Shown here: positions 1 through 64,000 of the stretch, piece after piece
How the letters are laid out: each line of letters starts with the position of its first letter
Position numbering within the stretch: the stretch's first letter is position 1
IMG/VR virus record: IMGVR_UViG_3300021376_000006
Source: a virus
Taxonomy: Duplodnaviria; Caudoviricetes
Length of the DNA stretch: 64,000 nt
Direction: 5' to 3' (one strand)
Notes under the pieces: generated by a model
Databases searched by the model: none
Told to the model about the DNA's origin: nothing
Seen by the model: only the letters and a program-made list of their open reading frames with translations
Program-made: the position numbers and the translations under genes

Positions 1-924
1 ATAATGTATTTTTGTTTCTATTCCTTGTCTGGCCAGATGACCCATTAAAGCTGACCTGTTATTAGTTCTAATTACAAATTTGTGCCAGGCATGTTCGACG
101 CCCTTGTTTGGTACCGAAATGTCAACAAATTGATATAATTCGTTAATATAATAATCAGCTATCTCTTTGCGCCTCCTCTGCCACGAATCAAAATGTTGTA
201 ATTTGATAAGCATTTGAGCACAATCACTTTCGCTCATTTTGCTATTGGTTCCTGGAGTGTCGTGGATACTTTTACCATTGTCCCTGAGAGTTCGACATGT
301 CTCATATATATGATAGTCGTCGGTTAGAATCATTCCGCCGCTACCGTAATTGTTCAAGTTTTTAGTTGGATCAAAACTCAAAACACTGATATCGCCGAGT
401 TTTCCACTAGGAACGCCCTGATAACTTGCTCCGAAACTTTGTGCAGCATCTTCGATAATAATTAAATCATCATTAAAGAATCTGGTCTGCATTTGAAACC
501 TGTCCCAGTCTACACAGTTGCCAAACAAATTAACATACATGACAGCGCCAACACTTTGATCAAGCTTATATTCGTAGCTATCAAGATCAATTAGTCCTTT
601 GTGATCGATATCACAAAACACTGGAGTAAAATTATTCATTAGCACACTATTGATAGTAGCCACAAAACTCACAGTAGGAATTAAAATTGAATATGGCGGT
701 CTGGACACCGCGGCCATTTGTGCAAAAATCAATGCTTGTGTTCCAGAATTGACTGCTAATGCATATGCTCTGTTACACCGTTTTGCTATTTTATTTTCAA
801 AGTGTTCTGTGTAAGCGCCATCGAGGACGCGACCGGTAGAGTACACCCGATCTGTTATTTCTAATATTTCTTCGCGAATATTTTGGTACTGTCTATGAAT
901 TCCGAAAAAAGGAATTACTTGCAT
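1..924 (-). CDS. DegT/DnrJ/EryC1/StrS family PLP aminotransferase (3' end runs off the window)
   Basis: Not in ORF track; read manually from ATG at 924 (MQVIPFFGIHRQYQNIREE...). Motifs AVNSGTQAL, IIEDAAQSFG and SFDPTKNLNNYGSGG (PLP lysine). Frame appears open to base 1. Confidence 0.9.
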   Translation of the reverse strand, partial: MQVIPFFGIHRQYQNIREEILEITDRVYSTGRVLDGAYTEHFENKIAKRCNRAYALAVNSGTQALIFAQMAAVSRPPYSILIPTVSFVATINSVLMNNFTPVFCDIDHKGLIDLDSYEYKLDQSVGAVMYVNLFGNCVDWDRFQMQTRFFNDDLIIIEDAAQSFGASYQGVPSGKLGDISVLSFDPTKNLNNYGSGGMILTDDYHIYETCRTLRDNGKSIHDTPGTNSKMSESDCAQMLIKLQHFDSWQRRRKEIADYYINELYQFVDISVPNKGVEHAWHKFVIRTNNRSALMGHLARQGIETKIHY

Positions 925-1889
925 AATCTAGACTGCCAATAATCTGATTGTTGAAACCATTCATAATAGCGTTGGAATCCTTCTTCAACGTTGACCCTAG
1001 GCGAATAACCAAAATCTTGTGTGGCGCGATCGATATTAAGTCTTCCTCGCTTAGGAAAATTCAAATCTCGATCTTGTATTTCAATCGAGCCTTTGCCGGC
1101 TATTGCAATTGCCAACTCGGCTGCATCGCATAATGTATATTGACGTTCTGCACTTCGAGTAATATTATAAATTTTATTTGCACTATATTTACTGCAGGTT
1201 GCTTGAACAATTCCCAAAGCAGCATCCTCGACATAAGTGAAATCTAATACTTCATTGGCACCTTTAACTTTGAGAGTTTCGCCTTTCATTGCTGTTAGCA
1301 TAAATTTTGATACTACACGGTCCTCTACATCCCATTCGCCATAAACTGCACTAGGACGAATAATTACCGATTCAAAACCGTGTTGACGAGCATAATCTTC
1401 GACCAGTTTTTCGCCCATGTATTTCATAATGCCATATTGGCCAATTGGATTGCATACAGCATCTTCTGTTACATCTGTTTCAAAGTCGCCGTATACCATG
1501 CTAGAACTAATATAAACAAAACGTTTTACTCGATGAGTTGCTGCTGCTTCGAGTAAATTAATCAATCCGGTGCTCATCACTTCACTGGCTACAACAGGAT
1601 TTCGACCAACAACTTTTTGTCTAGGAAAACTAGCCAGATGTATAATAGTGTCACAGCCAAAAACACCAACACGACTTTTAATATCATCACCATTGCGTAT
1701 ATCGCCAACTAACGGTGTTGCACGTATTCTTGATAATCTTTCTCGTATCAAATAATCTAATTCGTCTTGTGGAACGAATCCATAGTTGGTACGACTATCG
1801 ACTCCAAAACATTCAATGCCATGTTTTTCTAATTGTTGTACTACATTATGACCAATAAAGCCCGCACTACCTGTTATAAAAACTTTCAT
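915..1889 (-). CDS. NAD-dependent epimerase/dehydratase (extended SDR)
   Basis: ITGSAGFIG Rossmann motif, SSSMVYG, YGIMK (YxxxK), RPSAVYG, DFTYVED. Confidence 0.92.
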   Translation of the reverse strand: MKVFITGSAGFIGHNVVQQLEKHGIECFGVDSRTNYGFVPQDELDYLIRERLSRIRATPLVGDIRNGDDIKSRVGVFGCDTIIHLASFPRQKVVGRNPVVASEVMSTGLINLLEAAATHRVKRFVYISSSMVYGDFETDVTEDAVCNPIGQYGIMKYMGEKLVEDYARQHGFESVIIRPSAVYGEWDVEDRVVSKFMLTAMKGETLKVKGANEVLDFTYVEDAALGIVQATCSKYSANKIYNITRSAERQYTLCDAAELAIAIAGKGSIEIQDRDLNFPKRGRLNIDRATQDFGYSPRVNVEEGFQRYYEWFQQSDYWQSRLCK

Positions 1890-2518
1890 TGTAATTTATA
1901 TTCTATATAAAAAATTGGATAATCGTTAACTGGTGAATTGGTTTGATAACAATTAGTTCGTTGTAAGTTAACTAAAAATTTATCAAAGGTATCACGGTTA
2001 CACCCCCATGAACTCTCTTGTAACAGTATTACACCGTCCGGGGTTAGATGTTTGGAAATGTTGTTAAAAAATTCTTTATGTATAACCCAATCTAGATCTA
2101 AATAAATTCTAGGATCGTTTCTTAACACAATTTCTTGATAATTTACTGGCTTAGAAAAGTGTGGAGGATTTGCCACCACCAGATCAAATTTTTTGGTTAT
2201 TGGTAAACTAGAAATTTTATCTGTGCAATAAGTGGTAACATTTAAATTAGTATTATAACATGATAAACTATGTGTAGCAAAATTCAAAGCAGATTGATGT
2301 TGATCTACTAGTGTTAATTCTTTGCAGTAATTGTTTAATAATAAATCAAATCCAATAAAGCCAGGGCCCGAACACCATTCTAAGCAGCATTTGAATTCGC
2401 GATGAGCATAGTGTGTGTTTAGAATATTTTTAAAATCTAATCCAATTGATGTTCCGCCGCCGTCAACATCATCTTCATAATGTAACTGAAAATCTCCTAT
2501 ATCAAATATACGTTTCAT
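1886..2518 (-). CDS. Class I SAM-dependent methyltransferase (NPPx amino-methyltransferase type)
   Basis: LEWCSGPGFIG motif I and DLVVANPPHF motif IV. Confidence 0.8.
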   Translation of the reverse strand: MKRIFDIGDFQLHYEDDVDGGGTSIGLDFKNILNTHYAHREFKCCLEWCSGPGFIGFDLLLNNYCKELTLVDQHQSALNFATHSLSCYNTNLNVTTYCTDKISSLPITKKFDLVVANPPHFSKPVNYQEIVLRNDPRIYLDLDWVIHKEFFNNISKHLTPDGVILLQESSWGCNRDTFDKFLVNLQRTNCYQTNSPVNDYPIFYIEYKLQ

Positions 2519-2745
2519 AAAAATTTTAATCTAAAGTAGATTTCTGCTTCTGGATTAAGATTTCCCGTAATAACTACACGATACCCAAGAGTGTCATGGT
2601 CGGGCGTGACATGAAAAGTGGGCTCAGAAGTCACGTTCTCCATTATCCATTTGCCTTTTTCTGTTTCTTGCCATTCTCCAATAGGAAAGGCAGCATACAG
2701 ATAAGGATCCTCAACATCTGCCATGTGAAAGCTATGTAGTATCAT
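2515..2745 (-). CDS. Hypothetical protein
   Basis: 76 aa ORF with ATGA overlaps to both neighbours. Confidence 0.75.
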   Translation of the reverse strand: MILHSFHMADVEDPYLYAAFPIGEWQETEKGKWIMENVTSEPTFHVTPDHDTLGYRVVITGNLNPEAEIYFRLKFL

Positions 2746-3818
2746 AATAAATGTATTTTATTTTGTATTATTTGATTAATGTCATTAAACAATTCTGTCT
2801 TTATGCTTTTATAGGCACTAGGCCAAGACCAAAAAAGATTTTGGTTATGTTCTAGTATAGGTAAAATTTCACGATGTAATTTTTCTAATTTGTTCACTGA
2901 CCAAGTTGACATTTCTAAAAGTAAATGAAAAATAGCTTCTAGTCTGTAATTTCCTGCTAAACTATCGTAATCTTCATCCCAAAAATTAGCAAAAGTTTGA
3001 AATCCTAAATCTTGTAACATTTTTAGAGAACCAGGATTGCCGTGTAAAATAAATGGGTGCCCAAACACTATAGGTTTAAAAATTTTTTCTGTAAAATATG
3101 GAAACGGTTGATCGTCATAGGTTTCAAATACTACAGAACAAAATGTATCTTCATAGTATTTTTTATCTCCTATAGACCAATCATTTATTTCAAATTTGTC
3201 CCCCTTAATTGTAAACGGTATATTATTATGCAGTTTGTGTAAATCTAGATTTTTACAGAACCATGCGGTATGACTACTTAGCATTTCTTCGGATATTTCG
3301 TCGTAAGACTTATATTTTGATCTTTCAAGCTCTCCTAAATAACTAAAATATGATTTTTCGATTAAATTAAATTTTACAAAAAAATAATATAGTGATTGTC
3401 TTGCTACAGATGCTCTGTTATTAAGAGAAAGAAAATGAAATTTGATATTTTTTTTTAATTCTACCTTTTGAAAATGGTCAGTATAATAGTTGTAGATAAG
3501 TGGTTGATACAAGAAAGAAAAAAAATCTTGATATTCATCGAAAAGAGATTGAGGATATTTGTGAGAGTGGACAATAATGTAATAATTTTTTAATTTTCCA
3601 GTCATTTCATAATGACTTTTGCTATTAGCTAAAATTTCTTCGATCCAGTCATAAGTATGATATTCTAAATAAAGTAAGATGATAATTTTGCCTTCTATGT
3701 CGGCAAAAGAGTTCATAGTATCATCATTTGGATCGTGCGTTTGTAAAACAAAAACTTTATCGCTGGTGATTTTAAAATCATCTAATAATGTAGGAACGCT
3801 ACACATTTGCGCGGTCAT
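2742..3818 (-). CDS. Hypothetical protein with glycosyltransferase-like C-terminus
   Basis: 358 aa AT-rich ORF; FETY...YFTEKIFKPI...HPF segment resembles GT10-like C-terminal motif; function is inference. Confidence 0.55.
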   Translation of the reverse strand: MTAQMCSVPTLLDDFKITSDKVFVLQTHDPNDDTMNSFADIEGKIIILLYLEYHTYDWIEEILANSKSHYEMTGKLKNYYIIVHSHKYPQSLFDEYQDFFSFLYQPLIYNYYTDHFQKVELKKNIKFHFLSLNNRASVARQSLYYFFVKFNLIEKSYFSYLGELERSKYKSYDEISEEMLSSHTAWFCKNLDLHKLHNNIPFTIKGDKFEINDWSIGDKKYYEDTFCSVVFETYDDQPFPYFTEKIFKPIVFGHPFILHGNPGSLKMLQDLGFQTFANFWDEDYDSLAGNYRLEAIFHLLLEMSTWSVNKLEKLHREILPILEHNQNLFWSWPSAYKSIKTELFNDINQIIQNKIHLL

Positions 3819-4729
3819 ACAGCCATCCGGGCCTTGATAGCACCATGGCTTTGATATCCTTCGAGTCGAATATCAGACATGGTAAATTTTGTAATATCAG
3901 TTATCTCAGGATTGAGCCACAATTGCGGTGCAGGCAATGGTTCACGTGTCAACTGTTCTTTTACTTGCTCTACATGATCTAGGTATATGTGTGCGTCGCC
4001 TAGAACGTGAACAAACTCTCCTACATCCAAATCACACACTTGTGCAATCATTGCTGTTAGTAGCGAATAGCTGGCGATATTAAAAGGTACACCCAAAAAC
4101 ATATCGCAGGATCGCTGATACATCTGGCACGACAATCTTCCATCTGCTACATAAAACTGTGCAAAACAATGACACGGTGGCAGGGCCATTTGATCTAATT
4201 CTCCAGGATTCCATGCAGTTAATATGTGTCGTCGTCCGTGCAGATCTTGCTTAATACCGTCGATTAAATTTCGTAGTTGATCGACTTCTTTAATTTCAAC
4301 GTTATTGCCTACTCTTCGGTAAGTGCTTCCAAACCCGTCTTTGAAAGATCCTTCTGTTTCGCGTTCTTTGATAGTACGCCAATGTCTCCACTGTACTCCG
4401 TACACACGACCTAGATCTCCTTCAAATTGGGCCCGCGATCGCCAATATGGTGCTAGTGCATTGGGCGTCCATATAGTTACTGTACCATCCCGTGTGCCAT
4501 GCGTTATCTCAGCCAATCTACGTTCATCGCCTGAACCTTCAATCATCCATAATAGTTCGCCCACCACAGCATTCCATGCTAGTTTTTTTGTAGTTACAGC
4601 AGGAAAACCTTGACTTAAATCATAACGTTGCTGCATACCAAACTTGCTTATGGTACCTACACCCGTGCGATCATCTTTGCGTGTTCCTGTTTCTAATATA
4701 TCTTTAAGAACATTGTGGTATGTTTTCAT
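3815..4729 (-). CDS. thyA: Thymidylate synthase
   Basis: DRTGVGT, ELLW, ALPPCH catalytic Cys, QRSCDMFLGVPFNIASY, GDAHIYLDH. Confidence 0.97.
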   Translation of the reverse strand: MKTYHNVLKDILETGTRKDDRTGVGTISKFGMQQRYDLSQGFPAVTTKKLAWNAVVGELLWMIEGSGDERRLAEITHGTRDGTVTIWTPNALAPYWRSRAQFEGDLGRVYGVQWRHWRTIKERETEGSFKDGFGSTYRRVGNNVEIKEVDQLRNLIDGIKQDLHGRRHILTAWNPGELDQMALPPCHCFAQFYVADGRLSCQMYQRSCDMFLGVPFNIASYSLLTAMIAQVCDLDVGEFVHVLGDAHIYLDHVEQVKEQLTREPLPAPQLWLNPEITDITKFTMSDIRLEGYQSHGAIKARMAV

Positions 4730-5442
4730 AAGTTTAATTTTTCTCGAATATGATTAAATAAAATTTTATGTCCATTATGATTAGGATGCACTCCATCTGG
4801 GTAAAAGACACTTTCTCTAAATACCAATGAATTCGTTTCTTGATACAAATAAAAATCTTCAATCACATTCTTTGCCTGTAGATCGTTAAACAATTTTAAA
4901 TCAACTAATTCAATTCTGCAGTTTGGATTTGATAATATTCTAAATTTGTTATCTATTGTGTTACTATACTCATTAAAATGACCTACTAATATATTAACCC
5001 ACGAAGATACTATAGGAATAAGATTATTATAATTAGAAATAGAGTAATCTAAATTGTTAAGTGCTCCAATCATATAAATTTTCCTATTGAATTGTTTGCA
5101 TAGATTGTTAAGCATATTATAAGTTGAATCTAGTAAGATGTCAACTAACCCTGATAGACTTTGGTTCTCTTGTAGGCATTTAGTGAGACTATTTTTAGTA
5201 AAAAATGTATCTCTAGTTGCGTCTGTAGTTATAAAAAATATAAAGTCACTGCGGTCTATATTAACTATTTCTTTACTTAACAAACGTACTAAATTAAGAT
5301 TAGAACTGGCCGGACGACTTAGATTTATAACGGTGTAACCTAAATTACTTAGAAAGAATTCTAGACCTTTGTGAATTATTTTGTGATTTTCCCATACTCC
5401 GGCACCCCAACTATCGCCAAAGATATAAATTTTTCTTGGCAT
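4726..5442 (-). CDS. SGNH/GDSL-hydrolase-like protein
   Basis: IFGDSW N-terminal and DGVHPNHNGH C-terminal motifs. Confidence 0.7.
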   Translation of the reverse strand: MPRKIYIFGDSWGAGVWENHKIIHKGLEFFLSNLGYTVINLSRPASSNLNLVRLLSKEIVNIDRSDFIFFITTDATRDTFFTKNSLTKCLQENQSLSGLVDILLDSTYNMLNNLCKQFNRKIYMIGALNNLDYSISNYNNLIPIVSSWVNILVGHFNEYSNTIDNKFRILSNPNCRIELVDLKLFNDLQAKNVIEDFYLYQETNSLVFRESVFYPDGVHPNHNGHKILFNHIREKLNL

Positions 5443-5942
5443 TATCTAAAAATATCTATATTTTTATAAATGCAAAAGTTTAAAGTTTTATCGGCACTAG
5501 GGCGTGAACTTGTTATACGCATACCCATCATAAAAGATCGTAAGTCAATACGAACATCCGAAAAAGCTGCGCCTCGCCTGTGGGTTACATAAGCGTAATC
5601 AATTAAATCCTTGCATTCCATTATGATACTAGGGCCACCTAGAATAAACACATTTTTCTTTGGATATAATTCTTGTAAATTTTTAATTGCGTCCTTATAA
5701 TCACCATGTAATCTACGTACACCTGAGTGCTGTAAAGGTTGATTAGAAACAACACAATTTATTCTATCAGGTAAAGGTTTACTCATTTTAGGATCATCCC
5801 AAGTGTTACGGCCCATTACAACTATTTGATTGAGGGTGTGCTCACGAAACCATTCCATATCTTCTGAATGTATTGGCCATGGCAAGGTTCCACGGTTACC
5901 AAATGTTCCCAATTGGTCTGTGGCGAATATGGTGCAAATCAT
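5442..5942 (-). CDS. folA: Dihydrofolate reductase
   Basis: GNRGTLPW, EDMEWF, VVMGRNTW, KPLPDRIN, ILGG. Confidence 0.93.
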   Translation of the reverse strand: MICTIFATDQLGTFGNRGTLPWPIHSEDMEWFREHTLNQIVVMGRNTWDDPKMSKPLPDRINCVVSNQPLQHSGVRRLHGDYKDAIKNLQELYPKKNVFILGGPSIIMECKDLIDYAYVTHRRGAAFSDVRIDLRSFMMGMRITSSRPSADKTLNFCIYKNIDIFR

Positions 5943-5945
5943 TTT

Positions 5946-6776
5946 TTATAATCTTTCTGGGATAAATTTTTCAAAAAAATAAGGTTGTTTTTGAGTAATT
6001 TTTTTATCAATATCCCGCACCCAATTTACTGTAGATTCATTTATATCTAAGTTAGTTATAAATTTAAGTGCGGTTAAATGTTCTAATGGGGTTGGATGGC
6101 TGTCTTGTGCTGTATTAGTGAAGTATAAATGTTTATTATTACCTATAAGTTGCAAAAAAGAATCAACTTCGTTATTTATTGATGTATTATAAACAGTTCT
6201 ATCATAAGAAAAAATATCAATTAGTTTTGGCCAATCAACACCTGCGTGTCTATCGTATAAATCTTGTAATTTATGTTGTGCTGTTAAAGAAACTTCTTTT
6301 GACACTATCGGAAAATTAATTTTACGAATTTTCTTTAGGGTATCTCTATATAATGAGCCTGCTTTAGAATATAAATCATAATCTAAAAAACTTAAAAAAG
6401 AGTAACTACTTTTTGATGATGAAAGTATTTTGTCTATAGCTGTGAATAATGCATAACTTATAATTTCTGCTCCATTTGGACAACTGACAGGTGACTTAGT
6501 GTCAAATATAGAATGATAATGACTCCATTCATTCATTTGATAATAGTCAATTCGAGTTATTCCGGACCACATTACAATTACGGTGTCGTCTTCGGTAAAA
6601 GTTTTTTTGATAAGACATTCAATAATTGAATTAAATATAAAGTTGTTTCCTGCACCTGGTCTAGCCCAGTTTTCAAAATAATCATATTCTTTACCTAGTA
6701 TGTCCGCCCAAGTAGGCCAACTATATGAAGTCATACTACAACCAAAGGTGTATAAATTGCCTTTGCGACTTTTCAT
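5946..6776 (-). CDS. SGNH-like hypothetical protein
   Basis: FGCSMT...WPTW...GAGN and DSHPTP motifs. Confidence 0.6.
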   Translation of the reverse strand: MKSRKGNLYTFGCSMTSYSWPTWADILGKEYDYFENWARPGAGNNFIFNSIIECLIKKTFTEDDTVIVMWSGITRIDYYQMNEWSHYHSIFDTKSPVSCPNGAEIISYALFTAIDKILSSSKSSYSFLSFLDYDLYSKAGSLYRDTLKKIRKINFPIVSKEVSLTAQHKLQDLYDRHAGVDWPKLIDIFSYDRTVYNTSINNEVDSFLQLIGNNKHLYFTNTAQDSHPTPLEHLTALKFITNLDINESTVNWVRDIDKKITQKQPYFFEKFIPERL

Positions 6777-7117
6777 AAATTTTTTAAAATATTATCTGTT
6801 GCAGGCTGAACAACTTTTGCAACTGCCTTGACACTTATGTAAAAATCAATATCACTTATAATATGATCCAATGCACTCAATTTGACCTTGATCATTTCTT
6901 CAAGTTCGTTTGGGTCATTACCTTCGTCTAACAGTTCTTTAATATTGATATTTACAATTGTGCCATCTGTTAAATTCACTGAGACACTTTCTAGTAAAGC
7001 AATGGGAATCTCTTTTTTCTCAACTGACTTTAGAATAGATTCCCATTGTACTTTGCTATTTAAATTAAGCCGCTTGCTTTTTTGTCGCGGTTTTTTTGGT
7101 TTTTGTTCCGACATCAT
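6773..7117 (-). CDS. Hypothetical protein
   Basis: 114 aa ORF in co-oriented run. Confidence 0.7.
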   Translation of the reverse strand: MMSEQKPKKPRQKSKRLNLNSKVQWESILKSVEKKEIPIALLESVSVNLTDGTIVNINIKELLDEGNDPNELEEMIKVKLSALDHIISDIDFYISVKAVAKVVQPATDNILKNL

Positions 7118-7745
7118 CTACCTTTGGACTAAGACTTTGTGCTTCTTGTTTTAATCTTTCTGCTTCGGCCAACAATTGTTGAGCACTTGCTTCCATTTTT
7201 TGAGCTTGCTCTAACCGTTGCGATGCGAGGTCAGAATCTGACAATAGTCCTGACAGCATGTCGGCTGCACTGGTATTACCTTGTGCTTCACGAGTTTTAC
7301 GTTCACCCACTTCCTGAATTGTAGCTTTTCTAGGTGCCTGTTTGCCTGTCATGCCTCTGCTGGCATCAATGTCCTGTAGCCGTTTTAATGCTTCTTCGCC
7401 TTTGGCCATTTCGTCAAGAATATCGTTTAGCTCATCTAACCGAACACTCGAATTTGAAGTTGGTGTAACTAACACTTGATTAGTAGGAACTTTCTTCATT
7501 AGCCCATTGCGATGTAGACTTTCTAAACAATTAGCACCATCAGCCATAATAGTCCTAAATAAAACATCACTGAGTTCTTTGGCTTCTTGTCCTTGCGGAC
7601 TTTCGAGTGCTCGCATAACTTCATCATGAATCATTCTTGGTAACAAGTCACTGTACAAAACCAGTGCCATGTGATCTAATTCGGGAATTTTTCGAAACAC
7701 AATTACACATCGCTTATCGTTGTGTTTACCAACGTGTTTTAACAT
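7065..7745 (-). CDS. Hypothetical protein with coiled-coil C-terminus
   Basis: Start reassigned to MLKHVGKH at 7745, preceded by AGGAG. Confidence 0.8.
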   Translation of the reverse strand: MLKHVGKHNDKRCVIVFRKIPELDHMALVLYSDLLPRMIHDEVMRALESPQGQEAKELSDVLFRTIMADGANCLESLHRNGLMKKVPTNQVLVTPTSNSSVRLDELNDILDEMAKGEEALKRLQDIDASRGMTGKQAPRKATIQEVGERKTREAQGNTSAADMLSGLLSDSDLASQRLEQAQKMEASAQQLLAEAERLKQEAQSLSPKVDDVGTKTKKTATKKQAA

Positions 7746-7761
7746 TTGATTTCTCCTTGAT

Positions 7762-7983
7762 TTATTCGGACTGATCCGCAGCGGCATCTAGCGGTGTCGT
7801 TTTATTTATGGCACCGCTGGCTTCTAAAAATTTTAAAAGTTTATCGTAAACTGCGCCGACTGCGCTGAGTTCTTCGGCTTTGATAGCACCGCGTTCGCTA
7901 GTCACTCGTATAAGATTCAACATTAAAACTAAATCTGCAAGAGCAAGGCTGGGTGCTTCGGGGGATTGTGAATTCTGATCCAT
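7762..7983 (-). CDS. Hypothetical protein
   Basis: 73 aa ORF with GGAG RBS; TAAATA element at 8007-8012. Confidence 0.75.
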   Translation of the reverse strand: MDQNSQSPEAPSLALADLVLMLNLIRVTSERGAIKAEELSAVGAVYDKLLKFLEASGAINKTTPLDAAADQSE

Positions 7984-8040
7984 TTGTTCTCCATTAAAGT
8001 TATATATATTTAATGAAGACCAATTAGATAGTTTTTTTTA

Positions 8041-8349
8041 CTAATAGTTAGATTGTTGTATCTGATCTAGGCAAAGACTAAACATACTTGCTTCGCCGGG
8101 GATTTCAAACGCAGCACAAGTAGACATAATTATTGGTCCGTTTTTGTTTGTATAATAAATATCTCCAAACCAAAATCTACCTTCAAAATTTTCCCAGATC
8201 CAGTCGGTAATTTTTTTTGGATTTCCAAGTTGTAGTTCAAATTGAACTTTGACAAAATGTGGTGGACAGCGATCCAACTCACGTAGTCCGTGTACTGCTA
8301 ACGGATTTGCTTCTCCGTTACGTAACATTTTTGTTGCCTTTGGTCTCAT
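8041..8349 (-). CDS. Hypothetical protein
   Basis: 102 aa ORF in co-oriented run. Confidence 0.7.
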   Translation of the reverse strand: MRPKATKMLRNGEANPLAVHGLRELDRCPPHFVKVQFELQLGNPKKITDWIWENFEGRFWFGDIYYTNKNGPIIMSTCAAFEIPGEASMFSLCLDQIQQSNY

Positions 8350-8605
8350 CTGTTACAACAAGAATTTTTTGTTCGTCGGCTGATATGCTAGTATCTGGTC
8401 GCACAATACGATTTCTAAGAAACTCATTTGATTGTTCGATCCAAGTGCTTAAAATTTCTCGCTGCCCGGTTACTTCAACAATTTCAGCTGCACGAGTGAT
8501 ATCTTCTAGTGCGTCTTCGGTTAGCAACAAACGTTCTTGCAAGTCAGCAATAAGTTGTTTGACTTTTTTGCTTGCTTTTAGCTCGTCAAAATTAATTGGT
8601 GCCAT
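8318..8605 (-). CDS. Hypothetical protein
   Basis: 95 aa ORF, helical character. Confidence 0.7.
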   Translation of the reverse strand: MAPINFDELKASKKVKQLIADLQERLLLTEDALEDITRAAEIVEVTGQREILSTWIEQSNEFLRNRIVRPDTSISADEQKILVVTDETKGNKNVT

Positions 8606-8831
8606 TGTTGTCCCCTAGTCGTTCTTTCCAATCAAATCCAACATAGTACTCCATGAGTGTTTCCATAGCATTACGGTATCTATAATTATGTTCAAGATCT
8701 TCTTTTTGATATTTCTTTAATTCTTTAGCAGACTCCAGGCGACCAATGTCCTCACACAAGCCTTTATAGTCTTGTACAAGAATACTACGCATCAAGCCAT
8801 CTACCGCTTCATTGTTTAGTTCAACTATCAT
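8592..8831 (-). CDS. Hypothetical protein
   Basis: 79 aa ORF with coupled overlaps. Confidence 0.7.
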   Translation of the reverse strand: MIVELNNEAVDGLMRSILVQDYKGLCEDIGRLESAKELKKYQKEDLEHNYRYRNAMETLMEYYVGFDWKERLGDNNGTN

Positions 8832-9001
8832 CGTGCCATCCTTTCTTTCCTACAGGCTTCTTTTATTTCGTTAGTATAGTCCGGGCTGATTTCTGCAATG
8901 CTGCAATCAATTACTCGCCTATCTTCGGGGAAACTGTACAGGGCCACTACAACTGCGATAGCTACAGCCACAAGTACTAAAATAAATTCTTTCGATATCA
9001 T
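8828..9001 (-). CDS. Small membrane-anchored protein
   Basis: Start reassigned to MISKEF at 9001; hydrophobic N-terminus and two Cys. Confidence 0.65.
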   Translation of the reverse strand: MISKEFILVLVAVAIAVVVALYSFPEDRRVIDCSIAEISPDYTNEIKEACRKERMAR

Positions 9002-10248
9002 TATCGTCCTCTCGCAGCTTCTTCGTAGTGAGCCCAGATGCCCCACGGGGGTTCGCAGCCAGGATTGCCTTTAATGATCCAAACAGTTTCGCAATACTCT
9101 TTCTCGCCCCACTCACCGCACGGCATGCCGTCGGTAAACATGATAAACTTTTTTGGTTCAATGTTTTCTTGCTTCATGAACTCCCAATTGGCCATAAAGT
9201 CGGTACCGCCACCACCTGCTGGTTCGTAGTTTTCAATGTCTTCAATATTGTCCGACGTATAAGTTTTGACATTGTAAATTTCAGTGTCAAAGCACCATAG
9301 CGTGATTTTGTACTCGTCAAAGGCTTCCATAATGCCTTTAATCTCGCCAAGGAACGCTTTGCTATCGGCTTCACTAATACTACCCGACTGGTCCATAGCA
9401 ATACAGATATCAATCATGTCGCCAGGCTTGAGTCCGGGCATGATAGCATCCATGTGCCAACCTCGTCGACTAGGCCGCGCCCAAGTATAGTCGTTCTTGA
9501 TTACGGCTGTGATTTGTTGTTGTAGCAGTTCCTTCCAGCCAATTACAGGTGCAGTAATATCTTTGAGCAGTCGTTTAACACCCATTGGCAAGTTGCCTGC
9601 GCCTGCTGCCTGCGCCGCACTAATTACAGCACCTTTTATCTCATCGCGGATAGCCTGTGCTTCTTCTTTGCTTAGTCGAGGCTTACCCGAACCGTCTTTG
9701 CCTTCACCGTCGCTATCTTCTTCGAGGTGATCGTCTAGAATCATCTTCTCAAGTTGGTCCAAGTCTATCTTGTCTGCGTTCTCGTACAGATAGTCATATA
9801 CTTCTTCATAGCTTTGACCTTTAAACTTGTTGTCAAACAAGATAGGAACTACACTGATCTTTTCACCAATGCGCTGTTCTACAAGGTCTTGATTCACACA
9901 ATAGTCAGCAGCAATATTACTGAGACGCGGTTGACGATCGCCACGTCGGCCCATGTGATCATATACAGCATGTAGAATTTCGTGTCCGACAAGAAACTCA
10001 AGTTGCTTTAGCGGCATCTTGTTCACAAACTCGCTGTTGTAATAGAACTTGCGTCCGTCAGTTGCAGCGGTACCGCACCATTCATCCGCATTAGTTAGGG
10101 TCATTCGGGTAGCCAGCTGTCCAAAGAACGGAGCCTTGAGCAACAAGCCAATACGTGCAGTAGTCAGTTTCTCACGAGCCGCAGCATCTGTGCGCGGATA
10201 CGTAACGGTTACAACTTTTTCTTTGTCAATTATTGTAGATTCTGCCAT
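9001..10248 (-). CDS. Metallopeptidase-like + VWA-like domain protein (partner of MoxR ATPase)
   Basis: HEILH (HExxH), acidic linker, MIDAS-like DQSGS, GGGGTDF and FTDG motifs. Confidence 0.85.
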   Translation of the reverse strand: MAESTIIDKEKVVTVTYPRTDAAAREKLTTARIGLLLKAPFFGQLATRMTLTNADEWCGTAATDGRKFYYNSEFVNKMPLKQLEFLVGHEILHAVYDHMGRRGDRQPRLSNIAADYCVNQDLVEQRIGEKISVVPILFDNKFKGQSYEEVYDYLYENADKIDLDQLEKMILDDHLEEDSDGEGKDGSGKPRLSKEEAQAIRDEIKGAVISAAQAAGAGNLPMGVKRLLKDITAPVIGWKELLQQQITAVIKNDYTWARPSRRGWHMDAIMPGLKPGDMIDICIAMDQSGSISEADSKAFLGEIKGIMEAFDEYKITLWCFDTEIYNVKTYTSDNIEDIENYEPAGGGGTDFMANWEFMKQENIEPKKFIMFTDGMPCGEWGEKEYCETVWIIKGNPGCEPPWGIWAHYEEAARGR

Positions 10249-10274
10249 TTGTTATGCTCCTTAACTATATGTAT

Positions 10275-10303
10275 ATTATAGCGCAAAATGGATTTATAGT
10301 CAA
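10275..10303 (-). promoter_or_regulatory. Sigma70-type promoter of the vWA gene
   Basis: TTGACT-N17-TATAAT followed by AAGGAG. Confidence 0.8.
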
Positions 10304-10617
10304 ACCCATCTTAATGTTATGTGGCTTAGGATATTGCGATTCTGCACATATATGTATTGAGTATTTGGATAATCTCGATCCACGTGCCAACACCACGGCG
10401 GGTCGAACAATTCGTTATCTTTAAACTCCAAAACTGTATTCGCATAACTATCTCGCTCTGTGCTTAACGCGTATTGTTCAATCATCCACGACCTAAGTGT
10501 ATGAAAATTTCTATTGGCTGATTTATATGCATTAGGGCTATGGCCAATACGCAAGCGGTATTGCCAAAGTAAATGTCCGGTATATCTCTTGTTAAGTTTT
10601 TCAACAAAAAATTTCAT
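10300..10617 (-). CDS. Hypothetical protein
   Basis: 105 aa ORF. Confidence 0.65.
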   Translation of the reverse strand: MKFFVEKLNKRYTGHLLWQYRLRIGHSPNAYKSANRNFHTLRSWMIEQYALSTERDSYANTVLEFKDNELFDPPWCWHVDRDYPNTQYIYVQNRNILSHITLRWV

Positions 10618-10620
10618 AAT

Positions 10621-10654
10621 AAAAAGGAGGACTTACGGATCAAGATCCTGCCTC
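10621..10654 (-). terminator. Intrinsic terminator after MoxR ATPase
   Basis: GGAGG/CCUCC outer stem, GGAU-CUUG-AUCC inner hairpin, then UUUUAUU. Confidence 0.65.
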
Positions 10655-10673
10655 CGCCTCACACGCGACTCAA

Positions 10674-11777
10674 TTACTTGGTAGAACCAGCTGCTGCAAG
10701 AACATACTTGCCAAAACGCTGATGGAACTCATCAAAGCTTGGCATCTTGCCTGGAACCATTGGCAGATTGTATGTAGTAAGTGCAACTCTAGCACCCATG
10801 ACAGTGACTTCGGTTGTAAAATTATCCATCATGAATCGCAAGAAGTTATCCGCCATCTTATGAAACTCGGCAATCTTGTCCTTGTTCTTGGTGTGATAGT
10901 CTTGCAACTCGTAACACATACTAGTAGTCAACGAATACATAGCCGACACTTCTTTGGTCTTGAGTTCTTTAACCTTGCCTGCTAGAATGTCTTCGGGTTT
11001 GGGCAACGAACCAGCAACCTTGCGGTGAGCCATAAACTTGTGTGCAATACCCTCGCCTACACAGCCTGCAACAAGATCCGTAAGCTCTGAAGCTGGCACG
11101 CCTTCGTCATGACAGAACTCACTGGCAAAGGTCCAAGAACGCGGCGTAGCAAACGAGCGGCTATTACTACGCGGATCAAAGTCAAACATGTCTGCCTTAG
11201 CAAACGACAGATAACCAACAACATCTGCATGGATCTTGTTTTTAACAGCCCACGTCTGCCAAGATTCAAAGTCCGGACGGACCTCCAAGTGTACAAAGCG
11301 ATTGGCTAGCGGACTAGGCATACGATAAGTGACACCTTTATCGCTATCTCTATTACCCGCAGCCACCATCACTACATTGTCGGGCAGTGTGTACTTGCCG
11401 ATTCGGCGATTGAGAATCAGCTGATATGCTGCCGCTTGTACAGCCGGTGCCGCTGAATTCATCTCATCCAATAGCAATACTACAATCGGATACTGAGCCG
11501 CTAGCTCGGCGTCAGGCAAATCAATAGGTGGTGCCCAATCCATCAGACCCTTGTCCTTGTTATAGAACGGGATACCACGCATGTCAGTGGGCTCCATCTG
11601 CGATAGACGCAGGTCGATCATGTAGCCGCCTAGCTCGTCACAAATGTCAGCGATCACTTCACTTTTGCCAACACCGGGCGGTCCCCATAGGAACATGGGT
11701 CGCTTGTGTTTAAACGAGCGTAAAATACGGCTACGTGCCTCTTCAGGCGTGACCGTACGAGTTTCAGTTACAGCCAT
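10674..11777 (-). CDS. MoxR-like AAA+ ATPase
   Basis: Walker A GPPGVGKS, Walker B LLLDE, AAGNR, SPLANRF. Confidence 0.92.
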   Translation of the reverse strand: MAVTETRTVTPEEARSRILRSFKHKRPMFLWGPPGVGKSEVIADICDELGGYMIDLRLSQMEPTDMRGIPFYNKDKGLMDWAPPIDLPDAELAAQYPIVVLLLDEMNSAAPAVQAAAYQLILNRRIGKYTLPDNVVMVAAGNRDSDKGVTYRMPSPLANRFVHLEVRPDFESWQTWAVKNKIHADVVGYLSFAKADMFDFDPRSNSRSFATPRSWTFASEFCHDEGVPASELTDLVAGCVGEGIAHKFMAHRKVAGSLPKPEDILAGKVKELKTKEVSAMYSLTTSMCYELQDYHTKNKDKIAEFHKMADNFLRFMMDNFTTEVTVMGARVALTTYNLPMVPGKMPSFDEFHQRFGKYVLAAAGSTK

Positions 11778-11830
11778 TTACATCCTCCTTGTCAACGTGT
11801 GAATACATATTATAGTTTAAAACAGAATAA

Positions 11831-11858
11831 GCGTCTGTGGCTTTTACACAACAGACGC
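11831..11858 (-). terminator. Hairpin/terminator after the 11865-12335 ORF
   Basis: Perfect 8-bp inverted repeat GCGTCTGT/ACAGACGC followed on minus strand by UUAUUCUGUUUU. Confidence 0.6.
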
Positions 11859-11864
11859 TCATTA

Positions 11865-12335
11865 TTAGAAACAAGTTTGTCCTGCTTCACGCTTGACTGC
11901 AAGTTTGGCATCACACTTGGCAAAGAATGCTACAGCCTTGGCTGCATCACGCTTGTATTGTGCAAAGCTTACAACTGGCATGCCGTTAGCTTTACGCTCA
12001 CCCATAGCCTCAGCATAAGCCTCCTTAGTTACTTCGTCCGAATCAACTGCTTTGGCCTTGGCTGCGACAACGTTAGTAGTCTTAGCAGCCTTAACCTTAA
12101 CAGTAGCCGGCTTTGCAGCCCGAGCAGCACGAGCCGGCTTGGTAGCAGTCATGCCTTGTGCATTAAGATAGTCGACAGCGGCTTCTTTAGCCATTGTAAA
12201 CGGCAGTTCAATCATCTTAACTTCAGTGCAACCAAAACGTTCAAGTGCCTTGGCACGATTAGCATCGTTAGCAAATTTGTAAACGGTAGTACCGTTTTCA
12301 GTGCAGGTACCTGCAAAAGCAAACAATTTAGACAT
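11865..12335 (-). CDS. Hypothetical protein with Ala/Lys-rich linker
   Basis: TKPARAARAAKPATVKVKAAK segment; own promoter, RBS and terminator. Confidence 0.8.
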   Translation of the reverse strand: MSKLFAFAGTCTENGTTVYKFANDANRAKALERFGCTEVKMIELPFTMAKEAAVDYLNAQGMTATKPARAARAAKPATVKVKAAKTTNVVAAKAKAVDSDEVTKEAYAEAMGERKANGMPVVSFAQYKRDAAKAVAFFAKCDAKLAVKREAGQTCF

Positions 12336-12366
12336 GCAAGTTCTCCTTACTAGTTAATGTACAACT

Positions 12367-12395
12367 ATTATAGCAAAATGGGTCATTTGAGTCTA
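12367..12395 (-). promoter_or_regulatory. Sigma70-type promoter
   Basis: TAGACT-N17-TATAAT; spacer shares CCATTTTGC with the 10275 promoter. Confidence 0.72.
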
Positions 12396-12743
12396 CCGTT
12401 TTTTGAGTTTCTTTTTCTGTTGTGTTTTTACAACAGTTTTGGGTGTTACTAAAGGTGCAACTTTCGTTGCTGTTTTGAGCCTGTTAAACAAGAATGTTGC
12501 TTTATTGAACTCAAAATTTGGATGCTTGTACATATAGTCAATTTTACGCTCTAGAACTTGCAAAACTTCTAACAAGTCCATTTTTGTTGCAAAATCGCTA
12601 TTCATTAGTATTTTGTTAACATCATGCTTATCTAGCATGTATTCTACCCATTTTTCTGTTGCGGGTATTTTGTGCCATTGACTTTTAAAACCTTTGCTAC
12701 TAGTTTTGGTTGCATATTTGCTAATGTAACTTTGTGCTAGCAT
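12393..12743 (-). CDS. Hypothetical basic protein
   Basis: 116 aa ORF with GGGAGG RBS. Confidence 0.75.
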   Translation of the reverse strand: MLAQSYISKYATKTSSKGFKSQWHKIPATEKWVEYMLDKHDVNKILMNSDFATKMDLLEVLQVLERKIDYMYKHPNFEFNKATFLFNRLKTATKVAPLVTPKTVVKTQQKKKLKKR

Positions 12744-12769
12744 ACAGCCTCCCTTGTATAAGACTATAC

Positions 12770-12798
12770 AGTATATGCTAAACGTGAATTTAGCGCAA
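12770..12798 (-). promoter_or_regulatory. Sigma70-type promoter
   Basis: TTGCGC-N17-TATACT. Confidence 0.6.
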
Positions 12799-12799
12799 T

Positions 12800-13165
12800 C
12801 TACTGTGTTTGAAGGTTGTCTAAGTATTGTTGCAAGTTATCCGCATGTAGTGCAAGTAATACGGATTCTTGTTCGCCAAGCAAATAGACACAATCCAACT
12901 TTTTTATGTAATAAGGACAAGTGAGCAGTCGGCTCATTTGTATTAGAGTGCGATTTCGTAAAGGTTGGGGCAGTACTATTTCGTATTTGGGTATTTTGTT
13001 TAGTTGGACAAACTTGAATCCGTCCATGCTCAATCTCAAGTTTTTGGGATCAGTGTGATTCCACCACCATGTTTTGTGATATCTATTAAAGTTAGCATGG
13101 TCTAGGCCCGTTTGAGTCAAAAACTGTCGGGTATAGTCAGTTTGATTAAGGGTAGATTTGGTCAC
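12800..13165 (-). CDS. Hypothetical protein
   Basis: 121 aa ORF. Confidence 0.7.
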   Translation of the reverse strand: MTKSTLNQTDYTRQFLTQTGLDHANFNRYHKTWWWNHTDPKNLRLSMDGFKFVQLNKIPKYEIVLPQPLRNRTLIQMSRLLTCPYYIKKLDCVYLLGEQESVLLALHADNLQQYLDNLQTQ

Positions 13166-13433
13166 CTTGTTTCATTAAGACCACAGTGAATTTGTCGGTC
13201 TTGAAAAGGGTGTTAAGTTTTTTTGCTAGATTGATAGCGTGTCCACTGTTGCTAAATGAAACCTTCTTATATTTTGGACCCGGGTAAGCAACCAACATAT
13301 TGGAACTTTTTAAGTTGATGGGTTTGTTGTCGTAGAATACCGCCCAAATTCCTTCGCTGCTGAGAACTTGATCGCTTTTGTAGTTAGATTTATTAACATG
13401 TTCTAACAGTACTGTGGGTTTAGGTCTAGACAT
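13146..13433 (-). CDS. Hypothetical protein
   Basis: 95 aa ORF, AAGGA RBS, TAAATA element upstream. Confidence 0.8.
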   Translation of the reverse strand: MSRPKPTVLLEHVNKSNYKSDQVLSSEGIWAVFYDNKPINLKSSNMLVAYPGPKYKKVSFSNSGHAINLAKKLNTLFKTDKFTVVLMKQGDQIYP

Positions 13434-13452
13434 CTTGTAATCCTTGAACTAT

Positions 13453-13468
13453 GTATTTATGCAGTTTT
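13453..13468 (-). promoter_or_regulatory. T4-late-like promoter element
   Basis: AAAACTGCATAAATAC, identical to the 16-mer at 52333-52348. Confidence 0.6.
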
Positions 13469-13482
13469 CTGGGTAGTTTAAG

Positions 13483-13692
13483 TTAAAAACCTCCTCCATC
13501 AAAGTTAGTAGCTGGTATTTGCGTTGTTTCTGATTTTGTTTGAAGTTCGGCAATGTTAGCCAATAAATTAAAGATATCTGCGTGTAAATTTCTTGCTTCT
13601 TCGGCTGATAGAGTTAATTGTTTGCTTCCAGTTTGATTTAAGACTTTAACACGCTCATTGAAATTTTTAACTGCTAAACTTAGTTTTTGCAT
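13483..13692 (-). CDS. Hypothetical protein
   Basis: 69 aa ORF. Confidence 0.72.
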   Translation of the reverse strand: MQKLSLAVKNFNERVKVLNQTGSKQLTLSAEEARNLHADIFNLLANIAELQTKSETTQIPATNFDGGGF

Positions 13693-14153
13693 TGTAGATC
13701 CTGTAAGGTGTGTTGCATTTGTTGCTTGGTCAAAAAAGGACCAACGTACTCATATCTTGAAATTGTTATATTCTTAGGGCAAAATGATTCAGTCCATATG
13801 CCATTTAGTTTAATGCCATAATACCCTGCACAGTATAAACTTTTACTTTTGCCTGTCTTACTGTAAATTGGTAATCGTCTATGTACATCCCATACTTGAT
13901 TGAAGGCTTTGCCGTTTATAGGATAACCATATACAGTTTTGGCATTTTCTTTTTTAACACGTTCTGGCGAGCCAAATTTAATATTATATTTTTGTTTTAA
14001 AACTTTAACACTAGGGAAATATTCTCTTTGTTCGTCATGAACATAAACTAATCCACCATCCTCTCTTGCCTGAATGGTAGCAATCTTTTGACCGTGATCT
14101 TCTACTACCCAAAATTTATTTTTTACTACGGGTTTGGCTACTCGTTCAGTCAT
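13680..14153 (-). CDS. Hypothetical protein
   Basis: 157 aa ORF. Confidence 0.78.
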   Translation of the reverse strand: MTERVAKPVVKNKFWVVEDHGQKIATIQAREDGGLVYVHDEQREYFPSVKVLKQKYNIKFGSPERVKKENAKTVYGYPINGKAFNQVWDVHRRLPIYSKTGKSKSLYCAGYYGIKLNGIWTESFCPKNITISRYEYVGPFLTKQQMQHTLQDLQCKN

Positions 14154-14425
14154 GTTTTTGCTAATGTGTGATGTGTTACAATTTTTCCAAGTTCTTGGCC
14201 AAGATCTTGATTGTCGCCAATTACATATAAATTATCCTGATCTCCAATACCAATTCCGCTTGCCACTCTAATCACATAACCACCATTGGCGGTATGCACA
14301 TCAAATGATATTTTTTTGTTTGGTAGTTTTTTATTATCGAAGCCATATGAACTGGTTAAATCTATCTGTGATATTTGTGTTGCTGTAATAGGTGCCACCT
14401 GTCCTGCCATTGTATAGTTGCTCAT
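14150..14425 (-). CDS. Hypothetical protein
   Basis: 91 aa ORF. Confidence 0.7.
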   Translation of the reverse strand: MSNYTMAGQVAPITATQISQIDLTSSYGFDNKKLPNKKISFDVHTANGGYVIRVASGIGIGDQDNLYVIGDNQDLGQELGKIVTHHTLAKT

Positions 14426-14523
14426 AGTTTCATTTGCTCTAGCATGATGGCCTGCGCTACCTGCTTGGCAAAATCTTCGTCCTCGTGAATCATGTACAGG
14501 GTGCCTTCATCATTTTTAATCAT
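14422..14523 (-). CDS. 33 aa micro-ORF (MIKNDEGTLYMIHEDEDFAKQVAQAIMLEQMKL)
   Basis: Read manually; fills the gap exactly with ATGA overlaps at both ends. Confidence 0.5.
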   Translation of the reverse strand: MIKNDEGTLYMIHEDEDFAKQVAQAIMLEQMKL

Positions 14524-14894
14524 ATGTATTCAATCATTAAAACGCTGACTATAAAACCAATTAACAGATAAGTTATGGCATGAATCAGCTGATCAACCCC
14601 AATCCAAAACCAAAAAGCATCTGCATCAGTGGACCATCTCACTGTGAGTCGACGATGTGCCATATCCACGAAGTAATGTACGACAGCATCAAATACAGCC
14701 AGCATGACCGAAGCTTGTAAAGTCAAAAAATGCATCAAGATTACATAACTCAAAGCACCGTGAAGCCCGGCATGTTGTAATCCGCCCAATCGACCAAAGT
14801 GTCCTTTGTCTTTGAGCATTCGATCACTTTGCCAGCAAAAGTCTGCTAAGAAATGTTTAATAAACAACAATGCCAATATCAGCCATGTGATCAT
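14520..14894 (-). CDS. Membrane protein, DUF3307-like
   Basis: KHFLADFCWQ, HAGLHG, HYFVD, DQLIH His-rich membrane motifs. Confidence 0.75.
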   Translation of the reverse strand: MITWLILALLFIKHFLADFCWQSDRMLKDKGHFGRLGGLQHAGLHGALSYVILMHFLTLQASVMLAVFDAVVHYFVDMAHRRLTVRWSTDADAFWFWIGVDQLIHAITYLLIGFIVSVLMIEYI

Positions 14895-15880
14895 TCGGGA
14901 TACTCTGCACTAAGAAATTCACCAAACGATTGACTTTGTTCGCTTAATCTATTCAATTCATACTTGCCGCAAAACTTAAGAAACTGTGCGCCCACCATTG
15001 GACGATTTTTTTTGACAGCATTAGCGGCAATTGTTTCTGTAATTTTAGCCTTAATTTCATCAGGTTGTGCTGAGAGATCCACTAGCACTCGATTGCGTTC
15101 ATAATCATCTAACACTCGATGTTCCACACCGTTATGGTCTGTCCATCGCTGAAGCATAAGGTTATTCCAAGCATATCCTTTTTTATGTTGGTCAGCAAAA
15201 GCTTCAGTGAGACCAACTTTGTTTTTGGAACCCTTCGTCCTAACACCAGGGTATGCGGAAAAGATATTATCTGTTGGATCTCCCCGCATACACTTCTCAA
15301 ACAGTATCCACGCCGGGTCAGGGATGACTTTGGGTGCTTTGGTCTTTTTATCAAATACCAGTTTACCTTTCTTGTCAAGGATACCGTTCAGCGTGTGGAG
15401 TTCATCGGCAACACCGTTATATTGCTCGACATTCGGCGCAAGTAGTTGGTAGAAATCGGTGTCCGAGGATATAATAACATGATGGTCATTGGGGTGTTGG
15501 TGGATGAATCCTGCAATAAGATCATCTGCTTCAAGTTTGGGATGTTGAAGAACTGTGCAATTAGTCTTTTCTGTGAGGAACGTTTTAAGGTTATCAAACG
15601 CTTCCCAAAATAGTCGGTCCTCTTCCTGCTCGGTTTTGGTAAGGGCTGCACGAGCGACTGCACGATTCTTTTTGTACGGCTCGTAATAATCTTTTCGCCA
15701 TGACCGTCCCTCCAAACAGAATACCACATGATCGGCTTTCTGATCCCGCCAGGCCTTATTAACCGAACCAAGGGTAACATGAATAGCGAATCCTAGCCGA
15801 TCCCAAGTGTCCGACTGACGGTGAGCCGAATGGCGAGCACGAAAGAATGTGTTTGCAGTGTCTACAATTAGGTATCTCAT
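14891..15880 (-). CDS. rnh: 5'-3' exonuclease / T4 RNase H-like flap nuclease
   Basis: IVDTAN, YKKNR, EADDLI, SSDTDFYQL, GDPTDNI motifs. Confidence 0.9.
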   Translation of the reverse strand: MRYLIVDTANTFFRARHSAHRQSDTWDRLGFAIHVTLGSVNKAWRDQKADHVVFCLEGRSWRKDYYEPYKKNRAVARAALTKTEQEEDRLFWEAFDNLKTFLTEKTNCTVLQHPKLEADDLIAGFIHQHPNDHHVIISSDTDFYQLLAPNVEQYNGVADELHTLNGILDKKGKLVFDKKTKAPKVIPDPAWILFEKCMRGDPTDNIFSAYPGVRTKGSKNKVGLTEAFADQHKKGYAWNNLMLQRWTDHNGVEHRVLDDYERNRVLVDLSAQPDEIKAKITETIAANAVKKNRPMVGAQFLKFCGKYELNRLSEQSQSFGEFLSAEYPE

Positions 15881-15886
15881 GCGTTA

Positions 15887-15915
15887 ATAGTAGCATATTA
15901 TTGTACTCCAGTCAA
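15887..15915 (-). promoter_or_regulatory. Sigma70-type promoter, probably giving a leaderless rnh mRNA
   Basis: TTGACT-N17-TACTAT; -10 ends 6 nt before the ATG; no SD. Confidence 0.65.
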
Positions 15916-16095
15916 GAACAAATTGGCCAAATTTAAATTAGATTTTAACCCATTATGTATTTTGTCTCTAGCCAGATCTCCTTGTGGATTAAATTTGTAA
16001 GATATAGGTACTGACCAATTTGTATCTACGTTTTCGGGTTGATCGGTTCCAGACCAATGTTCTAAATTATTTTTTTGATACCAGCTGTATGGCAT
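15898..16095 (-). pseudogene. Possible internally deleted SGNH-like gene remnant (65 aa)
   Basis: ISYKFNPQG directly abuts DLARDKIHNG; from recall these resemble the N- and C-terminal motifs of longer phage SGNH-like proteins. Confidence 0.35.
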
Positions 16096-16115
16096 TATTT
16101 TTGATTGCCAAAAAT

Positions 16116-16802
16116 TTAAATTCGTAATAGTTTTTTTAGATAAGGTGTTAAAAATTCAGCCCATTTCCTATGAGCAGCAGGACCAAAATGATATGACGAA
16201 TTTGATGTAAAACCACTGTCGGTGAGCCATTTCCAATAAGTCAGATTTGGATCATATGGATCAATAAAACAATGATGCCAATCTTTTTTTAATTGGTCAT
16301 TAAAATGATTAAAGGTATTGAAAAATAAATGAGGAATTTTCAAATCTAATAGCTGGGTATGAAAGTTGTAAATTTCATTGTGTGCTTTAGAAGTAACCAC
16401 GGACCAGTCTAAATTAATTATATAATTTTTATAACGTTCTTTTATTGGATCAGGCCAATCATTGCCTATACCACCACCATTAATTTGCCAATACACATCA
16501 TCATGCAACCACTCTTCTCTCTCCCATGTACTCCATCCAATAATTATTGCATCTGGTTTGTGATTTTCGAGATATTGTTTTGTTGTTCTTATAATTCTAG
16601 TATTAGAACTCGCCGATTCTGCGTCGCAATGTAAAATTGCAAATATATCATTAGCAATAATGCATCCATAACTTACACGTTCATTATCTGGATGTGGAAT
16701 ACGACCTAGTGCATAGTAAAATGGATCGTCTTCGGCAAAGCAATAATTGTTTACGGCTTCTGCACCGGCACTGTGACTGTCGCCATTTACATAAAGAATC
16801 AT
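16116..16802 (-). CDS. SGNH-like hypothetical protein
   Basis: YVNGDSHS, ASSN, IGWS and HFGPAAH motifs. Confidence 0.7.
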   Translation of the reverse strand: MILYVNGDSHSAGAEAVNNYCFAEDDPFYYALGRIPHPDNERVSYGCIIANDIFAILHCDAESASSNTRIIRTTKQYLENHKPDAIIIGWSTWEREEWLHDDVYWQINGGGIGNDWPDPIKERYKNYIINLDWSVVTSKAHNEIYNFHTQLLDLKIPHLFFNTFNHFNDQLKKDWHHCFIDPYDPNLTYWKWLTDSGFTSNSSYHFGPAAHRKWAEFLTPYLKKLLRI

Positions 16803-17197
16803 GAAATTTCTGTTCTTCCATTTCCTAAATCATTGCGGTCTACTCTTCTTGGTCTAGCATCAACTGGTTGATTTGCTTCCCACTGTTCAAAATTTTCGTT
16901 TAGAATATTGCGACACACACTCTGAAACCATCTATCCACAATCTCAGCATCGGTATCATCCTTTTTCTGCATGTACCCAGCTTTTACTAATCTAGCAACA
17001 AATACTTCGTTCCAGTCAAGTTCAAACGAACCGTTCCCGACATCATCTGCATCAAGTTCTATGCTTAATACACTGATGTACGGCTCACCTGCCTCGGTGG
17101 CCTGTTCTTTGGCCGACTTTATACGTTTGCCTACAGGTTTTTTTGGTTCATCGTTTATTGCTTGACTTGATGCTTTCTTTTTCATCCAATTAAACAT
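16799..17197 (-). CDS. Hypothetical protein
   Basis: 132 aa ORF. Confidence 0.8.
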   Translation of the reverse strand: MFNWMKKKASSQAINDEPKKPVGKRIKSAKEQATEAGEPYISVLSIELDADDVGNGSFELDWNEVFVARLVKAGYMQKKDDTDAEIVDRWFQSVCRNILNENFEQWEANQPVDARPRRVDRNDLGNGRTEIS

Positions 17198-17399
17198 CTA
17201 CTTTTCCCCATTTAATTTTTAACCAAACACGTTCATGAATATAGTAATCTATACTTAACAAAACATGTAATGCAGTAGCAAAACCAGTACTTCGTCCGAC
17301 GTCGCTAATAAACAACCAAGTCCAAAAAATTGTAAATAGCCATGCCGTAATTCTATAGGTTAGCATTCTTGTAATTGTTCTAGTTTTCGTTTCGTTCAT
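17190..17399 (-). CDS. Small membrane protein, DUF2061-like
   Basis: KTRTITRMLTYR...YYIHERVWLKIKWG. Confidence 0.75.
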   Translation of the reverse strand: MNETKTRTITRMLTYRITAWLFTIFWTWLFISDVGRSTGFATALHVLLSIDYYIHERVWLKIKWGKVDV

Positions 17400-17592
17400 A
17401 TCTTAATAACCCTGATTCGTAATAAAGTGCAGTTAAATCTAAATATTCTAACCTATAGGTTACAAAGGAAGGACGCCAAAATCTTGCTGTTTTATCTAGC
17501 CTTACAGTTATTACCCTTTTGTTTATTCGAATAGACCAAACACAAGAAAATCTTGACTTACAATAATAAAAGTTTATATCATTTTTAGTCAT
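17380..17592 (-). CDS. Hypothetical protein
   Basis: Start reassigned to MTKND at 17592, overlapping the queE stop. Confidence 0.45.
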   Translation of the reverse strand: MTKNDINFYYCKSRFSCVWSIRINKRVITVRLDKTARFWRPSFVTYRLEYLDLTALYYESGLLRYERNEN

Positions 17593-18440
17593 CAAGTTCC
17601 CCATTCGTTTTTAAATAACGGTACTTGAAGTCTATCGCTGTATCGTAAACCATGTTTCATTGCTAACAGTGCAACGTTGCGGTTATTTAAAGTATATACA
17701 CTTTCAATACCTCCTACTGGCATAAGATAAATTGATCCTTTAAATCCTGCATTACGATACTGCTCTGTGGCTTTTAAAGCATCTGTGACATCTTCTTCGG
17801 TTGCCACAACAAACTTGAGATAGGTGTAACCAACAGTGGCATAATCGCACACAATGTTGGGTTTGATTGCATCTTCCCATGACTCTCCACTGACAGGTAG
17901 TTTTGCGCTTACACTGAATGTAACTTCTCTATCTCGAGACGCAGCAGTCCATTCGCCTAGATAATGTTTGAACTCTTTGGTTAGCTCTTGAGTACCGTTA
18001 GTTTCAAAAGTAATTTCTTTTAACTTTTGCATACGAGGATGATTCAGCAGATCTTCGTAACTACGCTGCCAACCTAGTAGAGGCTCGCCACCTGTAATAA
18101 CAAGATGTTCGTCCTTCCACTTGCTATGTGGAAGAATTTCCATAATTTGTTCCACAATTGCATCACTGGTTAGCATAGGACTAAGATCTTTGAATCTTGG
18201 ATCCCAGCTTGCATAACTGTCACAGCCTGTACTTACCAAAGGTAAATCATCGTATTTGTTGTAATAATGCACTCTTGCTGCTATATCTTCTACTTCTCTA
18301 CTTAGTTTTCCTCTAGGCATACCGAATCCTGCACATTTAAAGTTGCAACCAAATGTGCGAAGAAAGACACTAGGCACACCCATGTATCTGCCTTCGCCTT
18401 GGATTGAATAAAATAGTTCAGCTACTTTGATTTTACTCAT
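17592..18440 (-). CDS. queE: 7-carboxy-7-deazaguanine synthase (radical SAM)
   Basis: ELFYSIQGEG, VFLRTFGCNFKC...CDS (CxxxC with displaced third Cys), ITGGEPLL, ETNGT, LKFVV, RLQV. Confidence 0.92.
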   Translation of the reverse strand: MSKIKVAELFYSIQGEGRYMGVPSVFLRTFGCNFKCAGFGMPRGKLSREVEDIAARVHYYNKYDDLPLVSTGCDSYASWDPRFKDLSPMLTSDAIVEQIMEILPHSKWKDEHLVITGGEPLLGWQRSYEDLLNHPRMQKLKEITFETNGTQELTKEFKHYLGEWTAASRDREVTFSVSAKLPVSGESWEDAIKPNIVCDYATVGYTYLKFVVATEEDVTDALKATEQYRNAGFKGSIYLMPVGGIESVYTLNNRNVALLAMKHGLRYSDRLQVPLFKNEWGT

Positions 18441-18442
18441 GA

Positions 18443-18967
18443 TTATCCTTGGTAGGTTGCACTGTTAGCACCGTGCTCAAATACTTCTACACTTTTTATA
18501 CGCACAGTTGGATTGATTGGATAACGCAAAGCGTCACCGGCTAACAGTTCACTCATTTTGTCATAGCACATCTTGGCAAACATTTCGCACCCTACACCCG
18601 GAACAATGCGTAGATCACACAATGCACCTCGTTCGTATGGTTTAACTTGTTCTAAACTTCCGGTACCAGACATAGGCATGTTGCCCTGATGACTCATTCG
18701 TACAAAAAAATCTAGGTGAGGATCATCTTCGGCCACAATTAGAGTATGATCAAACATGTAGTCGGCCCATGACTTGAATTCTTTGAGACCTCCAAAGTCC
18801 ATGCACCAGTTTTTATCGTCTAGTGTATCACATTCAAATACCAGCCGAATGCCAATTGAATAACCGTGTAGCGTTGAACAATGGCTGTGTGTGGCACGCC
18901 ATTGTCTAAAGCAACAGCTGAGTCCTCGGTCGTTGCCATAAGTTTTTGTTGAGTAAAATTGTGCCAA
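18443..18967 (-). CDS. queD: 6-carboxy-5,6,7,8-tetrahydropterin synthase
   Basis: HSHCSTLHGY, DFGGLK, FDHT, CEMFA, VEVFEH; TTG start after AGGAG. Confidence 0.9.
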   Translation of the reverse strand: MAQFYSTKTYGNDRGLSCCFRQWRATHSHCSTLHGYSIGIRLVFECDTLDDKNWCMDFGGLKEFKSWADYMFDHTLIVAEDDPHLDFFVRMSHQGNMPMSGTGSLEQVKPYERGALCDLRIVPGVGCEMFAKMCYDKMSELLAGDALRYPINPTVRIKSVEVFEHGANSATYQG

Positions 18968-18976
18968 TTTAATTCT

Positions 18977-19043
18977 CCTATGTTAAATTTTAGCATAGGC
19001 CTGCAGAATTTGTAAAGCGGGATGAAGAGCCAGGAAGGCCGCT
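18977..19043 (-). promoter_or_regulatory. Structured 5' leader of queD with SD-sequestering hairpin and possible nested promoter
   Basis: AGCGG/CCGCU stem; CCUAUG/CAUAGG stem covering the SD; competing GGCCU/AGGCC pairing; TTTACA-N18-TAAAAT. Confidence 0.55.
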
Positions 19044-19053
19044 GTGTAAAGTT

Positions 19054-19233
19054 TTATTTATTAATGTATATGCAGTTAGCTGAAACTCTGTATCTATCTG
19101 ATTTCCAGGCTTGACGAACATAATCTCTTGTCTTTTCGCATTCTTCAAAATTTTGAGTTGGAAAACTTATAGAACCTCGAGATGATGGCACATTTGGATT
19201 AATTGCATGCAACATAATTATTAGAGTCCACAT
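19054..19233 (-). CDS. Small secreted or membrane protein with two Cys
   Basis: Start reassigned to MWTLIIML; TATAAATA at 19239-19246 immediately upstream. Confidence 0.65.
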   Translation of the reverse strand: MWTLIIMLHAINPNVPSSRGSISFPTQNFEECEKTRDYVRQAWKSDRYRVSANCIYINK

Positions 19234-19273
19234 AAAAATATTTATACTACAGTTTCCCAGGCATGTCTTTCCA

Positions 19274-19558
19274 TTACAGTTTGAATATTGTTGGCAGTAA
19301 CATACTGGCAGTACTAGCATCATCCCCGTGAAAGTGAAGTCTAGTACCGCCTGTGCCATTTTGGTGATGATGACAACGTTTTGCCTTGCCGTAACTAACA
19401 TATTTCACAATTTGTTCTCGACCACGACTGTCCCAAAATTTAGATTCAATTACAGTGCCGTCAATCATCTTGTACCACTCTATCATATCATCAGTGAGTT
19501 CGTCTACATCAATCCAGACCGCATACGTTACTGTGCAACCTGGTGGTAAAGCTATCAT
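19274..19558 (-). CDS. Hypothetical protein
   Basis: Start MIALPPG overlapping the PRTase stop; 3' end possibly frameshifted. Confidence 0.65.
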   Translation of the reverse strand: MIALPPGCTVTYAVWIDVDELTDDMIEWYKMIDGTVIESKFWDSRGREQIVKYVSYGKAKRCHHHQNGTGGTRLHFHGDDASTASMLLPTIFKL

Positions 19559-20103
19559 TGAGCCCACCACGTTTCCCAAGGAAAAACAACCCAACAAGGA
19601 TCATCGAGTTTGTTTATGTTGCGACCGCTATAGCTAATACCTTCGTAGCTGCTGGCTTCATTGTTTACAACAACTGCGAATCTTACATTACGGTTCCAGA
19701 TTGCCGACCATGCAGGATGATTGGGCAAGCAACTGCTCTGCCAATCTTGTCTAATCCATTCTAGTGTAGCACCTGAGTCATTGATGTCATCCACTATCAA
19801 TATTTTTTTTCGATAAGCAGGATCAGTGTCTGCATCACCTGAACCACGTTCGTCTTTGGGCACATAACCAAATGCCTGTTCGGCCATCCATAAATTACTT
19901 TCAGATTCCCCACCGTCACGCAAGCTCACTTTAAGTGTTTCACAAGGAACACCAAAGTAATGACTGATCATTACAGCAGGTTGCAATCCGCCCCGAGTTA
20001 TACCAACTACATAATCTGGACGCCAATTACTATTTGCAATATCTCTGCACAGTTTGTTGACCAAACCTTTGAATTCAGAATCTGAAATAATTAGTTGTTT
20101 CAT
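19555..20103 (-). CDS. Type I purine phosphoribosyltransferase (Gpt/Hpt-like)
   Basis: VVGITRGG, PRPP loop LIVDDINDSGATL, WVVFPWE. Confidence 0.9.
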   Translation of the reverse strand: MKQLIISDSEFKGLVNKLCRDIANSNWRPDYVVGITRGGLQPAVMISHYFGVPCETLKVSLRDGGESESNLWMAEQAFGYVPKDERGSGDADTDPAYRKKILIVDDINDSGATLEWIRQDWQSSCLPNHPAWSAIWNRNVRFAVVVNNEASSYEGISYSGRNINKLDDPCWVVFPWETWWAQ

Positions 20104-20291
20104 CAGTCTCTTTCCATAAGTGAAGCTTCTTTGATAAGTGCTACCAATTCATCCAAGGTGTTACACAAAATTTTTGCATTGGCCCAATCGCCATCTTCGG
20201 TGCGACCACCAGCTTCAAACATGAAACCGTTGTCATACATGCTGTCAGTAAAGCTGTCGTTGATTTTGTTTAATTTGTCTTCGATTTTCAT
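20103..20291 (-). CDS. Hypothetical protein
   Basis: 62 aa ORF with coupled overlaps. Confidence 0.65.
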   Translation of the reverse strand: MKIEDKLNKINDSFTDSMYDNGFMFEAGGRTEDGDWANAKILCNTLDELVALIKEASLMERD

Positions 20292-20515
20292 TTTAATCCT
20301 TTCTTGAGTTTATCTTCTTTCATGCCTTGTGCTATCATTTTTTTAAAAATTAATACCACTCTATTTTTCTCCTTTTCAGAGAGAAACTTTACCAACATCA
20401 ACTTGTCTTCGTAACTTTTTGCGTTGTCAAGAAATTCTTCAGGTACTGTAATTTTTGGTTTTTTTGGTTTGAATTTCTTGAGTTCAGCTTTGACATCTTT
20501 TTCTTCATCAGACAT
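20288..20515 (-). CDS. Hypothetical protein
   Basis: 75 aa ORF with AGGAG RBS. Confidence 0.65.
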   Translation of the reverse strand: MSDEEKDVKAELKKFKPKKPKITVPEEFLDNAKSYEDKLMLVKFLSEKEKNRVVLIFKKMIAQGMKEDKLKKGLK

Positions 20516-20542
20516 GACGGGCTCCTTTTAGCGTATTTAACG

Positions 20543-21238
20543 CTATCTGGGAGCAAATTCTTGTTGTAGTTTAACGTTGTCAAAAAATTCTTTTTTGGTT
20601 GCAGCATCGTCTTTGAATGCGCCTCTCAACACTGTTGTTTGGGTAAGACTGCTATGTGCCATAATGCCTCTATTCTCGCAGCAACCGTGCGTGGCTTGTA
20701 TATAAACTGCCACATCCTTACTTCCAGTTGCAAACTCAATTTCTCTGGCGATATCCATACATAGTTCTTCTTGAAGTGTGCCGCGCCGCGCACACCATTG
20801 TGCAATTCGCGTGTACTTCGAGAGACCAATGAGTTTGGGTCCAGCAATAATACCAATATAAGCAACACCCGACACAGGTTGATGATGATGGCTACAAACA
20901 CTTTTAAGTTCGCTTCGAACTACAAGCATTCCGTCGTATGCCCCATCAGTGTCATTTGGAAATGCAGTTGCGTTGGGTGTAGGATCATATCTACCTGCCA
21001 TCAATTCATAGTAATACATTTTGGCAAGACGTCTTGCTGTGCCTTTACTGTTGGGATCAGTTGCTCGGTCAATCAACAATGTATCTAGCACTTGTTCAAA
21101 AGCCTCTGTGGCTTCGTCAATCAACTGATCTCGATCTTCGTCATTCACATAACTGCTTATGTTGTCACCGGCCCAATATCTCTTGCCGTCTGCCTGCATC
21201 TGTTCTCTAATACGATCACTTACTCTTGTATATTTCAT
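20543..21238 (-). CDS. folE: GTP cyclohydrolase I
   Basis: TARRLAKMY, CSHHHQP, GLSKYTR, LQEEL, HGCCENRG. Confidence 0.95.
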   Translation of the reverse strand: MKYTRVSDRIREQMQADGKRYWAGDNISSYVNDEDRDQLIDEATEAFEQVLDTLLIDRATDPNSKGTARRLAKMYYYELMAGRYDPTPNATAFPNDTDGAYDGMLVVRSELKSVCSHHHQPVSGVAYIGIIAGPKLIGLSKYTRIAQWCARRGTLQEELCMDIAREIEFATGSKDVAVYIQATHGCCENRGIMAHSSLTQTTVLRGAFKDDAATKKEFFDNVKLQQEFAPR

Positions 21239-21850
21239 TTAATCTCCAATAATTGCGATATCTCTTAGATCTGGATATTCGTGATATTTAGGTTGTTCAT
21301 TCAGTGTTAGAAGTTTTTCTAAACCGATCCTTGCATCTTCGATAGTGGGGCGATAATGATAACCAACCTTGAAAACACGCTGTTCCTGCCACGGCAAGAA
21401 ATTGAGATTTCTTCCGTCATAGCGTTGTTGTAATAGTATATCATATGCCTCGTAATCGTCTAACAGTATAGCACCACCGTGGCCTATCTGTAAAGGTTTA
21501 TTATGACCAAAACTCAAACACTGCATCATACCAGGCCGATACATGCCGTCTTCCAATCTTCTAGCACTATCCCAAATGTCTGTTCCGTAAAATCTATACT
21601 CACCTGTCCATTTTTCTGGAACTAATTTGTATTCTATTCCTAACTTGTGCATGATCATTGGGATTGATAGATAGGTGTATGCGGTAAACTTGACTCGTTG
21701 AACCTTATTGTAGCGCAAACATAACTCAATCGCATGTGTACAGCAATCAGTCATTATGGCATAAGGTGCACCAGTTTTCTTTGCTAATAATTTTTCAAAT
21801 TGCGCTATTTCTTCAAAGGCCACGTGTGTACCATTTATAAGCTGAATCAA
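21239..21850 (-). CDS. Short DegT-family PLP protein
   Basis: DCCTHAIEL, DSARR, SFGHNKPLQIGHGGAIL; only 203 aa. Confidence 0.75.
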   Translation of the reverse strand: MIQLINGTHVAFEEIAQFEKLLAKKTGAPYAIMTDCCTHAIELCLRYNKVQRVKFTAYTYLSIPMIMHKLGIEYKLVPEKWTGEYRFYGTDIWDSARRLEDGMYRPGMMQCLSFGHNKPLQIGHGGAILLDDYEAYDILLQQRYDGRNLNFLPWQEQRVFKVGYHYRPTIEDARIGLEKLLTLNEQPKYHEYPDLRDIAIIGD

Positions 21851-22778
21851 CGATTTGGTTGATAGTTGAATAGTTAGGACGCCAGTTCAGTACTGATTGT
21901 GCTAGGCCAGCATCTGCAACTAGTTGATCCGGATCTCCGGGCCTACGTTCGCCTACGTGTAATTTTAACGGTCCATATTTTAATGTAATATAATCTACAA
22001 TTTCTTGATTGCTTATTCCGCTATTGGTTCCCAAATTAAACACTGCAAATTGCTGATCAGTGTTCCAATGTATAGCTCTATGATGTGCATCAGCTAAATC
22101 CCATACATGAATGTAATCTCTAATACAGGTTCGATCTGGTGTTGCAAAGTCTACACCGTTTAGAGTGAAAAATTCATCACGAATTTTAGATTCTAATAAT
22201 CTAGCAATGATGTGTCCTGCGCCCGGTGCTTGACCTAGGTCGTGATTGTAAGGTTCGGCACCGGCGGCGTTAAAGTATCTAAAACAAACACCAGGTAATC
22301 CGTATGCTTGGTTATAATTTTGAAGCACTACTTCAATAATATCTTTAGTGTGGCCGTATGGACTAATAGGTTTTATCCTGTCAGTTTCAACCAGTGGAAC
22401 ATGATCAGGGTTGCCGTACACACTAGCACTAGAACTAAAAAGAATAATCGGTTTCTTTTTATAATCCTTAACATGATTTAAAAATGTAATTGTCTTTGCT
22501 ACATTGTTATCATAATATTTTGCCGGATCTTCAACACTTTCTCTAACAGAGATATCCCCGGCACAATGTACAATGACATCGGGTTGTAATTCGTCTAACC
22601 ATAATAAACTTTGTTTAGATACATAGTCAGTATGTAAAAATCCATCAACATTTTTTAATGTGTGATCTCTACGCTCACTATCAATAACATACACACTTGA
22701 ATTTTTGTTGTGTTGTTTTAAATAGCGAGAAATGTGACTACCAATGTAGCCACATCCGCCTGTAATGACAATTTTCAT
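21813..22778 (-). CDS. galE: UDP-glucose 4-epimerase-like SDR
   Basis: ITGGCGYIGSH, FSSSASVYG, SPYGHTK, RYFNAAGA, RDYIHVWDLA. Confidence 0.88.
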   Translation of the reverse strand: MKIVITGGCGYIGSHISRYLKQHNKNSSVYVIDSERRDHTLKNVDGFLHTDYVSKQSLLWLDELQPDVIVHCAGDISVRESVEDPAKYYDNNVAKTITFLNHVKDYKKKPIILFSSSASVYGNPDHVPLVETDRIKPISPYGHTKDIIEVVLQNYNQAYGLPGVCFRYFNAAGAEPYNHDLGQAPGAGHIIARLLESKIRDEFFTLNGVDFATPDRTCIRDYIHVWDLADAHHRAIHWNTDQQFAVFNLGTNSGISNQEIVDYITLKYGPLKLHVGERRPGDPDQLVADAGLAQSVLNWRPNYSTINQIVDSAYKWYTRGL

Positions 22779-23971
22779 TAGTACTTGCTTTCGTGTGTGT
22801 GTTTACGATAGTCTGTACTCATTCGCAACCAGGATTCTCCGTTGCCTTGGAGAATATCGCAGATCCTATCAATAGTCGAGTCGTTCCACGCACTAAACTT
22901 GCCCATGTTGTTGTGCGGATGTTGTAAGAGGGGTACAAGTTTTTGTATTGCATCTCTAATCGACCACGGGACATAAAGTCTCTCGCTATCATTTGCAAAA
23001 GCTTCGGGGAAACTTCTGTAGGCGGGGTATAAAATATTAGCCCCAAGAGCGTCAGCTTCACTTGCTGTGTTCGAAACCCAATCCTGTAGAGCACAATTAA
23101 ACAATACTCGCGTATCCGTGAGTAATTCATAGTAATCATTCTTTTCAAGATCTTCATACACAGTCAGTTTGCCTTCGGCCTGCAGTCTACGTGTACGTTC
23201 CATGTAACTGCTATTGTTACTACGCAACTTGCTGCCGCTGAATACACAGAATTCTACCCGGGGCCAATCGTTATATGGCAATGTCTGCAGTCTATGATAT
23301 TCTTCGATTAGATCCATGTAGAAGTCTGGCTGCTTCTCTTGATCCCACCTAGCAGCAAAACCTACACGGTAAGCTCTATCTTCGAATCTTTTTAGATCTC
23401 CGGGTACACGACTGCGTACTTCGTCTTTACCAAACGCCAGTCCACTGATATTATACAGCCTACCCTGCCAGCCTGCAACCTTCATGTGCATGACCATTTC
23501 TTCATTAGTGGCAAGAATTATATCGGCAAACGAGTCGACCATCTTTTCATAGTGTCCCATCCATTCTTGCATACCCCATACATGAACAAAATCATCGGGG
23601 TCAATAGTTTGTGCAAGACAGCGAACGGCAATGCGAGGACGGCTACCAGCGTCCACTTGATCCAAAATGTAAGGTAGGCTTTCGATGCCGGGTTGAAACA
23701 TGTCCTCAAAGTATACAACATCTTCATTAGTAACTGCTCCTGCTTTCATTAGACGAATAAGATTCATAAGTTGGCTCATGCCAAAATATGTACGACCATG
23801 TGCATCAAGGACTTGACCAGTAACAATAGCTTGGTCATTGCTTAGTGTGTCGCCGGGCACAATTTCATAGTCGATGCCGCGGCGTTCAAACACTGCACGA
23901 TTCCATTCTTGTAATTGTAATGTATAACGTGCCTTATAAGGCTCTAGGCCCATGTACCATAATTTACGCAT
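22778..23971 (-). CDS. GT-B fold glycosyltransferase-like protein
   Basis: FAARWDQEKQP and FNCALQDWVSNTASEADALG...YP...SFPE resemble the GT4 nucleotide-sugar-binding domain. Confidence 0.65.
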   Translation of the reverse strand: MRKLWYMGLEPYKARYTLQLQEWNRAVFERRGIDYEIVPGDTLSNDQAIVTGQVLDAHGRTYFGMSQLMNLIRLMKAGAVTNEDVVYFEDMFQPGIESLPYILDQVDAGSRPRIAVRCLAQTIDPDDFVHVWGMQEWMGHYEKMVDSFADIILATNEEMVMHMKVAGWQGRLYNISGLAFGKDEVRSRVPGDLKRFEDRAYRVGFAARWDQEKQPDFYMDLIEEYHRLQTLPYNDWPRVEFCVFSGSKLRSNNSSYMERTRRLQAEGKLTVYEDLEKNDYYELLTDTRVLFNCALQDWVSNTASEADALGANILYPAYRSFPEAFANDSERLYVPWSIRDAIQKLVPLLQHPHNNMGKFSAWNDSTIDRICDILQGNGESWLRMSTDYRKHTHESKY

Positions 23972-24393
23972 TATTTTTCTCCTGTATCTGTAGCGACCTT
24001 GATATTTAGACCGCGTAGTGCGCTGTCAGGAATTTGTACTCTCGTTGACTTTTGAGCTATCACACTGTTCCAATATTCTTGTGCTCGATAGCCACCTTGT
24101 GTGAAATTCTTTTCAGGGTAAGAAAGTTGATTTTTCAATGATTGTACTTGATCATCAAGTCTTTTGATCCATCTCCAATGATCTTTTATGTCTTCTTGCA
24201 TTCTACGCAATGGCCCTTGAGCTCGAACATCTGCTTCATTATCTCCGCTATCAGTCAATATCACCATCATCATGAGTTGACGTAGTGCATTCTTTACTCT
24301 AGGATCATCGCTGGTCATTGCTCGATCAAACATTTCCGTCAAACGTTCTAGATCGAAGTTGGCTGCGTCTTTTTCTCTCATTGCTCCACTCAT
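23971..24393 (-). CDS. Hypothetical protein
   Basis: 140 aa ORF. Confidence 0.7.
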   Translation of the reverse strand: MSGAMREKDAANFDLERLTEMFDRAMTSDDPRVKNALRQLMMMVILTDSGDNEADVRAQGPLRRMQEDIKDHWRWIKRLDDQVQSLKNQLSYPEKNFTQGGYRAQEYWNSVIAQKSTRVQIPDSALRGLNIKVATDTGEK

Positions 24394-24611
24394 TGTACAC
24401 GATCCTTTTTAGCGTACCAATTCATCTTGGGCCATTTTCCACGTTGGGCACGATCAAACTCACCCCAGGGAGTTTTTTCATTGTATAGGTGTCTTTCATC
24501 ATACGGATATCCGTATGTGACACAAAATTCACGATATTTTTCAAGGTCGTCAAAAATTTGACTGACTTCAGGTTTCATAGTCAGGTATTTCTTGAGCCAT
24601 TTAGCGGCCAT
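24390..24611 (-). CDS. Hypothetical protein
   Basis: 73 aa ORF with AAGGAG RBS. Confidence 0.75.
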   Translation of the reverse strand: MAAKWLKKYLTMKPEVSQIFDDLEKYREFCVTYGYPYDERHLYNEKTPWGEFDRAQRGKWPKMNWYAKKDRVQ

Positions 24612-24621
24612 GTTTATCTCC

Positions 24622-25071
24622 TTAGATTTTTATTGAAAGAGAAGGTTGATGAGTTGCATAAGTTATGGAGCAGCCGTTTTCGTTGTCTTCGCTTACACTG
24701 ATTGTAACATTGCGTTCGGGATACCTGTTAGCGATTTGAACATATAAATCATCTGCAATCATTTCACAACTTTTGTGATCTAATTGCAATACAGCTTGGT
24801 CGCCCGAATACAATTGTTCGATCCAGCGTTTGAACTGGATGAATTCGATGTCTCTGTCATTGTGAAATACATCAATACTAATCCTAAAATGAAATATATG
24901 GCGATGAGGATGGCCAAGGAACGAAACGTCATATTTGTCTCCGGTTGCGAGTAGTGGATCGGTCAGTGCTGCTGGATATTGATGGATACCTTCTCGAGAA
25001 AAAGTAACCCAAATCTGTCTTTGAGCGTGGTGTAAAATTCTATCAACTGTTTCTCTTTGTGATTGGATCAT
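24622..25071 (-). CDS. QueD/PTPS-like T-fold protein (second, divergent copy)
   Basis: HPHRHIFHF His cluster, DIEF, SCEMIA, VSEDNENG parallel the QueD motif layout. Confidence 0.6.
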   Translation of the reverse strand: MIQSQRETVDRILHHAQRQIWVTFSREGIHQYPAALTDPLLATGDKYDVSFLGHPHRHIFHFRISIDVFHNDRDIEFIQFKRWIEQLYSGDQAVLQLDHKSCEMIADDLYVQIANRYPERNVTISVSEDNENGCSITYATHQPSLSIKI

Positions 25072-25664
25072 AATAAATTCAAGTTGTCAAAAGTTATTGT
25101 TTTAGTATAAATTCCAAATTGCAAATAGTCAATCAATTTGATTATCAAATCTGCGATTTGTGCGGTACTTTGTAATAGTTTATCTTTAGGTAATATACCG
25201 TTCAATGAATGTATAAAATTGGTGTCTAATAGAGCCGGATTAATTTCAATTATTTTTAATTGAGAATCAATTTGACGATGTATATCTATCATGTTTTTTT
25301 GTTTTCTTTTTTCTTCTATGTACTTTTTTTCTTTGGGATTGAAGTTTACGTAAAATGATTCAGGTTTGTCTACCAAGAAACTTCCTATGTGAATTATCAA
25401 TTTGTTTGGATCATATCGCCATACTTTTAAAATATATTTAAGAAGCATGGTTTGCCCAAACGCATCGTATGCGTTGTTAATAAAAACATCTGCCGATCGA
25501 CTTAATTGTAATATTTTTGCTATGGTACTAAGTTTACTAATGTCGTACCCATCAATGATATCATATCCTACAACTTGATTTTGACCAAAATTCTTATAAT
25601 ATTGTAGTCTGAGACAAAGAGCTTGCCCTAAGCCAGATTTATGGCCAGTTATAACCAATTTCAT
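25068..25664 (-). CDS. Short-chain dehydrogenase/reductase
   Basis: ITGHKSGLG, DVFINNA, YIEEK (YxxxK). Confidence 0.75.
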   Translation of the reverse strand: MKLVITGHKSGLGQALCLRLQYYKNFGQNQVVGYDIIDGYDISKLSTIAKILQLSRSADVFINNAYDAFGQTMLLKYILKVWRYDPNKLIIHIGSFLVDKPESFYVNFNPKEKKYIEEKRKQKNMIDIHRQIDSQLKIIEINPALLDTNFIHSLNGILPKDKLLQSTAQIADLIIKLIDYLQFGIYTKTITFDNLNLL

Positions 25665-26194
25665 TTAATTACTTCGTCTTTGGTATACTGTGACCAATCA
25701 GTAAATACACCGTCTCTACGCATCAGGCTGTGTACACTATGGCACCACACCCCAGGATTAGAATGTGCAAAATTAGTATCATCGATTTTTATTGTTGCAT
25801 TATATCCAAGCTGTTGTATATAGGGCAATTTAACCGATATCATTGGAATAAACTTTTGATATTCAACAAGAGTAGATTCTAGCAATCCTTCTACTTCTCT
25901 CACATCTATATCCAAAGTACACCAATAACCACGTCCTATAAAAGGCATGATCATATTTTCCCATCGTGTCCAATCTTGACTTGTAGCGCGACCTGTTGGA
26001 AAACTTTGGTTAGCACCAAAATATATGTGTTCAATTTTTTTGTTTACTTGGGTGAAAGGATCATTTAGTATCTGTTCAATGTCTTCAGTAGATTTCACTC
26101 CTGCTACAAAAAGAGTTTTCAAGCCATATGCTGGACTATGTTCTACTTCAGTGCCTAAAAACATAGTAACATCATTGTGTCCAGGTCTGTCCAT
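25661..26194 (-). CDS. Hypothetical protein within the deazaguanine cluster
   Basis: 177 aa ORF (GTEVEHSPAYG...HIYFGANQSF...NPGVWCH). Confidence 0.8.
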   Translation of the reverse strand: MDRPGHNDVTMFLGTEVEHSPAYGLKTLFVAGVKSTEDIEQILNDPFTQVNKKIEHIYFGANQSFPTGRATSQDWTRWENMIMPFIGRGYWCTLDIDVREVEGLLESTLVEYQKFIPMISVKLPYIQQLGYNATIKIDDTNFAHSNPGVWCHSVHSLMRRDGVFTDWSQYTKDEVIK

Positions 26195-26406
26195 TATTCA
26201 TCACCATATCCTGTTCGTTGAGTATCTTCTTCCCACTGCAACTTGCTTAGTTTGCTGATTTCGTCTTTAATCAACAACTTTTTCTTTTTCAATTCAGCTA
26301 AATGCTCCACATCAACACCAGGATGATTTGTTTGCATTTCTGTTATTTGTTTGTCGAGTAATTTATGCATTTCTTCTAAATGATTGATTCTACTTTTATA
26401 GCTCAT
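26194..26406 (-). CDS. Small coiled-coil protein, YdcH/DUF465-like
   Basis: HKLLDKQI...LKKKKLLIKDEI; start reassigned to 26406 after GGAGG. Confidence 0.7.
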   Translation of the reverse strand: MSYKSRINHLEEMHKLLDKQITEMQTNHPGVDVEHLAELKKKKLLIKDEISKLSKLQWEEDTQRTGYGDE

Positions 26407-26407
26407 A

Positions 26408-27952
26408 TTATTCCTCCAAATGAGTTTGCATAATTGTTTCTGCTTCGTCCTCAGACATTTCGTCTTCAACTTCTTCTACTGTTTCAAAAAGTGCATTAAA
26501 CATGGTATGACTGTTCTTTGTTTTTTTGCCTTTGAATCCTCTTGTGCCAACGATGTCCATCCAATAACTATCGTAGCGTTCAACAATTGCTTCGGCACTT
26601 GCACGATCAGGTGCAGAGAAAACAGCTTCAACAATGTCTCTGAATCTAGCATGGTCACCATTGACATTCCACAGCATGCTAGGTCGTTCTCCTGCATCAT
26701 ACGCTCTATTCGCTCGCTGAACTGATTCAATATGCATCCAAACATTGTGCCCCATCATTAATGCGTAACTAAAACTATCCCAACTGGTTCGACCTTCCTT
26801 GCCATTTTTATTCAGGTCACCGGGTTGATATATACAAACATCTTTAATTAGCAAATGTTTACTTATTGGACTGTCCTCAAATTGTTCAAAGATACCATCT
26901 TGTAATACCGCATCTCGAAACAGTCTAGTGTCTGTGGCGTATTTCTTGTCATCGGCACTGGGCTTCATTTTGTACGACCATTTACTATCGTGTTCAAGAC
27001 TAATGGCATGATACATCTGTCCATTGGCAGTAGCAAGAAACGGACTGGCGCAATCAAAACTGATTGTAAATGCTGGATTGACATACTTACGAACGGCTCG
27101 TTGAATGTCAGTTAGTAACAACGCCCATTCTAGTTTACTTGTTCCTAGAAAGTGCATCCAATCATGTACACCTTCTTGCAGTAGATTATCATATCTCAAT
27201 GCAACTAATCTTTTAAGAACAAGATGAATATCACACATGTTCTGACCGCCCATAGCCCAGCCATCAAAATGTGTATCTGGATATATGGTAGGATCGCAGA
27301 ACTGTTTCATTTCTTGATACCATTCTTCTGCCGAAGTATGATTGTCACCTTGAAGAACGTTTAGGAACTTAGCACCACCGTTGTTCTTTCCTTGACGGTG
27401 TTGCATAAAGTAATTGTTGTTAAACTTGGTAGCATCAACTGCTTCTTGGAGAGTAGTAATGCCGCAGGCCTTGCTTGCTTTCTTGTCATGGATAACCCAA
27501 GTTGGAATATCAAGAATCATACCATAGTCAGCAATACCGTCTAGCCATTTTAACACAGCCGAACGTTTCTTTTCAGCTTTTGAACACCCGCTATTGGCTT
27601 TCCAATCACCTTCCCACAAGCCCTTGGCAATCTGAAATCCGCCGGAGTCACCTAACATAAAGGTTCCAGGTTCTCTCTTGCGAACCATGTCTTCACTGGC
27701 ATCCTCTTTAGTAAGATCTAGGTTTGCGTGTCCTCCGGAGTAGAGATTCCATCTGTAGGGGAACAGGGCTTGTTGGCTGTTCAGCCAATTGAATTGCTCC
27801 ATGTCCTGTAATGCCTGTGGCATACGAGCAGGATCAACATAGTCATTGTTAACACGTTGTTTTCCTATAAAAGTTGCATAGAATCCAGATATAGCAGGCA
27901 AGAACACTGCATAATCTGATTGCTTTGCTGTTAAATTATCTTGGTTCGTCAT
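26408..27952 (-). CDS. Guanine transglycosylase (TGT/DpdA-like)
   Basis: DSGGFQ, LDIP, NVLQG, GWAMGG, HFLGTS, SFDCASP; located with folE/queD/queE. Confidence 0.8.
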   Translation of the reverse strand: MTNQDNLTAKQSDYAVFLPAISGFYATFIGKQRVNNDYVDPARMPQALQDMEQFNWLNSQQALFPYRWNLYSGGHANLDLTKEDASEDMVRKREPGTFMLGDSGGFQIAKGLWEGDWKANSGCSKAEKKRSAVLKWLDGIADYGMILDIPTWVIHDKKASKACGITTLQEAVDATKFNNNYFMQHRQGKNNGGAKFLNVLQGDNHTSAEEWYQEMKQFCDPTIYPDTHFDGWAMGGQNMCDIHLVLKRLVALRYDNLLQEGVHDWMHFLGTSKLEWALLLTDIQRAVRKYVNPAFTISFDCASPFLATANGQMYHAISLEHDSKWSYKMKPSADDKKYATDTRLFRDAVLQDGIFEQFEDSPISKHLLIKDVCIYQPGDLNKNGKEGRTSWDSFSYALMMGHNVWMHIESVQRANRAYDAGERPSMLWNVNGDHARFRDIVEAVFSAPDRASAEAIVERYDSYWMDIVGTRGFKGKKTKNSHTMFNALFETVEEVEDEMSEDEAETIMQTHLEE

Positions 27953-28559
27953 AAAAATCAAGGTTACTTATAAATTTGTAGTCGTTGTGATATGTAATAA
28001 TAATTTTAGATTTTAATTTAGGATCGTTGTCGATACGTGATTTGATAAATTTTATAACCTGGGCGTTATCGTAATTTGATTCTGATCTGTTATCTTCAAT
28101 GTTATCAAGTGTATTTAGATCATAGCCCAAGTAATGATTTATTTGTTGCTTTAAATTTTTGTTAAATCTAAAATATACTGGATCGTAATTCAAAATTTGT
28201 TGTATATATTTTAACTGAAAGTCAGTATGATCATCAAACACGATTTGATCAAAGATTATTCTTTCGGCTAAATGGTTGTAATCAGAAACAAAGTGATCAC
28301 TGCCATAGCCTGATCCTAGCAGGCGTAAAGAAGCGTAAGTACCAAATCCACTCAGCCATCTTTCTACAGGATCTCTTATTACCACCAAGCAATTTTTAAT
28401 AGCAATTGGTTGATCAATGATATTCCAGTGTGACCAAGAATTGTATTTCAACAAATTAGTTAAATAGGTGCTTGCATTTTTTGGAATATTGAGATAAAAT
28501 ATTTCCCGGTCAGGGGACAACATACCTCCGCCGGGAACATATCCTGTGTCTTTGATCAC
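27936..28559 (-). CDS. Sulfotransferase family protein
   Basis: IPKNAST (5'-PSB) and IRDPVERWLS (3'-PB) motifs. Confidence 0.75.
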   Translation of the reverse strand: MIKDTGYVPGGGMLSPDREIFYLNIPKNASTYLTNLLKYNSWSHWNIIDQPIAIKNCLVVIRDPVERWLSGFGTYASLRLLGSGYGSDHFVSDYNHLAERIIFDQIVFDDHTDFQLKYIQQILNYDPVYFRFNKNLKQQINHYLGYDLNTLDNIEDNRSESNYDNAQVIKFIKSRIDNDPKLKSKIIITYHNDYKFISNLDFYDEPR

Positions 28560-29282
28560 TTATTTTTGTTGAGCTGGTAGAATATAGTTGTATTCAGCAA
28601 TGCCACTGTCGACAGTGATCATGGCTGCACCTTCGTCACTGAACTTGATAGTTTTGTCGCCTGACAAAGATAGGATACTAATTACGGCACTCACTGGCCA
28701 AGACCATGCTTTGGTCAACGATCCTTGAACACTGTGTTGAAACACAAAGTTACCACTGTGGCTGCTGTGATCACCAAAGTAGAAAACCAAGTTGCTGTTA
28801 TCGACCTTGGCAATAAATGTTGTTTCTTCGCTGTTGGCTTGAGCCTGGAACTTCATGCGTTGAATAGCTGCCACAGTGGGTTCAATATCCACTCCCCACT
28901 TGACACCTTTAAATTTTACAGTCTTTAATTTGTCATTGACAATAGCTGCAAGCATAAAACGATAATCGTTTTTGAAATCACCCGCATTGTTTTCAAAATG
29001 TACTCCATTTGGAATTCCATCATCTTTTTTCGTGATTGTTAATTTCGCATCATCTCTATACTCAGGGATATTCAATATAGTGTTTAGTTTGGCCAAGTTA
29101 GGCATACCAAATGTGCCAATGAATTCAGGAACTGGATTATGAAATTGTGCCTGCACAATTACTGTGCGTTCTTCGCTGACTGCTTCGATAATGGTCTGGC
29201 CATCTGACCCTGTAATTTTAACCAGATCAATAATGCCTAAACTGTGAGTATGTTGTACGATATCTTGTAAATAATCTTTCAT
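28560..29282 (-). CDS. Putative DNA sliding clamp (gp45-like)
   Basis: 240 aa beta-rich two-domain protein near polB; clamp loader elsewhere in window; inferred from size and context. Confidence 0.55.
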   Translation of the reverse strand: MKDYLQDIVQHTHSLGIIDLVKITGSDGQTIIEAVSEERTVIVQAQFHNPVPEFIGTFGMPNLAKLNTILNIPEYRDDAKLTITKKDDGIPNGVHFENNAGDFKNDYRFMLAAIVNDKLKTVKFKGVKWGVDIEPTVAAIQRMKFQAQANSEETTFIAKVDNSNLVFYFGDHSSHSGNFVFQHSVQGSLTKAWSWPVSAVISILSLSGDKTIKFSDEGAAMITVDSGIAEYNYILPAQQK

Positions 29283-29305
29283 GTTGAATCTCCAATAATG
29301 TTAAA

Positions 29306-29334
29306 ATTTTACTATTGATTTTTGCTAATGTCAA
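29306..29334 (-). promoter_or_regulatory. Sigma70-type promoter
   Basis: TTGACA-N17-TAAAAT, GGAG RBS downstream. Confidence 0.75.
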
Positions 29335-30263
29335 TTGACAATCTGCTTTATTTCGGCCAAAGTTTGTCCAACTTTGATTGATTTGAGAATACCAGGTTTA
29401 TTTAATTCAATTATTGAGTAAGCTGGTTCGCAATTGTAAATAAATTTAGTTTCAAATCCGAGACTCTCAGCCAACGGTACCAAAATATTTTCTGGTACAT
29501 AAGTCATAAAATAATTTTCAGCATAAGCCGCAGCAGCTGGCAGGTCTGCATTATTGTAGGTAAAAATCATTGTGCCACCTGGTCTTAGCCATTCGAATGC
29601 CTGTAAAAGAAACTGCTTGATGCTGTCGACACTAAGATAATTAAAAAAATTATAACTAAAGATCAAACCAAATTGATTTTTTGGTAAATTGGCTATTTTA
29701 TAAAAATCTTTAATCAAGTACTTTCTGACTCTTCCTTGATACAGTTGAGGAAACTGTTGCACTGCACTTGTCAAAAATTCTGCAAATACATCGGCGATAT
29801 AAAGCGGGTCACTGGCCACGAGATATTTGGTCCATTCGCCATCTCTACAGCCAATTTCTAATGCTGGGTATTGCCAGTTACTATACAAATTGATTCGTTG
29901 AAGTAAAACTTGTTCAAATTCTTCGTCATTACGCAAATTTCTCATTTGCCTAATAGTGTCTGGATCAAGGTTTTTCAATTCAAATTGATAATTATCTGCA
30001 AAAAACTGCGTAGATAGTTGATTTATTTTTTGCTGAATATTGGTTAATATCTGTTGTAATTGATTTTGATCACGCTCTAAATAATTTTTAATTGATATGT
30101 GTTCTTCTGCAATACTGTTTATACTACTAGAAAGATCTTGATCGATATCTTCAGTCAATACAACAAGTCGCGAATAATTTTTTTCAAGCTCGTCAAACAA
30201 TGCTGAATATTGTAAAGCATTGGCCAGTTGATTTCTTAGTCTTACCAGTTCGTGCAATTTCAT
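29331..30263 (-). CDS. Coiled-coil + class I SAM-dependent methyltransferase
   Basis: ALEIGCRDG, FSYNFFNYL, LRPGG. Confidence 0.75.
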   Translation of the reverse strand: MKLHELVRLRNQLANALQYSALFDELEKNYSRLVVLTEDIDQDLSSSINSIAEEHISIKNYLERDQNQLQQILTNIQQKINQLSTQFFADNYQFELKNLDPDTIRQMRNLRNDEEFEQVLLQRINLYSNWQYPALEIGCRDGEWTKYLVASDPLYIADVFAEFLTSAVQQFPQLYQGRVRKYLIKDFYKIANLPKNQFGLIFSYNFFNYLSVDSIKQFLLQAFEWLRPGGTMIFTYNNADLPAAAAYAENYFMTYVPENILVPLAESLGFETKFIYNCEPAYSIIELNKPGILKSIKVGQTLAEIKQIVN

Positions 30264-30295
30264 TGAATAACATAAGTAATTTGTAACTGTACTAT

Positions 30296-32956
30296 TTATT
30301 CAAAGGTAAACAAGGTATCAAATGTTGTTTTGATATCAGTATAATTAGGTATATCCCATTCTAGTACTCCCAAGAGATTTTCTACCTTTTGATCCACAAT
30401 TGTGGCTTCCATAAGATTATCGTCAAATGGCAATTCTTTAAACCAAGCAGGAATATGACTTTCATCTGTGGGATAACCTACACTGGTGTATCCTAACGCA
30501 TTGTCTTTTAATTTGCAAACAATAGTTTTCATACCATCCACAATAGCCATGCTGTAATTGTCCCCGTGCATGCGCCGTAAGTTGTTCCAGTTAAGAGCAG
30601 CACGAACATGACCCGGCATATTGGCACGACCAAGTCGCTCTTCTTCTCGACCGTACTTGGTTAGATTATTGACACGTTTAGGTGTACCTTTTTCCCAAGC
30701 AGGTCTATCTTGGAACGCAATTTTGAATTCTCGTACACGGTCGTAGATTTCTTCCTTGTCTGCTCCAGTTAGTACCGCAGTCAACAGTTCACTCAAGAAG
30801 TCTTGTACAACCTTGGGAGTATCTGATCGTTTAAGATCAAGACCCATTGCTTTTACTTTACCGGGCTTGCCATGTGTGTCTAGTCTGTGCCCTTCTAGGT
30901 CATAGATAAGAACAGCATAGCGTTTTTTCTTTATGAATAGTCCCTTACTAGCGACAAGTTCTCGCCCCCCTCGTATTAGCTCACCCATTGGTCTTGGTAC
31001 ATGACAGGCCCTTTCCATAAAAGCCGGGAAGGAATCATTGACTTGATCTGCGATATTATCGTAAAGTTGGGCACAGATGTCTCGGTTCCATTCCATCCGA
31101 CCTGATTCAACTTCTTCTCTAACTGCAGGCCATGCTGTAAAATAGCATGAATCAGTGTCACCGTAGATGATGGATTTGCCCACATGGTTATATTCTCCGA
31201 ATATGCACTCATTGATATACGCATCCATGTGCCGCGCGATAATCCTTCCAGTGAGAGTAGTACTTTGACCAATTCTTTTATCGAAAAATCTACAACCTGG
31301 ATTGAGGATCGCTCCGTAGAGACTGTTAAGGTTAATTTTCTTGACAAGTTGTCGCTTGTCCCAGAACGCTTGGTCTTCTTTCGTATTAGCTTCTTTTTTC
31401 TTGGCTTGTAATTCCTTGCGTTCTGCATACCACCTCTCTAATAGTCCAGGCACAACTGCTTTTTGTTCATAACTGAATATAGTACCATTTGCACTTAGCA
31501 TCCATGGACGATTACTATCAAATATAAGTCTCCATATATCAGCTGCACTCATTATATCTGAACCGCCGGCTTCCCAATCAATGGTAATTTCTGTGCCAAC
31601 TTCTCCATTCATTACTGCGGTATACTCAAGACTGCCAAACATGTTTTCCCATGCATCTGCAAAACTACTGCCACCGGCCATTTTTTCTTGAATATACCTG
31701 TCGGTCATTATTGGCCGCAGCTGACCGACGATCGACTCTTGTGCCATGTTAAGAGCGCGGATTGCTGACGGGTAGAGACTGTTGATGTCGATTGCTCCGA
31801 TCCAGTCGTGCATGCCTTTTTTGGGGAAAGCAACATAGGCACCTGCTGCTTGCGTATCTCCTTGGTCATCTCTTCCTTTCCTATCAGGTACAACCATACC
31901 TCGTTGATGTGCTTCGTTGATAATTGCCTGCTCAGTCACTGCCACAGCACCCATGGTAGTTTGTAACAGCACGGTGTTATCATGTGCAAGTTCATTGGCT
32001 AGATCTAGGAATCGCAATTTGCGATCTAGATTGGCCACAAGCATGGTATCTTGTCGGTTGTAGTCAATGAACTTGGGAAAGTCTTTGTTGTATAGCTGAT
32101 CCAGTGTGCCTTCGTATTGTGTCTTACGCTCATCTAGTTCGTATTCACCAATGGCATCCAAGCTATAACTGTGTCGCTCTTCATATGTGTATTTGCGATA
32201 CAGTTGCATATAGTCCATATGCACTCGGCCAATTAAATCAAATGTGAGATTCTCTGCACCAAAACGTTCAAATGTTCGTTGTTTGGGTAGTTGATTCCAT
32301 AGGCAGAATCTGCGGGTATCGTCCTTGGCCAACACCTTGGTTGTACGCATGACCATGTAAGGAATATCGAAGCCCTCTGAGTTCCACCCACTCAAGATGT
32401 CTGCATCTTCGATGATATCAAGAAATGTATTAAGTAAATCTTCTTCTCGTTCAAATAAAAAACAGTTGTCGTATTGGTTGCATATTTCTTGTGCCGTAGC
32501 CCACGAATAACTCTTGGGCGGCACAACCAACGTAACTAGTTTGTCCATCCAGTCTAGATACACGCTAATTGCTGTAATTGGATTGAACGGATCTTCAGGT
32601 TTTGAGAAACCTCTCGCCGGGTCAAAGTCTACCTCAATGTCGAAAAAAACCGTTTGTAATTTAGGCGAATTGGCGCCAAGATAGTTTGTCTCTAAACAGC
32701 GAAATATGGGATTGATGTCACTTTCCCACAAAATTTTTCCTGAGTTGATTTTAAGTTCTTTATGATATTCTTTGCTGTTGCGAGTGCTGAATCTTGACAC
32801 CGCAGTGTGATATATGGTACGATACTTGCCCTTGGGATCATCATAGTAGAACACATATTCAGCGGGATATTCACGGTACTGTCGTTCGCCATTCACACGT
32901 TCTACCACACGAATGCGATCTTTGTCTCTGTCAAACAGAGCATCTATATAACTCAT
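30296..32956 (-). CDS. polB: Family B DNA polymerase with 3'-5' exonuclease
   Basis: FFDIEV (ExoI), WNSEGFD, YNRQD, DINSLYPS, KINLNSLYG, YGDTDS, KKRY; no intein-size insertion. Confidence 0.97.
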   Translation of the reverse strand: MSYIDALFDRDKDRIRVVERVNGERQYREYPAEYVFYYDDPKGKYRTIYHTAVSRFSTRNSKEYHKELKINSGKILWESDINPIFRCLETNYLGANSPKLQTVFFDIEVDFDPARGFSKPEDPFNPITAISVYLDWMDKLVTLVVPPKSYSWATAQEICNQYDNCFLFEREEDLLNTFLDIIEDADILSGWNSEGFDIPYMVMRTTKVLAKDDTRRFCLWNQLPKQRTFERFGAENLTFDLIGRVHMDYMQLYRKYTYEERHSYSLDAIGEYELDERKTQYEGTLDQLYNKDFPKFIDYNRQDTMLVANLDRKLRFLDLANELAHDNTVLLQTTMGAVAVTEQAIINEAHQRGMVVPDRKGRDDQGDTQAAGAYVAFPKKGMHDWIGAIDINSLYPSAIRALNMAQESIVGQLRPIMTDRYIQEKMAGGSSFADAWENMFGSLEYTAVMNGEVGTEITIDWEAGGSDIMSAADIWRLIFDSNRPWMLSANGTIFSYEQKAVVPGLLERWYAERKELQAKKKEANTKEDQAFWDKRQLVKKINLNSLYGAILNPGCRFFDKRIGQSTTLTGRIIARHMDAYINECIFGEYNHVGKSIIYGDTDSCYFTAWPAVREEVESGRMEWNRDICAQLYDNIADQVNDSFPAFMERACHVPRPMGELIRGGRELVASKGLFIKKKRYAVLIYDLEGHRLDTHGKPGKVKAMGLDLKRSDTPKVVQDFLSELLTAVLTGADKEEIYDRVREFKIAFQDRPAWEKGTPKRVNNLTKYGREEERLGRANMPGHVRAALNWNNLRRMHGDNYSMAIVDGMKTIVCKLKDNALGYTSVGYPTDESHIPAWFKELPFDDNLMEATIVDQKVENLLGVLEWDIPNYTDIKTTFDTLFTFE

Positions 32957-32967
32957 CTATTCTCCTT

Positions 32968-33021
32968 GTGTGACTTCTAGCTCACACTACTCTACATGCC
33001 GTTTTTGGTCCAGCGAGACCA
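32968..33021 (-). promoter_or_regulatory. Two-hairpin 5' leader of the polymerase gene
   Basis: UGGUC/GACCA stem and GUGUGA/UCACAC stem ending 1 nt before AAGGAG. Confidence 0.5.
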
Positions 33022-33027
33022 TGATAT

Positions 33028-33318
33028 TTATTGTGCAAGCATTCTTGCTAGTCCTACTGTGTCAATTGTGACCAGTAGTAGATAATTGGCCAACATACCA
33101 AAGGAACCACGACTATAAGCACACCCAGCGTATATAGCACAACCTGTAATCCAGACTGGATACAGGACAAGAAGGGGTGGATTAGGCACGGTGAGGGCCA
33201 TAGCGATAGCACAACCAATAGATAGAGCCCAAGCCAGGACCTCAAGACAAAAACGCAATCTATGACTCGCATAATCCTGCCGGATCCATTGTGAGATTTC
33301 ATATAATATGTGATTCAT
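33028..33318 (-). CDS. Small multi-pass membrane protein
   Basis: About three hydrophobic segments. Confidence 0.78.
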   Translation of the reverse strand: MNHILYEISQWIRQDYASHRLRFCLEVLAWALSIGCAIAMALTVPNPPLLVLYPVWITGCAIYAGCAYSRGSFGMLANYLLLVTIDTVGLARMLAQ

Positions 33319-33674
33319 TAGTCTGCATGCCTGGTTAAGTAATTGATTCTAATATTTTTTGCTCCAAAATATTCTTTCACACAGCGAACGACAATATCAG
33401 AATCAAATTCTTTACAACTAAAGACGTCAAAGTATGCAGAATGGTTTGTTTCAATAAAATGACCAGTGATGGTACTTGTGGTAATAAGTTGCATCAAACT
33501 GTAGCCTTGTTTGGGATCACCGGGTAAAAGATACTCTATCACCGGATCTCCGTGTGCTGTCATATCAATGCTCTTGACTAAATTGGTAACAAATGCGTGT
33601 ATATTTGCACGACTTTTTATACCATCGTTGCAGCCAGAACAATCAAGCATCAAATGATACCCAAAGTAAGTCAT
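33318..33674 (-). CDS. speD: Pyruvoyl-dependent S-adenosylmethionine decarboxylase (SpeD)-like proenzyme
   Basis: GYHLMLD, GYS, T-S cleavage site in ITTSTITGH, DVFSCKEF. Confidence 0.75.
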   Translation of the reverse strand: MTYFGYHLMLDCSGCNDGIKSRANIHAFVTNLVKSIDMTAHGDPVIEYLLPGDPKQGYSLMQLITTSTITGHFIETNHSAYFDVFSCKEFDSDIVVRCVKEYFGAKNIRINYLTRHAD

Positions 33675-33931
33675 AGTGTTTTACCTACAGTTTGCAGAAT
33701 GGTGTTGAGTTGTTCATTTTCTGCGTTTGTTTCGCCCAGCTTGCTTTTGTGTGCAATGCGAATCGCTTTCTTTAGCACACCAGGTTTAACTTCCAATTCT
33801 TCGGCAATGGCTTTAACGGTGTCGTTGAGTCCCTCTGTGAGATCCTCAACTTCTTGCATGATAGTCATGCCTTCATTTATCAATTGTGTAAGTTTGGCTT
33901 TTTGTTCTGAACTGAACATTCTTGAACTCAT
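33671..33931 (-). CDS. Hypothetical helical protein
   Basis: 86 aa ORF with AGGAG RBS. Confidence 0.8.
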   Translation of the reverse strand: MSSRMFSSEQKAKLTQLINEGMTIMQEVEDLTEGLNDTVKAIAEELEVKPGVLKKAIRIAHKSKLGETNAENEQLNTILQTVGKTL

Positions 33932-33957
33932 AATATCTCCTGTGTTGAGTTAAATAA

Positions 33958-33986
33958 ATTATAAACTTATACGTCAAAAATTGCAA
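33958..33986 (-). promoter_or_regulatory. Sigma70-type promoter
   Basis: TTGCAA-N17-TATAAT. Confidence 0.68.
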
Positions 33987-33992
33987 GCGATA

Positions 33993-34066
33993 TTTGCTCA
34001 CTTTCAACCTTGGGGCACGACTCCCGTGGTTGGCGCAGCAGCCGCGCACACCGGTCCTAAGGGTGT
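33993..34066 (-). ncRNA. Candidate structured non-coding RNA
   Basis: GC-rich intergenic island: CCUUAGG/CCCCAAGG closing stem, GCGC/GCGC hairpin with GGCUGCU loop, CACG/CGUG hairpin, possible loop pairing with downstream AGUGAGC. Confidence 0.5.
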
Positions 34067-34068
34067 TC

Positions 34069-34248
34069 TTATTTTTTTGGTTCGCATGTGCGAGTGCGTT
34101 GGATTGTACCATCCGCTTTGCGTTCTTCACGCCATTCTGTGCATACTTGAGTTTCTGTTCGTTCTGGTAACACTTTGTCCACAGTCCAGTTGGCTGCCAT
34201 CCAGCCCATTGCACTAAAAAATCCCCATACTAGTATTTCTGCCATCAT
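34069..34248 (-). CDS. 59 aa membrane-anchored protein
   Basis: Read manually: MMAEILVWGFFSAMGW...VCTEWREE...RTRTCEPKK; overlaps the upstream stop. Confidence 0.7.
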   Translation of the reverse strand: MMAEILVWGFFSAMGWMAANWTVDKVLPERTETQVCTEWREERKADGTIQRTRTCEPKK

Positions 34249-35399
34249 TTAGTTTGTAATAATAATTTAAGTCTTTGTTCTAGCTCTTCCCAATATACCA
34301 AATCTGCTGTTATTGGAGTGACCAATATAATTGAACTTGGAAGAAAATACGGAGTACACAATCCAGCATATTCGTAATCTTGTTTTGCCAATGATTTGTT
34401 TACTAAAAGCTCTTTAGCCAACCCGGTTCCTCGAAAACCAGTTACACCGTAATCTTTTAATTTATCAAATAAAATTTCATGTTGAATATTAATATTTTCG
34501 ACCAATTCAGAATTAAATTGTTCTAACACACAATTGGCTAAAGCTATACCAAGCATTTGCGGTTGCCAGGTATGACCGTACATGATTGAATTTTTTACAT
34601 TTGAATAAACTCTGTCATTCATCAAAGCACAACTAAGTGGAACCATGCCGCCTGTGATACTTTTTCCCATTATGTTGATATCAGGTTTTACGTTGTATTT
34701 TTGATAACTAAACGCAGGTCCTACTTTGCCAAATCCGCCCCACACATCATCTACTATCAATAATATATCTTTTTGGTCACACAACGTCCTAATTTTTTGC
34801 CACCAATTATTAGTCCATGGTCGTAAACCGTTTATCCACGGAATAGATTCCATGACAATAGTTCCTATAGAAATATCTGTATTGGTAATCTTTTCAATTA
34901 CACCAAGTAAATTAATTTCATCTTGAACTTGATCATTTGCAGGCGCTGGTAAAATTATATTGTAGTCTGACGACTTTTCTCCGCGTAGCATTCTTGCACG
35001 GTAAGTTGTACCATGATAACCAGGATAGAAGCTTATTGTCTTATTTTTTCTTGGATCAACATTTTTCCAATATTGGTCTGCAATTTCTAGTCCAGCTTCA
35101 ACACCATCACTGCCACTGACAGCATACAAAACTGCATTCATGCCACTTGTTTGCAAAAGTCGTTTGTTAACTTTTTCTACTAGATGATTTTTTTCACTTG
35201 ATCTACCGCGTAAAAACTGAACATCGCGCAATTGAGATTCAACAGCAGCAATTAAATTGGAATCGCTGTAGCCCCAAATGTATGCACTGTGTCCGCACAT
35301 TAGGTCTAAGTATTTTTTTGATTCTGTTTCGATCCAATAATCATAGGTTTTAGTAACAAAGCGGGTCGCTTCTTCGTTACAGTGTTCGACTATTTCCAT
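34245..35399 (-). CDS. Class III PLP aminotransferase (BioA/ArgD-like)
   Basis: YLDLMCG, SGSDGVE, YHGTT, LLIVDDVWGGFGKVG, PDINIMGKSITGG. Confidence 0.85.
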   Translation of the reverse strand: MEIVEHCNEEATRFVTKTYDYWIETESKKYLDLMCGHSAYIWGYSDSNLIAAVESQLRDVQFLRGRSSEKNHLVEKVNKRLLQTSGMNAVLYAVSGSDGVEAGLEIADQYWKNVDPRKNKTISFYPGYHGTTYRARMLRGEKSSDYNIILPAPANDQVQDEINLLGVIEKITNTDISIGTIVMESIPWINGLRPWTNNWWQKIRTLCDQKDILLIVDDVWGGFGKVGPAFSYQKYNVKPDINIMGKSITGGMVPLSCALMNDRVYSNVKNSIMYGHTWQPQMLGIALANCVLEQFNSELVENINIQHEILFDKLKDYGVTGFRGTGLAKELLVNKSLAKQDYEYAGLCTPYFLPSSIILVTPITADLVYWEELEQRLKLLLQTK

Positions 35400-35985
35400 A
35401 AAAATATTTTGAGGGTTGATTAATACAATCTTTGATAATTCCTACTGCTGTATTATTTAAAACAACTTCGTAATGGTTACATTCTAGTTCAACCAAATTC
35501 ATAATGTCTTCGCGTTTACGCTGACTCGATATAGTGACTACTCCGTCGTTAGGAGCAGGAATCCAAGGTGCTGATCCTTGAATAGTTACTATATTTGTCC
35601 ACGGTTTGTTAATACGTATTGATCTAGAAAGTTTCATAGCCCACGACGTGGGACCTATATCTTTCAGTAATCGACTGTAAGGTAAAAAGTACTTGGCAAC
35701 ATCCGCCACTTCCGCGCCACCGTATGGTGTACTTAGTGTTACTGCACCCAACACCTGATTTTCAAATGCGGCTGCTAGATGTAATGCGTAGATTCCGCCA
35801 AGACTATGACAAATAAAAAACATGTTTTTTTGTGCCGATAACAAATTTTTCATGTTTTCTAAGTTGACTTCGAAGCCGTTCCTGCTGTCATAATTTATGA
35901 GCAGTTCTTTGCCTTTAATTTGTTGTCGAATGTAGTTGAAACTTTCACTAGTTGCACTGGCACCGTGAATATAGACTAGAAGCAT
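35377..35985 (-). CDS. Alpha/beta hydrolase
   Basis: YIHG, HSLGG nucleophile elbow, NDGVV, NHYEV. Confidence 0.88.
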   Translation of the reverse strand: MLLVYIHGASATSESFNYIRQQIKGKELLINYDSRNGFEVNLENMKNLLSAQKNMFFICHSLGGIYALHLAAAFENQVLGAVTLSTPYGGAEVADVAKYFLPYSRLLKDIGPTSWAMKLSRSIRINKPWTNIVTIQGSAPWIPAPNDGVVTISSQRKREDIMNLVELECNHYEVVLNNTAVGIIKDCINQPSKYFYGNSRTL

Positions 35986-35992
35986 TGTGCGC

Positions 35993-36427
35993 TTATTTAA
36001 GAGTAGATCTCAACATCCATGAATGTTTTGCATGGGCATCTTGTCTGCTTGCTAGAAAATCACTTAGGCCATGTTGTCCTAATTCTTCAGCAGCTTGAAA
36101 CACGATTCGAAACATTTCTTGCATCTTGTCGCTGTCTTGTAATAATTCTAGTAGCATGGACTCCGCAGGCAGAATATTAGTTTCGTCATCAACCAAACTG
36201 AGTACACTAAAACGCTCAAAAGAACCTGGAGTATATGAACCAGTCGCTCTTATTTCTTCAGCAAATTTGTCAATGCTGCTGTACACTTCTTCATAAATTT
36301 TCGCAAACAATTCGTGATATTGTGGAAAATTAGGCCCTTCCACATTCCAATGAAAATAGTGTGCTTTGAGGTAAAAAGCATACTCACTGGCAAATGCTAT
36401 TTTAAGAGCTTGTTTTAATGCGTCCAT
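35993..36427 (-). CDS. dps: Dps/ferritin-like DNA protection protein
   Basis: KAHYFHWNVEGPNFPQYHELF, DKFAEEIRA, WMLRS. Confidence 0.93.
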   Translation of the reverse strand: MDALKQALKIAFASEYAFYLKAHYFHWNVEGPNFPQYHELFAKIYEEVYSSIDKFAEEIRATGSYTPGSFERFSVLSLVDDETNILPAESMLLELLQDSDKMQEMFRIVFQAAEELGQHGLSDFLASRQDAHAKHSWMLRSTLK

Positions 36428-36449
36428 TGCAGATCCTAATAAAGCGTAT

Positions 36450-36596
36450 TTATCTGCCTTGCCCTTGATAGGCTTTATGACTTCTACGCTTACTTTTGTT
36501 CATAGCACTAGTCTTGGGTCTGCGTCCGCCTTGGCTGGTGGATTTGACCACGTGAGCTATACTTTTTTTGTTTGTTTGTTGTCCTGGTTTAGCCAT
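36450..36596 (-). CDS. 48 aa highly basic protein
   Basis: Read manually: MAKPGQQTNKKSIAHVVKSTSQGGRRPKTSAMNKSKRRSHKAYQGQGR, preceded by AAGGAG. Confidence 0.75.
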   Translation of the reverse strand: MAKPGQQTNKKSIAHVVKSTSQGGRRPKTSAMNKSKRRSHKAYQGQGR

Positions 36597-36611
36597 TGCG
36601 TTCTCCTTGAA

Positions 36612-37301
36612 TTATTTAAACAGTTTGCTTTTACCGTAATGTTCGTCGTTAACCGTATCGGAACTTTTTTCATACATTACGGTGTCTGTGTCGCCCAAAC
36701 GCCATTTGGGATTTTGTTCTACTACATATTTTTTAGTGCATACTTTAAAATCTGGAAACTTCATGTCGCGTGGGTTGCTGGCAGCATCAAAAAACAAGCA
36801 TCTATTGTTTGGTTGTGCTGCATATTGACCGCTGTCTAGTTCTATGAAATTAAAACTCTTATGGTCTTCTGGCCATTCACTGTATCCAGTGTCTATGATG
36901 TTGTGATTAGGATGAGCATGATCCACAGTAAACATGTAATTGCCTGAGTACATGTTTTTATCTTTGGCATAAAATTTACAACTTAAATTTCTTAAAAATG
37001 CTTTTTGTATCACAGTCATATCATAATCAAAGCAATCCCAGATTTGCAAGGTATCTAGATTTAAAAAACTTGCAGTATCAAGAAGGTTTGTGCGTGATAC
37101 AAACGCATGCAGTGGTAATTTATCGTACAGTGCTCCGTAGTTGGGCAAGTAGGCTTCAATTCTAAAAGCTTGTCCTCTTATGCTTTTGATAGATACCCAT
37201 ATACACGGCTCATATTCGCCGTGTCCCTTTTCAAAATCATAGAGAAATTCTCGTCTGATATAACAGTGTACAGGTGGTGTGTTAGCTACTAGAAATGACA
37301 T
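36612..37301 (-). CDS. Hypothetical protein
   Basis: 229 aa ORF (ANTPP...LQIWDCF...QYAAQPNNRC). Confidence 0.85.
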   Translation of the reverse strand: MSFLVANTPPVHCYIRREFLYDFEKGHGEYEPCIWVSIKSIRGQAFRIEAYLPNYGALYDKLPLHAFVSRTNLLDTASFLNLDTLQIWDCFDYDMTVIQKAFLRNLSCKFYAKDKNMYSGNYMFTVDHAHPNHNIIDTGYSEWPEDHKSFNFIELDSGQYAAQPNNRCLFFDAASNPRDMKFPDFKVCTKKYVVEQNPKWRLGDTDTVMYEKSSDTVNDEHYGKSKLFK

Positions 37302-37310
37302 AGATTTGAC

Positions 37311-38279
37311 TTATGGTTGTTGATTTTTGTCTCCGGGGAATATTCTGCGAATTAAGCTTTGATTTTGCCTGTTGGGATCAATTACATTGCCCAATTCTTG
37401 ATGTACCAAAGCCTTGGGATCTTGTAACAATTTGCCTGCTGTAAAAATCGTACCTAACGCATCTAGTCCCTTTCGTAATGCACTAGGTTCTTGCTGTTGA
37501 TCCTGTGGTGGCTGTAATTCCGGAATACCTTGTTCTTTCATACCTCTAGTCTTGGTTGCTACATTCTTGGCTGGCCCTCTACGCTCTGGATTGGGATCTT
37601 CTCTGCGTTTTTTAGCTGCTGAGCTAGCACGACCTTTTTTACCAAGACTGTGTGCTTTGCTAGCAGGCAAGCATTTGGGTTTACCTTCGCCGCCGTCTCT
37701 GCCACCACACTCACCTCTAATTTTACCATCAGGACCGAACCGTACCCATTTTTCACGAAACCACTTTTTGAGATCTTCTTCTAGTTCGGACTCTGACATT
37801 TTTACACAGTTTGGAACCTGGCGGGAACCTTTTTTCTTCATACCCTGTTGTTGATAACCATCCCAGCATTTTTCGTCTAGTTGTTCTTCATTTGTTTTCT
37901 TAATACTATTAATAAATTTTCTATAAACACTTGCAGCTTCAGTTTTTCCTGCAGCTTTTGCTCTTTGTTCCATTGCTACCGCTGCTTGTATTTTATGTGC
38001 ATGACTTTTGCCACTATTACGAATTTTACTTACACTTGCTTTTGCATCCTCTGCAGTGGCAAATTTTAATCCTTGAATGGTACCTTTTGGATTTTCATCT
38101 GTATATAAGTCACTGTGTTTTTTACTATTAGCAGGTTGTCCTGGCTTTCTAGGTATTCTTTGTTCTTCGTTTGTTTTTTTATTTTTGACGCAATTAGGAT
38201 ATCGTTTACCAAACATGGTCTTCATGCCTTCTTTGTGGTAGCCTTTCCAACAGGCTTCTAGGAGTTCTCTGTATTTCAT
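37311..38279 (-). CDS. Modular basic protein, putative internal head protein precursor
   Basis: MKYRELLE N-terminus; two CW-x-GY...PNCV modules; modules bounded by xxE sites. Confidence 0.75.
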   Translation of the reverse strand: MKYRELLEACWKGYHKEGMKTMFGKRYPNCVKNKKTNEEQRIPRKPGQPANSKKHSDLYTDENPKGTIQGLKFATAEDAKASVSKIRNSGKSHAHKIQAAVAMEQRAKAAGKTEAASVYRKFINSIKKTNEEQLDEKCWDGYQQQGMKKKGSRQVPNCVKMSESELEEDLKKWFREKWVRFGPDGKIRGECGGRDGGEGKPKCLPASKAHSLGKKGRASSAAKKRREDPNPERRGPAKNVATKTRGMKEQGIPELQPPQDQQQEPSALRKGLDALGTIFTAGKLLQDPKALVHQELGNVIDPNRQNQSLIRRIFPGDKNQQP

Positions 38280-39058
38280 TTGGCATCTCCATCTTGGCCC
38301 ATTTGGCCATCAGTAGGCTCGGGTCCTGTGACTTGCACACGTGGCTGTGGTTTGCCATCTGGCCCCATTACAACTCGTTCGCTTAAAATATCTAAATATC
38401 GTCTAAAAAATCTTGGATCCATTTGTTGGTTATTTTGGTTTCTTACAGTGTCTTCTTGTACATTTCCGCCGCTATTAGTTTTTGTTTGTGCTGCTGGTTG
38501 AGCTGGTGGTTGAGGTTTGGCTGCGGCTGTAGGTGCTGCTGGTTGAGGTGCTGTTGCTGGTTGAGCTGGTTTAGCTGCGGCTGTAGGTGCTGCTGGTTGA
38601 GCTGGTTGTGTATCTAATACACGATTTATAGCATCAGCTGCTTTTGGTTGAGCCGGTTGAGCTGGTGCTGCTGTTGGTTGAGCTGGTGATGCAGCAACAT
38701 CATCATCTTTATACTGACTAAAATCAGGTTTTTGCGTAGGTTGTGTTTCTGGTGCTCTTCCCACACCAGCTAGTGCTAATCTTTTCTCTACGGTGTTCAG
38801 ATCTTGTTGCATGTCGCCAACTATGCTGTTTACTCTAGGATCAGTATAAGTTATTTGGTTCGGTCCACCTGTTGTTAAACTTTTATCAGTTTGCAAGGTA
38901 CCTGCTAATTTCTCTCTACTCTGTATGTCTTGTTGATTGGGTTGAATACCCAGTTGTGGCACTCCACCTTGACGGTACTCAGTGCCAGCAATATCCAACG
39001 GTGGTTGGGACTGCTCACTGAGAATGTCTAAATATCGTCTAAAAAATCTTGGATCCAT
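38276..39058 (-). CDS. Pro/Ala/Gln-rich protein with duplicated MDPRFFRRYLDILSE leader
   Basis: Leader at N-terminus and again near C-terminus; PAQP and AAPTAAAKP repeats. Confidence 0.78.
   Translation of the reverse strand: MDPRFFRRYLDILSEQSQPPLDIAGTEYRQGGVPQLGIQPNQQDIQSREKLAGTLQTDKSLTTGGPNQITYTDPRVNSIVGDMQQDLNTVEKRLALAGVGRAPETQPTQKPDFSQYKDDDVAASPAQPTAAPAQPAQPKAADAINRVLDTQPAQPAAPTAAAKPAQPATAPQPAAPTAAAKPQPPAQPAAQTKTNSGGNVQEDTVRNQNNQQMDPRFFRRYLDILSERVVMGPDGKPQPRVQVTGPEPTDGQMGQDGDAK
38391..38424. repeat. 34 bp exact direct repeat, copy 1
   Basis: TCTAAATATCGTCTAAAAAATCTTGGATCCATTT, identical to 39027-39060. Confidence 0.95.
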
Positions 39059-39060
39059 TT
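39027..39060. repeat. 34 bp exact direct repeat, copy 2
   Basis: Identical to 38391-38424. Confidence 0.95.
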
Positions 39061-39075
39061 AACTTTCCTTTAGAT

Positions 39076-40365
39076 TTATTTCTTGCTTTTGTTGCCCCAA
39101 TTAGCAGCACCTTTTTTGCGGCAGCGTACCAAGGCACCTGACGCATATGCCGACGGCCATACTTTATAACGACTTTTTACTTTGTGATAACAGGCATCCT
39201 GTTTTTCTGCTAGCATGCGATCCGCATAAGCAACGCGGCCACATTCAGGACATAGTGTGGCAGTTTCTGTGACAATATCATATCCAGCTCGACCTAGTTC
39301 TTCAACATAACGTTCACAATCCTCGTTAGCTACCACAGCCTTCATTTGTGTTTTTTCTTCCTTGGGCTTGTCAAAAACTTTAACTGATTTTACCTTACGG
39401 TAGGGATGTAGGTTTTTATTAAAAGCTGCTGTGGTCGCAGGATCAGGCGTTACTTTTTCTCCTGGCTTGTCAGGTTTGGCAAAGAGATAATCTTTTTTTC
39501 CTTTATCGAGCTCAATTTTATATTTCACCGAACCGTCTGCGCTTTCTTTTACCTTGTATTTCTTTTTAATTTCTGCCTGCCGTGCATGTCTCTCTTGGTC
39601 GTCTTCAATGTCATATGACTGACCTAGTTCTTTAAAATATTCAGGATCTGGTGCCCCACGCTTTTTGCGTAGTTCTTGATGACGCTTGTATAACTTGTCT
39701 TGCACGGATCCTTCATCTACTGTTTTGTTCTTGGGTTCTGGCCTTGGTTGCGGTGCTCTTGGAATTTCAGGAATGGCAAATCCACCTTCACGCATGGCAG
39801 AGATACGCTGTTCGGCAATCATGATCAAGTCGCGCATTTCTTCTATGCTTTCGCAGTTCCATCTGCGTAAGGCCTTGTTGATTGGGCTATCTGGATTGCG
39901 TTTGGTTTTGGCACTGGCACGAGATTTTTTCATACCACTCATTCTGGCACAGAAACTCTTACGACGCTTGGCACTCTTGGAACCTTTCTTTAGTTTGCTG
40001 GGCTTGGTGGTCACTGCTGTTTGCAATTTACTACCGGGGTTTTCTCTGCGATAGGCCTTCACTGCCTTGCGACTCATGCCCGGGGTTTTGTCTCTACGAT
40101 TGACCTTTTTCCAGTCTTCATCTAATGGATCATCCACCTTTTTAGTTGGATAGTGTAGATCTAAGCTTCGAGCTCGCATACCGCTGACCACAGACCAGCC
40201 CATTTCTCTAGCACGATTTTCAGCAAATCGTCGGCCTGAACTTTTGTGGCTCCAAGTATCTTTGATTTCTTTTGTGTCTGGATCATAGGCATAAAAGTCA
40301 TCATCTAGAAAGCGTGGTTCACTGCCTTCATTTAATTTTTTACTAAATATATCGTTTACGAACAT
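39076..40365 (-). CDS. Modular basic protein, putative internal head protein precursor
   Basis: Modules SFCARM...RRWNC, CPECG, ACYHKVKSRYKVWPSAYASGALVRC separated by LNE/LDE/VDE/LAE-type sites. Confidence 0.78.
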   Translation of the reverse strand: MFVNDIFSKKLNEGSEPRFLDDDFYAYDPDTKEIKDTWSHKSSGRRFAENRAREMGWSVVSGMRARSLDLHYPTKKVDDPLDEDWKKVNRRDKTPGMSRKAVKAYRRENPGSKLQTAVTTKPSKLKKGSKSAKRRKSFCARMSGMKKSRASAKTKRNPDSPINKALRRWNCESIEEMRDLIMIAEQRISAMREGGFAIPEIPRAPQPRPEPKNKTVDEGSVQDKLYKRHQELRKKRGAPDPEYFKELGQSYDIEDDQERHARQAEIKKKYKVKESADGSVKYKIELDKGKKDYLFAKPDKPGEKVTPDPATTAAFNKNLHPYRKVKSVKVFDKPKEEKTQMKAVVANEDCERYVEELGRAGYDIVTETATLCPECGRVAYADRMLAEKQDACYHKVKSRYKVWPSAYASGALVRCRKKGAANWGNKSKK

Positions 40366-40369
40366 AATT

Positions 40370-41674
40370 TTAAACCGCCTGTTGTCTTAGTGCTGCAATT
40401 TGTGCAGTTAAATCTTCAATCTGCTTTTTGATTTGTGTTTTTTGTGCTGACATTTGTTGCATGGCCATGGTTTTTTCAACAGGATTGGCACCTTGGGGAA
40501 ATTGTTGATTTAGGTCTGCCAACTGTGCTCGAGCTGCTTGCAGTTGTGCAACCAGTTGAGCTATCTGGCCTTGAATCTGTTGTTTGGCTGCTTTGCGTTC
40601 TTGCCCTTTTGCAAATTCTTCTGCGGGATTTCTAGCTGTGTCGTTGCCAATGCCAGATCCAGGAGCACCATATTCTGTAATAGGAGGAGTTTCCTTCCAG
40701 TTGGGCAATGGAGCATGATATCGACCTTTGTCTTGACCAGGTACTTTGATGTCTTGTATGGTGTCTGGTTCTTTAGGCATAAATTCTTTACCACGTTTAA
40801 CAGGAGATTGAATACCTTTGATTAGCTCTTGAGTAATTGGTGTTTCTTTGCCTGTGAAGGTTCTATACCATTTGTCATGGTAATACGAACCAATTGGTAC
40901 TAGCTCTTCCCTGCCATCTGGGTATATATGAATAAACCTTACTTTATCGTAGGCATCACTGCCAACCGGTCTTTTCATTCTAACAGTAACTTTTTCGCCT
41001 TCTTCGGAATCGTTGTCTTCTTGCACATTTTCGCTGATACGAGGATCTCCTCTTCCTCGAAAATATTGAGGAGGCAAACTTTTTTTTACCGGTCTTCCCC
41101 TAAAATAGTCAGTGTTATCTTGCCCAGGTATAATAGTATCTCGATCGGTAGGAACATCAGGTACCGGTATTGGGGGGGATTTCGGTGCTGGCCCAGGGTT
41201 TTCAAAGTTTTGTTTCAGTTGATCGTACATTTGATCAACCATGGGATCTCGTGGTGCAGGTCGGCCTGTAAAGTCTTCAATCCAATCTTGCCATGGACCG
41301 CTGTACCTGTCAAGTACTACTGGACCATTTGTCCCCGGAACGGTTATAATCCATTTGTGTGGATTTTCTGGATCATCGGGGTCTCGATCCAGAGAATGCT
41401 TTTCGTAGTCTTGTTCTGCCAGTTTGTATTCTTGCCATTCTTGAAATAAATCTCTTTTGACAGGATTGCTGTTGATCAATTGACCCAGCTCTTTTAAAAA
41501 ACTTTCTGACTCTTCTACACTTTCAGCCGCACCGTCACCTACCATCTTGTTACGAATTTTTTTGGCATTATCTGTGCCTTTTAGGTATCCGGGCCATCGT
41601 GGACCTGTTGGTTTCTTTTCGGCTGCTGTCATGGCATCCATTTTTTCCAACAGGTTTCGTAAATCACTCATCAA
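40370..41674 (-). CDS. Modular hypothetical protein with C-terminal coiled coil
   Basis: 434 aa; MSDLRNLLE N-terminus; Pro-rich modules. Confidence 0.78.
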   Translation of the reverse strand: MMSDLRNLLEKMDAMTAAEKKPTGPRWPGYLKGTDNAKKIRNKMVGDGAAESVEESESFLKELGQLINSNPVKRDLFQEWQEYKLAEQDYEKHSLDRDPDDPENPHKWIITVPGTNGPVVLDRYSGPWQDWIEDFTGRPAPRDPMVDQMYDQLKQNFENPGPAPKSPPIPVPDVPTDRDTIIPGQDNTDYFRGRPVKKSLPPQYFRGRGDPRISENVQEDNDSEEGEKVTVRMKRPVGSDAYDKVRFIHIYPDGREELVPIGSYYHDKWYRTFTGKETPITQELIKGIQSPVKRGKEFMPKEPDTIQDIKVPGQDKGRYHAPLPNWKETPPITEYGAPGSGIGNDTARNPAEEFAKGQERKAAKQQIQGQIAQLVAQLQAARAQLADLNQQFPQGANPVEKTMAMQQMSAQKTQIKKQIEDLTAQIAALRQQAV

Positions 41675-42372
41675 TAGATGCCTTTGCCCACTGTGACTTT
41701 TTTAGATTTGTAACTGTTGCCCATTTTCTTTGGCACTCCACTTGAAGGTTTGTGACCAGGACCAGACATGGATGTTGCCACTGCACCTGCACTGCTGGCA
41801 CCACCTGTGGCCATCTCTGACAGTTGTTGGCCTTCTGCCATGCCTTGTTCACCCAGGCTGGCTTGTCCTGCCACAGCTCTACCTGTTGGCTTAGAACTGA
41901 TGCCAGTACGGCTTGACTTCATCTTTTCGCCACCGCCACCAATGTGTCTACTTCCGCCTAAACGTTCTGATTTTCTTGGCTTGTGTGTTTTACCTTTTTG
42001 CACTTGGCCGCCCTTGGCCAAAAAATCCTTGACAGCATCGTCGTAGTCATCTTCAACCAGCAGTTGGTCTAGAGCGTAATCAGCAGCTGATTCAGCGAAT
42101 GCCATCATTTCTGGCTCTTGACTTACTGCTTCGTACTTCATGTAATCTCTTACACTTTCTAGATACTGGCTTGCAAGAGTCAGTTTGCTTTGTACCCAAC
42201 CTTCTAGGCCTTCCATTTCGCTTACATCTCTAAGCAAACGATGTATTTCAATTGCTGCCTGTGCTGCTGAATACATCTGACTTCTAGCCATTTGCACTTC
42301 GTGATCTCTATGCATATCATCGGCTTCTTGAGCGATTATGCTGTTTTCTACTATAAATTCTGTTGGTTTCAT
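41671..42372 (-). CDS. Modular protein with T4 capsid-targeting-like N-terminus
   Basis: MKPTEFIVE resembles T4 internal-protein CTS (MKTYQEFIAE); TAAATA element at 42394-42399. Confidence 0.78.
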   Translation of the reverse strand: MKPTEFIVENSIIAQEADDMHRDHEVQMARSQMYSAAQAAIEIHRLLRDVSEMEGLEGWVQSKLTLASQYLESVRDYMKYEAVSQEPEMMAFAESAADYALDQLLVEDDYDDAVKDFLAKGGQVQKGKTHKPRKSERLGGSRHIGGGGEKMKSSRTGISSKPTGRAVAGQASLGEQGMAEGQQLSEMATGGASSAGAVATSMSGPGHKPSSGVPKKMGNSYKSKKVTVGKGIY

Positions 42373-42396
42373 GTGTGTTTCCTGATAATGTAGTAT

Positions 42397-42876
42397 TTAT
42401 TTTTTGGCGTTCAACTGCCTGGCTCTTTGTACCAATGGAATATAGGTATCATAATTTTTAACTTGTACAACCTTCCTAGGACGTTCAGCGGGTGGTGCCA
42501 ACGGAGTTGGTCGCGAAACCTTTGCTAGATCAATTAACAAATTATGTGTGTGTGTTTCGCGACGATTCAACAAATGATCTACAACAAATCTCCATTCAAT
42601 ACGTGCGCCATTTGTTTTTAACAAATTTTTGTTAACTGGTTGTTGGTCAACCTTAAAGTGTTCGAGTTCAAAACGACTGCGATTATCTAAATTTTCTAAA
42701 CAAAAAGTATGTACACCAGTGTCTAGGTCACAATACATGTGTTCGGTGATATAGTTCTGATAGCTAGGCCATCCAAATGTACGTTCGACCAGCATTTCGT
42801 TGTCAACATAAATTCTGTAAATTGGGGGATTGTCGCTCCAGTGGCTGTAAACATCAACCTCCAATTTAGTATGCAT
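42397..42876 (-). CDS. Hypothetical protein
   Basis: 159 aa ORF. Confidence 0.75.
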   Translation of the reverse strand: MHTKLEVDVYSHWSDNPPIYRIYVDNEMLVERTFGWPSYQNYITEHMYCDLDTGVHTFCLENLDNRSRFELEHFKVDQQPVNKNLLKTNGARIEWRFVVDHLLNRRETHTHNLLIDLAKVSRPTPLAPPAERPRKVVQVKNYDTYIPLVQRARQLNAKK

Positions 42877-44096
42877 TATTTTTTTCTACCTTGGCAATGA
42901 GCTCGCTGGCTAAAGCCTCGAGGACGATTGCAGTTGATGCTGCGTTTGTATTTGGCGCTCCATTTTTCTTTCAATGTGGCTATTTGTTCTTTCAATTGTT
43001 CTACACTGTCGACTAAATGCATTTTTTTAAGTTGTCTGTTTACTTCACCGGGACTTATATCATTGGTCAGACTGTGACTATATCTTGGATCGCGGGCCTG
43101 TTTTTTATTTGCAATAACACCTACACCAGCAGTTTCATAGTAACGATCGCGACTGCGTTTTTTAACTTCCGACTCCAGACCATAATTTTCACCGCCCCAC
43201 TTCAGCATAGGATCGTCCATTCTGGCTGTAGCAGGATCGCTTTTGATTCTTTTGCCTAATTCAGTGTCATGTACATGACCTTTAAAGTCACCGGGCATCT
43301 TCTCTGTTGGTTTATCCCAAGGCGCCTGATTACCAATCACATTGTCTTGACCAGGTGGGTATTTGCCAGTATTGTATTTGTCTTGTTTGTACAATTGGTA
43401 AGTTAATTTGCCGGTTTGTTTTTGAAGCGGAGTAAGTTCTGCTTCCTGATCCTCAGTAACAGTTTGTGGTATTTTATCCAGTATTCTACCAAGTTCAGCA
43501 TCATCTCTACCGTACATTTGTAACAAATATTCACTACGTAATTTAGGTGTGTCTCTAACTGCATTCCATGCTGCTCGTGCAGCTGTGCCATGACTGACAT
43601 CTACCTGTTGTCCGTTTATGGAGATAACTTTTTGACGCTCGTCTGCAATTATTACATACCCGTGCTTGTCAGCAGTTGTACATTCGTCCAAGCTTTTGAA
43701 CGTTTTAAAATAACCCGGATTGCCATCTTTCTTTACGCTGTCTGGGCGCAGGCGGTCTCGATCCGGAGTACCGACTGCTGCTATAAAAATTGTATTAGCA
43801 GGATTGAATTGCTGTTCTGGTAATTTGTAAGGATTGGTTACTTCCACAATACGATCACTGGGTACTCCAGCTGCGTTCATGAATACTGTTTTGTCTGAAA
43901 AATTAAAAGGGCTTTTAGGAAGTTCTGTTTTATTGCTAGTTGCAATATAGACGCTGTCGCGCCCGAACTTGTTTTGTAGGCTTTGAAATACTTCTCTGTG
44001 CCCGAGGTGAAAAGGTTGAAATCGGCCCGGGTATAGTACAACCAATTGCGGGCCAGCTTCAGCTACATACGATTCAAAAAGATCAGCAATATGCAT
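42876..44096 (-). CDS. HxGH nucleotidyltransferase (cytidyltransferase-like) with C-terminal peptide modules
   Basis: YPGRFQPFHLGH, SPFNFSDK; C-terminal KWSAKYKRSINC...AHC; TAAATA at 44118-44123. Confidence 0.8.
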   Translation of the reverse strand: MHIADLFESYVAEAGPQLVVLYPGRFQPFHLGHREVFQSLQNKFGRDSVYIATSNKTELPKSPFNFSDKTVFMNAAGVPSDRIVEVTNPYKLPEQQFNPANTIFIAAVGTPDRDRLRPDSVKKDGNPGYFKTFKSLDECTTADKHGYVIIADERQKVISINGQQVDVSHGTAARAAWNAVRDTPKLRSEYLLQMYGRDDAELGRILDKIPQTVTEDQEAELTPLQKQTGKLTYQLYKQDKYNTGKYPPGQDNVIGNQAPWDKPTEKMPGDFKGHVHDTELGKRIKSDPATARMDDPMLKWGGENYGLESEVKKRSRDRYYETAGVGVIANKKQARDPRYSHSLTNDISPGEVNRQLKKMHLVDSVEQLKEQIATLKEKWSAKYKRSINCNRPRGFSQRAHCQGRKK

Positions 44097-44125
44097 GAAA
44101 CATCCATTATATTGCTGTATTTAGC

Positions 44126-44605
44126 TTAAATGGTCTCTAGCAACCAAATGTAAAACGGACTTGTAAAAGGTAAAGTCCAACGTCCGTTCCAGCCCAAGTT
44201 TACACAATTTTTAATTGATACAGCCAAATCTTGGCCTTGCTTGATGGTTTCTTGCCGATATATTTCAGGATAATCCGGCTCATAATCACTAGCTGTCCAA
44301 AGTAAAGATCCTAGATCAATTGCGTCTATTTCAACTGATTCTATGTTTAATAACATGTCTTCGGTTATGCTACCATCTTTATCTAATACAGTATCGTATA
44401 TTGTTTTGTTTAATAACTCGATGCTTAGTACACAATCGCCATCATGTACTGTAGCATCAAATTCAAAGTATTGAGTAACAAATGGGGCAACTGTCAATTG
44501 TGTAGATAACTGTTCTTGACCATTCAGCAAAATTTTAATTTTAGGTTGTTTTTTTGACGACGAGCCACTCAATCCTATTTTAAAATGTAAATTTTCATGT
44601 TCCAT
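44126..44605 (-). CDS. Hypothetical protein
   Basis: Start reassigned to MEHEN at 44605. Confidence 0.75.
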   Translation of the reverse strand: MEHENLHFKIGLSGSSSKKQPKIKILLNGQEQLSTQLTVAPFVTQYFEFDATVHDGDCVLSIELLNKTIYDTVLDKDGSITEDMLLNIESVEIDAIDLGSLLWTASDYEPDYPEIYRQETIKQGQDLAVSIKNCVNLGWNGRWTLPFTSPFYIWLLETI

Positions 44606-44615
44606 TGCCTGTCCT

Positions 44616-45566
44616 TTATGCTGGTGCCTTTTGCGCCATTTTAATTGCATCAGCTAGTGCAGCCGGCGCAGATGCATCCAGTTCTGGTGCTGCACCTTCA
44701 GGTTGTGCAAATTGTGGCATCTTGCTGAGATCTCCAACAAATTCGTAATGTCCGATGTGGTTTAATAACACTTTGCCATGCGCCCAGATCTCGCCGCCTA
44801 ATGCACTCCATCTACGGCAGAACTGCCAATCTTCAGATAGATAGTGTCCTTTTTCATCAATGGCCACATCAAAGATGCTGTACATTGTGGGTTCAAATTG
44901 TTTACCAAGACCAACGTCATCTACATATTTGGTTTCTGGGTGTGCTTTGCACAGTGTTTCATATACATGCCGTTTAAACAACAAGAAACCTGTGCCCATT
45001 GTATCAACAGTGAAAATATCACCTTGTACTTTTGTTTCGCGCTTGAGATTGATAACATAATTTACTGGCAATGCTTTCTTAGGATATAGGCCGCCAATAA
45101 CATCTTTATCACAAGCCATCATTTGCAAGATACTTTCTGGTTGGAAACGAATGTCAGCATCAATAAACATAAAATGTGTAGCAGACGCATTAGTCATCAT
45201 CTTAGCCATCAAGTTGTTTCTTGCTCTAGTGACCAAGCTTTCATTGACCATGGTGTCAAGACTCCAATTTAATCCAACTTGTTGCGCCATAAGAATAAAA
45301 CGCAACAGACTAGTCATTGTAGGTTCGCTGACATTCCCACCATAACAGGGCATGCCAATATGCAAATGGCATTTAGTAAAGTCAAACGGAACACCTTGTT
45401 GCTGTTGTTCACGTTGCTGAGCCTGTTGTGCAGCAGCAGCTTTAATCATCGCTACTGCATCTTTCGGGTCAGGTGCTGCTGATTGCTTGGCTGCTACTGC
45501 TGCCTTGATTGCTGCCACTGCATCTGCCTGTGTAGATGCAGATTCTCCAATTACTTTTTTGGTCAT
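44616..45566 (-). CDS. GT-A fold glycosyltransferase-like protein
   Basis: MPCYGG, ESLVTRARN, FIDADI (DxD), GTGFLL, YLSEDWQFC. Confidence 0.75.
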   Translation of the reverse strand: MTKKVIGESASTQADAVAAIKAAVAAKQSAAPDPKDAVAMIKAAAAQQAQQREQQQQGVPFDFTKCHLHIGMPCYGGNVSEPTMTSLLRFILMAQQVGLNWSLDTMVNESLVTRARNNLMAKMMTNASATHFMFIDADIRFQPESILQMMACDKDVIGGLYPKKALPVNYVINLKRETKVQGDIFTVDTMGTGFLLFKRHVYETLCKAHPETKYVDDVGLGKQFEPTMYSIFDVAIDEKGHYLSEDWQFCRRWSALGGEIWAHGKVLLNHIGHYEFVGDLSKMPQFAQPEGAAPELDASAPAALADAIKMAQKAPA

Positions 45567-45589
45567 TGATTTCTCTCTTAGTTAATTGA

Positions 45590-45754
45590 TTAGGCTTTGT
45601 TTGCTTCTACTACCACGCTGTTGCCTAGCAGTTCTTGTGCCACTTGTTCAAGTGCTGCTCTAATTTCTTCAGTAATAAACACACCAGGGGTTTCGTGGTC
45701 TTTGACAAGTTTGCTTACAGATATAATTACCACTTCTTCATGTACTTTGGCCAT
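45590..45754 (-). CDS. 54 aa hypothetical protein
   Basis: Read manually: MAKVHEEVVIISVSKLVKD...QVAQELLGNSVVVEANKA; AAGGAAG RBS; TAAATA at 45779-45784. Confidence 0.7.
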   Translation of the reverse strand: MAKVHEEVVIISVSKLVKDHETPGVFITEEIRAALEQVAQELLGNSVVVEANKA

Positions 45755-45777
45755 TTGGGCTTCCTTGAATAATAAAG

Positions 45778-46500
45778 TTATTTATTATCCAAGTAAACGA
45801 ACTCAGAAACTTCTCTAATAATATCTGGGTTAATAAGTGTTATGAACGTGGCCACTTTTTTATCGTTAGTGTAAAAATATGCACCCCAAATCCAATCGTG
45901 TGGTCTGGTTAAACTTTCACGAGTGTGATCAGTCAATCTTACCAGATCCCCTAAACTTTGAAGATAATTTAATATTTGAATCCGAGATTCATAACTAAAT
46001 TGCTTTTCCTTAAACCAAATTCTATATTGATATTTAGGAGGCTTTTTGACCAGTACCATATGTTTTTCTAATCTAGCCTTGATTTCTTCATTGGCTGGTC
46101 CAGTTATTGATGTTATTTTATCTCTGTTATCGGGATCTATTGATTTTGCAACAGATTTGATCATGGTTTCATCTGTAGCATAAACAGAAATTTTAGGTTC
46201 CTCTGTACGTATTTTTACGTCAGGATATTCATAATAAAGATTACTTAGACTATGCAAAAACCCCACATTCGCCTCTTTGAGATACTTAAACAATTGTTTG
46301 TTGTGCCAAGAACCTTGGCGTCGATAATCTCGCACCCAGTCACGCCTTTTACTAATGTCCAGTGCAATATCTGCACATCTTATACTTTTACAACCAGGAG
46401 CATAGATGTCTAATCTATAGTAATATTGATTATAAAATTGTTTTGTTGATGCTTGTATTTCAATACTGGGTGATAGGTTCTTCCAGAACGATGTATCCAT
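45778..46500 (-). CDS. Hypothetical protein
   Basis: 240 aa ORF. Confidence 0.78.
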   Translation of the reverse strand: MDTSFWKNLSPSIEIQASTKQFYNQYYYRLDIYAPGCKSIRCADIALDISKRRDWVRDYRRQGSWHNKQLFKYLKEANVGFLHSLSNLYYEYPDVKIRTEEPKISVYATDETMIKSVAKSIDPDNRDKITSITGPANEEIKARLEKHMVLVKKPPKYQYRIWFKEKQFSYESRIQILNYLQSLGDLVRLTDHTRESLTRPHDWIWGAYFYTNDKKVATFITLINPDIIREVSEFVYLDNK

Positions 46501-48754
46501 TTTCGTCTATTCTATGTTGAAAGGTTAATGTGTCTGCAGTTTGAAATACAAACTTGTCCTGGCAATAATCAACTATAACCGTATTACCTGCCATGATGTT
46601 TTCAAACAAGATTTTTTTACTTAAAGGCACTTTGATCAAATCATTGATTTTTCTTTGCAACGGTCTTGCGCCCATTTTGCTATCAAAGCCAGTTGTGATT
46701 AGTTCATCTACAGCCTGTTCGGTTAATCTAACACGCAATTGCTTGTCAAGAAGTAAATCATTGAGTTCATTGATACACTTGTTAACAATTTTACGCATGC
46801 TGAGTTGATCTAGTTTGACAAATTTTACTATGCCATCTAGTCTATTTCTAAATTCAGGTTTGAAAAAGTCCTTGACCGCACGATCATCTTCGCCTGACTT
46901 TTCTAATGCAGTGGTAAATCCAATAGTGTTTTTTTCGTTATCTGCTGCACCAAGATTAGATGTTAGTATAATAATTGCATTTTTGCAATCTGCTTTTTTA
47001 CCATTGCTGCTTGTGACTGAACCCTCGTCCATCATTTGCAATAAAATATTGCTTACATCCGGGTGTGCTTTTTCTATCTCATCCATTAAAATTATACAGT
47101 TTGGATTTTTTTCAATATCAGAAATCAATAATCCTCCACCAAGATTACCGTCGTCGTACCCTACATATCCTGGAGGTGCACCTATCAATTTGGCCACTGT
47201 GTGTCGTTCCTGATACTCACTCATGTCATATCTAAGCAGTTTCATACCAAGGTGCTCTGATAGTAATTTTGCTAGTTCAGTTTTTCCTGTGCCAGTTGGT
47301 CCTAAAAATAAAAAATTACCAATTGGTTTATTGATTGACTTTAAACCCGCTTTACTTACATAAATTTTTTCTAAAACATTTTCTACAGCAGTATCTTGAC
47401 CATACAATTTATCTTTTATAAGCATTTCTAAACTGCTAATGCCCTTTACACTTTTTGATGCAGTGTCTCCAATTTGATCAATTGGTATTTTTGTTATTCT
47501 ACTAATAGCTGTAACAACATCAGTTCTTGTTACAGTCCATGTGTTATTTTTGATTCGATGTTTAGCGCAACATGCATCAATCAAATCAATAGCTTTGTCT
47601 GGTAGTTTTTTGTCAGTCTGATATCTAACACTCAATTCCACAGCGGCGTCTATGGCTTCATCTAGTATTGTGCCGCCATGAAACTTTTCAAAGTTAAATC
47701 TTAAACCAAGTAGAATTTCTTTTGTTGTTTCTGCACTGGGTTCGTCGATGGTCACACGTTGAAATCTACGCATAAGTGCGCGATCTTTTTCAAAACTTTG
47801 CGTGTACTCCTCCCATGTTGTACTTGCAATTACTTTTATCTTGCCTTTGCTTAATGCAGGCTTTATCATGTTACTGAAGTCTACACTGCTTTGACTTCCT
47901 GCTCCGGCACCTCGCATTTGATGTGCTTCGTCTATAAAGAGAATTGCATTACCTTTTGTGTTCAATGCCGAGATAATTTCTTGTATTTTTTCTTCAAAAT
48001 CACCACGATACTTGCTGCCTGCTAACAAGCTTCCAATATCTAAATTGTACACAGTGTAGCCTTGTAGATATAACGGCACTGTTTTGGAAATAATAGACAA
48101 TGCTAGACCTTCTGCAATTGCTGTTTTACCTACACCGGGATCACCTACCATGAGTACATTGCTTTTGTTCCTACGTGCCAGTATTTCTACTATGTCTGCG
48201 GTTTCTTGCGCCCGACCAATGACTGGATCAATTTTACCTTCTTTGGCTGCTGTGTTTAGATTGTCACAGTAGTGTTCTAAAATCTTGTCTGCACGGTCTG
48301 AGCTGGCCAGGGATTTACTTGATTCAGATTTATAAGTTTTATTATACACCTCAACCAATTTCGCGCGATCGAGGCCATACTTGACCATAAAATAGTGTGC
48401 ATAGCTATTGTTTTCAGCATGGATGCTGAGAAACAAATCCATTAACTCTATATGCTTTCTTGCACTAAACAAAACCTGAGTAAACGCACGATTAAAGACA
48501 CGTTCGAGAGTGTGTGTTTTTTTTGGCTCAAAGTCACTAACAATCAAATTTGTAGCTTGGAGCAAATAAGATTCTAGCTCTGCATCTAATCCATCAGTAT
48601 CGGCACCAAACTCTGTTAACAATTCTTTGAAAGGATTAAACCTTATCATTGATAAAAATACATGCTCCAGAGTTACATATTCATGACTTAAATCTTTGGC
48701 CAATTGTGTTGCTTCAGCCACTATATAATCAATTTCTGGGTTGGTTTGTAGCAT
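46460..48754 (-). CDS. clpA: ClpA-type ATP-dependent Clp unfoldase subunit
   Basis: Clp N-domain (HEYVTLEH), two Walker A motifs (GDPGVGKT, GPTGTGKT), no ClpB middle domain, IGF loop. Confidence 0.9.
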   Translation of the reverse strand: MLQTNPEIDYIVAEATQLAKDLSHEYVTLEHVFLSMIRFNPFKELLTEFGADTDGLDAELESYLLQATNLIVSDFEPKKTHTLERVFNRAFTQVLFSARKHIELMDLFLSIHAENNSYAHYFMVKYGLDRAKLVEVYNKTYKSESSKSLASSDRADKILEHYCDNLNTAAKEGKIDPVIGRAQETADIVEILARRNKSNVLMVGDPGVGKTAIAEGLALSIISKTVPLYLQGYTVYNLDIGSLLAGSKYRGDFEEKIQEIISALNTKGNAILFIDEAHQMRGAGAGSQSSVDFSNMIKPALSKGKIKVIASTTWEEYTQSFEKDRALMRRFQRVTIDEPSAETTKEILLGLRFNFEKFHGGTILDEAIDAAVELSVRYQTDKKLPDKAIDLIDACCAKHRIKNNTWTVTRTDVVTAISRITKIPIDQIGDTASKSVKGISSLEMLIKDKLYGQDTAVENVLEKIYVSKAGLKSINKPIGNFLFLGPTGTGKTELAKLLSEHLGMKLLRYDMSEYQERHTVAKLIGAPPGYVGYDDGNLGGGLLISDIEKNPNCIILMDEIEKAHPDVSNILLQMMDEGSVTSSNGKKADCKNAIIILTSNLGAADNEKNTIGFTTALEKSGEDDRAVKDFFKPEFRNRLDGIVKFVKLDQLSMRKIVNKCINELNDLLLDKQLRVRLTEQAVDELITTGFDSKMGARPLQRKINDLIKVPLSKKILFENIMAGNTVIVDYCQDKFVFQTADTLTFQHRIDENGYIVLEEPITQY

Positions 48755-48762
48755 AAAAATAT

Positions 48763-49629
48763 TTATTGAATGTAGAATAATTCTTTAAGCGAATCTATTT
48801 GTTGTTGTGACAAATTTATTGGAACGTTTATTTTAACATTAACTATTAAAGATCCCCTAACATTTTGATTCATTGCATAAAGACCTTGATTAGCTATTCT
48901 GAATCGTGTGTTTGGTTGAGTTCCGGCAGGTAAAGATAATTCAAATCTTTTGCCATCTAGGCCATGAACAATCAAGGTGTCTCCTACCATAGCTCTTACA
49001 CAATCAATTTGTGCTTCTGTAATTAAATCTAAATTGTCAATGCCAAACACAGTATTTGCTTCGATTTGAATACGCACATACAAATCTCCTCGTGGCAAGG
49101 AAGAAAAAAAGTTGTCGCCCAAGTTTGGATATTTTATTGTGCTACTTGGTTTAACTCCTCGAGGAATTTTAACTTCAATCGGATAGGTGTCACCATTTGT
49201 TGTTTTAACATTGATTATCTTGGTTTGCTCTTCAAGGGTGCTTGCCAAACTTATTAGCAGTTCGATTTGTAAATCTTTGTTTTTTCTTGGTTGCCTAAAA
49301 TGTGCCAAAGGGTCTCTGTGGTTTGCAAATCCTGAACCAAATGCAAATCCAAAATTACGGAGCATTTCTTCCATTCCTGGAGGTATGCCACCGTTGACAT
49401 CTTGTCCATTGACAGTAAATCTAAAACCACCCATACCACTACGTTCAGCATCGTATTGTGCTCTACGGTCATGATCACCTAATATATCATATGCTGCCTG
49501 AATTTTTTGAAATATATCGGTGTCTCCACCTTTGTCGGGATGATGTTGATTGGCAAGTTTACGATAGGCCTTTTTGATTTCATCTGGGCCGGCATTTTCA
49601 GTGACCCCTAAAGTTGCATAATGACTCAT
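48763..49629 (-). CDS. dnaJ: DnaJ/CbpA-type co-chaperone
   Basis: J-domain with HPD, G/F-rich linker, C-terminal domain, no zinc finger. Confidence 0.9.
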   Translation of the reverse strand: MSHYATLGVTENAGPDEIKKAYRKLANQHHPDKGGDTDIFQKIQAAYDILGDHDRRAQYDAERSGMGGFRFTVNGQDVNGGIPPGMEEMLRNFGFAFGSGFANHRDPLAHFRQPRKNKDLQIELLISLASTLEEQTKIINVKTTNGDTYPIEVKIPRGVKPSSTIKYPNLGDNFFSSLPRGDLYVRIQIEANTVFGIDNLDLITEAQIDCVRAMVGDTLIVHGLDGKRFELSLPAGTQPNTRFRIANQGLYAMNQNVRGSLIVNVKINVPINLSQQQIDSLKELFYIQ

Positions 49630-49635
49630 AATACT

Positions 49636-49664
49636 ATTATATAGCCTCCCAAGTAAGTAGTCAA
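49636..49664 (-). promoter_or_regulatory. Sigma70-type promoter, probably leaderless dnaJ mRNA
   Basis: TTGACT-N17-TATAAT; -10 ends 6 nt before the ATG. Confidence 0.75.
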
Positions 49665-49676
49665 TATAAATGAAAT

Positions 49677-49693
49677 GAGCCCATAAAGGGCTC
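49677..49693 (-). terminator. Hairpin after the lysis-region genes
   Basis: GAGCCC/GGGCTC stem followed by AUUUCAUUU; weak U tract. Confidence 0.45.
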
Positions 49694-49718
49694 TAGTATT
49701 AAATTGTGTTTAACAATT

Positions 49719-49913
49719 TTATTTTTTTGAGTCTTTTTTTGCATCTTCAATCTTGGTTCCTTCTAGTTTCTTGTGAACCTTGATTGTTTTGCAAACTTCT
49801 TTTTCTTTCTTAGTTTTGTTATCAAATTCTTTAACACAAACTCGTTTTTCTTCGGCTGCATAAACACTGGATAGTGCAAGTACGCCGATCATTAATGCTA
49901 TAAAATAATTCAT
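49719..49913 (-). CDS. Small secreted protein with two Cys
   Basis: Signal-peptide-like N-terminus, basic C-terminus. Confidence 0.72.
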   Translation of the reverse strand: MNYFIALMIGVLALSSVYAAEEKRVCVKEFDNKTKKEKEVCKTIKVHKKLEGTKIEDAKKDSKK

Positions 49914-50140
49914 TTTGGATTATCCTTTTTAGTAAATTTTTCTGATGCTGTAAATCCTAATCCACCCAATACAATATATGTGATCGCATCGAATGTCTGT
50001 GGACTAACTTTCTTTTCAAAAAACAATTCTGAAAAGAAAGCAGTTGCTAGTAGCAAAAAAGCCAAAAATGTAATGGTTCTTTTGCTACTAGGATTACTCT
50101 CGCTTTCTCCCGAAAGCATTTTAACAACAAATTGCATCAT
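49910..50140 (-). CDS. Two-TM membrane protein (holin candidate)
   Basis: NPSSKR followed by two hydrophobic helices; near endolysin. Confidence 0.6.
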   Translation of the reverse strand: MMQFVVKMLSGESESNPSSKRTITFLAFLLLATAFFSELFFEKKVSPQTFDAITYIVLGGLGFTASEKFTKKDNPK

Positions 50141-50610
50141 TTTTCTGGATGTTCAGGTTGAAATGGTGCCTCCTTGCCGCCAAAGCCGGGAGTTACTGAT
50201 GCTACAAAACTTGGAACATCGCCAAACGGTGCTGCCGATGCTGCTGCTATTGTTGCGCCAAATCCACTTGGTGCCGTTGCCACTGGTGGTGGAGGTGGAG
50301 GTGGTGGTGGAGTATATGGCTTATTAGCAGCATCTAGTGCCTTGGCTCTAAGATCCTTATCGTCACCGGCTAACATAATACCACTCAGTGTGCCTGTTAA
50401 GAATGTAGCAATAGGAATAATAAGTTCAAAAAACTTGTTATCTACTGGGCTCATTCCGTTCATTGGTTGCGTAACAAAAATCAGACTGTATAGTACAACA
50501 AACACAATACCAAATAGCGTACATCCTAAAACAATACCAATAAAGAATTTGAGTCTAGCATTTAGTTCTTCTGTGGTATATCTCTCTTGGCTGAATAACT
50601 CATTAATCAT
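50137..50610 (-). CDS. Two-TM membrane protein with poly-Pro tail
   Basis: Two TM segments, then PPPPPPPPP and Ala-rich tail. Confidence 0.75.
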   Translation of the reverse strand: MINELFSQERYTTEELNARLKFFIGIVLGCTLFGIVFVVLYSLIFVTQPMNGMSPVDNKFFELIIPIATFLTGTLSGIMLAGDDKDLRAKALDAANKPYTPPPPPPPPPVATAPSGFGATIAAASAAPFGDVPSFVASVTPGFGGKEAPFQPEHPEK

Positions 50611-50849
50611 TTACAATCTCCTTTTCGTGGTGCCTGTGGTGCAGGCTGTAAGTTTGGGTTTCCTAATGCGCCTCCTACCTTATCTTTTTCATAAGGAGTT
50701 AGATCTTCTGGGCAGGTGCCATTGGCGCTACAATAGGGTTTTGTACATTCTTTCTTTTCCCAATTATCCGGGTCTTGGCAAGGATACCGATAGTTTTCCG
50801 AGCAAGCCACTAATAATTGTAATAGTATTAGTAGTGACACGTATTTCAT
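50607..50849 (-). CDS. Cys-rich lipoprotein
   Basis: Lipobox LVAC; YRYPCQDP...C...C...GTCP...C. Confidence 0.75.
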   Translation of the reverse strand: MKYVSLLILLQLLVACSENYRYPCQDPDNWEKKECTKPYCSANGTCPEDLTPYEKDKVGGALGNPNLQPAPQAPRKGDCK

Positions 50850-51466
50850 TAATGCACTCCTAACACATGTAATGCATGGTTATAGTGTTTAATGCGATCA
50901 TCTAAACCAATGAATCCACCGTTAATTTTACGAGTCATTGTTTTAATGTCGCCTTTGTCAGCTTCGTTATTAAGTTTATTAGTTTCCCAGAACCAGCATG
51001 CTGATTGAGCTGCACCTTCGAAGGTTTGCGTATATTCTGCTGCCTCTTCAGCCGAGATTTCCAATGAGGCTGCAAACCAGGTATAGTTAGTCTTGCCAGT
51101 CAATTGAATTAATCCACGACCACGATATTTGTAACCGTCACCACTTGCTTCGTCGCCATTGCCCATTCTATTAGCATAGATTCTGTTAGCAATTTTTTCT
51201 GGCTTCTTTTCGTATGCTTTAGCAAGACTCATTTCTGTAAAATATTTTGGAAATATCTTCATCAAGCTTTCTGCTTTGTAGTTTAAATTTTCAGTTAAGA
51301 AAACAAAACTACCAGATTCGTGAGCACACTGAGCAATAAATGATGCAATACGCTGAGGTGTATTGATTTCATAATCTGGTAACAGTTGACTCAATGCCTT
51401 GTGCCAATGGTCGATGTATTGATTCTTCGGCAGTAGTTGTTTTAGTTGCTCTTTTGTAAGTTCCAT
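50849..51466 (-). CDS. Glycoside hydrolase family 19 endolysin
   Basis: FIAQCAHESG, ENLNY, YRGRGLIQLTGKTNY, INGG. Confidence 0.92.
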   Translation of the reverse strand: MELTKEQLKQLLPKNQYIDHWHKALSQLLPDYEINTPQRIASFIAQCAHESGSFVFLTENLNYKAESLMKIFPKYFTEMSLAKAYEKKPEKIANRIYANRMGNGDEASGDGYKYRGRGLIQLTGKTNYTWFAASLEISAEEAAEYTQTFEGAAQSACWFWETNKLNNEADKGDIKTMTRKINGGFIGLDDRIKHYNHALHVLGVH

Positions 51467-51530
51467 AAATTGTTGATCCTTTATTTTTTATGTTTTCCGC
51501 CACATATAGGGCAGGCTTCCTCTTGCTGCA

Positions 51531-51797
51531 CTACTTTACCTCTTCAAATATTTTTTTCTGTTTTACATACCATGTATTCCATTCTTCTACTTTTAACGCA
51601 CACTCATAATAGAGTGTGTAATTTTCAACAACTGTGGTATGTAATTCAATTATTGATATTTGGTCCCCGCTGAGTATTTTTAATTCTTCACATTTTTCCG
51701 TAAGAGATTTTGGAGCCTGAGGGAACTTTGCTGTAACTGGTACAGTAGTCGAACAACCTACTAATAAAGCTAATACAATCGCGTAAATAATTTTCAT
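51531..51797 (-). CDS. Outer-membrane lipoprotein, o-spanin (Rz1-like)
   Basis: Lipobox LVGC, Pro-rich, Cys; adjacent to Rz-like gene and endolysin. Confidence 0.7.
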   Translation of the reverse strand: MKIIYAIVLALLVGCSTTVPVTAKFPQAPKSLTEKCEELKILSGDQISIIELHTTVVENYTLYYECALKVEEWNTWYVKQKKIFEEVK

Positions 51798-52309
51798 TTT
51801 TTCTCCGCTGCTTTATTGTGTTCTTCAACTATAATTCGTGGAACAGGGCAGTTTTTAAGTGCATCCTGTAATTCTTGTTGTTTAGCCTTAAAAACCTTGC
51901 GCTCTTCTTCGCTCATGTCTTTTACTATTTCAACAGTATCTCCTTTAACCAGGCGATTGACATATTCAATTTGAATCTTGCCTTTTTCTCTGATTACCCG
52001 GGTTTTTTCAACTACACGAGTTTCTATTTCTGTGTTTGCCTGCTGTGATTTTTGTTCAGCCAGGCGCACTTTTTCTTCCATTTCTGCTACACGGGCTCTC
52101 CATAACATTTCGTTACTGTAGCCACCATACCAGTAGATACCAGCGATAAGCAATAGAACACTACCTATCTGAATCCATTTTCTATAGATATTTAGGAAAG
52201 GAACGAATGTAATGAACCAGCTGGCACCTAAGCCAACTAGTCCAGCACCCATTAAACAATAGGTAAAGAAGAGTATTAAACTGTCAGGTAATAAATGTAA
52301 AATCCACAT
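51794..52309 (-). CDS. Inner-membrane coiled-coil protein, i-spanin (Rz-like)
   Basis: N-terminal TM helices, coiled coil, C-terminal Cys. Confidence 0.65.
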   Translation of the reverse strand: MWILHLLPDSLILFFTYCLMGAGLVGLGASWFITFVPFLNIYRKWIQIGSVLLLIAGIYWYGGYSNEMLWRARVAEMEEKVRLAEQKSQQANTEIETRVVEKTRVIREKGKIQIEYVNRLVKGDTVEIVKDMSEEERKVFKAKQQELQDALKNCPVPRIIVEEHNKAAEKK

Positions 52310-52332
52310 AATATACTGTTAATCGAATCAAA

Positions 52333-52348
52333 GTATTTATGCAGTTTT
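52333..52348 (-). promoter_or_regulatory. T4-late-like promoter for the lysis cassette
   Basis: AAAACTGCATAAATAC, identical to 13453-13468. Confidence 0.62.
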
Positions 52349-52350
52349 GG

Positions 52351-52902
52351 TTATAAAATGCCAGCTAAACTGCGTAAAGTTTGAGTGTGATCGTTTTTTG
52401 GTGCTTGAGTTTTTACTGGAATGCCTGCTGCATTACGCATTTCGTCCAATTCTTTTTTGCCAAATTTGGCTTGATAAGCACTTGTGGTCAAAGGCACATA
52501 ATTTCTAATATTGTCTGCGTTAATTTCAATTTTGGTTGGATTCGATCTTACTTGCATGCTCCAATCAGACAGTTTCTGATCAGTAAGATTCATTATATCT
52601 TGTAACATGCTGATAACATTATCTGCAAGCTCTGGTTCTCTATCAGATTCTACGAAAACCAAATAGTCGCCGTCATCAAGTTCACCAGAACTAACGTCCG
52701 CATCAAGGACCCAATCGTATCCCTTTTCAATGAAGTTAACCAAATCCTCAGCTGGTTCTCGTCCGGATACCTTAAAACTAAGCACCACAATATCTTCATC
52801 TTTTCCCATTTTGCTTTTGTATTCATCGATATGCAGTTCTGGATTTACCAATCTAGCAAGATCATTTTGTTCTAGACCTTCATTGATATTATTGTGGGAC
52901 AT
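52351..52902 (-). CDS. Hypothetical protein
   Basis: Start reassigned to MSHNNINE at 52902 after AGGAG. Confidence 0.8.
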   Translation of the reverse strand: MSHNNINEGLEQNDLARLVNPELHIDEYKSKMGKDEDIVVLSFKVSGREPAEDLVNFIEKGYDWVLDADVSSGELDDGDYLVFVESDREPELADNVISMLQDIMNLTDQKLSDWSMQVRSNPTKIEINADNIRNYVPLTTSAYQAKFGKKELDEMRNAAGIPVKTQAPKNDHTQTLRSLAGIL

Positions 52903-53440
52903 TTTGGGCTCCTTGTACTGCTCCCATTGGAGCTGCTGAATCTGTCTGATACATTTTCTTGTCAACACCTTGTTCGTATGCCTGTTCAATATCTTCGGCA
53001 TCAATTGTACCAGATTCTAATTCCAAGCTTCCTTGATTGATTTCTTGCATAAGCTTTTTGGGTATTACTATTTCTACTAACCATATAGGTGTTCTGGCCA
53101 TTTTTGGAAACTTTGTGCCAGGCTTAAAATCATTTGGACTTTTAACCTTAATTGGGTATTCTAAATGATCTTTTTTATATTTTATTTCACAACCATAATC
53201 CAATAAACGCTCGCCACCTCTAGGATCCGGCATTTTTTTATATGGCCACATAAATGTACAAGTAATAAAGTACTTTTCGTATTTGGGTCCTTGCACTAAT
53301 TCACCACGTTTCCAGTTTTTAAACGTGTATATATCAAGCTCGTTAATTACTCTTTCAAAATCTAACAAAGAGTTAACAGCACTGTCTGTAAGCGAAATAG
53401 ATTTAATATTTTCTAATACGTCATTTATGTTTGTAGCCAT
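52889..53440 (-). CDS. Hypothetical protein
   Basis: Start reassigned to MATNIND at 53440; TAAATA at 53462-53467. Confidence 0.8.
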   Translation of the reverse strand: MATNINDVLENIKSISLTDSAVNSLLDFERVINELDIYTFKNWKRGELVQGPKYEKYFITCTFMWPYKKMPDPRGGERLLDYGCEIKYKKDHLEYPIKVKSPNDFKPGTKFPKMARTPIWLVEIVIPKKLMQEINQGSLELESGTIDAEDIEQAYEQGVDKKMYQTDSAAPMGAVQGAQNVPQ

Positions 53441-53789
53441 ATTATTTGGTCCAATATACACTATTTAGCGTATTACAATCCATTTTTCTTAATTTTATAA
53501 TATTGGTATTGGTACATAATAATCTAATAATTTATGAGTACAATGTAACTGATTTTATATGCTGTCGTGACCATATTCAATGATAAGTTTTTTGTATTTC
53601 ATTTAATGAACAACAATGTACGGAATAGATAGAGAACGGTCTAATACTTAGCACAAAAAATAGCAAATAAACACGCAGTTTTAGGTATAAATTTTGCTTC
53701 TTAAATATCTACGTGGACTTGATAAAGAAGATGCCAAGCCCACTAAGGAGCAGGCTATGGCAGATCCACCCATTCTAAAGGAGGTAGTC

Positions 53790-54509
53790 TTGAGCAAACG
53801 CCGTAGAAGCGAAGTAACACAATTGTCTGTAGTGAGTAACATCGATTCATATCAAAAACAACGCCGTACTATCCAACTTATTCCCAAAAGTCTTAACCAA
53901 GAAACTTATATAGATTTATTAGAAAATCCCCAACGCTTAATAGTATTTGCCGCAGGCCCGGCAGGAACAGGCAAAACTATGCTGGCTGTGTTGGCCGCGT
54001 TACAAGCATTTAGATCCGGAGAATGCTCTCGAATTGTTATTACCAGACCCGCAGTAGGTGTTGATGACGAGCAACATGGATTTTTGCCGGGTACACTAAA
54101 TCAAAAGATGGAACCGTGGACTAGACCCATCTTTGATATTATAGAGGAGTATTATCGACCACAAGAGGTACAGCGTCTGCTAGAAGAAAAATATATAGAG
54201 ATTGCTCCACTAGCATACATGCGAGGGCGGACATTTAAAAATTCGTGGATTATTGCAGATGAGATGCAAAACGCGACACCAAGTCAGATGAAGATGCTGC
54301 TTACTCGACTAGGCGAAAACTCTAAGATGGTTGTAACAGGTGACACGCAGCAGGCCGACCGTAGGGCCCAGGACAACGGATTATTGGACTTTCAAATACT
54401 TATTAAGGACTTTGATAGCCAATATATTGCTGGCGTGGAGTTTGCAGTCAAGGATGTTCGTAGACATCCGGCTGTGGCTGAAGTTCTTAAATTATACAGG
54501 GAGGATTAA
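53790..54509 (+). CDS. phoH: PhoH-family ATPase
   Basis: GPAGTGKT, ITRP, GFLPG, RGRTF, DEMQN, TRLG, GDTQQ, RHP; TTG start after AAGGAGG. Confidence 0.95.
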   Translation: MSKRRRSEVTQLSVVSNIDSYQKQRRTIQLIPKSLNQETYIDLLENPQRLIVFAAGPAGTGKTMLAVLAALQAFRSGECSRIVITRPAVGVDDEQHGFLPGTLNQKMEPWTRPIFDIIEEYYRPQEVQRLLEEKYIEIAPLAYMRGRTFKNSWIIADEMQNATPSQMKMLLTRLGENSKMVVTGDTQQADRRAQDNGLLDFQILIKDFDSQYIAGVEFAVKDVRRHPAVAEVLKLYRED

Positions 54510-54991
54510 TATAGCTGAGACAACGAGTACAAAGTACTATTCAAACTAACATGATGAATGGCGATACCTCCAGCAGCTCGCCATTCATCGATGTTACTTT
54601 GCCTATCATCAATCAAGATATCACCTGGTTGACAATGTTGCCATTTGTCTTTGCTGTACGGACCAAACATAACTGCTATGTTAGGAAAGTGCTGTTGAGC
54701 CCAAACAACTTTATCATAAAAAGACCATTTTACATCGTTCCCTTTGGGAACGGCTGTTAAAAAATACAAATTATATCCCTTAGTAAGTGCGAAATCCTTG
54801 CACTCGGCCACTAATTCATCTGCATAGGAAGTCTTTTTTAGATCTCTGTATAGCCTAGGATTCGCTGCTATTTTATTCCAATGTTCATCTGGATATATGC
54901 CATTATTTCCAGGCAACAATCCGAGAATACCCTCAGCAAATTCATCGAAGTCGGCTATGACTCCGTCCATGTCTAGGTATAGTGTTGTCAT
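54506..54991 (-). CDS. HAD-family 5'(3')-deoxyribonucleotidase
   Basis: YLDMDGVIADF, FLTA, LIDDR. Confidence 0.88.
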   Translation of the reverse strand: MTTLYLDMDGVIADFDEFAEGILGLLPGNNGIYPDEHWNKIAANPRLYRDLKKTSYADELVAECKDFALTKGYNLYFLTAVPKGNDVKWSFYDKVVWAQQHFPNIAVMFGPYSKDKWQHCQPGDILIDDRQSNIDEWRAAGGIAIHHVSLNSTLYSLSQLY

Positions 54992-55224
54992 TTGTTTTTA
55001 AGTTTTGAATGCACTGCTTGTAAATAAACGGTTTGATTGTTCAATTTGTTTTGCAAACTTCTCACAGTGTCTTTGAGGGTGAATATTTCTTGTTGCATGC
55101 TGGATATTACGCTTTGCTGATCTCTAATTTTTACGTCATGAGTCATTAAATTAGGTCGAGGCGGAGCATTGGGATCAACAGTCCGTTTCTTTTTGGCCTT
55201 CATTGCTCGGAATATATTACTCAT
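54988..55224 (-). CDS. Small coiled-coil protein
   Basis: 78 aa; TAAATA at 55233-55238. Confidence 0.72.
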   Translation of the reverse strand: MSNIFRAMKAKKKRTVDPNAPPRPNLMTHDVKIRDQQSVISSMQQEIFTLKDTVRSLQNKLNNQTVYLQAVHSKLKNK

Positions 55225-55546
55225 CTAAGTAATATTTATCGCTGGGCACACTGGGAAATTTAATCGCCACTACCTTGGTATCTTCCAAGTAATGTGCCCG
55301 ATATTCTTCACCGGGTTCATTTACGTAAATATCTCCTGGTCCAAATTCCTCACCGTTGATTACCATACGACCTTCTGTTATTAACTGTACTTCAGTGACT
55401 ATTTTGTGCAGGTGCGGTTTATCTCTGTTTCCAGCTTTATTGGTTTGCCAGCAAATCTCAAAGTTTTTGGTTTTTACTATTGCTTTGGGAAAATTGCCAA
55501 TAAACCATCCCCTTTCCCCAGCATCACTCAGCTTGTACTTTTTCAT
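55217..55546 (-). CDS. Cupin-fold protein
   Basis: GWFIGNF, PHLHKIVTE, GRM, PGE; start reassigned to 55546. Confidence 0.75.
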   Translation of the reverse strand: MKKYKLSDAGERGWFIGNFPKAIVKTKNFEICWQTNKAGNRDKPHLHKIVTEVQLITEGRMVINGEEFGPGDIYVNEPGEEYRAHYLEDTKVVAIKFPSVPSDKYYLDE

Positions 55547-55886
55547 TGTCCAGTTCAGTCTGCATTTCATCCAACATAGTGTTGAAGTACTCGGCATCAA
55601 GTTTGGCCATTACTTCTGTAATGTATTTGTGGTAGCCTTTGAAAAAGTATTTGAACAGTTCATCAAAGTTCTTGACATTATTGAATGAATTTTTATCAAC
55701 TGTTTTATTTGATAAGTTGAGAATAATCTTGGCTGTGTACAAGTCTTGATTTCGCAATCGAGTTGAAATCTGCACACGTTCATCGTACTGAAAATTTTTA
55801 GGATCCTTCATATAACCTGCAATATGAGTCTTGCGTGGATCTCTAGGTCGTGTTACATATTGTGCTACTAGATAAATGTTTTTCAT
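55524..55886 (-). CDS. Hypothetical protein
   Basis: 120 aa ORF. Confidence 0.78.
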   Translation of the reverse strand: MKNIYLVAQYVTRPRDPRKTHIAGYMKDPKNFQYDERVQISTRLRNQDLYTAKIILNLSNKTVDKNSFNNVKNFDELFKYFFKGYHKYITEVMAKLDAEYFNTMLDEMQTELDNEKVQAE

Positions 55887-56806
55887 TGTATTTGACTCAA
55901 TTCTACCAGTGTGGCGCTGAGATTTATTTCAGGGTCTGCAACTATGGGATGATTCACAATACCTTTTCTAATGGCTAGAATGGCTTGATCATGTTGCTCA
56001 GGAGTAGATCCCCAAAGATCCAAGTTGTCATACATCCAACGAAATAATTCTTCCATTTCTTCAGGAGCAGTGTGTGTACAAAGTAGTGTTCTTGCTTCTC
56101 TAACTCGTCCCTGTTTGAACAGTTCAATCACTTCCAGTTTGTGATCTGCCGATCCCAAACCACTTGAAGTTTTTGACAAGTTGAGTGTGCCAGACAGACT
56201 GTTTGTTTGTAACAGTTTCAAGCAGCTTCTGAGATCAGGATAAGTGGCTTTCACAAAGCTATCTAACGTATCAAGTTCGAACTCAACGCCTTCGTTGAGC
56301 AATATGGTTGCTGCTCTACTGGTAAATTCTGTTTGATCAGACTTATCAATAATGATTTGTTGACATCTTGATTTTAATGGAGCAATAATTTTGTGTGCTA
56401 GATTGGCAGTCAATATGAATCTAGCCTGACTTTGATAAGTTTCCATTAGGCCACGTAGGATGGCCTGTGCGTTGTGACTCAAGTAATCAGCTTCGTCAAG
56501 TAACACAATCTTTAAGTCACCAAACGGCATGGTACTAACAAAGCCTTCAATTTTGCTTTTCAAGAAATCAACACCATTGTCTCGCGACGCATTTACTTGC
56601 AAGAAATCATATGGATCAATGTTTAAACTGTTCACTAGAATTTTGGCCAAGGTTGTTTTACCTGTGCCTGCAGATCCAGTGAATAACAAATGAGGAATGG
56701 ATTTTTCTTGTACAAAGTATTCAATCTGCTCACGTTGTGCGGGGTCAGTGAACACATACCCGTCTAATGTCTGCGGGCGATATTTCTCAGTCCAAAGTTC
56801 TTTCAT
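55883..56806 (-). CDS. Clamp loader ATPase subunit (T4 gp44/RFC-like)
   Basis: WTEKYRP, GSAGTGKT, LDEAD, LKSRC, PDLR. Confidence 0.93.
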   Translation of the reverse strand: MKELWTEKYRPQTLDGYVFTDPAQREQIEYFVQEKSIPHLLFTGSAGTGKTTLAKILVNSLNIDPYDFLQVNASRDNGVDFLKSKIEGFVSTMPFGDLKIVLLDEADYLSHNAQAILRGLMETYQSQARFILTANLAHKIIAPLKSRCQQIIIDKSDQTEFTSRAATILLNEGVEFELDTLDSFVKATYPDLRSCLKLLQTNSLSGTLNLSKTSSGLGSADHKLEVIELFKQGRVREARTLLCTHTAPEEMEELFRWMYDNLDLWGSTPEQHDQAILAIRKGIVNHPIVADPEINLSATLVELSQIQ

Positions 56807-57000
56807 TTAATCAATTGGCGTAAGTTGTTGAGTGCGCTGGGTGACAATAACAACGTGTATTTTACTTGTTCTTCAGTGCAATTCCTAGCAGTTTCACACT
56901 GAGTGGTTATCTTTAATGATTGATATCCTTCGGGATGATTGGCAGGTGTCAAACTGGCATACATATGGTAACCATTGACATTGCTTAATTCAATTTTCAT
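56803..57000 (-). CDS. Hypothetical protein
   Basis: Start reassigned to MKIEL at 57000. Confidence 0.65.
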   Translation of the reverse strand: MKIELSNVNGYHMYASLTPANHPEGYQSLKITTQCETARNCTEEQVKYTLLLSPSALNNLRQLIK

Positions 57001-57794
57001 AGATTGTCCTTGTGAATACATACCAAATCTTCGCTTTTGCGATTGAAATCGGCTGGCTCCATTGTGTCAGGATAATGTGCAACATAACCAGCATCATTAA
57101 TTGCATCAAAAAGTTTTTGACTGTCAACAGCACTATAGCCAAAAAACCATTCAGTCAGTAACACAGGTTTGTGCTCGTATAAAAAATCTTGCATGCCGCG
57201 AATAATTTCAATATCATGTCCTTCGGTATCAATTTTCACAAAGCCAATTTTTGATATCTCTTCATCGGTCAAATATTTTTTGCAAAGTTCAACAAAAGTT
57301 AAACCTGCTATGGTAATTGTGTTACCAGTCATACCTTTCACTGTGGCCGCAGTGCCTGCATCCCAATTTTCGTCCAAGATGCCGCCATTGATCATGGCGT
57401 TGTTATGATCTGCAAACACCAAATCTCTTGCCTCTCCATTTGTTACTGCTTCTGTTGCTATAACAAATTTTCCCAGATGACTGTTGGCATCACAATTTTT
57501 TCGTAAAAATGGAAGCATATGTATATTTGGTTCCACGGCCAACACAGTGGCTCTACAAGCTGCCATCATTGGCAAGGCCGTGTCCCCTATATGGGCACCT
57601 ATATCAACACAGGTCATGTCAGGTTTGATCCATTTACCGTAATGATAATCGTTCCAGTACGATGAAAAAACTTGTTCAAAAGGAGGCATCCTATGTAACG
57701 GGTGCTCAAAGTCATACCAGGTGCAATTCTCTTCTACACCGAATTGTGCAAGATCAAGTTCAACTGGATCTTTTAATCGATAATCTGTGTTCAT
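56997..57794 (-). CDS. FkbM-family methyltransferase
   Basis: VDIGAHIGD, AVEPN, VKIDTEGHD. Confidence 0.88.
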   Translation of the reverse strand: MNTDYRLKDPVELDLAQFGVEENCTWYDFEHPLHRMPPFEQVFSSYWNDYHYGKWIKPDMTCVDIGAHIGDTALPMMAACRATVLAVEPNIHMLPFLRKNCDANSHLGKFVIATEAVTNGEARDLVFADHNNAMINGGILDENWDAGTAATVKGMTGNTITIAGLTFVELCKKYLTDEEISKIGFVKIDTEGHDIEIIRGMQDFLYEHKPVLLTEWFFGYSAVDSQKLFDAINDAGYVAHYPDTMEPADFNRKSEDLVCIHKDNL

Positions 57795-58213
57795 TCGTAT
57801 TGTTCTCTGGTTTTTCTTTCTGCATGTACTGCTGTGGAAAGAGTGTCTATGTTTTCTGGTTCTTGATCACTTACAAAAATAACAGCTTCAGGATCTGCTC
57901 TACGTATAGTTGTTTCCTTGCCATTTTGAATTATTTTGAGACCTCTGCTCCAACGTCCGTGTTCGACAAGTACCCACTGACCCACACGAACATCTTGTTG
58001 TTCAGGTCCAATAGCATATACTCGCGCCCATCTTGGACGAATACCCTCTGTCTTACCATCGTCTCCTAATAATACTATACCGCTGGCTAATTGTCTACCA
58101 CTGAAATCCATTTCGGTAACAATAATGCTGTTTCGTAAGGGTTTGATTTCTCCATCTATTTTGACGCCAAATTGATACCCTCGTTTTTGATCAAACGGAT
58201 TTTCTAATTTCAT
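57791..58213 (-). CDS. groES: GroES-like co-chaperonin
   Basis: IKPLRNSII, ASGIVL, ARVYAIGP, VRVGQWVL. Confidence 0.78.
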   Translation of the reverse strand: MKLENPFDQKRGYQFGVKIDGEIKPLRNSIIVTEMDFSGRQLASGIVLLGDDGKTEGIRPRWARVYAIGPEQQDVRVGQWVLVEHGRWSRGLKIIQNGKETTIRRADPEAVIFVSDQEPENIDTLSTAVHAERKTREQYE

Positions 58214-58225
58214 ATATTCCTCTTG

Positions 58226-58630
58226 TTAAATTCTAGTTGGACCTGTTTTTTTAGATTCTTCTTGTTGTGGTAGTTGTGTTTTTGCTACTGAGCTAGCAAG
58301 ACTGCCTCTAAGAGGCTTAGGCGCAACGGGTTCTTGATTGTGCGAAACAGTTTGCTGCGGCACTACTGGTTCTACCCAATCATCTACCAAATCGCGTTTG
58401 TTTTCTTCTCTAGGAACTGGCACATTATCGGTTGCAACAGGAGTATTTAATTTGTAGTAGTCTGCCATAACACGTTCTCTGGTGCGTTCGATTCTACCAC
58501 CGGGACCTAATTCATCGCCCCTAGCATTTACTCGCATGTTACCAACTGCAATCGATTCTTCATTTTGTGACACAATTGCATCAATGTTAATTCTTTTACC
58601 ATTTGCTGTTTTATATACTCTTTTACTCAC
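58226..58630 (-). CDS. Hypothetical protein
   Basis: 134 aa (GNMRVNARGDELGPGG); TAAATA at 58650-58655. Confidence 0.8.
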   Translation of the reverse strand: MSKRVYKTANGKRINIDAIVSQNEESIAVGNMRVNARGDELGPGGRIERTRERVMADYYKLNTPVATDNVPVPREENKRDLVDDWVEPVVPQQTVSHNQEPVAPKPLRGSLASSVAKTQLPQQEESKKTGPTRI

Positions 58631-58652
58631 TAGTTTCTCCTTGTGCCGATAT

Positions 58653-59165
58653 TTATCGCAAGAATTCGGTAATATCTAAATCATAATACATGCTGTTAAT
58701 TCTATGTACACCTATTAAGTATAACACATAACTGGCAACACTGGACCCGCGACCGACCCCCCACACGACATTATTTTTTCGCCATGTGTCTACAACATAT
58801 TTCAATTGTTTCAGCAATGGAAAAAGATCGCGTTCTTGAAATAACAAAAGTTCTTGCCCCACACGTTGTAACTCCTCCTGTGTTTTGCATTGATCTAATA
58901 ACCAATTGGCAATGTCCATATTGATATATTCTTCTGGCATGTGCCACACGCTTTGATTAGCAGAATCAAATTTTTTAATATCTAATTCATCTGCACCATA
59001 AAATTTTAGTGCAGCAAAATCTGCATAAAAGGCTTTGATTGCATCGTTATACTGCTGTGGATCTGTAACTAATATTTTTGATATATCAAGATCAGGATTG
59101 CCGTATAACAAGTTGCACAAGTCATCTGTATTTGCGTAAGCTCTACCCAATGTATCATACTTCAT
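58653..59165 (-). CDS. Stand-alone DNA polymerase III alpha (DnaE)-like fragment
   Basis: RVGQELLLF, VWGVGRGSSVASYVLYLIGVHRIN matches the DnaE GRGS region; only 170 aa. Confidence 0.75.
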   Translation of the reverse strand: MKYDTLGRAYANTDDLCNLLYGNPDLDISKILVTDPQQYNDAIKAFYADFAALKFYGADELDIKKFDSANQSVWHMPEEYINMDIANWLLDQCKTQEELQRVGQELLLFQERDLFPLLKQLKYVVDTWRKNNVVWGVGRGSSVASYVLYLIGVHRINSMYYDLDITEFLR

Positions 59166-59398
59166 TGTATATCAATGATTCCTTTGAACTTGTCGTTTTT
59201 TTCTTCCATTTCTTGCATAATTTTTCTATTACGTGCATCCATTTCGTATTTGTAGTTTTCAATAATCATTTGCATTTGTGGAATAATACTCACTGGGCCA
59301 AATCGATAGGCCTGATTTAATTTTTGAACCAATTCGTTGTATTTTTTGTGCAAATCTTCAGTTGACAGATTAGATAAATCTAGTACCAATGGATGCAT
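59162..59398 (-). CDS. Hypothetical protein
   Basis: 78 aa ORF with GGAGG RBS. Confidence 0.75.
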   Translation of the reverse strand: MHPLVLDLSNLSTEDLHKKYNELVQKLNQAYRFGPVSIIPQMQMIIENYKYEMDARNRKIMQEMEEKNDKFKGIIDIQ

Positions 59399-59406
59399 AT
59401 TACCTC

Positions 59407-59841
59407 CTACAAATCTCCAGCCTGCCTATTTTCAGAATAGTGAACATCAAACGCACCACCTGGATATCGGGCTTTTAATTTATTTACGTTTTCCGCAATG
59501 ACGTCATTTGGATCTAGACCAAGTGCGCGGCATGCATTTATCCAATACCACATGATATCACCCAGTTCCCGTTTCATGTGAAATACATTTTCCTCAGTCA
59601 ATGGCTTGCCTTGAAAATAAATCTTTTTGGGAATCTCACAAAATTCACCTGTTTCGGCTGCAAGTCCTAGAGCTGCAGTTAGCAGTAGTGGCACGTTGAT
59701 ATCAGGACCATGTGTATCTGTGTTGTAATCAAAGTTGCCGTCTAAATAGTCCAAACGGTTCATAAAACTGGTAAGATCGTTTGATGGTTGGCTGGTCACT
59801 GCTTCAACAAAATCTTTATACTTGTTTAAGTCAACTGTCAT
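59407..59841 (-). CDS. mazG: MazG-like nucleotide pyrophosphohydrolase
   Basis: GLAAETGEFCE, RELGDIMWY, NVNKLKARYP. Confidence 0.88.
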   Translation of the reverse strand: MTVDLNKYKDFVEAVTSQPSNDLTSFMNRLDYLDGNFDYNTDTHGPDINVPLLLTAALGLAAETGEFCEIPKKIYFQGKPLTEENVFHMKRELGDIMWYWINACRALGLDPNDVIAENVNKLKARYPGGAFDVHYSENRQAGDL

Positions 59842-59846
59842 AAAAA

Positions 59847-59891
59847 ACTCCTGGATAGCATAATTATAAACTATGCAACGCCAGGAGTCAA
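59847..59891 (-). promoter_or_regulatory. Sigma70 promoter nested in a terminator-like, SD-sequestering hairpin
   Basis: TTGACT-N17-TATAAT inside ACTCCTGG/CCAGGAGT and GCATA/TATGC inverted repeats, followed by a U tract. Confidence 0.72.
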
Positions 59892-59906
59892 TAATGTTTG
59901 GTTATT

Positions 59907-60884
59907 TTAACTACGTAACCAATTTGAATTTGTTACACTATAGGTAAACTTTGCTACCACATTACCTGAACTCACAGTGGTATTGGGGAACCATTTAACC
60001 AAGGCAGTATTGCCTTTGTTGACCCAAACCGCAGTAATTGGTGCTAGGAAACTAAGCGTAATTTCTCTACCATCTACGTCTGTATCGGGCAATGCAATAC
60101 GTGCATTAGCGATAGTGTCACTACTTGCAGTATCAAAATATACTGTATTATATCCTGTGTTGGCAAAAAAGTTTTGATCGTTGGTTAGCGTTACATAGGC
60201 GTAATTTGTGTTGATAGTTCCGGCACTGGTAATCAAGTTGGCACTTGCTGTTAAATTGCCATTCACTTGCAGTCCACTTAATGCTTTGGTTCTGTTTCTG
60301 CCTAAATCACGTATGCCTAATGTTGTGCCACCATCTACAGTAAAGATTTCAAAGAAATAATCTGTAGAGTTACTAATTTCGGCTGAACTGAATGACACAG
60401 TATTACCACTAAATCCAGCAATAGTGTCAGTATCGCCCAGTGTCATTGAGTTAGGAAAACTCAATGTATAACTGGCACTTGGATTACTTACCCATAGTTT
60501 AATCCTGGCATACTGATTGCCAGTGTTGGCCGGAAAACTAAAAGTGAGTGTTGTAGTGCCAGACATGGTAATTTTTTGAAAATTACCATTAACGAAATTA
60601 ATTGTAACACTTCCACTTACGCTACCTATATTATTGTAGGTTTCACGCCAGCTAGTTAGTGCAGGATTAACCATTGCATTACCTGCAAAATCGTTACTTA
60701 GCGTTGTATTTAACAAAGCACTTTTGAGCACAACTTTGTTTTGTAAATCTTCTATTTCGGCTTTAGAAAAGGTAAAATTATTGCGAATATTAGTGAAATT
60801 GTCGCGAAAACCTTGACTGTCATTGTCTTGGCCGGCTACAGGAAATGTACCGTCAATATTGTTTGGATTAACTTGGCTTGTCAT
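59907..60884 (-). CDS. Putative virion structural (tail/baseplate/fibre) protein
   Basis: Asn/Thr/Ser/Gly-rich beta-structured 325 aa; adjacent to large structural ORF. Confidence 0.65.
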   Translation of the reverse strand: MTSQVNPNNIDGTFPVAGQDNDSQGFRDNFTNIRNNFTFSKAEIEDLQNKVVLKSALLNTTLSNDFAGNAMVNPALTSWRETYNNIGSVSGSVTINFVNGNFQKITMSGTTTLTFSFPANTGNQYARIKLWVSNPSASYTLSFPNSMTLGDTDTIAGFSGNTVSFSSAEISNSTDYFFEIFTVDGGTTLGIRDLGRNRTKALSGLQVNGNLTASANLITSAGTINTNYAYVTLTNDQNFFANTGYNTVYFDTASSDTIANARIALPDTDVDGREITLSFLAPITAVWVNKGNTALVKWFPNTTVSSGNVVAKFTYSVTNSNWLRS

Positions 60885-63800
60885 TTATACAAATACTCCA
60901 GTTTGTGGGAATTTAATATATTTATCTAGTGTTTCAGGAATGATCCAGATATCTTGATTGCTACTAAATGTGGTCCCTGCAGCCACTGATTGTCCGGCCT
61001 CATGTCCGGCCTCAAACCTTTCGCGCATGATACATGTTCCACCATCAAAAGTGGTTTCTGCAGTACGCTCTAATCCAGTCGCAAAAGTAGCCACATAATA
61101 ACTTGGAGTGGCTGTTCCTGGATCCACTCTATACTGTAAAGTGGTTATAGTATAGGTATCACCTGTGCGTACTTTTACAAGTTGATCTAAAATTATTTCC
61201 TGATCAAAAATTAGAGTTACTTCAGCATCGTCACCCTGATCAAAATGACTAAAAGTTAAAACTTCGCTTGCTTCGTCAAATCCTACTAAATCGTCATCAA
61301 GTCCCACATCAGGGAACTCTTCCCAAGTTATTTGCCAAACCCCGCCTTGTTGATTTATGGTACTATAATTTCCCACTTTGTCCAAGTAACCTGGAATGGT
61401 ATTACCTAATGCAGTTATCCATCCGTCATTGATTCCGCCATAACCGCTTTGTTTTGCAAAAATTATTTTTTCTCCCTCTAAGAAATTGCCAATTCCGTCG
61501 ACAATTAGTGAGGACCTCACTGTTTGTAAATTTTCCCCATCTATGCTATCAAAACTGGTGCTCACTGCGTAGTCCACAAATGCCTCGCCATTTATTCTTA
61601 TTGCAGAACCTGCTGTTGCAGTGATTTCGCTTGATAATGTCAATACATTTCCGGCAAGATTCAAGTTAGCTATAAAAGTTGAATCGGGTATAGTTGAACT
61701 GTCATCTATACTGCTAAATCTCCAACCATATCCTACGTTGATATCATTTGGTATTGTTACTACATTTGCATTGGTTACTGACGTTACTATAATTGTGTCA
61801 ACAAGTGCCGAACCAGATGCTAAGTTTGGATATTTGTCGAATGTAGTAGGTACACTAGGTTCAAAACTGTTTGTGTCTATGTTGTAAAATCTTGACAAAT
61901 AATTATCCCATTGATATCTATCTGCAACGAATGGAATTTGATTGATTTCAAATTCGCTATTTTGTAATCTATAAGAAATAAGTTTTGATGCACCGGGCTT
62001 AGTATATGCCAATACCACACATCTTATTAAGCCTAGTACATTCCCGTCCTCTTGAACGCTAGTCATCCATCTTGGCAACGTGCTTCTATTCGTGTAACCA
62101 ATTCCATTTTCCAAACGTTTTTGCATATTACCGAAACTGTTAGGATAGATAATATTGTAAAATTGATTTTGAAATAAAAAGTTATTGGCCAAGTCAAGTA
62201 CAATTTCTAACGGTGGACCACTGGTGTCAAAGGATTGAGTATCTATCAAATCAACATATACTATTTCGTATCCCACAGTACCATCTGAATTTACTGCCCT
62301 GGCTGTTTTTATTTCTCCAAAATTTATAGTTTTGAAATAGTGATTTCTTGCTATCGCACTGACAAAAGTTTCTGCTGTTACAGGGTTGAGCCCTGACAAA
62401 AATAAAGATTTTAACGTGCCTTGGACCCCAAAATAACTGTCATCGGGTCGGTATATCAATTCAGGAGGAAAGATGGTTTGATCTTTGATCGTGTTGTCCC
62501 AGCTTAATCTTTGTGTATAACTAGGCAACGCTTTTAAATATACATTTTCGTATGGAGATAAATTTCGTGGCCGAACCAGTATTGTAAATGATTGCGTTGA
62601 TGTGATTGAACCATCTACAGCAGTGGCTCGTACGGTAAATCCGCACTGTTGATCAAACGTAGTAGTACCACTATCTATTGCGGTACTAATAGCATTACTG
62701 GTAGTGCTTATTGCTTTTTGAATAGTGTCATTCGAAAATACTAATATAGTACCTTGTGTCATATAGATTGCTGGACTCACTTCAATGGTGTTTGAGTCAA
62801 CTATTGCAGTAATTTTACAACCTGCAGCAACACCTACTCCTTGCACTGTCATGCCTACCACCAAATCCTCAGTTGAAGTTACATTCAACTGAGCAACTTG
62901 TCCATCCAAACTAAAGTACCTAAAAGTAGTACGCCCGATCATTCTACCACTTCGTAAAAACTTCAATCCTTGCGGAATTTTTCTGAATGGAGCATAAATC
63001 AAACTGTATTGTAATTCTTTATCTAATGTGTTATAGGCTTCAATTGCTATTTCACTTACTGCACCGTTATCTATAATACCTAGATCAAATGGTGTGATCC
63101 AAACAATTTCCTCATTGAGAGTTCGTTTGACAGTTAGTGAAAATGTTACTCCATCACTTTCTGCGTCGGGGAAAGCTGTTCTATAGGCATATACTGTAAA
63201 ACTGTATGTGGTAAAATCATCGGTTTGGCTAGGAAGCGTTCCAATCGCCCAACCGGTGTCCGCGTTAATCTCTATACCTGAAGGAAAACCACTTGCTCCT
63301 TGGTCAAACAAGATACTGTCATATCCAGTTGTTGTGCTGATAAACTGAACAAAAATTGTATCAGCACTTGACGGTGCCAAAGACGTAAATGTCAATTGCA
63401 ATGAGGCGGTATTGTAATCAGTGTAGGCAGTATATAATACTCCATTTACCTGTACCACAATTCTGGCTGCATTTGCGGGAGCAAAATCAAGGGTGTAAGG
63501 TCCTACTGTTCCATTGCCAGTAATGGTCTGACTGTCCGCGGCATCAAGTTCGTCTATGCCACTGAATGCCAATTCGTCAATTTTCCATGACACATCTTCG
63601 TCCTCAGGATCATATGCCACAAATCTATAGGCAAAGGTACTACCGGAGACCAAGACTGGTAATGAATCTGGATTATTGAGTATAATCGGTCTATATTTGT
63701 TATCAGCATCTACAGTAATAAATGTATTGTTTATTACTGTCAAATCGTTGTCGGCAGTGTAATTGCCTTTACTTAAAATCAATAATCTTACATTCAAAGT

Positions 63801-64000
63801 GTCTACTTTAAAGTCATCAGTAACCTGAATAGTAAAATTGTAATATTTGTCAGTGCTTAATGGCAAAGCATCAAAAATAACTGCTTCAACAGGTGCTGCT
63901 TCAAAACCCAGTTCATCGATATTTTCAGCAACTATATCAACGTAACCATACAATCTACCTTCTGATGTAAAGGTGGTTCCTGGAGGAATATCACCTTCGA
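60885..64000 (-). CDS. Large virion structural protein, baseplate/Ig-like repeats (5' end off window)
   Basis: Frame is open from base 64000 to the stop at 60885; track M at 63953 is an internal TTG; repeated beta-rich domains. Confidence 0.75.
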   Translation of the reverse strand, partial: EGDIPPGTTFTSEGRLYGYVDIVAENIDELGFEAAPVEAVIFDALPLSTDKYYNFTIQVTDDFKVDTLNVRLLILSKGNYTADNDLTVINNTFITVDADNKYRPIILNNPDSLPVLVSGSTFAYRFVAYDPEDEDVSWKIDELAFSGIDELDAADSQTITGNGTVGPYTLDFAPANAARIVVQVNGVLYTAYTDYNTASLQLTFTSLAPSSADTIFVQFISTTTGYDSILFDQGASGFPSGIEINADTGWAIGTLPSQTDDFTTYSFTVYAYRTAFPDAESDGVTFSLTVKRTLNEEIVWITPFDLGIIDNGAVSEIAIEAYNTLDKELQYSLIYAPFRKIPQGLKFLRSGRMIGRTTFRYFSLDGQVAQLNVTSTEDLVVGMTVQGVGVAAGCKITAIVDSNTIEVSPAIYMTQGTILVFSNDTIQKAISTTSNAISTAIDSGTTTFDQQCGFTVRATAVDGSITSTQSFTILVRPRNLSPYENVYLKALPSYTQRLSWDNTIKDQTIFPPELIYRPDDSYFGVQGTLKSLFLSGLNPVTAETFVSAIARNHYFKTINFGEIKTARAVNSDGTVGYEIVYVDLIDTQSFDTSGPPLEIVLDLANNFLFQNQFYNIIYPNSFGNMQKRLENGIGYTNRSTLPRWMTSVQEDGNVLGLIRCVVLAYTKPGASKLISYRLQNSEFEINQIPFVADRYQWDNYLSRFYNIDTNSFEPSVPTTFDKYPNLASGSALVDTIIVTSVTNANVVTIPNDINVGYGWRFSSIDDSSTIPDSTFIANLNLAGNVLTLSSEITATAGSAIRINGEAFVDYAVSTSFDSIDGENLQTVRSSLIVDGIGNFLEGEKIIFAKQSGYGGINDGWITALGNTIPGYLDKVGNYSTINQQGGVWQITWEEFPDVGLDDDLVGFDEASEVLTFSHFDQGDDAEVTLIFDQEIILDQLVKVRTGDTYTITTLQYRVDPGTATPSYYVATFATGLERTAETTFDGGTCIMRERFEAGHEAGQSVAAGTTFSSNQDIWIIPETLDKYIKFPQTGVFV

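What the first reader, a model, noticed from the sequence alone, without database searches (positions are those of the whole stretch)
21239..23971. folE-DegT-GalE-glycosyltransferase run: candidate glycosylation of a modified base
Seen: four tightly packed or overlapping genes; the DegT has only 203 aa but keeps the PLP-Lys motif. No hydroxymethylcytosine synthase is visible in the window (ThyA keeps the dUMP Asn). Established: T-even glucosyltransferases are GT-B enzymes acting on pre-modified bases. Inference: the acceptor may be the deazaguanine substituent, giving a sugar- or aminosugar-conjugated base.
Basis: inference. Interest (0 to 1): 0.66.

Follow-up and report, generated by a model that had tools for sequence, protein, structure and literature searches.

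The report
Sugar transferase inside phage deazaguanine genes
A giant lake-water phage carries the known gene set for swapping guanine in its DNA for 7-deazaguanine. A real sugar-transferring enzyme is locked to that set here and in many unrelated phages, so the DNA may carry a sugar-bearing purine that I found described in no paper.

Summary
FolE, a 203-aa DegT, GalE and a 397-aa protein form an overlapping minus-strand run, but folE (20543-21238) lies just outside the given coordinates. The 397-aa protein matches no Pfam, NCBIfam or PHROG model. It folds confidently as a GT4-type GT-B glycosyltransferase and keeps the sugar-donor motif.

The run sits inside a complete QueC-less 7-deazaguanine module: FolE, QueD, QueE, a DpdL homologue with the LxxxHRHxF motif, and a 517-aa TGT-fold DpdA.

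The glycosyltransferase family is tied to this module.
- All 42 well-flanked diverse viral loci with the transferase also have DpdL and QueE.
- About a fifth of DpdL modules lack it, including Cellulophaga phage phiST, whose DNA holds plain dDG.
- So it behaves as an optional tailoring step downstream of DpdL.

GalE joins only in the aquatic T4-like clade, and the short DegT only in the closest relatives.

The link to deazaguanine is strong, but the acceptor is unproven. There is no C7 substituent if DpdL removes the carboxyl, as proposed. DegT and GalE are accessories.

This scan reached the same reading earlier on many other phage genomes. Cultured phages (PA5oct, ACP17, BUCT-ZZ01, X1, BCSR5, Phosso) can test it by mass spectrometry.

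The parts
17592..18440 (-). QueE-like radical SAM enzyme (7-carboxy-7-deazaguanine synthase)
   Evidence: PF04055. Its best NCBIfam hits are all QueE models, E 6e-16, though below their cut-offs. It is syntenic with QueE in relatives.
18443..18967 (-). QueD (6-carboxytetrahydropterin synthase), with a CxxxHGY motif
   Evidence: PF01242, E 2e-15. TIGR03367 is the best hit. It is 35% identical to ACP17 QueD.
19555..20103 (-). Xanthine/guanine-type phosphoribosyltransferase, an accessory of the module in this clade
   Evidence: PF00156, E 8e-12. NF006613 (XPRT) is the best hit. A counterpart is annotated in BUCT-ZZ01. It was found directly in 14 diverse loci.
20543..21238 (-). FolE, GTP cyclohydrolase I
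   Evidence: PF01227, E 5e-38; phrog_2197.
21239..21850 (-). Short DegT-family PLP protein (194-203 aa). It lacks the C-terminal domain and about 30 internal residues, and keeps Asp94 and Lys118.
   Evidence: PF01041, 48 bits; profile positions 37-81 and 163-240 of 360 are matched. Alignment to solved DegT enzymes. A conserved short family. dN/dS 0.06.
21813..22778 (-). GalE, UDP-hexose 4-epimerase
   Evidence: TIGR01179, 280 bits, above its cut-off of 262. GxxGxxG and YxxxK motifs. It lies directly downstream of the GT in most relatives whose GT is 50% or more identical.
22778..23971 (-). GT4-type GT-B glycosyltransferase, the conserved module partner
   Evidence: AF2 model pLDDT 94.9. Foldseek and VIA place it with GT4 enzymes at Z 22-26.5. 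R208, K213 and D297-x7-E305 are conserved. PF00534 hits in 23 of 28 distant members.
24622..25071 (-). DpdL homologue: a QueD-like T-fold protein, proposed CDG decarboxylase
   Evidence: Motif LGHPHRHIF at residue 52 matches the published LxxxHRHxF signature. It is 35.5% identical to the phiST stretch lying in CGPG_00067, which is DpdL, and 53% identical to ACP17 ASD50405. phrog_17812.
25661..26194 (-). Unknown accessory protein (o177 family), often next to the GT or DpdA
   Evidence: 26% identical to ACP17 ASD50402. The family is in 17 of 83 diverse loci and beside the GT in Xanthomonas X1 and Burkholderia BCSR5.
26408..27961 (-). Long DpdA-type DNA-guanine transglycosylase (TGT fold plus a helical C-terminal part)
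   Evidence: Motifs DSGGFQ, LDIP, VLQG, GWAMGG, HFLG and FDCA. hhalign to ACP17 DpdA, E 1e-4. HMM searches seeded with it and with DpdA converge on the same proteins. AF2 model pLDDT 86.6, and all top 50 PDB hits are TGT.

Best explanation
The window encodes a complete QueC-less 7-deazaguanine DNA-modification module. FolE, QueD and QueE make 7-carboxy-7-deazaguanine. The DpdL homologue is proposed to remove the carboxyl group. The long DpdA swaps the resulting base into phage DNA in place of guanine.

The 397-aa GT4-type glycosyltransferase is an optional tailoring enzyme of this module. It most likely moves a hexose from a UDP-sugar onto the 7-deazaguanine, either on the free base before insertion or on the base already in DNA. 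The result would be a sugar-bearing purine that gives further protection from host nucleases and glycosylases.

In this aquatic T4-like clade, GalE supplies the donor (UDP-galactose or a 4-epimer).

The short DegT is a lineage-specific extra of unknown role, possibly sugar amination.

The phosphoribosyltransferase may recycle the guanine that DpdA releases.

Shown: the gene identities, the fold, the conserved donor motif and the synteny statistics. Inferred: the acceptor, the sugar, the order of steps and the biological effect.
For: 1. The full module is present in the window: FolE, QueD and QueE, DpdL with its signature motif, and a TGT-fold DpdA. QueC matched none of the larger window ORFs scanned against Pfam (small ORFs were not scanned) and is absent from a complete 352-kb relative.

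2. The GT has a confident GT-B/GT4 fold and keeps the Arg/Lys and D-x7-E donor-binding residues across 50 homologues that share 28-57% identity with it. Its median dN/dS is about 0.07. It therefore looks like an active enzyme.

3. Synteny from the GT side:
- Homologues at 25-62% identity sit inside deazaguanine clusters of BUCT-ZZ01 and ACP17.
- The same holds in three metagenomic lineages at 30-40% identity.
- HMM-detected homologues lie beside DpdL in PA5oct, Phosso, Xanthomonas X1 and Burkholderia BCSR5.
- In 42 of 42 well-flanked diverse loci the GT has DpdL and QueE nearby. In 37 of 42 all five module genes are present.
- The usual order is QueD-QueE-FolE-DpdL-GT-DpdA.

4. Synteny from the DpdL side is asymmetric. 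Of 50 well-flanked DpdL-anchored loci, 39 have the GT and 11 do not. phiST, whose DNA is plain dDG by mass spectrometry, has no GT anywhere in its genome. A gene that needs the module, while the module does not need it, is the pattern of a tailoring step.

5. GalE lies directly downstream of the GT in most of the loci whose GT is 50-55% identical to this one, within 8 kb in the 63-64% group, and nearby in 59 of 83 close loci.

6. There is chemical precedent. HuiG, a glycosyltransferase of the GT4-type Pfam family, puts GlcNAc on the 2-amino group of a 7-deazapurine base.

7. PA5oct, which carries the GT, has a restriction-resistant modified G of undetermined structure.
Against: - No experiment or computation here shows the acceptor.
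- If DpdL removes the carboxyl group, as proposed, 7-deazaguanine has no hydroxyl or other usual sugar acceptor on its major-groove side. N2 or O6 glycosylation would disturb pairing or the minor groove. C-glycosylation by a retaining GT4-type enzyme has no precedent that I know of.
- The family is acidic (median pI 5.8), unlike what I recall of T4 beta-glucosyltransferase. DpdA is equally acidic, so this weighs little.
- The nearest structures are mostly small-molecule or polymer GT4 enzymes. Phage DNA alpha-glucosyltransferase models rank no better than generic GT1-domain proteins.
- DpdL's decarboxylase activity is itself only proposed, and reconstitution in E. coli failed.
- The IMG/VR loci are not phylogenetically independent, so the counts overstate the number of independent lineages.
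Confidence: 0.45

Rival explanations
1. The glycosyltransferase acts on a soluble pathway molecule and the product never enters DNA. Candidates are a pterin glycoside made from the FolE/QueD branch, as with cyanobacterial tetrahydrobiopterin glucoside, or a huimycin-like deazapurine glycoside. Such a product could serve as a metabolite, a storage form or an inhibitor.
For: - Tetrahydrobiopterin glucosyltransferases are among the structural neighbours (Z 22-24; rank 31).
- Most top hits are small-molecule GT4 enzymes: BshA, MshA, SenB and LmbT.
- HuiG glycosylates a free 7-deazapurine.
- An SDR-like ORF (25068-25664) lies in the window's cluster.
Against: - The GT is flanked by DpdA, a DNA transglycosylase, in 40 of 42 well-flanked loci, and always has QueE and DpdL. 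A pterin product needs none of these.
- The SDR-like ORF occurs in only 2 of 83 close loci.
- The pterin-GT matches are tied with dozens of other GT4 enzymes, and no sequence-level relation appeared.
Confidence: 0.15
2. The glycosyltransferase modifies nucleic acid, but not at the deazaguanine. It could act on another DNA base or on host tRNA queuosine, and it merely shares an operon with the deazaguanine genes.
For: - Known phage DNA glycosyltransferases act on hydroxymethyl or hydroxy pyrimidines (titles and abstracts).
- Queuosine in animal tRNA is mannosylated and galactosylated.
Against: - No second ThyA-family gene was found in a complete relative. Tet/JBP gave no match, but its control genomes did not ring either.
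- The compact six-gene operons on smaller viral contigs (about 14-100 kb) show no pyrimidine-modifying gene among the recurrent neighbour families.
- The strict dependence on DpdL (42 of 42 loci) would be unexplained.
- No QueC, QueF or later queuosine genes are present.
Confidence: 0.1
3. The GT-B protein is an auxiliary factor for base exchange rather than a DNA- or base-glycosylating enzyme. It could glycosylate or escort DpdA or DpdL, or work as a non-catalytic partner needed by the long and f322-type DpdA enzymes.
For: - Its gene is always directly next to DpdL and DpdA.
- Bacterial DpdA needs a partner, DpdB.
- ACP17 dpdA plus dpdL failed to give dDG in E. coli, and the authors suggested that other enzymes may be required.
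Against: - Conserved donor-binding residues point to real sugar-nucleotide chemistry.
- GalE travels with it in one large clade.
- Modules with the same f322-type DpdA exist without the GT, for example L188 and L190.
- phiST makes dDG without the GT.
Confidence: 0.1
4. GalE and the short DegT are not part of DNA modification at all. They belong to the phage's general sugar-nucleotide supply, which feeds the large glycan-tailoring island that starts just upstream of the window, and they landed here by gene shuffling.
For: - The window start carries a second epimerase/dehydratase (915-1889) and a full-length DegT (1-924).
- Earlier scan notes describe a sugar-tailoring island of about 21 kb adjoining it.
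- The short DegT is in only 24 of 83 close loci and in none of the diverse ones.
- The position of GalE relative to the GT varies, and it is sometimes after QueE.
- GalE is absent from most lineages that have the GT (4 of 42 well-flanked loci have it).
Against: - GalE lies immediately downstream of the GT in many loci whose GT is 50-93% identical to this one, and is overlap-coupled to it here.
- The short DegT is coupled to folE: its stop codon abuts the folE start.
Confidence: 0.3

Closest known systems
DpdL/DpdA 7-deazaguanine (dDG) system of Cellulophaga phage phiST (Cui, Hutinet et al., NAR 2023, PMC10516641)
   Same: FolE, QueD, QueE, a QueD-like DpdL with the LxxxHRHxF motif, a TGT-family DpdA, and no QueC. 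The genes sit next to the replication genes.
   Different: phiST has a short DpdA3 and no glycosyltransferase anywhere in its genome. The window has a 517-aa DpdA plus the GT-B enzyme, GalE, the short DegT and a phosphoribosyltransferase. The paper's main text, searched for 'glycosyl', mentions no glycosyltransferase partner.
T4 alpha- and beta-glucosyltransferases acting on 5-hydroxymethylcytosine in DNA
   Same: A GT-B fold enzyme encoded by a phage beside base-modification genes, using a UDP-sugar. It would decorate an already non-canonical base after or around replication.
   Different: There is no hmC pathway here. The sequence and structure sit with GT4 enzymes (Z 22-26.5). Viral DNA alpha-GT models rank only 21st and 27th, among generic GT1-domain proteins. 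The acceptor would be a purine analogue.
HuiG of the huimycin cluster (Kutzneria albida; PMC7439116), and the GT4-type transferases of huimycin- and dapiramicin-like clusters
   Same: A glycosyltransferase encoded next to FolE, QueD and QueE homologues that glycosylates a 7-deazapurine base at its 2-amino group.
   Different: That is an actinomycete secondary-metabolite pathway with QueC (preQ0) and O-methylation, and its product is a free compound, not DNA.
Mannosyl- and galactosyl-queuosine of animal tRNA (QTMAN, QTGAL)
   Same: A sugar is added to a 7-deazaguanine derivative that already sits in a nucleic acid.
   Different: The acceptor there is a hydroxyl of the cyclopentenediol side chain of queuosine in tRNA. 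No such side chain can be made by the genes here. My recollection that QTMAN is a GT4-type enzyme could not be checked.
UDP-glucose:tetrahydrobiopterin glucosyltransferase (BGluT; PDB 5ZE7 and 9V0L)
   Same: A GT4-type fold (Z 22-24) whose acceptor derives from the FolE/PTPS branch of GTP metabolism.
   Different: The match is no better than to dozens of other GT4 enzymes. No sepiapterin reductase is conserved. QueE, DpdL and DpdA always accompany the phage enzyme.

Membership tests
GT-B fold, GT4-type (Pfam Glycos_transf_1 clan) glycosyltransferase | Two Rossmann-like domains with an interdomain cleft | tested here: met
   AF2 model pLDDT 94.9, pTM 0.92. Foldseek E 1e-12 to glycogen synthase, BshA and MshA. 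VIA Z 22-26.5 over 300-348 residues.
GT-B fold, GT4-type (Pfam Glycos_transf_1 clan) glycosyltransferase | C-terminal donor-binding residues: an Arg/Lys pair and the E-x7-E-type motif | tested here: met
   R208 and K213 are invariant. D297 and E305, spaced x7, are 90% or more conserved in 50 homologues. The motif assignment rests on general knowledge of GT4 enzymes.
GT-B fold, GT4-type (Pfam Glycos_transf_1 clan) glycosyltransferase | Significant match to the curated family model (PF00534) | tested here: inconclusive
   The window protein itself has no hit at E 0.01 or better. 23 of 28 distant family members do hit, with a best E of 4.5e-10. The family profile hits WlaC at E 5e-4.
T4-type DNA glucosyltransferases (AGT/BGT) | A hydroxymethylcytosine (or hmU) supply in the same phage | tested here: not met
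   There is a single ThyA with the dUMP Asn, and one ThyA-family gene in a complete 352-kb relative. No Tet/JBP match was found, but the control for that family was uninformative.
T4-type DNA glucosyltransferases (AGT/BGT) | Closest structural relatives are AGT or BGT | tested here: inconclusive
   They are not among the 50 best PDB rows. Viral DNA alpha-GT models rank 21 and 27 with TM about 0.5. Absence from a top list does not exclude relatedness.
DpdL-type dDG DNA-modification system (Cui et al. 2023) | FolE, QueD and QueE present, QueC absent | tested here: met
   No QueC among the window ORFs scanned, and none in a complete relative.
DpdL-type dDG DNA-modification system (Cui et al. 2023) | DpdL: a QueD paralogue with LxxxHRHxF in place of CxxxHGH | tested here: met
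   LGHPHRHIF at residue 52. 35.5% identity to phiST CGPG_00067. The motif is as published.
DpdL-type dDG DNA-modification system (Cui et al. 2023) | A TGT-family DpdA transglycosylase | tested here: met
   The model of ORF 26408-27961 matches only TGT structures in the top 50. hhalign to ACP17 DpdA, E 1e-4. DSGGFQ and the other barrel motifs are present.
DpdL-type dDG DNA-modification system (Cui et al. 2023) | dDG actually present in virion DNA | not testable with these tools
   This needs LC-MS/MS of DNA, and the phage is uncultured.
DegT/DnrJ/EryC1/StrS sugar aminotransferases | PLP-binding Lys and Asp of the large domain | tested here: met
   K118 lies in SFGHNK and aligns with the Schiff-base Lys. 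D94 in WDSA is placed at the ED(A)A position by eye. PF01041 scores 48 bits, above its cut-off.
DegT/DnrJ/EryC1/StrS sugar aminotransferases | Full two-domain architecture of about 360-400 aa | tested here: not met
   The protein has 203 aa, and only profile positions 37-81 and 163-240 of 360 are matched. All 120 listed homologues are 192-220 aa, nearly all 193-204. It is best called a DegT-derived short PLP protein, not an established aminotransferase.
GalE (UDP-glucose 4-epimerase, TIGR01179) | Score above the curated equivalog cut-off, plus SDR motifs | tested here: met
   280.2 bits against 262.3. GGCGYIGSH and YGHTK motifs.

The most novel reading that the evidence does not exclude
Virion DNA of this phage, and of the many phages that carry the DpdL-GT-DpdA module (among them cultured PA5oct, ACP17, BUCT-ZZ01, Xanthomonas X1, Burkholderia BCSR5 and Sinorhizobium Phosso), contains a hexosylated 7-deazaguanine. 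Here it would probably be galactosylated. As far as I could find, this would be the first sugar-bearing purine analogue described in any DNA. It would be made by a GT4-type enzyme with a new kind of acceptor chemistry: N- or C-glycosylation of a pyrrolopyrimidine.
Probability: 0.35. Interest if true: 0.85.

Novelty: new variant of a known kind. Interest (0 to 1): 0.7.

Why it matters
All DNA glycosylations I found described sit on pyrimidines (hmC, hmU, 5-hydroxycytosine). All eight 7-deazaguanine DNA bases listed by Cui et al. 2023 are sugar-free. A glycosyltransferase that never occurs without the DpdL/DpdA module predicts a ninth, bulkier member of that series.

If true, this would bear on several things:
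- how these very abundant aquatic and soil phages escape restriction enzymes, END-type nucleases and deazaguanine-directed glycosylases;
- why their DNA can be hard to cut or sequence;
- what tools might be drawn from it, namely a transferase able to put sugars on purine analogues.

It may also explain why dpdA plus dpdL from ACP17 did not reconstitute dDG in E. coli. The question is directly testable, because several cultured phages carry the enzyme.

Tried and rejected
- Pfam, NCBIfam and PHROG scans of the 397-aa protein gave nothing.
- Megablast of 20000-26000 against cultured phages gave nothing.
- No whole genome is held for the window, so absence of genes was checked in relatives only.
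- The supplementary tables of Cui et al. 2023 are not held, so I could not confirm which ACP17 genes they named dpdA and dpdL. I inferred this from homology.
- An HMM of the 517-aa family against PDB sequences found nothing. The fold search was needed to identify it.
- Complex prediction of the GT with DpdA (residues 7-475) gave no verdict: score 0.00 and controls not run. This is neither for nor against binding.
- The isoelectric point does not separate DNA-binding from small-molecule use, because DpdA is equally acidic.
- I recalled motif similarity to animal QTMAN/GTDC1, but could not test it. No such sequence was available, no family member hit the N-terminal Pfam domain I recall for that enzyme, and the Atlas neighbours are all viral GT1-domain clusters. 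I dropped it as unverified.
- The first iterated HMMs drifted. The PRT model absorbed FolE, and the DpdL model picked up some o177-like proteins. The counts given for PRT are from direct searches. The counts given for DpdL are confirmed by a direct search (76 loci) and by the motif.
- Literature searches for a glycosylated deazaguanine in DNA found none.


Full report
**What is at the coordinates.** Nearly every ORF of the window is on the minus strand. Read in the direction of transcription, the finding covers three genes:
- a 397-aa ORF, 22778-23971;
- GalE, 21813-22778: TIGR01179 at 280 bits against a cut-off of 262, with GxxGxxG and YGHTK motifs;
- a 203-aa DegT-family ORF, 21239-21850: PF01041 at 48 bits.

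FolE follows directly at 20543-21238, just outside the stated interval (PF01227, E 5e-38). The junctions are TAATG (GT/GalE), an 11- or 38-nt overlap (GalE/DegT) and TAA-ATG (DegT/FolE). So 'tightly packed or overlapping' is correct.

**The short DegT.** It keeps the Schiff-base lysine (K118 in SFGHNK) and the preceding aspartate. It lacks the whole C-terminal domain and about 30 internal residues. It is not a wreck. More than 6000 metagenomic homologues were found, and all 120 listed are 192-220 aa, nearly all 193-204. Median dN/dS against orthologues is about 0.06.

**No hydroxymethyl-pyrimidine route.** ThyA keeps PFNIASY. A complete 352-kb relative has one ThyA-family gene and no QueC. It also has no Tet/JBP match, although that family rang in none of the control genomes.

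**The '397-aa glycosyltransferase'.** It has no hit in Pfam, NCBIfam or PHROGs. Several results identify it.
- A profile of 50 homologues gives weak hits to GT4 enzymes in the PDB: WlaC at E 5e-4, then GlgM, WbaZ and MshA.
- An AlphaFold2 model is confident (pLDDT 94.9, pTM 0.92). It matches retaining GT4-type GT-B enzymes over its whole length.
  - By Foldseek, E is about 1e-12 for glycogen synthase, BshA and MshA.
  - By VIA, Z is 22-26.5 for sucrose-phosphate synthase, MshA, BshA, TarM, PglA, SenB, LmbT and the tetrahydrobiopterin glucosyltransferases.
- 23 of 28 distant family members hit PF00534.
- R208 and K213 are invariant, and D297-x7-E305 is nearly so. These are the positions that bind the sugar nucleotide in GT4 enzymes, by general knowledge of the family.
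- Among viral models the best named match is the ACP17 homologue. T4-like DNA alpha-glucosyltransferase models rank 21st and 27th, no better than generic GT1-domain proteins.

So it is a real GT-B enzyme of GT4 type, not a close relative of T4 AGT or BGT.

**The surroundings.** The window holds a complete QueC-less deazaguanine module.
- QueE (17592-18440) and QueD (18443-18967) lie downstream.
- ORF 24622-25071 carries LGHPHRHIF. This matches the LxxxHRHxF signature that Cui et al. give for DpdL, the proposed 7-carboxy-7-deazaguanine decarboxylase.
  - It is 35.5% identical to phiST CGPG_00067, which is DpdL.
  - It is 53% identical to ACP17 ASD50405.
- ORF 26408-27961 (517 aa, no family hit) carries DSGGFQ, LDIP, VLQG, GWAMGG, HFLG and FDCA.
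  - It aligns to ACP17 DpdA by hhalign (E 1e-4).
  - Iterated searches seeded with it converge on the same proteins as DpdA seeds.
  - Its model (pLDDT 86.6) has only tRNA-guanine transglycosylases among its 50 best PDB matches.
  - It is therefore a long DpdA. A first-stage note had suggested this, and it is now tested.

**The link between the transferase and the module.**

Close relatives: the family is huge. At least 8000 near relatives were found on contigs of up to about 365 kb. In 83 close loci the order is PolB, o240, DpdA, (o177), DpdL, o73, GT, a variable stretch, then FolE, QueD, QueE.

Distant homologues show the same association.
- Homologues lie inside deazaguanine clusters of Synechococcus phage BUCT-ZZ01 (62% identity) and Acidovorax phage ACP17 (25%), next to DpdA and DpdL.
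- The same is seen in three metagenomic lineages at 30-40% identity.
- HMM-detected homologues lie beside DpdL in Pseudomonas PA5oct, Sinorhizobium Phosso, Xanthomonas X1 and Burkholderia BCSR5.

Counts around diverse transferase homologues: I took 83 loci around homologues sharing 28-64% identity with the window protein.
- DpdL, confirmed by direct search and by its motif, is in 76 of them, typically about 500 nt upstream.
- FolE is in 66, QueE in 65 and QueD in 61.
- A TGT-like gene, either the long type or a 322-aa 'DSGAHS' type, is in about 70, typically just downstream.
- Among the 42 loci with enough flank, all 42 have DpdL and QueE, and 37 have all five module genes.

The reverse does not hold.
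- Of 50 well-flanked loci anchored on DpdL, 39 have the transferase and 11 do not.
- phiST, Rhizobium RHph_I1_18 and Vibrio Bakedbeans have none anywhere in their genomes.

The transferase needs the module, but the module does not need the transferase. That is the signature of an optional tailoring step acting on the module's product. It also shows the enzyme is not required to make dDG.

**GalE and the short DegT.**
- GalE lies directly after the transferase in most loci whose transferase is 50-55% identical to this one, and nearby in 59 of 83 close loci. It is in only 4 of 42 well-flanked diverse loci.
- The short DegT is in 24 of 83 close loci and none of the diverse ones.
- Both are under purifying selection.

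I read GalE as a clade-specific donor supply, which points to UDP-galactose or another 4-epimer. I leave the short DegT as an accessory of unknown role. The window start carries another epimerase/dehydratase and a full-length DegT that belong to a separate sugar-tailoring island. A general sugar-supply role for both genes therefore remains a live rival.

**Mechanism and its weak point.** The best-supported model runs as follows. FolE, QueD and QueE make CDG. DpdL makes 7-deazaguanine. DpdA inserts it into DNA. The GT4-type enzyme adds a hexose to the deazaguanine, before or after insertion.

The weak point is chemistry: 7-deazaguanine offers no hydroxyl. HuiG provides a precedent for N2-glycosylation of a free 7-deazapurine by a glycosyltransferase of the GT4-type Pfam family. 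Animal tRNAs carry glycosylated queuosine. A sugar on N2 in duplex DNA, or a C-glycoside at C7/C8, would be new.

Other points bear on this:
- DpdL's activity is itself only proposed.
- PA5oct, which has the transferase, has a restriction-resistant modified G whose structure has not been determined.
- I found no paper that describes a glycosylated deazaguanine in DNA, or that mentions this transferase as part of Dpd systems.

I put 0.45 on 'the acceptor is a 7-deazaguanine species' and 0.35 on the sugar ending up in virion DNA.

**Relation to earlier scan results.** After forming this reading I looked up the scan's notes. The same 'glycosyltransferase inside a DpdL-type deazaguanine module' has been reported by follow-up agents on many other phage genomes, with the same closest known system. 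My results agree with them and add several points:
- the forward and reverse asymmetry (42 of 42 against 39 of 50);
- the fold confirmation of the long DpdA in this window;
- the clade limits of GalE and the short DegT;
- the demonstration that the short DegT is a conserved form;
- the HuiG precedent.

**Verdict.** This is a new variant of a known kind of system, and it is testable in cultured phages.

Noticed in passing
window 19555-20103 (-): A xanthine/guanine-type phosphoribosyltransferase sits between FolE and QueD, as in BUCT-ZZ01. It may recycle the guanine released by DpdA back to GMP/GTP for FolE, or it may make a 7-deazaguanine nucleotide, as the toyocamycin and tubercidin pathways do (from my own knowledge).
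   Followed up: partly
window 25661-26194 (-); L005:5326-5724 (ACP17 ASD50402); X1 WEM34305; BCSR5 QRE00064: An unknown family of about 130-180 aa (consensus GxExEG...TLFV...IYFGA) recurs next to the GT or DpdA. It is in 17 of 83 diverse loci and 31 of 80 DpdL-anchored loci. It has no family hit and may be another module component.
   Followed up: partly
L004:6010-7353 (BUCT-ZZ01 UTS52035, 447 aa); also L128, L135, L141: Some phages appear to carry a second copy. A 447-aa protein upstream of DpdA was joined to the GT-B family only by an iterated HMM (direct E to the window GT 0.048). If it is a real paralogue, this recalls the alpha/beta transferase pair of T4 or a two-sugar chain.
   Followed up: partly
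window 25068-25664 (-): An SDR-like ORF (N-terminal TGxxxGxG) is inserted between the o177-like gene and DpdL. It is present in only 2 of 83 close loci, so it is probably a passenger.
   Followed up: partly
window 27936-28559 (-): A weakly sulfotransferase-like ORF (PF03567, E 2e-4, below cut-off) lies directly upstream of DpdA and overlaps it. It is present in 23 of 83 close loci.
   Followed up: no
window 1-1889 (-): A second NDP-sugar epimerase/dehydratase (915-1889) and a full-length DegT aminotransferase (1-924, running off the window). They belong to a separate sugar-tailoring island noted by earlier scan reports.
   Followed up: no
window 34245-35985 (-): A class-III aminotransferase (PF00202, E 2e-45) followed by a weak alpha/beta-hydrolase ORF. 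Its purpose in a phage is unclear.
   Followed up: no
L174:8251-9402 (Vibrio phage Bakedbeans gp176): Here DpdL is the C-terminal part (residues about 266-392) of a 383-aa protein. The N-terminal 265 residues are unidentified, and this phage has no GT-B homologue.
   Followed up: no
L001:6219-7766 and 16044-16835: A 91%-identical relative has a 515-aa radical SAM gene inserted between DpdA and the o177-like gene, and a UDP-glucose dehydrogenase next to the PRT. The accessory set of the module varies between close relatives.
   Followed up: no
window 46460-49629 (-), 53694-54509 (+): Phage-encoded ClpB-like AAA+ chaperone (764 aa), DnaJ (288 aa) and PhoH.
   Followed up: no

What the first reader, a model, noticed from the sequence alone, without database searches (positions are those of the whole stretch)
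33993..34066. Compact GC-rich structured RNA candidate with three-way junction and possible pseudoknot
Seen (minus strand): ACACCCUUAGGACCGGUGUGCGCGGCUGCUGCGCCAACCACGGGAGUCGUGCCCCAAGGUUGAAAGUGAGCAA, starting 2-3 nt after a stop codon and ending just before the -35 box of the next promoter. Closing stem, two hairpins, and loop GCUGCU able to pair with AGUGAGC. Not a terminator (no U tract) and not tRNA-shaped. Inference: a small self-cleaving ribozyme, nuclease-resistant 3' element or independent sRNA that I cannot assign to a known family.
Basis: partly seen in the sequence, partly recalled or inferred. Interest (0 to 1): 0.7.

Follow-up and report, generated by a model that had tools for sequence, protein, structure and literature searches.

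The report
Pseudoknotted phage RNA complementary to 23S
The GC-rich spacer is one copy of an undescribed, single-copy folded RNA shared by hundreds of uncultured lake-water giant phages; its most conserved exposed loop is the exact complement of a universally conserved stretch of bacterial 23S ribosomal RNA, so it may act on the host ribosome.

Summary
The element is real and lies on the minus (gene-sense) strand at 33992-34071. It belongs to a large RNA family in uncultured lake-water T4-like/jumbo phages, with more than 250 distinct sequences collected here and one copy per genome. No Rfam family matches, and I found no paper describing it.

The fold is three consecutive hairpins, P1, P2 and P3. 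The P2 loop GCUGCU also pairs with the 3' tail AGUGAGC to form a pseudoknot. Covariation supports all three stems and the pseudoknot.

Its closing stem, three-way junction and CACG/CGUG hairpin are not supported. Its ribozyme idea remains untested.

The element starts at the stop codon of the upstream gene, has no promoter of its own, and ends 8 nt before the next promoter. This places it at the 3' end of a transcription unit.

Its near-invariant P1 loop, ACCUUAGGACCG in the family consensus, is the exact antisense of 23S rRNA 1920-1931 (helix 69/70). This window's copy reads CCCUUAGGACCG and matches 11 nt. The commonest P3 loop complements the adjacent bases 1929-1937. The apparent match of the P2 loop to the 16S 530 loop is explained by the internal pseudoknot.

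A weak ArcZ-like look on the plus strand is coincidence.

The function is inferred. The most likely reading is a trans-acting RNA that pairs with host 23S rRNA. This scan has noted the same family before on other DNA.

The parts
33992..34071 (-). Whole RNA element: three hairpins plus a 3' tail.
   Evidence: Covariance model R1, built from 11 relatives that do not include the window, scores 86.5 bits (E 1.6e-28). It is the only hit in the 64 kb window.
34065..34071 (-). Stop codon UAA of the upstream 59-aa ORF, overlapping the conserved 5' flank (A)AGAAC that runs into P1.
   Evidence: ORF 34069-34248. The flank is at least 60% conserved in alignment A4. In relatives the stop codon, whether TAA, TAG or TGA, abuts or overlaps it.
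34048..34066 (-). Hairpin P1: ACACC (34066-34062) pairs with GGUGU (34052-34048). The 9-nt loop CUUAGGACC (L1) is at 34061-34053.
   Evidence: All 6 model pairs of P1 show double-sided changes across 89 relatives. Examples are ACACAC/GUGUGU, CUUCAC/GUGAAG and ACUCG/CGAGU.
34052..34062 (-). L1 core CCUUAGGACC plus the following G, the near-invariant recognition loop. It is the exact antisense of E. coli 23S rRNA 1920-1930 in this window. In the consensus form ACCUUAGGACCG the match covers 1920-1931.
   Evidence: Exact 12-nt match of the consensus. The predicted duplex is -22.1 kcal/mol, z -4.1, with 0 of 20 shuffles as good. L1 is unchanged in 97 of 114 sequences collected without constraining it.
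34033..34047 (-). Hairpin P2: GCGC (34047-34044) pairs with GCGC (34036-34033). The 7-nt loop GGCUGCU (L2) is at 34043-34037.
   Evidence: P2 is 99.2% paired, and 3 of 4 pairs show double-sided changes: GCGC, AGCC/GGCU, GGGC/GCCC, GCCC/GGGC.
34006..34031 (-). Hairpin P3: outer stem AACC (34031-34028) pairs with GGUU (34009-34006). Inner stem GG (34024-34023) pairs with CC (34015-34014). Apical loop AGUCGUG is at 34022-34016 (class A loop).
   Evidence: All 4 outer pairs show double-sided changes: ACCC/GGGU, AUCC/GGAU, ACUC/GAGU. The apical loop comes in classes; class B, AUUCGCUAC, is the commonest.
33995..34004 (-). Conserved 3' tail AAAGUGAGCA. AGUGAGC (34002-33996) pairs with L2 GCUGCU (34042-34037), with G33999 bulged, to form the pseudoknot.
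   Evidence: L2 variants carry matching tails: GCCUGCU with AGUGAGG, GACUGCU with AGUGAGU, and GGCUACU with AGUAGC, AGUGGC or GUGUAGC. The pair L2-G2:tail-C8 reads GC 34, CG 3, AU 2, with none unpaired.
33958..33986 (-). Sigma70-like promoter TTGCAA-17-TATAAT of the downstream gene. It is context, not part of the RNA.
   Evidence: It is conserved as TTGCAA-17-TACAAT in the relative L002. A -35 hexamer starting about 8 nt after the tail is the commonest arrangement in relatives.
33671..33931 (-). Downstream 86-aa gene, a relative of T4 DsbA-type dsDNA-binding late-transcription proteins (context).
   Evidence: PHROG 639 'transcriptional regulator', E 8.8e-10. The Pfam Phage_DsbA hit is below its cut-off, 18.5 against 25 bits. 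A relative is annotated DsbA in phage MIJ3.

Best explanation
The spacer encodes one member of an undescribed, single-copy RNA family of uncultured freshwater T4-like/jumbo phages.

Shown:
- The RNA is read on the gene-sense (minus) strand.
- It folds into three consecutive hairpins, P1, P2 and P3.
- The P2 loop pairs with the 3' tail to form a pseudoknot that encloses P3.
- P1 presents a near-invariant loop, CCUUAGGACC, which contains a YUNR-type CUUA.
- The element has no conserved promoter of its own. It starts at the stop codon of the upstream gene and is followed at once by the next promoter, a terminator or a convergent gene.

Inferred:
- It is made as the 3' end of the upstream transcript and may be trimmed out of it.
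- It acts in trans. The exposed P1 loop pairs with the universally conserved 23S rRNA stretch 1920-1931, which forms the 3' strand of helix 69 and the start of helix 70.
- In most family members the P3 loop pairs with the adjacent 1929-1937.
- These bases are buried in mature 70S ribosomes, so binding would be to nascent or immature 23S rRNA or to free 50S subunits. Through this the phage would interfere with, or exploit, large-subunit maturation or subunit joining.
For: Family and structure:
A further 114 distinct sequences came from lake metagenomes.
- On 89 distinct sequences, 94.2% of cells are paired against 63.3% in shuffles and 31-44% with slid partners. The covariation score is 0.604 against 0.157 (0 of 500 shuffles). 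15 of 16 pairs show double-sided changes.

Strand:
- G.U pairs number 67 against 12 A.C pairs.
- The element always lies on the same strand as the flanking genes.

Pseudoknot:
- Independent compensatory changes.

Copy number:
- One copy in the window.
- One per locus in 91 of 91 loci.
- One strong copy in each of three complete 330-365 kb phage genomes.

Position:
- No information in the 60 nt upstream.
- 85 of 135 downstream flanks carry a promoter-like motif, against about 21 in shuffles.
- A terminator follows in L290 and L277.

Target:
- The consensus L1 is an exact 12-nt antisense of 23S 1920-1931. The class-B P3 loop is antisense of 1929-1937 and class-D loops of 1968-1978.
- An 8-mer footprint of all 136 sequences on the E. 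coli rrn operon peaks only in antisense orientation, on 23S 1911-1937 and 16S 517-529.
- The L1 duplex has z -4.1.
- Subfamilies extend the complementarity in different directions: CUACC on the 5' side, GUUAU on the 3' side, and AAGGUAGCGA in the paralogue L695.
- The recurrent L1 variants A-to-G keep a G.U pair with 23S U1923 or U1926.
- No complementary site exists elsewhere in the window or in four large phage genomes, three of them complete.
Against: - There is no expression data. No RNA run holds the region, so the ends, the processing and even the existence of a discrete RNA are unshown.
- The 23S bases concerned are base-paired within helices 69 and 70 of mature ribosomes.
- Only L1 stands out energetically. 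The P3 loops pair no better with rRNA than shuffled loops do (z -1.1 and -0.9). P3 loops of classes A (this window's), C and E have no convincing rRNA site.
- The equally striking 16S match of L2 turned out to be explained by the internal pseudoknot. This shows that a 9-10 nt match to rRNA can mislead.
- In some subfamilies the 5' half of L1 is paired in cis: CCUUA with UAAGG, CCCUA with UAGGG, and CCUUAGG with CCUAAGG in class E.
- Some L1 variants break the pairing with 23S: CCUUAUGACC and CCCUAGGACC.
- A paralogue lacks the GGACC half of L1.
- Why a lytic phage would bind 23S rRNA is unclear.
Confidence: 0.4

Rival explanations
1. It is a cis-acting boundary element of a transcription unit. 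The pseudoknotted fold would stop or attenuate read-through into the next promoter, or shield the upstream mRNA's 3' end from exonucleases, much as the stem-loops of PeSL cassettes do. The likeness to 23S rRNA would be a relic of a captured rDNA fragment with no function of its own.
For: - The element sits between a stop codon and the next promoter in nearly all contexts.
- PeSL cassettes of T4-type phages combine a stem-loop terminator with a strong early promoter in the same kind of spacer (PMC2839356).
- A run of U often follows the tail.
Against: - It is single-copy per genome, whereas a general boundary signal should recur at many operon ends. PeSLs are multi-copy.
- About 24 unpaired bases are near-invariant across very divergent phages, which a terminator or protective fold does not need.
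- A separate intrinsic terminator follows it in L290 and L277.
- The stems drift freely while L1 stays fixed, so L1 is under selection and is not a relic.
Confidence: 0.22
2. It is a protein-binding RNA. The invariant loops would be the binding site of a phage or host RNA-binding protein, acting as a regulator, decoy or scaffold. The complementarity to rRNA would be incidental.
For: - Strong conservation of loop sequences whether they are unpaired or partly paired in cis.
- The motif CUACC recurs both next to L1 and in the P3 loop of many members.
- L1 contains an AGGA in a loop, as CsrA-type sites do (from knowledge, not tested).
Against: - No protein gene travels with it. The neighbours differ widely.
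- It does not explain why different subfamilies lengthen the complementarity to 23S in different directions.
- It does not explain why two loops map to adjacent 23S bases.
Confidence: 0.15
3. It is a small self-cleaving ribozyme or an exonuclease-resistant RNA.
For: - It is a compact pseudoknotted fold with invariant unpaired bases, directly after a stop codon. Viral exonuclease-resistant RNAs sit in a similar position.
- The conserved 5' flank AAGAAC could mark a processing site.
Against: - No match to any ribozyme or other family in Rfam 15, even at E up to 10.
- Neither idea explains the rRNA complementarity or the single copy number.
Confidence: 0.08
4. The functional strand is the plus strand. 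It would encode either an ArcZ-like Hfq-dependent sRNA (seed hairpin, terminator hairpin and U-tract at 34031-34080) or an rRNA mimic that displays 23S helix 69-70 and 16S 530-loop sequences as decoys.
For: - Weak Rfam ArcZ hit on the plus strand, 19.7 bits, E 0.049 for a 351-nt search.
- The plus strand reads UGGCGCAGCAGCCGCGCACACCGGUCC, followed by a hairpin and UUAUUUUUUU. This resembles E. coli ArcZ and its overlap with the arcB stop codon.
Against: - The score is far below the gathering score of 66 bits.
- The ArcZ-like letters lie in stems P1 and P2. These covary to other sequences in relatives, so the likeness vanishes there.
- Bacterial ArcZ cores are nearly invariant and confined to Enterobacterales, whereas this phage comes from lake water.
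- G.U pairs outnumber A.C pairs 67 to 12, which favours the minus strand.
- The element is always co-oriented with its flanking genes.
Confidence: 0.03
5. It is a single-stranded DNA structure, such as a priming or initiation signal at a replication origin. This would fit its single copy and its frequent position beside replication genes.
For: - One copy per genome.
- In about a third of phages it lies next to the dsbA-like gene and the DNA polymerase cluster.
- G.T pairs are tolerated in DNA hairpins.
Against: - In most phages it lies elsewhere, among unrelated genes.
- A pseudoknot with a bulge and invariant loops is typical of RNA.
- The idea gives no reason for the 23S complementarity.
Confidence: 0.05

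Closest known systems
Loop-presenting antisense RNAs (CopA/CopT of plasmid R1, RNA I/RNA II of ColE1), which use YUNR U-turn loops
   Same: - A short structured RNA offers a conserved hairpin loop for fast pairing with a complementary target. The loop here contains a YUNR-type motif, CUUA.
- In long-form relatives the hairpin next to the loop mirrors the target's own hairpin, helix 69.
   Different: - Those RNAs are transcribed from the strand opposite their target gene and are fully complementary to it.
- Here the presumed target, host 23S rRNA, is encoded in another genome. Complementarity is limited to 10-15 nt per loop, and the two loops are in permuted order relative to the target.
- Pairing has not been shown.
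3'-UTR-derived bacterial small RNAs (for example CpxQ, SroC, DapZ)
   Same: It lies directly after a stop codon, has no conserved promoter of its own, and would be released from or act as the tail of the upstream mRNA.
   Different: - Those sRNAs use a linear seed, Hfq and the mRNA's own intrinsic terminator.
- This element is a pseudoknotted three-hairpin fold, usually without a terminator of its own.
- No mRNA target is evident.
PeSL (promoter-early stem-loop) cassettes of T4-type phages (PMC2839356)
   Same: An intergenic stem-loop sits between a stop codon and a strong sigma70-like early promoter in a T4-like genome. In this window the -35 hexamer starts 8 nt after the tail.
   Different: - PeSLs are many near-identical copies per genome with a simple G-run/C-run hairpin. 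They serve as terminators and recombination sites.
- This element is single-copy, with three covarying stems, a pseudoknot and invariant loops. In other phages it precedes late-type promoters, terminators or convergent genes.
ArcZ sRNA (Rfam RF00081)
   Same: On the plus strand the window's copy happens to resemble the ArcZ seed hairpin, terminator and U-tract.
   Different: - The score is 19.7 bits against a gathering score of 66.
- It is on the wrong strand by the G.U evidence.
- The likeness is absent from relatives.
- The phage's habitat is not that of Enterobacterales.
Ribosome-binding 3' elements of RNA viruses (TURBS motif of caliciviruses, which pairs with 18S rRNA; the tRNA-shaped 3' element of turnip crinkle virus, which binds the large subunit). 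From knowledge, not tested here.
   Same: A viral element placed after a stop codon that contacts ribosomal RNA or the large subunit. The turnip crinkle virus element is built of hairpins and pseudoknots.
   Different: - Those are eukaryotic systems with a shown role in re-initiation or translation enhancement.
- Here the next gene usually has its own promoter.
- No ribosome binding is shown.

Membership tests
ArcZ (RF00081) | Covariance-model score at or above Rfam's gathering score (66 bits). | tested here: not met
   19.7 bits, E 0.049, on a 351-nt search. There is no hit at the gathering threshold.
ArcZ (RF00081) | Near-invariant 3' core UUUCCCUGGUGUUGGCGCAGUAUUCGCGCACCCCGG. | tested here: not met
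   About 120 Enterobacterales loci keep this core almost unchanged. The phage differs by a 2-nt deletion and 4 of 26 core bases, and its relatives differ far more.
ArcZ (RF00081) | The structure is supported on the strand that carries the sRNA. | tested here: not met
   G.U against A.C is 67 to 12, which favours the opposite (minus) strand.
Known self-cleaving ribozymes (hammerhead, twister, twister-sister, pistol, hatchet, HDV-like) | A match to the family covariance model. | tested here: not met
   No match up to E 10 on the region, and none at gathering score on the window or on 10 diverse relatives.
Known self-cleaving ribozymes | Site-specific self-cleavage. | not testable with these tools
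   This needs an in-vitro transcription and cleavage assay.
tRNA / tmRNA | Cloverleaf or tRNA-like domain detected by ARAGORN. | tested here: not met
   No gene in the window.
PeSL cassettes | A stem-loop adjacent to a strong sigma70-like early promoter in the spacer between a stop codon and the next start codon. | tested here: met
   TTGCAA-17-TATAAT starts 8 nt after the tail. The same arrangement occurs in 54 of 135 relatives.
PeSL cassettes | Many near-identical copies per genome, flanking variable genes. | tested here: not met
   One copy in the 64 kb window and one strong copy in each complete genome.
PeSL cassettes | The stem-loop acts as a transcription terminator. | not testable with these tools
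   No U-tract directly follows a stem. The weak terminator-like hairpin at 34001..33983 is not conserved in L002.
Loop-presenting antisense RNAs | An exposed hairpin loop with a YUNR motif that is complementary to its target. | tested here: met
   L1 lies in the loop of covariation-supported P1 and contains CUUA. The consensus is a 12-nt exact complement of 23S 1920-1931. In some subfamilies half of L1 is paired in cis.
Loop-presenting antisense RNAs | Demonstrated pairing with, and control of, the target. | not testable with these tools
   No binding or genetic data exist, and no RNA-seq run holds the region.
3'-UTR-derived sRNAs | Lies directly after the stop codon and lacks its own conserved promoter. 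| tested here: met
   The stop codon abuts P1. No information is found in the 60 nt upstream across 88 contexts.
3'-UTR-derived sRNAs | A discrete stable RNA species with defined ends. | not testable with these tools
   No RNA run is listed for this DNA.

The most novel reading that the evidence does not exclude
A phage-encoded small RNA that base-pairs directly with host ribosomal RNA. It would bind the helix 69-70 junction of 23S rRNA, at the heart of the subunit interface, and so block, mark or hijack large-subunit maturation or subunit joining during infection. Hundreds of uncultured freshwater giant phages would share this device. No natural regulatory RNA aimed at rRNA is known from phages.
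Probability: 0.35. Interest if true: 0.85.

Novelty: new variant of a known kind. Interest (0 to 1): 0.65.

Why it matters
If the RNA does pair with 23S rRNA, it would be the first phage regulatory RNA whose target is the ribosome's own RNA. The site it would hit is one that antibiotics and engineered antisense oligomers also aim at. That would open a new chapter in how viruses control host translation.

The idea can be tested directly, because the target is universal and the RNA is only about 80 nt long.

Even if that reading fails, this is an abundant, well-defined and strongly covarying RNA family of giant freshwater phages. It is absent from Rfam and would be worth a family entry and structural study.

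Tried and rejected
1. ArcZ-like sRNA on the plus strand. This was my first lead. I rejected it once relatives showed that the ArcZ-like letters are covarying stem bases, that G.U counts favour the other strand, and that the phage comes from lake water.
2. L2 as antisense of the 16S 530 loop (10-nt match). Rejected as a functional target, because L2 variants are compensated by the element's own tail and the duplex is unexceptional (z -1.7).
3. No covariation supports them.
4. P3 loops as strong rRNA binders. Their best sites for classes B and D fall beside the L1 site, but the energies are no better than for shuffled loops. Classes A, C and E have no convincing site.
5. A complementary target inside the phage. 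There is none in the window, in 331 loci, or in four large genomes, three of them complete.
6. Expression data. No RNA holder is listed for this DNA.
7. Cultured relatives. Phosso, PA5oct and Atu_ph07 gave no hit with R1. This is weak evidence of absence only. blastn of the region against 50,697 phage records found nothing.
8. Repeats. The element is not repeated in the window.
9. Programmed frameshift or bypass at the A-run before the stop codon. Dropped because the flanking ORFs are unrelated in different phages.
10. The pattern scans were mostly chance matches. I kept only hits with a P2 stem.
11. Literature. No paper with the loop sequences describes such an RNA. The catalogue of PMC10690425 may list it unnamed, but its supplements are not held.

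Full report
**What is at the coordinates**

- It begins 2 nt after the TAA stop (34069-34071) of a 59-aa ORF.
- It ends 6 nt before the -35 hexamer of a sigma70-like promoter, TTGCAA-17-TATAAT at 33986..33958. This promoter precedes an 86-aa gene related to T4 DsbA-type proteins.
- The stretch is a GC island of 0.59 in a background of 0.3-0.45.
- It is unique in the window, is not a tRNA, and matches no Rfam family at gathering score.
- As a single sequence it folds no better than shuffles (z -0.22 on the minus strand, -1.76 on the plus strand).

**The phage**

- The window belongs to an AT-rich giant phage. Its DNA polymerase is at most 50% identical to those of Sinorhizobium phage Phosso, Agrobacterium phage Atu_ph07 and the Rak2/GAP32-like jumbo phages.
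- The same DNA is held by about 20 lake-water metagenome runs.
- No whole genome is held for the window.

**A false lead: ArcZ**

- A permissive Rfam search gave a weak ArcZ hit on the plus strand, 19.7 bits against a gathering score of 66.
- The plus strand does look like the ArcZ seed hairpin, followed by a terminator hairpin and a U-tract. The U-tract overlaps a convergent stop codon, as arcZ does with arcB in E. coli.
- A pattern built from the shared letters found only Enterobacterales arcZ in the 120 genome loci returned.
- I abandoned this reading when relatives of the phage became available, as described below.

**Relatives**

- Two IMG/VR contigs carry the exact core. One is identical to the window. 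The other (L002) has flanking genes only about 80% identical but an element with just three changes.
- The downstream 86-aa gene has more than 589 relatives in IMG/VR. Upstream of it, many loci carry a visibly related but diverged element.
- A lake-metagenome scan that left the first word free gave 114 more.
- A covariance model built from 11 relatives, not including the window, finds:
  - the window's copy at 86.5 bits (E 1.6e-28), and nothing else in 64 kb;
  - one copy in each of 91 loci;
  - one strong copy in each of three complete 330-365 kb phage genomes with terminal repeats.
- Three cultured relatives gave no hit.

**Structure**

The family folds as three consecutive hairpins.

| Element | Window coordinates (minus strand) | Sequence |
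|---|---|---|
| P1 stem | 34066-34062 with 34052-34048 | ACACC / GGUGU |
| L1 loop | 34061-34053 | CUUAGGACC |
| P2 stem | 34047-34044 with 34036-34033 | GCGC / GCGC |
| L2 loop | 34043-34037 | GGCUGCU |
| P3 outer stem | 34031-34028 with 34009-34006 | AACC / GGUU |
| P3 inner part | 34025-34013 | GGGAGUCGUGCCC |
| 3' tail | 34004-33995 | AAAGUGAGCA |

- On 89 distinct sequences, 94.2% of cells are paired, against 63.3% in shuffles and 31-44% when partners are slid.
- 15 of 16 pairs show changes on both sides. The covariation score is 0.604 against 0.157, with 0 of 500 shuffles as high.
- That alignment was fitted to the model, which favours it somewhat. The ungapped alignment of close relatives gives the same picture, with 99.4% paired.
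There is therefore no three-way junction.

**Strand**

- In the stems, G.U and U.G pairs number 67 and A.C and C.A pairs number 12. This fits an RNA read on the minus strand.
- The element is always on the same strand as its neighbouring genes.
- This evidence, the covariation of the very letters that made the plus strand look like ArcZ (GCGC becomes AGCC, GGGC or GCCC; ACACC becomes CUUCAC or ACUCG), and the freshwater origin together dispose of the ArcZ reading.

**Pseudoknot**

- I searched for relatives with a changed L2 and kept only hits with an intact P2 stem.
  - L2 GCCUGCU always comes with tail AGUGAGG.
  - L2 GACUGCU comes with AGUGAGU.
  - L2 GGCUACU comes with AGUAGC, AGUGGC or GUGUAGC. 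Each of these restores five or six continuous pairs.
- L167 combines two changes, GACUACU with AGUAGU.
- In a model-based alignment of 39 such sequences, the pair L2-G2:tail-C8 reads GC 34, CG 3 and AU 2, with none unpaired. That set was enriched for L2 variants but was not selected on the tail.

**Position**

- The stop codon of the upstream ORF, whichever gene that is, lies 0-6 nt before P1. It overlaps a conserved (A)AGAAC flank.
- The 60 nt upstream carry no conserved motif.
- After the tail comes one of the following:
  - a sigma70-like promoter, in 54 of 135 flanks, with the -35 hexamer usually 8 nt after the tail;
  - a T4-late-like TAAATA motif, in 33 of 135;
  - an intrinsic terminator, in L290 and L277;
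  - a convergent gene.
- About 21 of 135 promoter-like hits are expected from shuffles.
- The element therefore closes a transcription unit and has no promoter of its own. The neighbouring genes differ widely between phages, which argues against a gene-specific cis-regulator.

**The rRNA connection**

- Against the E. coli rrn operon, the consensus L1 with its flanks (ACCUUAGGACCG) is an exact antisense of 23S 1920-1931. The window has C in place of the first A.
- The commonest P3 loop (class B, GAUUCGCUACC) is antisense of 1929-1937, directly adjacent.
- Class D loops are antisense of 1968-1978.
- L2 with its closing pair is antisense of 16S 518-527.
- An 8-mer footprint of all 136 sequences on the operon peaks only in antisense orientation, on 23S 1911-1937 and 16S 517-529.
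- Only L1 stands out energetically, at -22.1 kcal/mol, z -4.1, with 0 of 20 shuffles as good. The P3 loops and L2 do not.
- The L2 match is explained by the pseudoknot, since L2 varies together with the tail while 16S rRNA does not vary. I count it as coincidence.
- The L1 match is harder to dismiss:
  - L1 is unchanged in 97 of 114 sequences gathered without constraining it.
  - Its recurrent A-to-G variants keep a G.U pair with 23S U1923 or U1926.
  - Subfamilies lengthen the complementarity in different directions: CUACC on the 5' side, GUUAU on the 3' side. A neighbouring hairpin resembles the antisense of helix 69.
  - A second, diverged copy in one genome has lost GGACC, but its P3 loop complements 23S 1927-1936.
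  - Neither the window nor the large phage genomes searched (three of them complete) hold any other complementary site.
- Against a simple picture:
  - In some subfamilies the 5' half of L1 is paired in cis, with its own compensatory change of CCCUA with UAGGG.
  - A few variants would break the 23S pairing.
  - The window's own class A P3 loop has no convincing rRNA site.
  - The 23S bases concerned are paired in mature ribosomes.

**Reading**

- Shown: a real, widespread, single-copy, pseudoknotted RNA fold on the gene-sense strand at the end of a transcription unit. It is absent from Rfam and from the papers I could search. The large catalogue of PMC10690425 may contain it unnamed, but its supplements are not held.
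- Inferred: it acts in trans through L1 on nascent or immature 23S rRNA or on free 50S subunits. I put this at about 0.4.
- The main rival is a boundary or 3'-end element like the stem-loops of PeSL cassettes (PMC2839356). This explains the position, but not the single copy or the invariant loops.
- A protein-binding RNA, a ribozyme or nuclease-resistant RNA, a DNA-level origin signal and a plus-strand RNA are less likely.
- No RNA-seq data exist for this DNA, so no reading is confirmed by expression.

**Earlier notes of this scan**

After I had reached this reading, a look-up showed that other windows of this scan hold the same family. Follow-up agents there came to similar conclusions: an undescribed pseudoknotted phage RNA that may be antisense to 23S helix 69-70, with part of the rRNA likeness explained by internal pairing, and PeSL as the closest known arrangement. 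I checked the PeSL comparison in the paper and tested the internal-pairing point myself. It holds for L2 and the 16S match. It does not hold for L1 and the 23S match.

Noticed in passing
window 34031-34080 (+): The plus strand imitates the ArcZ seed hairpin, terminator hairpin and U-tract, and even overlaps a convergent stop codon as arcZ does with arcB. This is a coincidence created by the GC-rich stems P1 and P2 and the lysine codons before the stop.
   Followed up: yes
window 33318-33674 (-), 34245-35399 (-), 35377-35985 (-): An S-adenosylmethionine decarboxylase gene (Pfam AdoMet_dc, E 1.8e-18), a class-III aminotransferase gene (E 1.6e-45) and a 202-aa ORF that I did not annotate surround the element. 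The first two may be polyamine-related auxiliary metabolic genes of a giant phage.
   Followed up: partly
relatives, e.g. L135, L192, L212, L225, directly after the tail: In many relatives the tail runs straight into a T4-late-like motif (G/C)ATAAATA(C). The next ATG follows only 5-12 nt later, with no Shine-Dalgarno sequence. This suggests very short-leadered late mRNAs in these phages.
   Followed up: partly
L695:89-170 (+) (genome G002, 76938-77019): A second, diverged copy of the element in one complete 353 kb phage genome. It keeps P2, the pseudoknot and a class-B-like P3 loop, but has lost the GGACC half of L1.
   Followed up: partly
class E relatives L222, L314, L330, L280: In these members CCUUAGG of L1 is paired in cis with a downstream CCUAAGG. 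This cis partner is a copy of the presumed 23S target, and it replaces the usual P1 stem.
   Followed up: no
window 38379-38424 and 39015-39060; 38486-38694: A 46-nt direct repeat, 91% identical, with copies 636 nt apart. Between the copies is a run of GCTGGTTGAG-like short repeats, probably inside a repetitive coding region.
   Followed up: no
window 34069-34248 (-): The 59-aa ORF just upstream has no Pfam or PHROG family. It is conserved, with a C-terminal RTCEPKK, in all class-A relatives, where it always precedes the element.
   Followed up: partly
L268:35-44 (+): This is the only locus with a second GGTCCTAAGG, in sense orientation, about 6.4 kb from the element. It may be chance.
   Followed up: no

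What the first reader, a model, noticed from the sequence alone, without database searches (positions are those of the whole stretch)
37311..44096. Block of putative capsid-targeted polyproteins built from cationic, Cys-paired peptide modules
Seen: N-termini MKYRELLE, MDPRFFRRYLDILSE, MFVNDIFSKKLNE, MSDLRNLLE, MKPTEFIVE, MHIADLFE. Internally, short Lys/Arg-rich modules each with two Cys (CWKGY..PNC and CWDGY..PNC, ECGG..PKC, SFCARM..WNC, ACYH..VRC, INC..AHC) are separated by hydrophobic-x-Glu sites (LLE, LDE, LEE, LNE, VDE, LAE, LKE). Established: T4 internal proteins carry an MKTYQEFIAE-type capsid targeting sequence, and prohead protease gp21 cleaves after (I/L)-x-E. Inference: precursors are packaged, cut into many small peptides and injected with the DNA; a shuffled peptide library with possible DNA-condensing or anti-defence roles.
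Basis: partly seen in the sequence, partly recalled or inferred. Interest (0 to 1): 0.75.

Follow-up and report, generated by a model that had tools for sequence, protein, structure and literature searches.

The report
Protease-cut head cargo polyproteins of phages
A large freshwater phage carries a row of genes that most likely encode proteins loaded into the virus head and cut there into small, mostly positively charged pieces, and the same building blocks occur in thousands of aquatic phages, including abundant marine cyanophages in whose particles they have been detected.

Summary
Seven co-oriented minus-strand genes lie in 37311-44096. Six start with a short leader ending in Leu/Ile-x-Glu. 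Cationic two-Cys modules occur in A, C and the tail of G only; B, D and E have no Cys and are mildly acidic.

About 20 related viral contigs keep the flanks (84-92% identity), the leaders and the C-termini. The middles differ up to 3.7-fold in length, and inserts sit between hydrophobic-x-Glu (hxE) sites.

In 269 diverse homologues, 514 of 545 distinct module starts follow an hxE (17% expected). Homology blocks end exactly at the Glu.

The same modules build the T4-like cyanophage protein T4-GC119. That protein and a leader-bearing cytidylyltransferase were found in S-SM1 virions (Sullivan 2010).

Podoviruses without a T4-type prohead protease carry the DUF6321 module as a separate small gene, with no leader.

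A complete 364-kb distant relative holds both an S77 prohead protease and such a polyprotein.

Cleavage, packaging and injection are inferred, not shown. The window genome's own protease could not be reached.

Verdict: a new variant of the T4 internal-protein/capsid-targeting system. Other first-stage notes of this scan flag similar leaders elsewhere in this genome.

The parts
42876..44096 (-). Gene G, 406 aa. It has a leader MHIADLFE|SYVAE| that precedes the fold. A cytidylyltransferase-like HxGH domain follows (aa 21-86 match Pfam). A lineage-variable insert spans aa 216-321. The basic two-Cys tail M5 (aa 378-406, KWSAKYKRSINC..AHCQGRKK) ends the protein.
   Evidence: Pfam PF01467 scores 26.4 bits against a cut-off of 21. 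The alignment of 16 orthologues shows the insert between TVTE| and RYYE|. The tail matches cyanophage T4-GC119-type genes at 52-79% identity.
44118..44123 (-). TAAATA promoter-like box, 21 nt upstream of the ATG of G.
   Evidence: Sequence read. Of 36 minus-strand TAAATA hits, 16 lie within 45 nt upstream of a start, a zone that makes up 7% of the sequence.
42397..42876 (-). Gene F, 159 aa. It has no leader-like N-terminus and no family match. Its start overlaps the stop of G.
   Evidence: The first 100 or so residues are conserved in relatives.
42394..42399 (-). TAAATA box, 21 nt upstream of the ATG of E. It overlaps the stop codon of F and probably starts the E-D-C-B-A transcription unit.
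   Evidence: The genes E to A are stop/start coupled or only 3-17 nt apart.
41671..42372 (-). Gene E, 233 aa. Leader MKPTEFIVE|, then a conserved acidic helical domain (aa 10-107), a variable insert (aa 108-186) and a conserved Gly/Ala/Ser-then-basic tail (aa 187-233).
   Evidence: Alignment of 17 orthologues of 153-418 aa: the insert always lies between LLVE|-type and [LIV]xE|[MTS]A[TS][GA]G sites. The helical domain is a module of the S-SM2 T4-GC119 protein.
40370..41671 (-). Gene D, 433 aa from the ATG. Leader MSDLRNLLE|, then a variable middle (aa 55-333) and a conserved C-terminal coiled-coil domain that begins after PITE|YGAPG.
   Evidence: Alignment of 16 orthologues of 165-433 aa. No Pfam or PHROG family and no phage-isolate match.
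39076..40365 (-). Gene C, 429 aa. Leader MFVNDIFSKKLNE|. DUF6321 module after LDE| (aa 84-176). Three-helix module after VDE| (aa 219-274). CPEC stretch, then module M3 after MLAE| (aa 388-429).
   Evidence: PF19846 E=1.4e-10. At least 8000 homologues. AlphaFold2 gives pTM 0.33, with islands at about aa 101-190, 221-270 and 391-420 and linkers under pLDDT 50 at 13-95, 196-215, 279-290 and 321-343.
38276..39058 (-). Gene B, 260 aa. Leader MDPRFFRRYLDILSE|, a Pro/Ala/Gln-rich low-complexity body, and a second in-frame copy of the leader at aa 213-227. It is present in only a few relatives.
   Evidence: A 46-nt direct repeat lies at 38379-38424 and 39015-39060 (91% identity, start codon included).
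37311..38279 (-). Gene A, 322 aa. Leader MKYRELLE|, then M1 (CWKGY..PNC, aa 9-32), M6 (aa 41-128), a second M1 after QLDE| (aa 137-163), M2 after ELEE| (aa 169-249) and a tail.
   Evidence: Relatives are 189-222 aa and lack aa 4-132. Their leader aligns with the internal QLDE|. M6 is 81% identical to S-SM2. In the M2 alignment of 111 sequences the junction Glu is invariant.

Best explanation
These genes encode precursors of head-internal (virion cargo) proteins of a roughly 340-kb T4-superfamily phage.

Proposed steps:
1. An N-terminal peptide of 8-15 residues ending in Leu/Ile-x-Glu works like the T4 capsid targeting sequence and brings each precursor into the prohead core.
2. The T4-type (S77) prohead protease removes the leader.
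3. The protease also cuts at exposed hydrophobic-x-Glu junctions between modules.
4. This frees small, very basic, two-Cys domains (M1-M6, DUF6321), an HxGH nucleotidyltransferase and helical or coiled-coil pieces. These stay with the packed DNA and probably leave with it at infection.
5. Because every module brings its own junction, modules can be inserted, lost or moved between genes and phages without harm. That would explain the hypervariable middles.

Shown here: the gene anatomy, the leaders, the module mosaic, hxE at the junctions, and disordered linkers.

Shown by others for homologues: presence in virions.

Inferred: targeting, cleavage, retention, ejection, and what the pieces do. 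Charge neutralisation of DNA and early host take-over are both possible.
For: - Leaders: six of seven genes carry them, and they are conserved in about 20 related contigs while protein lengths vary up to 3.7-fold. MKPTEFIVE resembles the T4 sequence MKTYQEFIAE (PMC8442874; rules for that sequence in PMC9026906).
- Junctions: inserts are bracketed by hxE. Homology blocks end exactly at hxE. 514 of 545 module starts follow an hxE, against 17% expected. A portable junction QGVAE| recurs between unrelated modules.
- Internal junctions align with N-terminal leaders of relatives.
- The AlphaFold2 model of C is beads on a string. The junction sites (E13, E83, E193/E200/E218, E274) lie within or at the edges of its low-confidence linkers.
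- Cyanophage T4-GC119 proteins are the same modules in other orders.
- T4-GC119 (13 peptide counts), the cytidylyltransferase T4-GC190 (25) and gp21 (8) were found in S-SM1 virions (PMC3037559, Table S8).
- The cyanophage enzyme starts MKSFSQFLTE| or MKSLFQFLNE|, and S-SM2 gp108 starts MKTLKQFLKE|.
- Three podoviruses carry DUF6321 as a leaderless gene of 84-94 aa; in P-SCSP1h it lies next to the capsid gene. T7-type phages have no prohead protease (from knowledge; I ran no protease search on them).
- The S77 protease is present in Phosso, P-SSM2 and Bellamy, and in a complete 364-kb distant relative that also has a syntenic polyprotein.
- In that relative the capsid protein has LLAE|SSAG, which looks like a maturation site. 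The protease family itself has an invariant L5 and E7.
Against: - No proteomic, N-terminal or expression data exist for this phage.
- The window genome's own protease and head genes could not be read.
- Some hxE sites lie inside conserved folded parts, for example WF[KR]E in M2 and MLAE between a CPEC pair and M3. Not all can be cut, so the motif alone overpredicts.
- Several cyanophage T4-GC119 proteins, including the virion-detected S-SM1 gp115, have no clear N-terminal leader. Targeting may therefore not depend on one.
- About a quarter of other window ORFs match the loose motif (my hand count from the listing). One of them looks like ThyA by its N-terminal residues (from knowledge).
- The junction contexts are related by descent.
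- The TAAATA box also precedes non-structural genes (Dps, ClpA), so late timing is not established.
Confidence: 0.6

Rival explanations
1. They are virion-internal multi-domain proteins that stay whole, or lose only the leader as T4 IPI-III do. The hxE at module starts would then be a structural feature of linkers or module caps, or a scar of how modules are joined, and not a cleavage site.
For: - T4 internal proteins are cut only once, next to the targeting sequence (PMC8442874).
- Some hxE lie inside folded parts.
- In some M1 instances the junction reads LDPK instead of LDEK, so part of the motif is module-intrinsic.
- S-SM1 proteomics reports only peptide counts, not fragment ends.
Against: - Seven unrelated modules share the same P3/P1 pattern at their starts, while P2 and the upstream sequence vary.
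- The invariant junction Glu of M2 sits before the first structural element of the M2 model, outside the folded core.
- The podovirus versions are separate small genes, which suggests the free small protein is the working form.
- QGVAE| resembles the predicted capsid maturation site LLAE|.
- phiKZ-type phages cut cargo at many sites (PMC9026906).
Confidence: 0.2
2. They are not packaged at all. They would be intracellular, modular nucleic-acid-binding or regulatory proteins made during infection, and the leader-like N-termini and hxE junctions would have nothing to do with the prohead protease.
For: - The modules are very basic.
- Some relatives are fused to sigma-70 region 4.
- The block lies among chaperone, Dps and sugar genes, not head genes.
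- The TAAATA box is shared with non-structural genes.
Against: - Homologous proteins were detected in purified S-SM1 virions.
- In cyanophages the genes lie between gp15, gp16 and gp17.
- In podovirus P-SCSP1h the module gene lies between the capsid and tail-tube genes.
- Conserved paired Cys fit an extracellular, oxidising setting better than the cytoplasm (inference).
Confidence: 0.12
3. D and E, and perhaps B, are accessory scaffold or core proteins. They would be cut to pieces and expelled during head maturation, like T4 gp22, gp67 and gp68. They would have no role after assembly, and only A, C and G would be cargo.
For: - D and E are acidic to neutral, helical or coiled-coil, free of Cys, and dotted with hxE sites.
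- Scaffold proteins next to the protease in related phages have the same look and the same leaders.
- T4 core proteins are degraded at such sites (PMC9026906).
Against: - The helical domain of E is one module of the cyanophage virion protein T4-GC119.
- D and E carry lineage-specific inserts of up to 280 residues, which is odd for a scaffold.
- The related head modules that I could read already hold scaffold-like genes next to the protease.
Confidence: 0.08

Closest known systems
Phage T4 internal proteins IPI, IPII, IPIII and Alt, with the capsid targeting sequence (MKTYQEFIAE) and prohead protease gp21
   Same: - A short N-terminal leader ending in hydrophobic-x-Glu.
- Basic cargo of varied sequence.
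- The T-even internal-protein genes are poorly conserved and carry targeting-like sequences (PMC9026906).
- An enzyme as cargo (Alt there, the HxGH nucleotidyltransferase here).
   Different: - No sequence similarity to the T4 internal proteins: no T4 internal-protein family appeared in the Pfam or PHROG scans.
- Here the precursors are long strings of several conserved mini-modules with internal junction sites, whereas T4 internal proteins are cut once.
- The modules are shared across thousands of aquatic phages.
- Nothing has been tested at the bench.
Cyanophage T4-GC119 'structural protein' and the T4-GC190 cytidylyltransferase (Sullivan et al. 2010, PMC3037559)
   Same: - The same modules (M1, M2, M3, M5, M6, DUF6321 and the helical domain of E) at roughly 36-83% identity.
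- The same hxE junctions.
- Very variable gene length (276-2985 nt).
- A nucleotidyltransferase with a targeting-like leader.
- Both proteins were detected in S-SM1 virions.
   Different: - In cyanophages one or two genes lie in the gp15-gp17 region; here six genes lie between a glycosyltransferase and a Dps gene in a roughly 340-kb phage.
- The transferase domains are only distantly alike (PHROG E=1.8e-6).
- The paper lists these proteins as virion proteins of unknown role. I found no published reading of them as polyproteins.
Inner-body and ejection proteins of phiKZ and SPN3US, cut by their prohead proteases
   Same: Giant phages load many proteins into the head. These are cut after Glu at short motifs, often at several sites per protein, and enter the host (PMC9026906; abstracts of PMC7411985 and PMC10052503).
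   Different: - A different motif (a small residue at P3).
- Unrelated proteins.
- No shared pool of small two-Cys basic modules.
- Those cases are backed by mass spectrometry and genetics.
Adenovirus core protein precursors pVII and pX (mu), cut by the viral protease (from my own knowledge, not checked here)
   Same: Basic DNA-associated peptides, made from precursors inside the capsid by the maturation protease.
   Different: An unrelated virus, protease and sequences. It is an analogy only.

Membership tests
T4-type capsid-targeted internal proteins | An N-terminal leader of about 10 residues ending in L/I-x-E. | tested here: met
   A, B, C, D, E and G have [LI]-x-E ending at residues 8-15, and F does not. 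The leaders are kept in the 11-16 distinct orthologues aligned for each of A, C, D, E and G. The rule is from PMC9026906.
T4-type capsid-targeted internal proteins | The genome encodes a T4-type (Peptidase_S77) prohead protease. | tested here: inconclusive
   No genome is held for the window. The five largest related fragments lack the family, but they are 15-38% complete. It is present in the nearest isolate Phosso and in cyanophages, and in a complete 364-kb distant relative that has a syntenic polyprotein.
T4-type capsid-targeted internal proteins | The leader is removed by the protease and the protein is present in mature heads. | not testable with these tools
   This needs virion proteomics. 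There is only indirect support from S-SM1 virion data for homologues.
T4-type capsid-targeted internal proteins | Sequence relationship to T4 IPI, IPII or IPIII. | tested here: not met
   No T4 internal-protein family appeared among the Pfam (E up to 0.1) or PHROG hits of the proteins.
DUF6321 (PF19846) | A score above Pfam's gathering cut-off. | tested here: met
   C residues 91-169: 42.1 bits against 28.5, E=1.4e-10.
DUF5872 (PF19197) | A score above Pfam's gathering cut-off. | tested here: not met
   A residues 144-187: 14.5 bits against 27.5.
Cytidylyltransferase-like HxGH nucleotidyltransferases (PF01467) | A score above the cut-off and an HxGH motif after the first strand. | tested here: met
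   G residues 21-86: 26.4 bits against 21. The sequence reads PGRFQPFHLGH. Only the first half of the profile is matched, and no substrate can be named.
Cyanophage T4-GC119 virion protein | The same module set joined by hxE, with DUF6321 as a frequent last module. | tested here: met
   tblastn of A, C, E and the tail of G hits the T4-GC119 genes of P-SSM2, S-SM1, S-SM2, Bellamy and S-CAM9. The architectures were read. Membership is at module level: the window's genes are not positional orthologues.

The most novel reading that the evidence does not exclude
Aquatic T4-superfamily phages, from marine cyanophages to freshwater jumbo phages, may share a cassette system. In it, prohead-protease sites act as universal joints, so any small protein or enzyme can be spliced into a head-loaded polyprotein, freed inside the capsid and delivered with the DNA. 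That would make a fast-shuffling library of injected mini-proteins: the conserved two-Cys basic domains plus enzymes such as nucleotidyltransferases, methyltransferase-like domains, pterin dehydratase, DUF192 and LysM. Podoviruses without the protease would encode the same pieces as separate genes.
Probability: 0.33. Interest if true: 0.85.

Novelty: new variant of a known kind. Interest (0 to 1): 0.7.

Why it matters
- Scale. The module proteins are very common: at least 8000 relatives of C (the cap of the search) and 3635 cluster representatives for A. All of those that carry a taxon label are viral.
- Where they occur. They are found in some of the most abundant phages of the sea, and nobody has said what they do.
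- What the reading would explain. If they are protease-cut head cargo, that would account for a hypervariable gene of cyanomyoviruses already seen in virions. It would also widen the T4 targeting-and-processing principle to strings of many modules. It would point to a large unexplored set of proteins that phages deliver into cells at the moment of infection. The very high conservation of some modules (M2: 81% mean column identity across distant phages) suggests a fixed partner, such as DNA or a capsid or host component.
- Testability. The idea can be tested now with cultured cyanophages and existing mass-spectrometry methods.

Tried and rejected
- The window genome's own protease and head genes could not be reached. 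No genome is held. PF03420 was absent from five related fragments of 15-38% completeness. A 341,902-bp contig that carries the block is not held for searching. Protease P0148 lies on a contig of almost the same length (337,895 bp), but the places shown for it came from other samples and could not be linked to this lineage.
- Megablast of the block against phage isolates found no match. D has no match in phage isolates even at protein level, and its direct search in viral contigs found nothing.
- The exact T4 late promoter TATAAATA is not enriched: 1 hit against 5.6 expected. Only the shorter TAAATA is enriched.
- The test of site conservation among orthologues told nothing, because the orthologues are too close for it to discriminate.
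- Fold searches with the M2 model (pLDDT 69) gave nothing. Foldseek against the PDB had no match at E<=0.001. VIA-align against 48,161 chains gave a best Z of 3.4. No fold or function can be assigned, and this does not show the fold is new.
- The Atlas search gave only viral clusters without a named function.
- No RNA holder was listed for the block.
- Literature searches for DUF6321 or DUF5872, for cyanophage internal proteins and for polyprotein readings found no prior description. The library lacks many subscription papers, for example the Syn9 and S-PM2 proteome papers.
- Rejected: a tail-fibre role, since nothing supports it.
- Set aside: a single 4-Cys zinc site formed by CPEC and M3, because cyanophage M3 copies lack the CPEC.

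Full report
**What is there.** The window is part of a large phage with nearly all genes on the minus strand.
- Its family-B DNA polymerase is nearest to that of the jumbo phages Phosso (50% identity) and Atu_ph07 (46%).
- Exactly the same protein C is found on 13 metagenome contigs, the longest 337,915 bp.
- The finding covers seven genes. In order of transcription they are G (42876-44096), F (42397-42876), E (41671-42372), D (40370-41671), C (39076-40365), B (38276-39058) and A (37311-38279).
- G/F and E/D/C/B/A are stop/start coupled or a few bases apart.
- A TAAATA box lies 21 nt before the ATG of G and of E. On the coding strand, 16 of 36 such boxes lie within 45 nt upstream of a start, a zone that makes up 7% of the sequence.

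**Check of the observation.** The six quoted N-termini are correct; F has none.
- By my own hand count from the listing, a strict [LI]-x-E within 16 residues is present in about one in ten other ORFs of the window.
- A looser version is present in about a quarter of them. One of those looks like thymidylate synthase by its first residues (from knowledge). The leader motif alone is therefore weak.
- The Cys pairs and the positive charge are real for A, C and the last 29 residues of G. B, D and E have no Cys and a pI of 5.1-6.3.

**Relatives show a mosaic with fixed ends.** A search with E found 24 viral contigs.
- In about 20 of them the block is syntenic between a glycosyltransferase and a PHROG 'ferredoxin' gene, which are 84-92% identical to the window.
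- Each block gene keeps its leader and its C-terminal part. Lengths differ widely: E 153-418 aa, D 165-433, C 237-874, A 189-322, G 300-406.
- In the alignments the inserts always lie between hxE sites:
  - E: LLVE| ... QLSE|MATGG.
  - D: SVEE| ... PITE|YGAPG.
  - G: TVTE| ... RYYE|TAGVG.
- The window's A carries an extra 129 residues. Its internal QLDE|KCWDGY aligns with the leader MKYRELLE|ACWDGY of the relatives.
- Short forms of C start with a leader just where the window's C has the internal VDE|GSVQ.
- B holds a second in-frame copy of its own leader, as a 46-nt direct repeat that includes the start codon.

**Statistics.**
- On 208 distinct homologues, right ends of homology blocks lie within 3 residues of an hxE cut in 306 of 638 cases (104.5 expected), with a sharp peak at distance 0.
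- Left ends start 1-6 residues before the cut, so they include the shared motif.
- On 269 more diverse proteins, I tested seven unrelated modules, using boundaries taken from the window. Each follows an hxE in nearly all distinct upstream contexts:
  - M1: 125 of 128.
  - M2: 106 of 113.
  - M3: 117 of 125.
  - DUF6321: 41 of 43.
  - M5: 49 of 50.
  - M6: 32 of 41.
  - The three-helix module: 44 of 46.
- Most of the listed exceptions for M2, DUF6321 and the three-helix module still have Glu at P1.
- Pooled, this is 514 of 545 against a background of 0.174.
- The contexts are related by descent, so the effect size is the result, not the P value.
- A junction QGVAE|(G/A/D/E) recurs between quite different neighbours.

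**Structure.** AlphaFold2 on C with 120 homologues gives pTM 0.33.
- Confident islands lie at about residues 101-190, 221-270, 347-360 and 391-420.
- They are separated by stretches under pLDDT 50 at 13-95, 196-215, 279-290 and 321-343.
- The junction sites E13, E83, E193/E200/E218 and E274 lie within or at the edges of those stretches.
- M2 alone is a small alpha/beta unit with a long basic helix. The two Cys lie just after strand 2 and within strand 3 (pLDDT 69).
- Across 111 cluster representatives the mean column identity of M2 is 81%, and the junction Glu is invariant.
- No solved fold resembles the M2 model.

**Link to cyanophages and to virions.**
- A, C, the helical domain of E and the tail of G hit one gene family of T4-like cyanophages. 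It lies between gp15, gp16 and gp17 and is called T4-GC119.
- Read out, P-SSM2 gp123, Bellamy gp122/123, S-CAM9 gp114, S-SM1 gp115 and S-SM2 gp108/109 are the same modules in different orders. Most are preceded by an hxE, for example IDE|EGLRDWF, IEE|GKKDACY, LDE|KCWKGY and FQE|SWSNKYK.
- Table S8 of Sullivan et al. 2010 lists the following as detected in purified S-SM1 virions:
  - T4-GC119, as a 'structural protein', with 13 peptide counts.
  - The cytidylyltransferase T4-GC190, with 25.
  - gp21, with 8.
- The cyanophage transferase begins MKSFSQFLTE| or MKSLFQFLNE|, and S-SM2 gp108 begins MKTLKQFLKE|. Both are close to the T4 sequence MKTYQEFIAE.
- In the window's G, 17 residues with two hxE sites precede the first strand of the fold.

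**Phages with and without the protease.**
- Peptidase_S77 is present in Phosso, P-SSM2 and Bellamy.
- The Phosso-type protease family itself starts MAxFLTE, with L5 and E7 invariant.
- A complete 364,247-bp viral genome with terminal repeats is a distant relative (ClpA 55% identity, glycosyltransferase about 44%). It has the protease next to a scaffold and a capsid protein with a likely maturation site, LLAE|SSAG.
- Elsewhere, that genome has a syntenic block DnaJ-ClpA-...-transferase-glycosyltransferase, followed by a 365-aa protein (MKINQIIVE|) and a 1140-aa polyprotein (MSNIFKGIKQLNE|).
- The polyprotein has QGVAE| junctions, an embedded methyltransferase-like domain and DUF6321 after VVDE|. 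Dps and three MRAxEFxxE| genes follow it.
- Three podoviruses (P-SCSP1h, Skadi-7, HTVC035P) carry DUF6321 as a separate gene of 84-94 residues with no leader. T7-type phages have no prohead protease (from knowledge; I ran no protease search on these genomes).
- In P-SCSP1h this gene lies between the capsid and tail-tube genes. It is followed by a second small basic gene whose sequence is the neighbouring module in the 1140-aa polyprotein.
- That is only three genomes, but the contrast is what the cleavage model predicts.

**What remains inference.** Nothing shows cleavage, packaging or ejection in this phage.
- Its own protease could not be read.
- Some hxE sites lie in folded parts and are probably not cut.
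- Several cyanophage T4-GC119 proteins lack a clear N-terminal leader, so entry into the head may also rest on the modules themselves.
- The role of the pieces is open. The high positive charge suggests DNA contact. The paired Cys suggest a disulfide or a metal site suited to life outside the cell.
- Partners seen fused to these modules in relatives suggest cargo that acts early in the host. They are Pterin_4a, DUF192, DUF5661, nucleotidyltransferases, LysM, sigma-70 region 4 and a Tat-like signal.

**Comparison and verdict.** The principle is that of T4: a targeting leader plus gp21 processing, with variable internal-protein genes. It is also that of phiKZ-type phages, which cut head cargo at many sites.
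- The new part is the form: long precursors built from a shared pool of small, highly conserved modules, each with its own junction. They are spread over thousands of aquatic phages.
- I found no paper that reads T4-GC119 in this way.
- I rate it a new variant of a known kind, with 0.6 confidence in the mechanism and interest 0.7.
- Other first-stage notes of this scan report many more leader-bearing genes elsewhere in the same genome. I could not check them.

Noticed in passing
window 38379-38424 and 39015-39060: A 46-nt direct repeat (91% identity, 34 nt exact) places a second in-frame copy of the leader of gene B, start codon included, 636 nt downstream. It looks like a recent fusion or duplication through leader homology.
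   Followed up: yes
window, minus strand, e.g. 44118-44123, 42394-42399, and upstream of the starts at 36427, 48754, 30263 and 13433: TAAATA boxes lie 5-34 nt upstream of 16 gene starts. This is strongly enriched. The full T4 late box TATAAATA is depleted instead (1 hit against 5.6 expected). The timing class of this promoter type is unknown.
   Followed up: partly
L130 (G006:C1:105000-124900) and L126: The complete 364-kb IMG/VR genome (IMGVR_UViG_3300043418_000114) has a syntenic block with a 1140-aa polyprotein that embeds a SAM-methyltransferase-like domain between ELAE| and QGVAE|. Its cytidylyltransferase homologue starts directly with the first strand and has no leader.
   Followed up: partly
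L046 1351-1769 (Prochlorococcus phage P-SCSP1h gp18 and gp19): Two small basic genes lie right after the capsid gene of a T7-like cyanophage. They match two adjacent modules of the jumbo-phage polyprotein, in the opposite order.
   Followed up: partly
window 41674-41814 (tail of E): The tail of E after QLSE| (MATGGASSAGAVATS...) resembles the N-terminal arm of the capsid protein of related phages after its predicted cut (SSAGTTTAGNIATL, TATAGGTAAGNIATL). I have no explanation.
   Followed up: no
L040 and L041 (head modules of Phosso and a relative): The protease, the scaffold-like proteins and neighbouring small genes all start with leaders of the same kind (MANFLTE|, MRASELFE|, MEKGLME|). The 419-aa scaffold-like protein of L041 ends in LRRLAGLE, a motif that another first-stage note reports in head proteins of the window's genome.
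   Followed up: partly
window 3815-4729: The N-terminus MKTYHNVLKDILE fits the loose leader motif. By its first residues it looks like an ordinary thymidylate synthase start (from knowledge, not searched). It is a warning against calling leaders by motif alone.
   Followed up: no
window 9001-11777: A DUF2201 metallopeptidase/VWA protein lies near an AAA ATPase gene. This pair is unrelated to the finding.
   Followed up: no
window 36450-36596: A small, very basic 48-aa ORF (MAKPGQQTNKK...) lies between the Dps gene and the gene at 36612-37301. I did not examine it.
   Followed up: no
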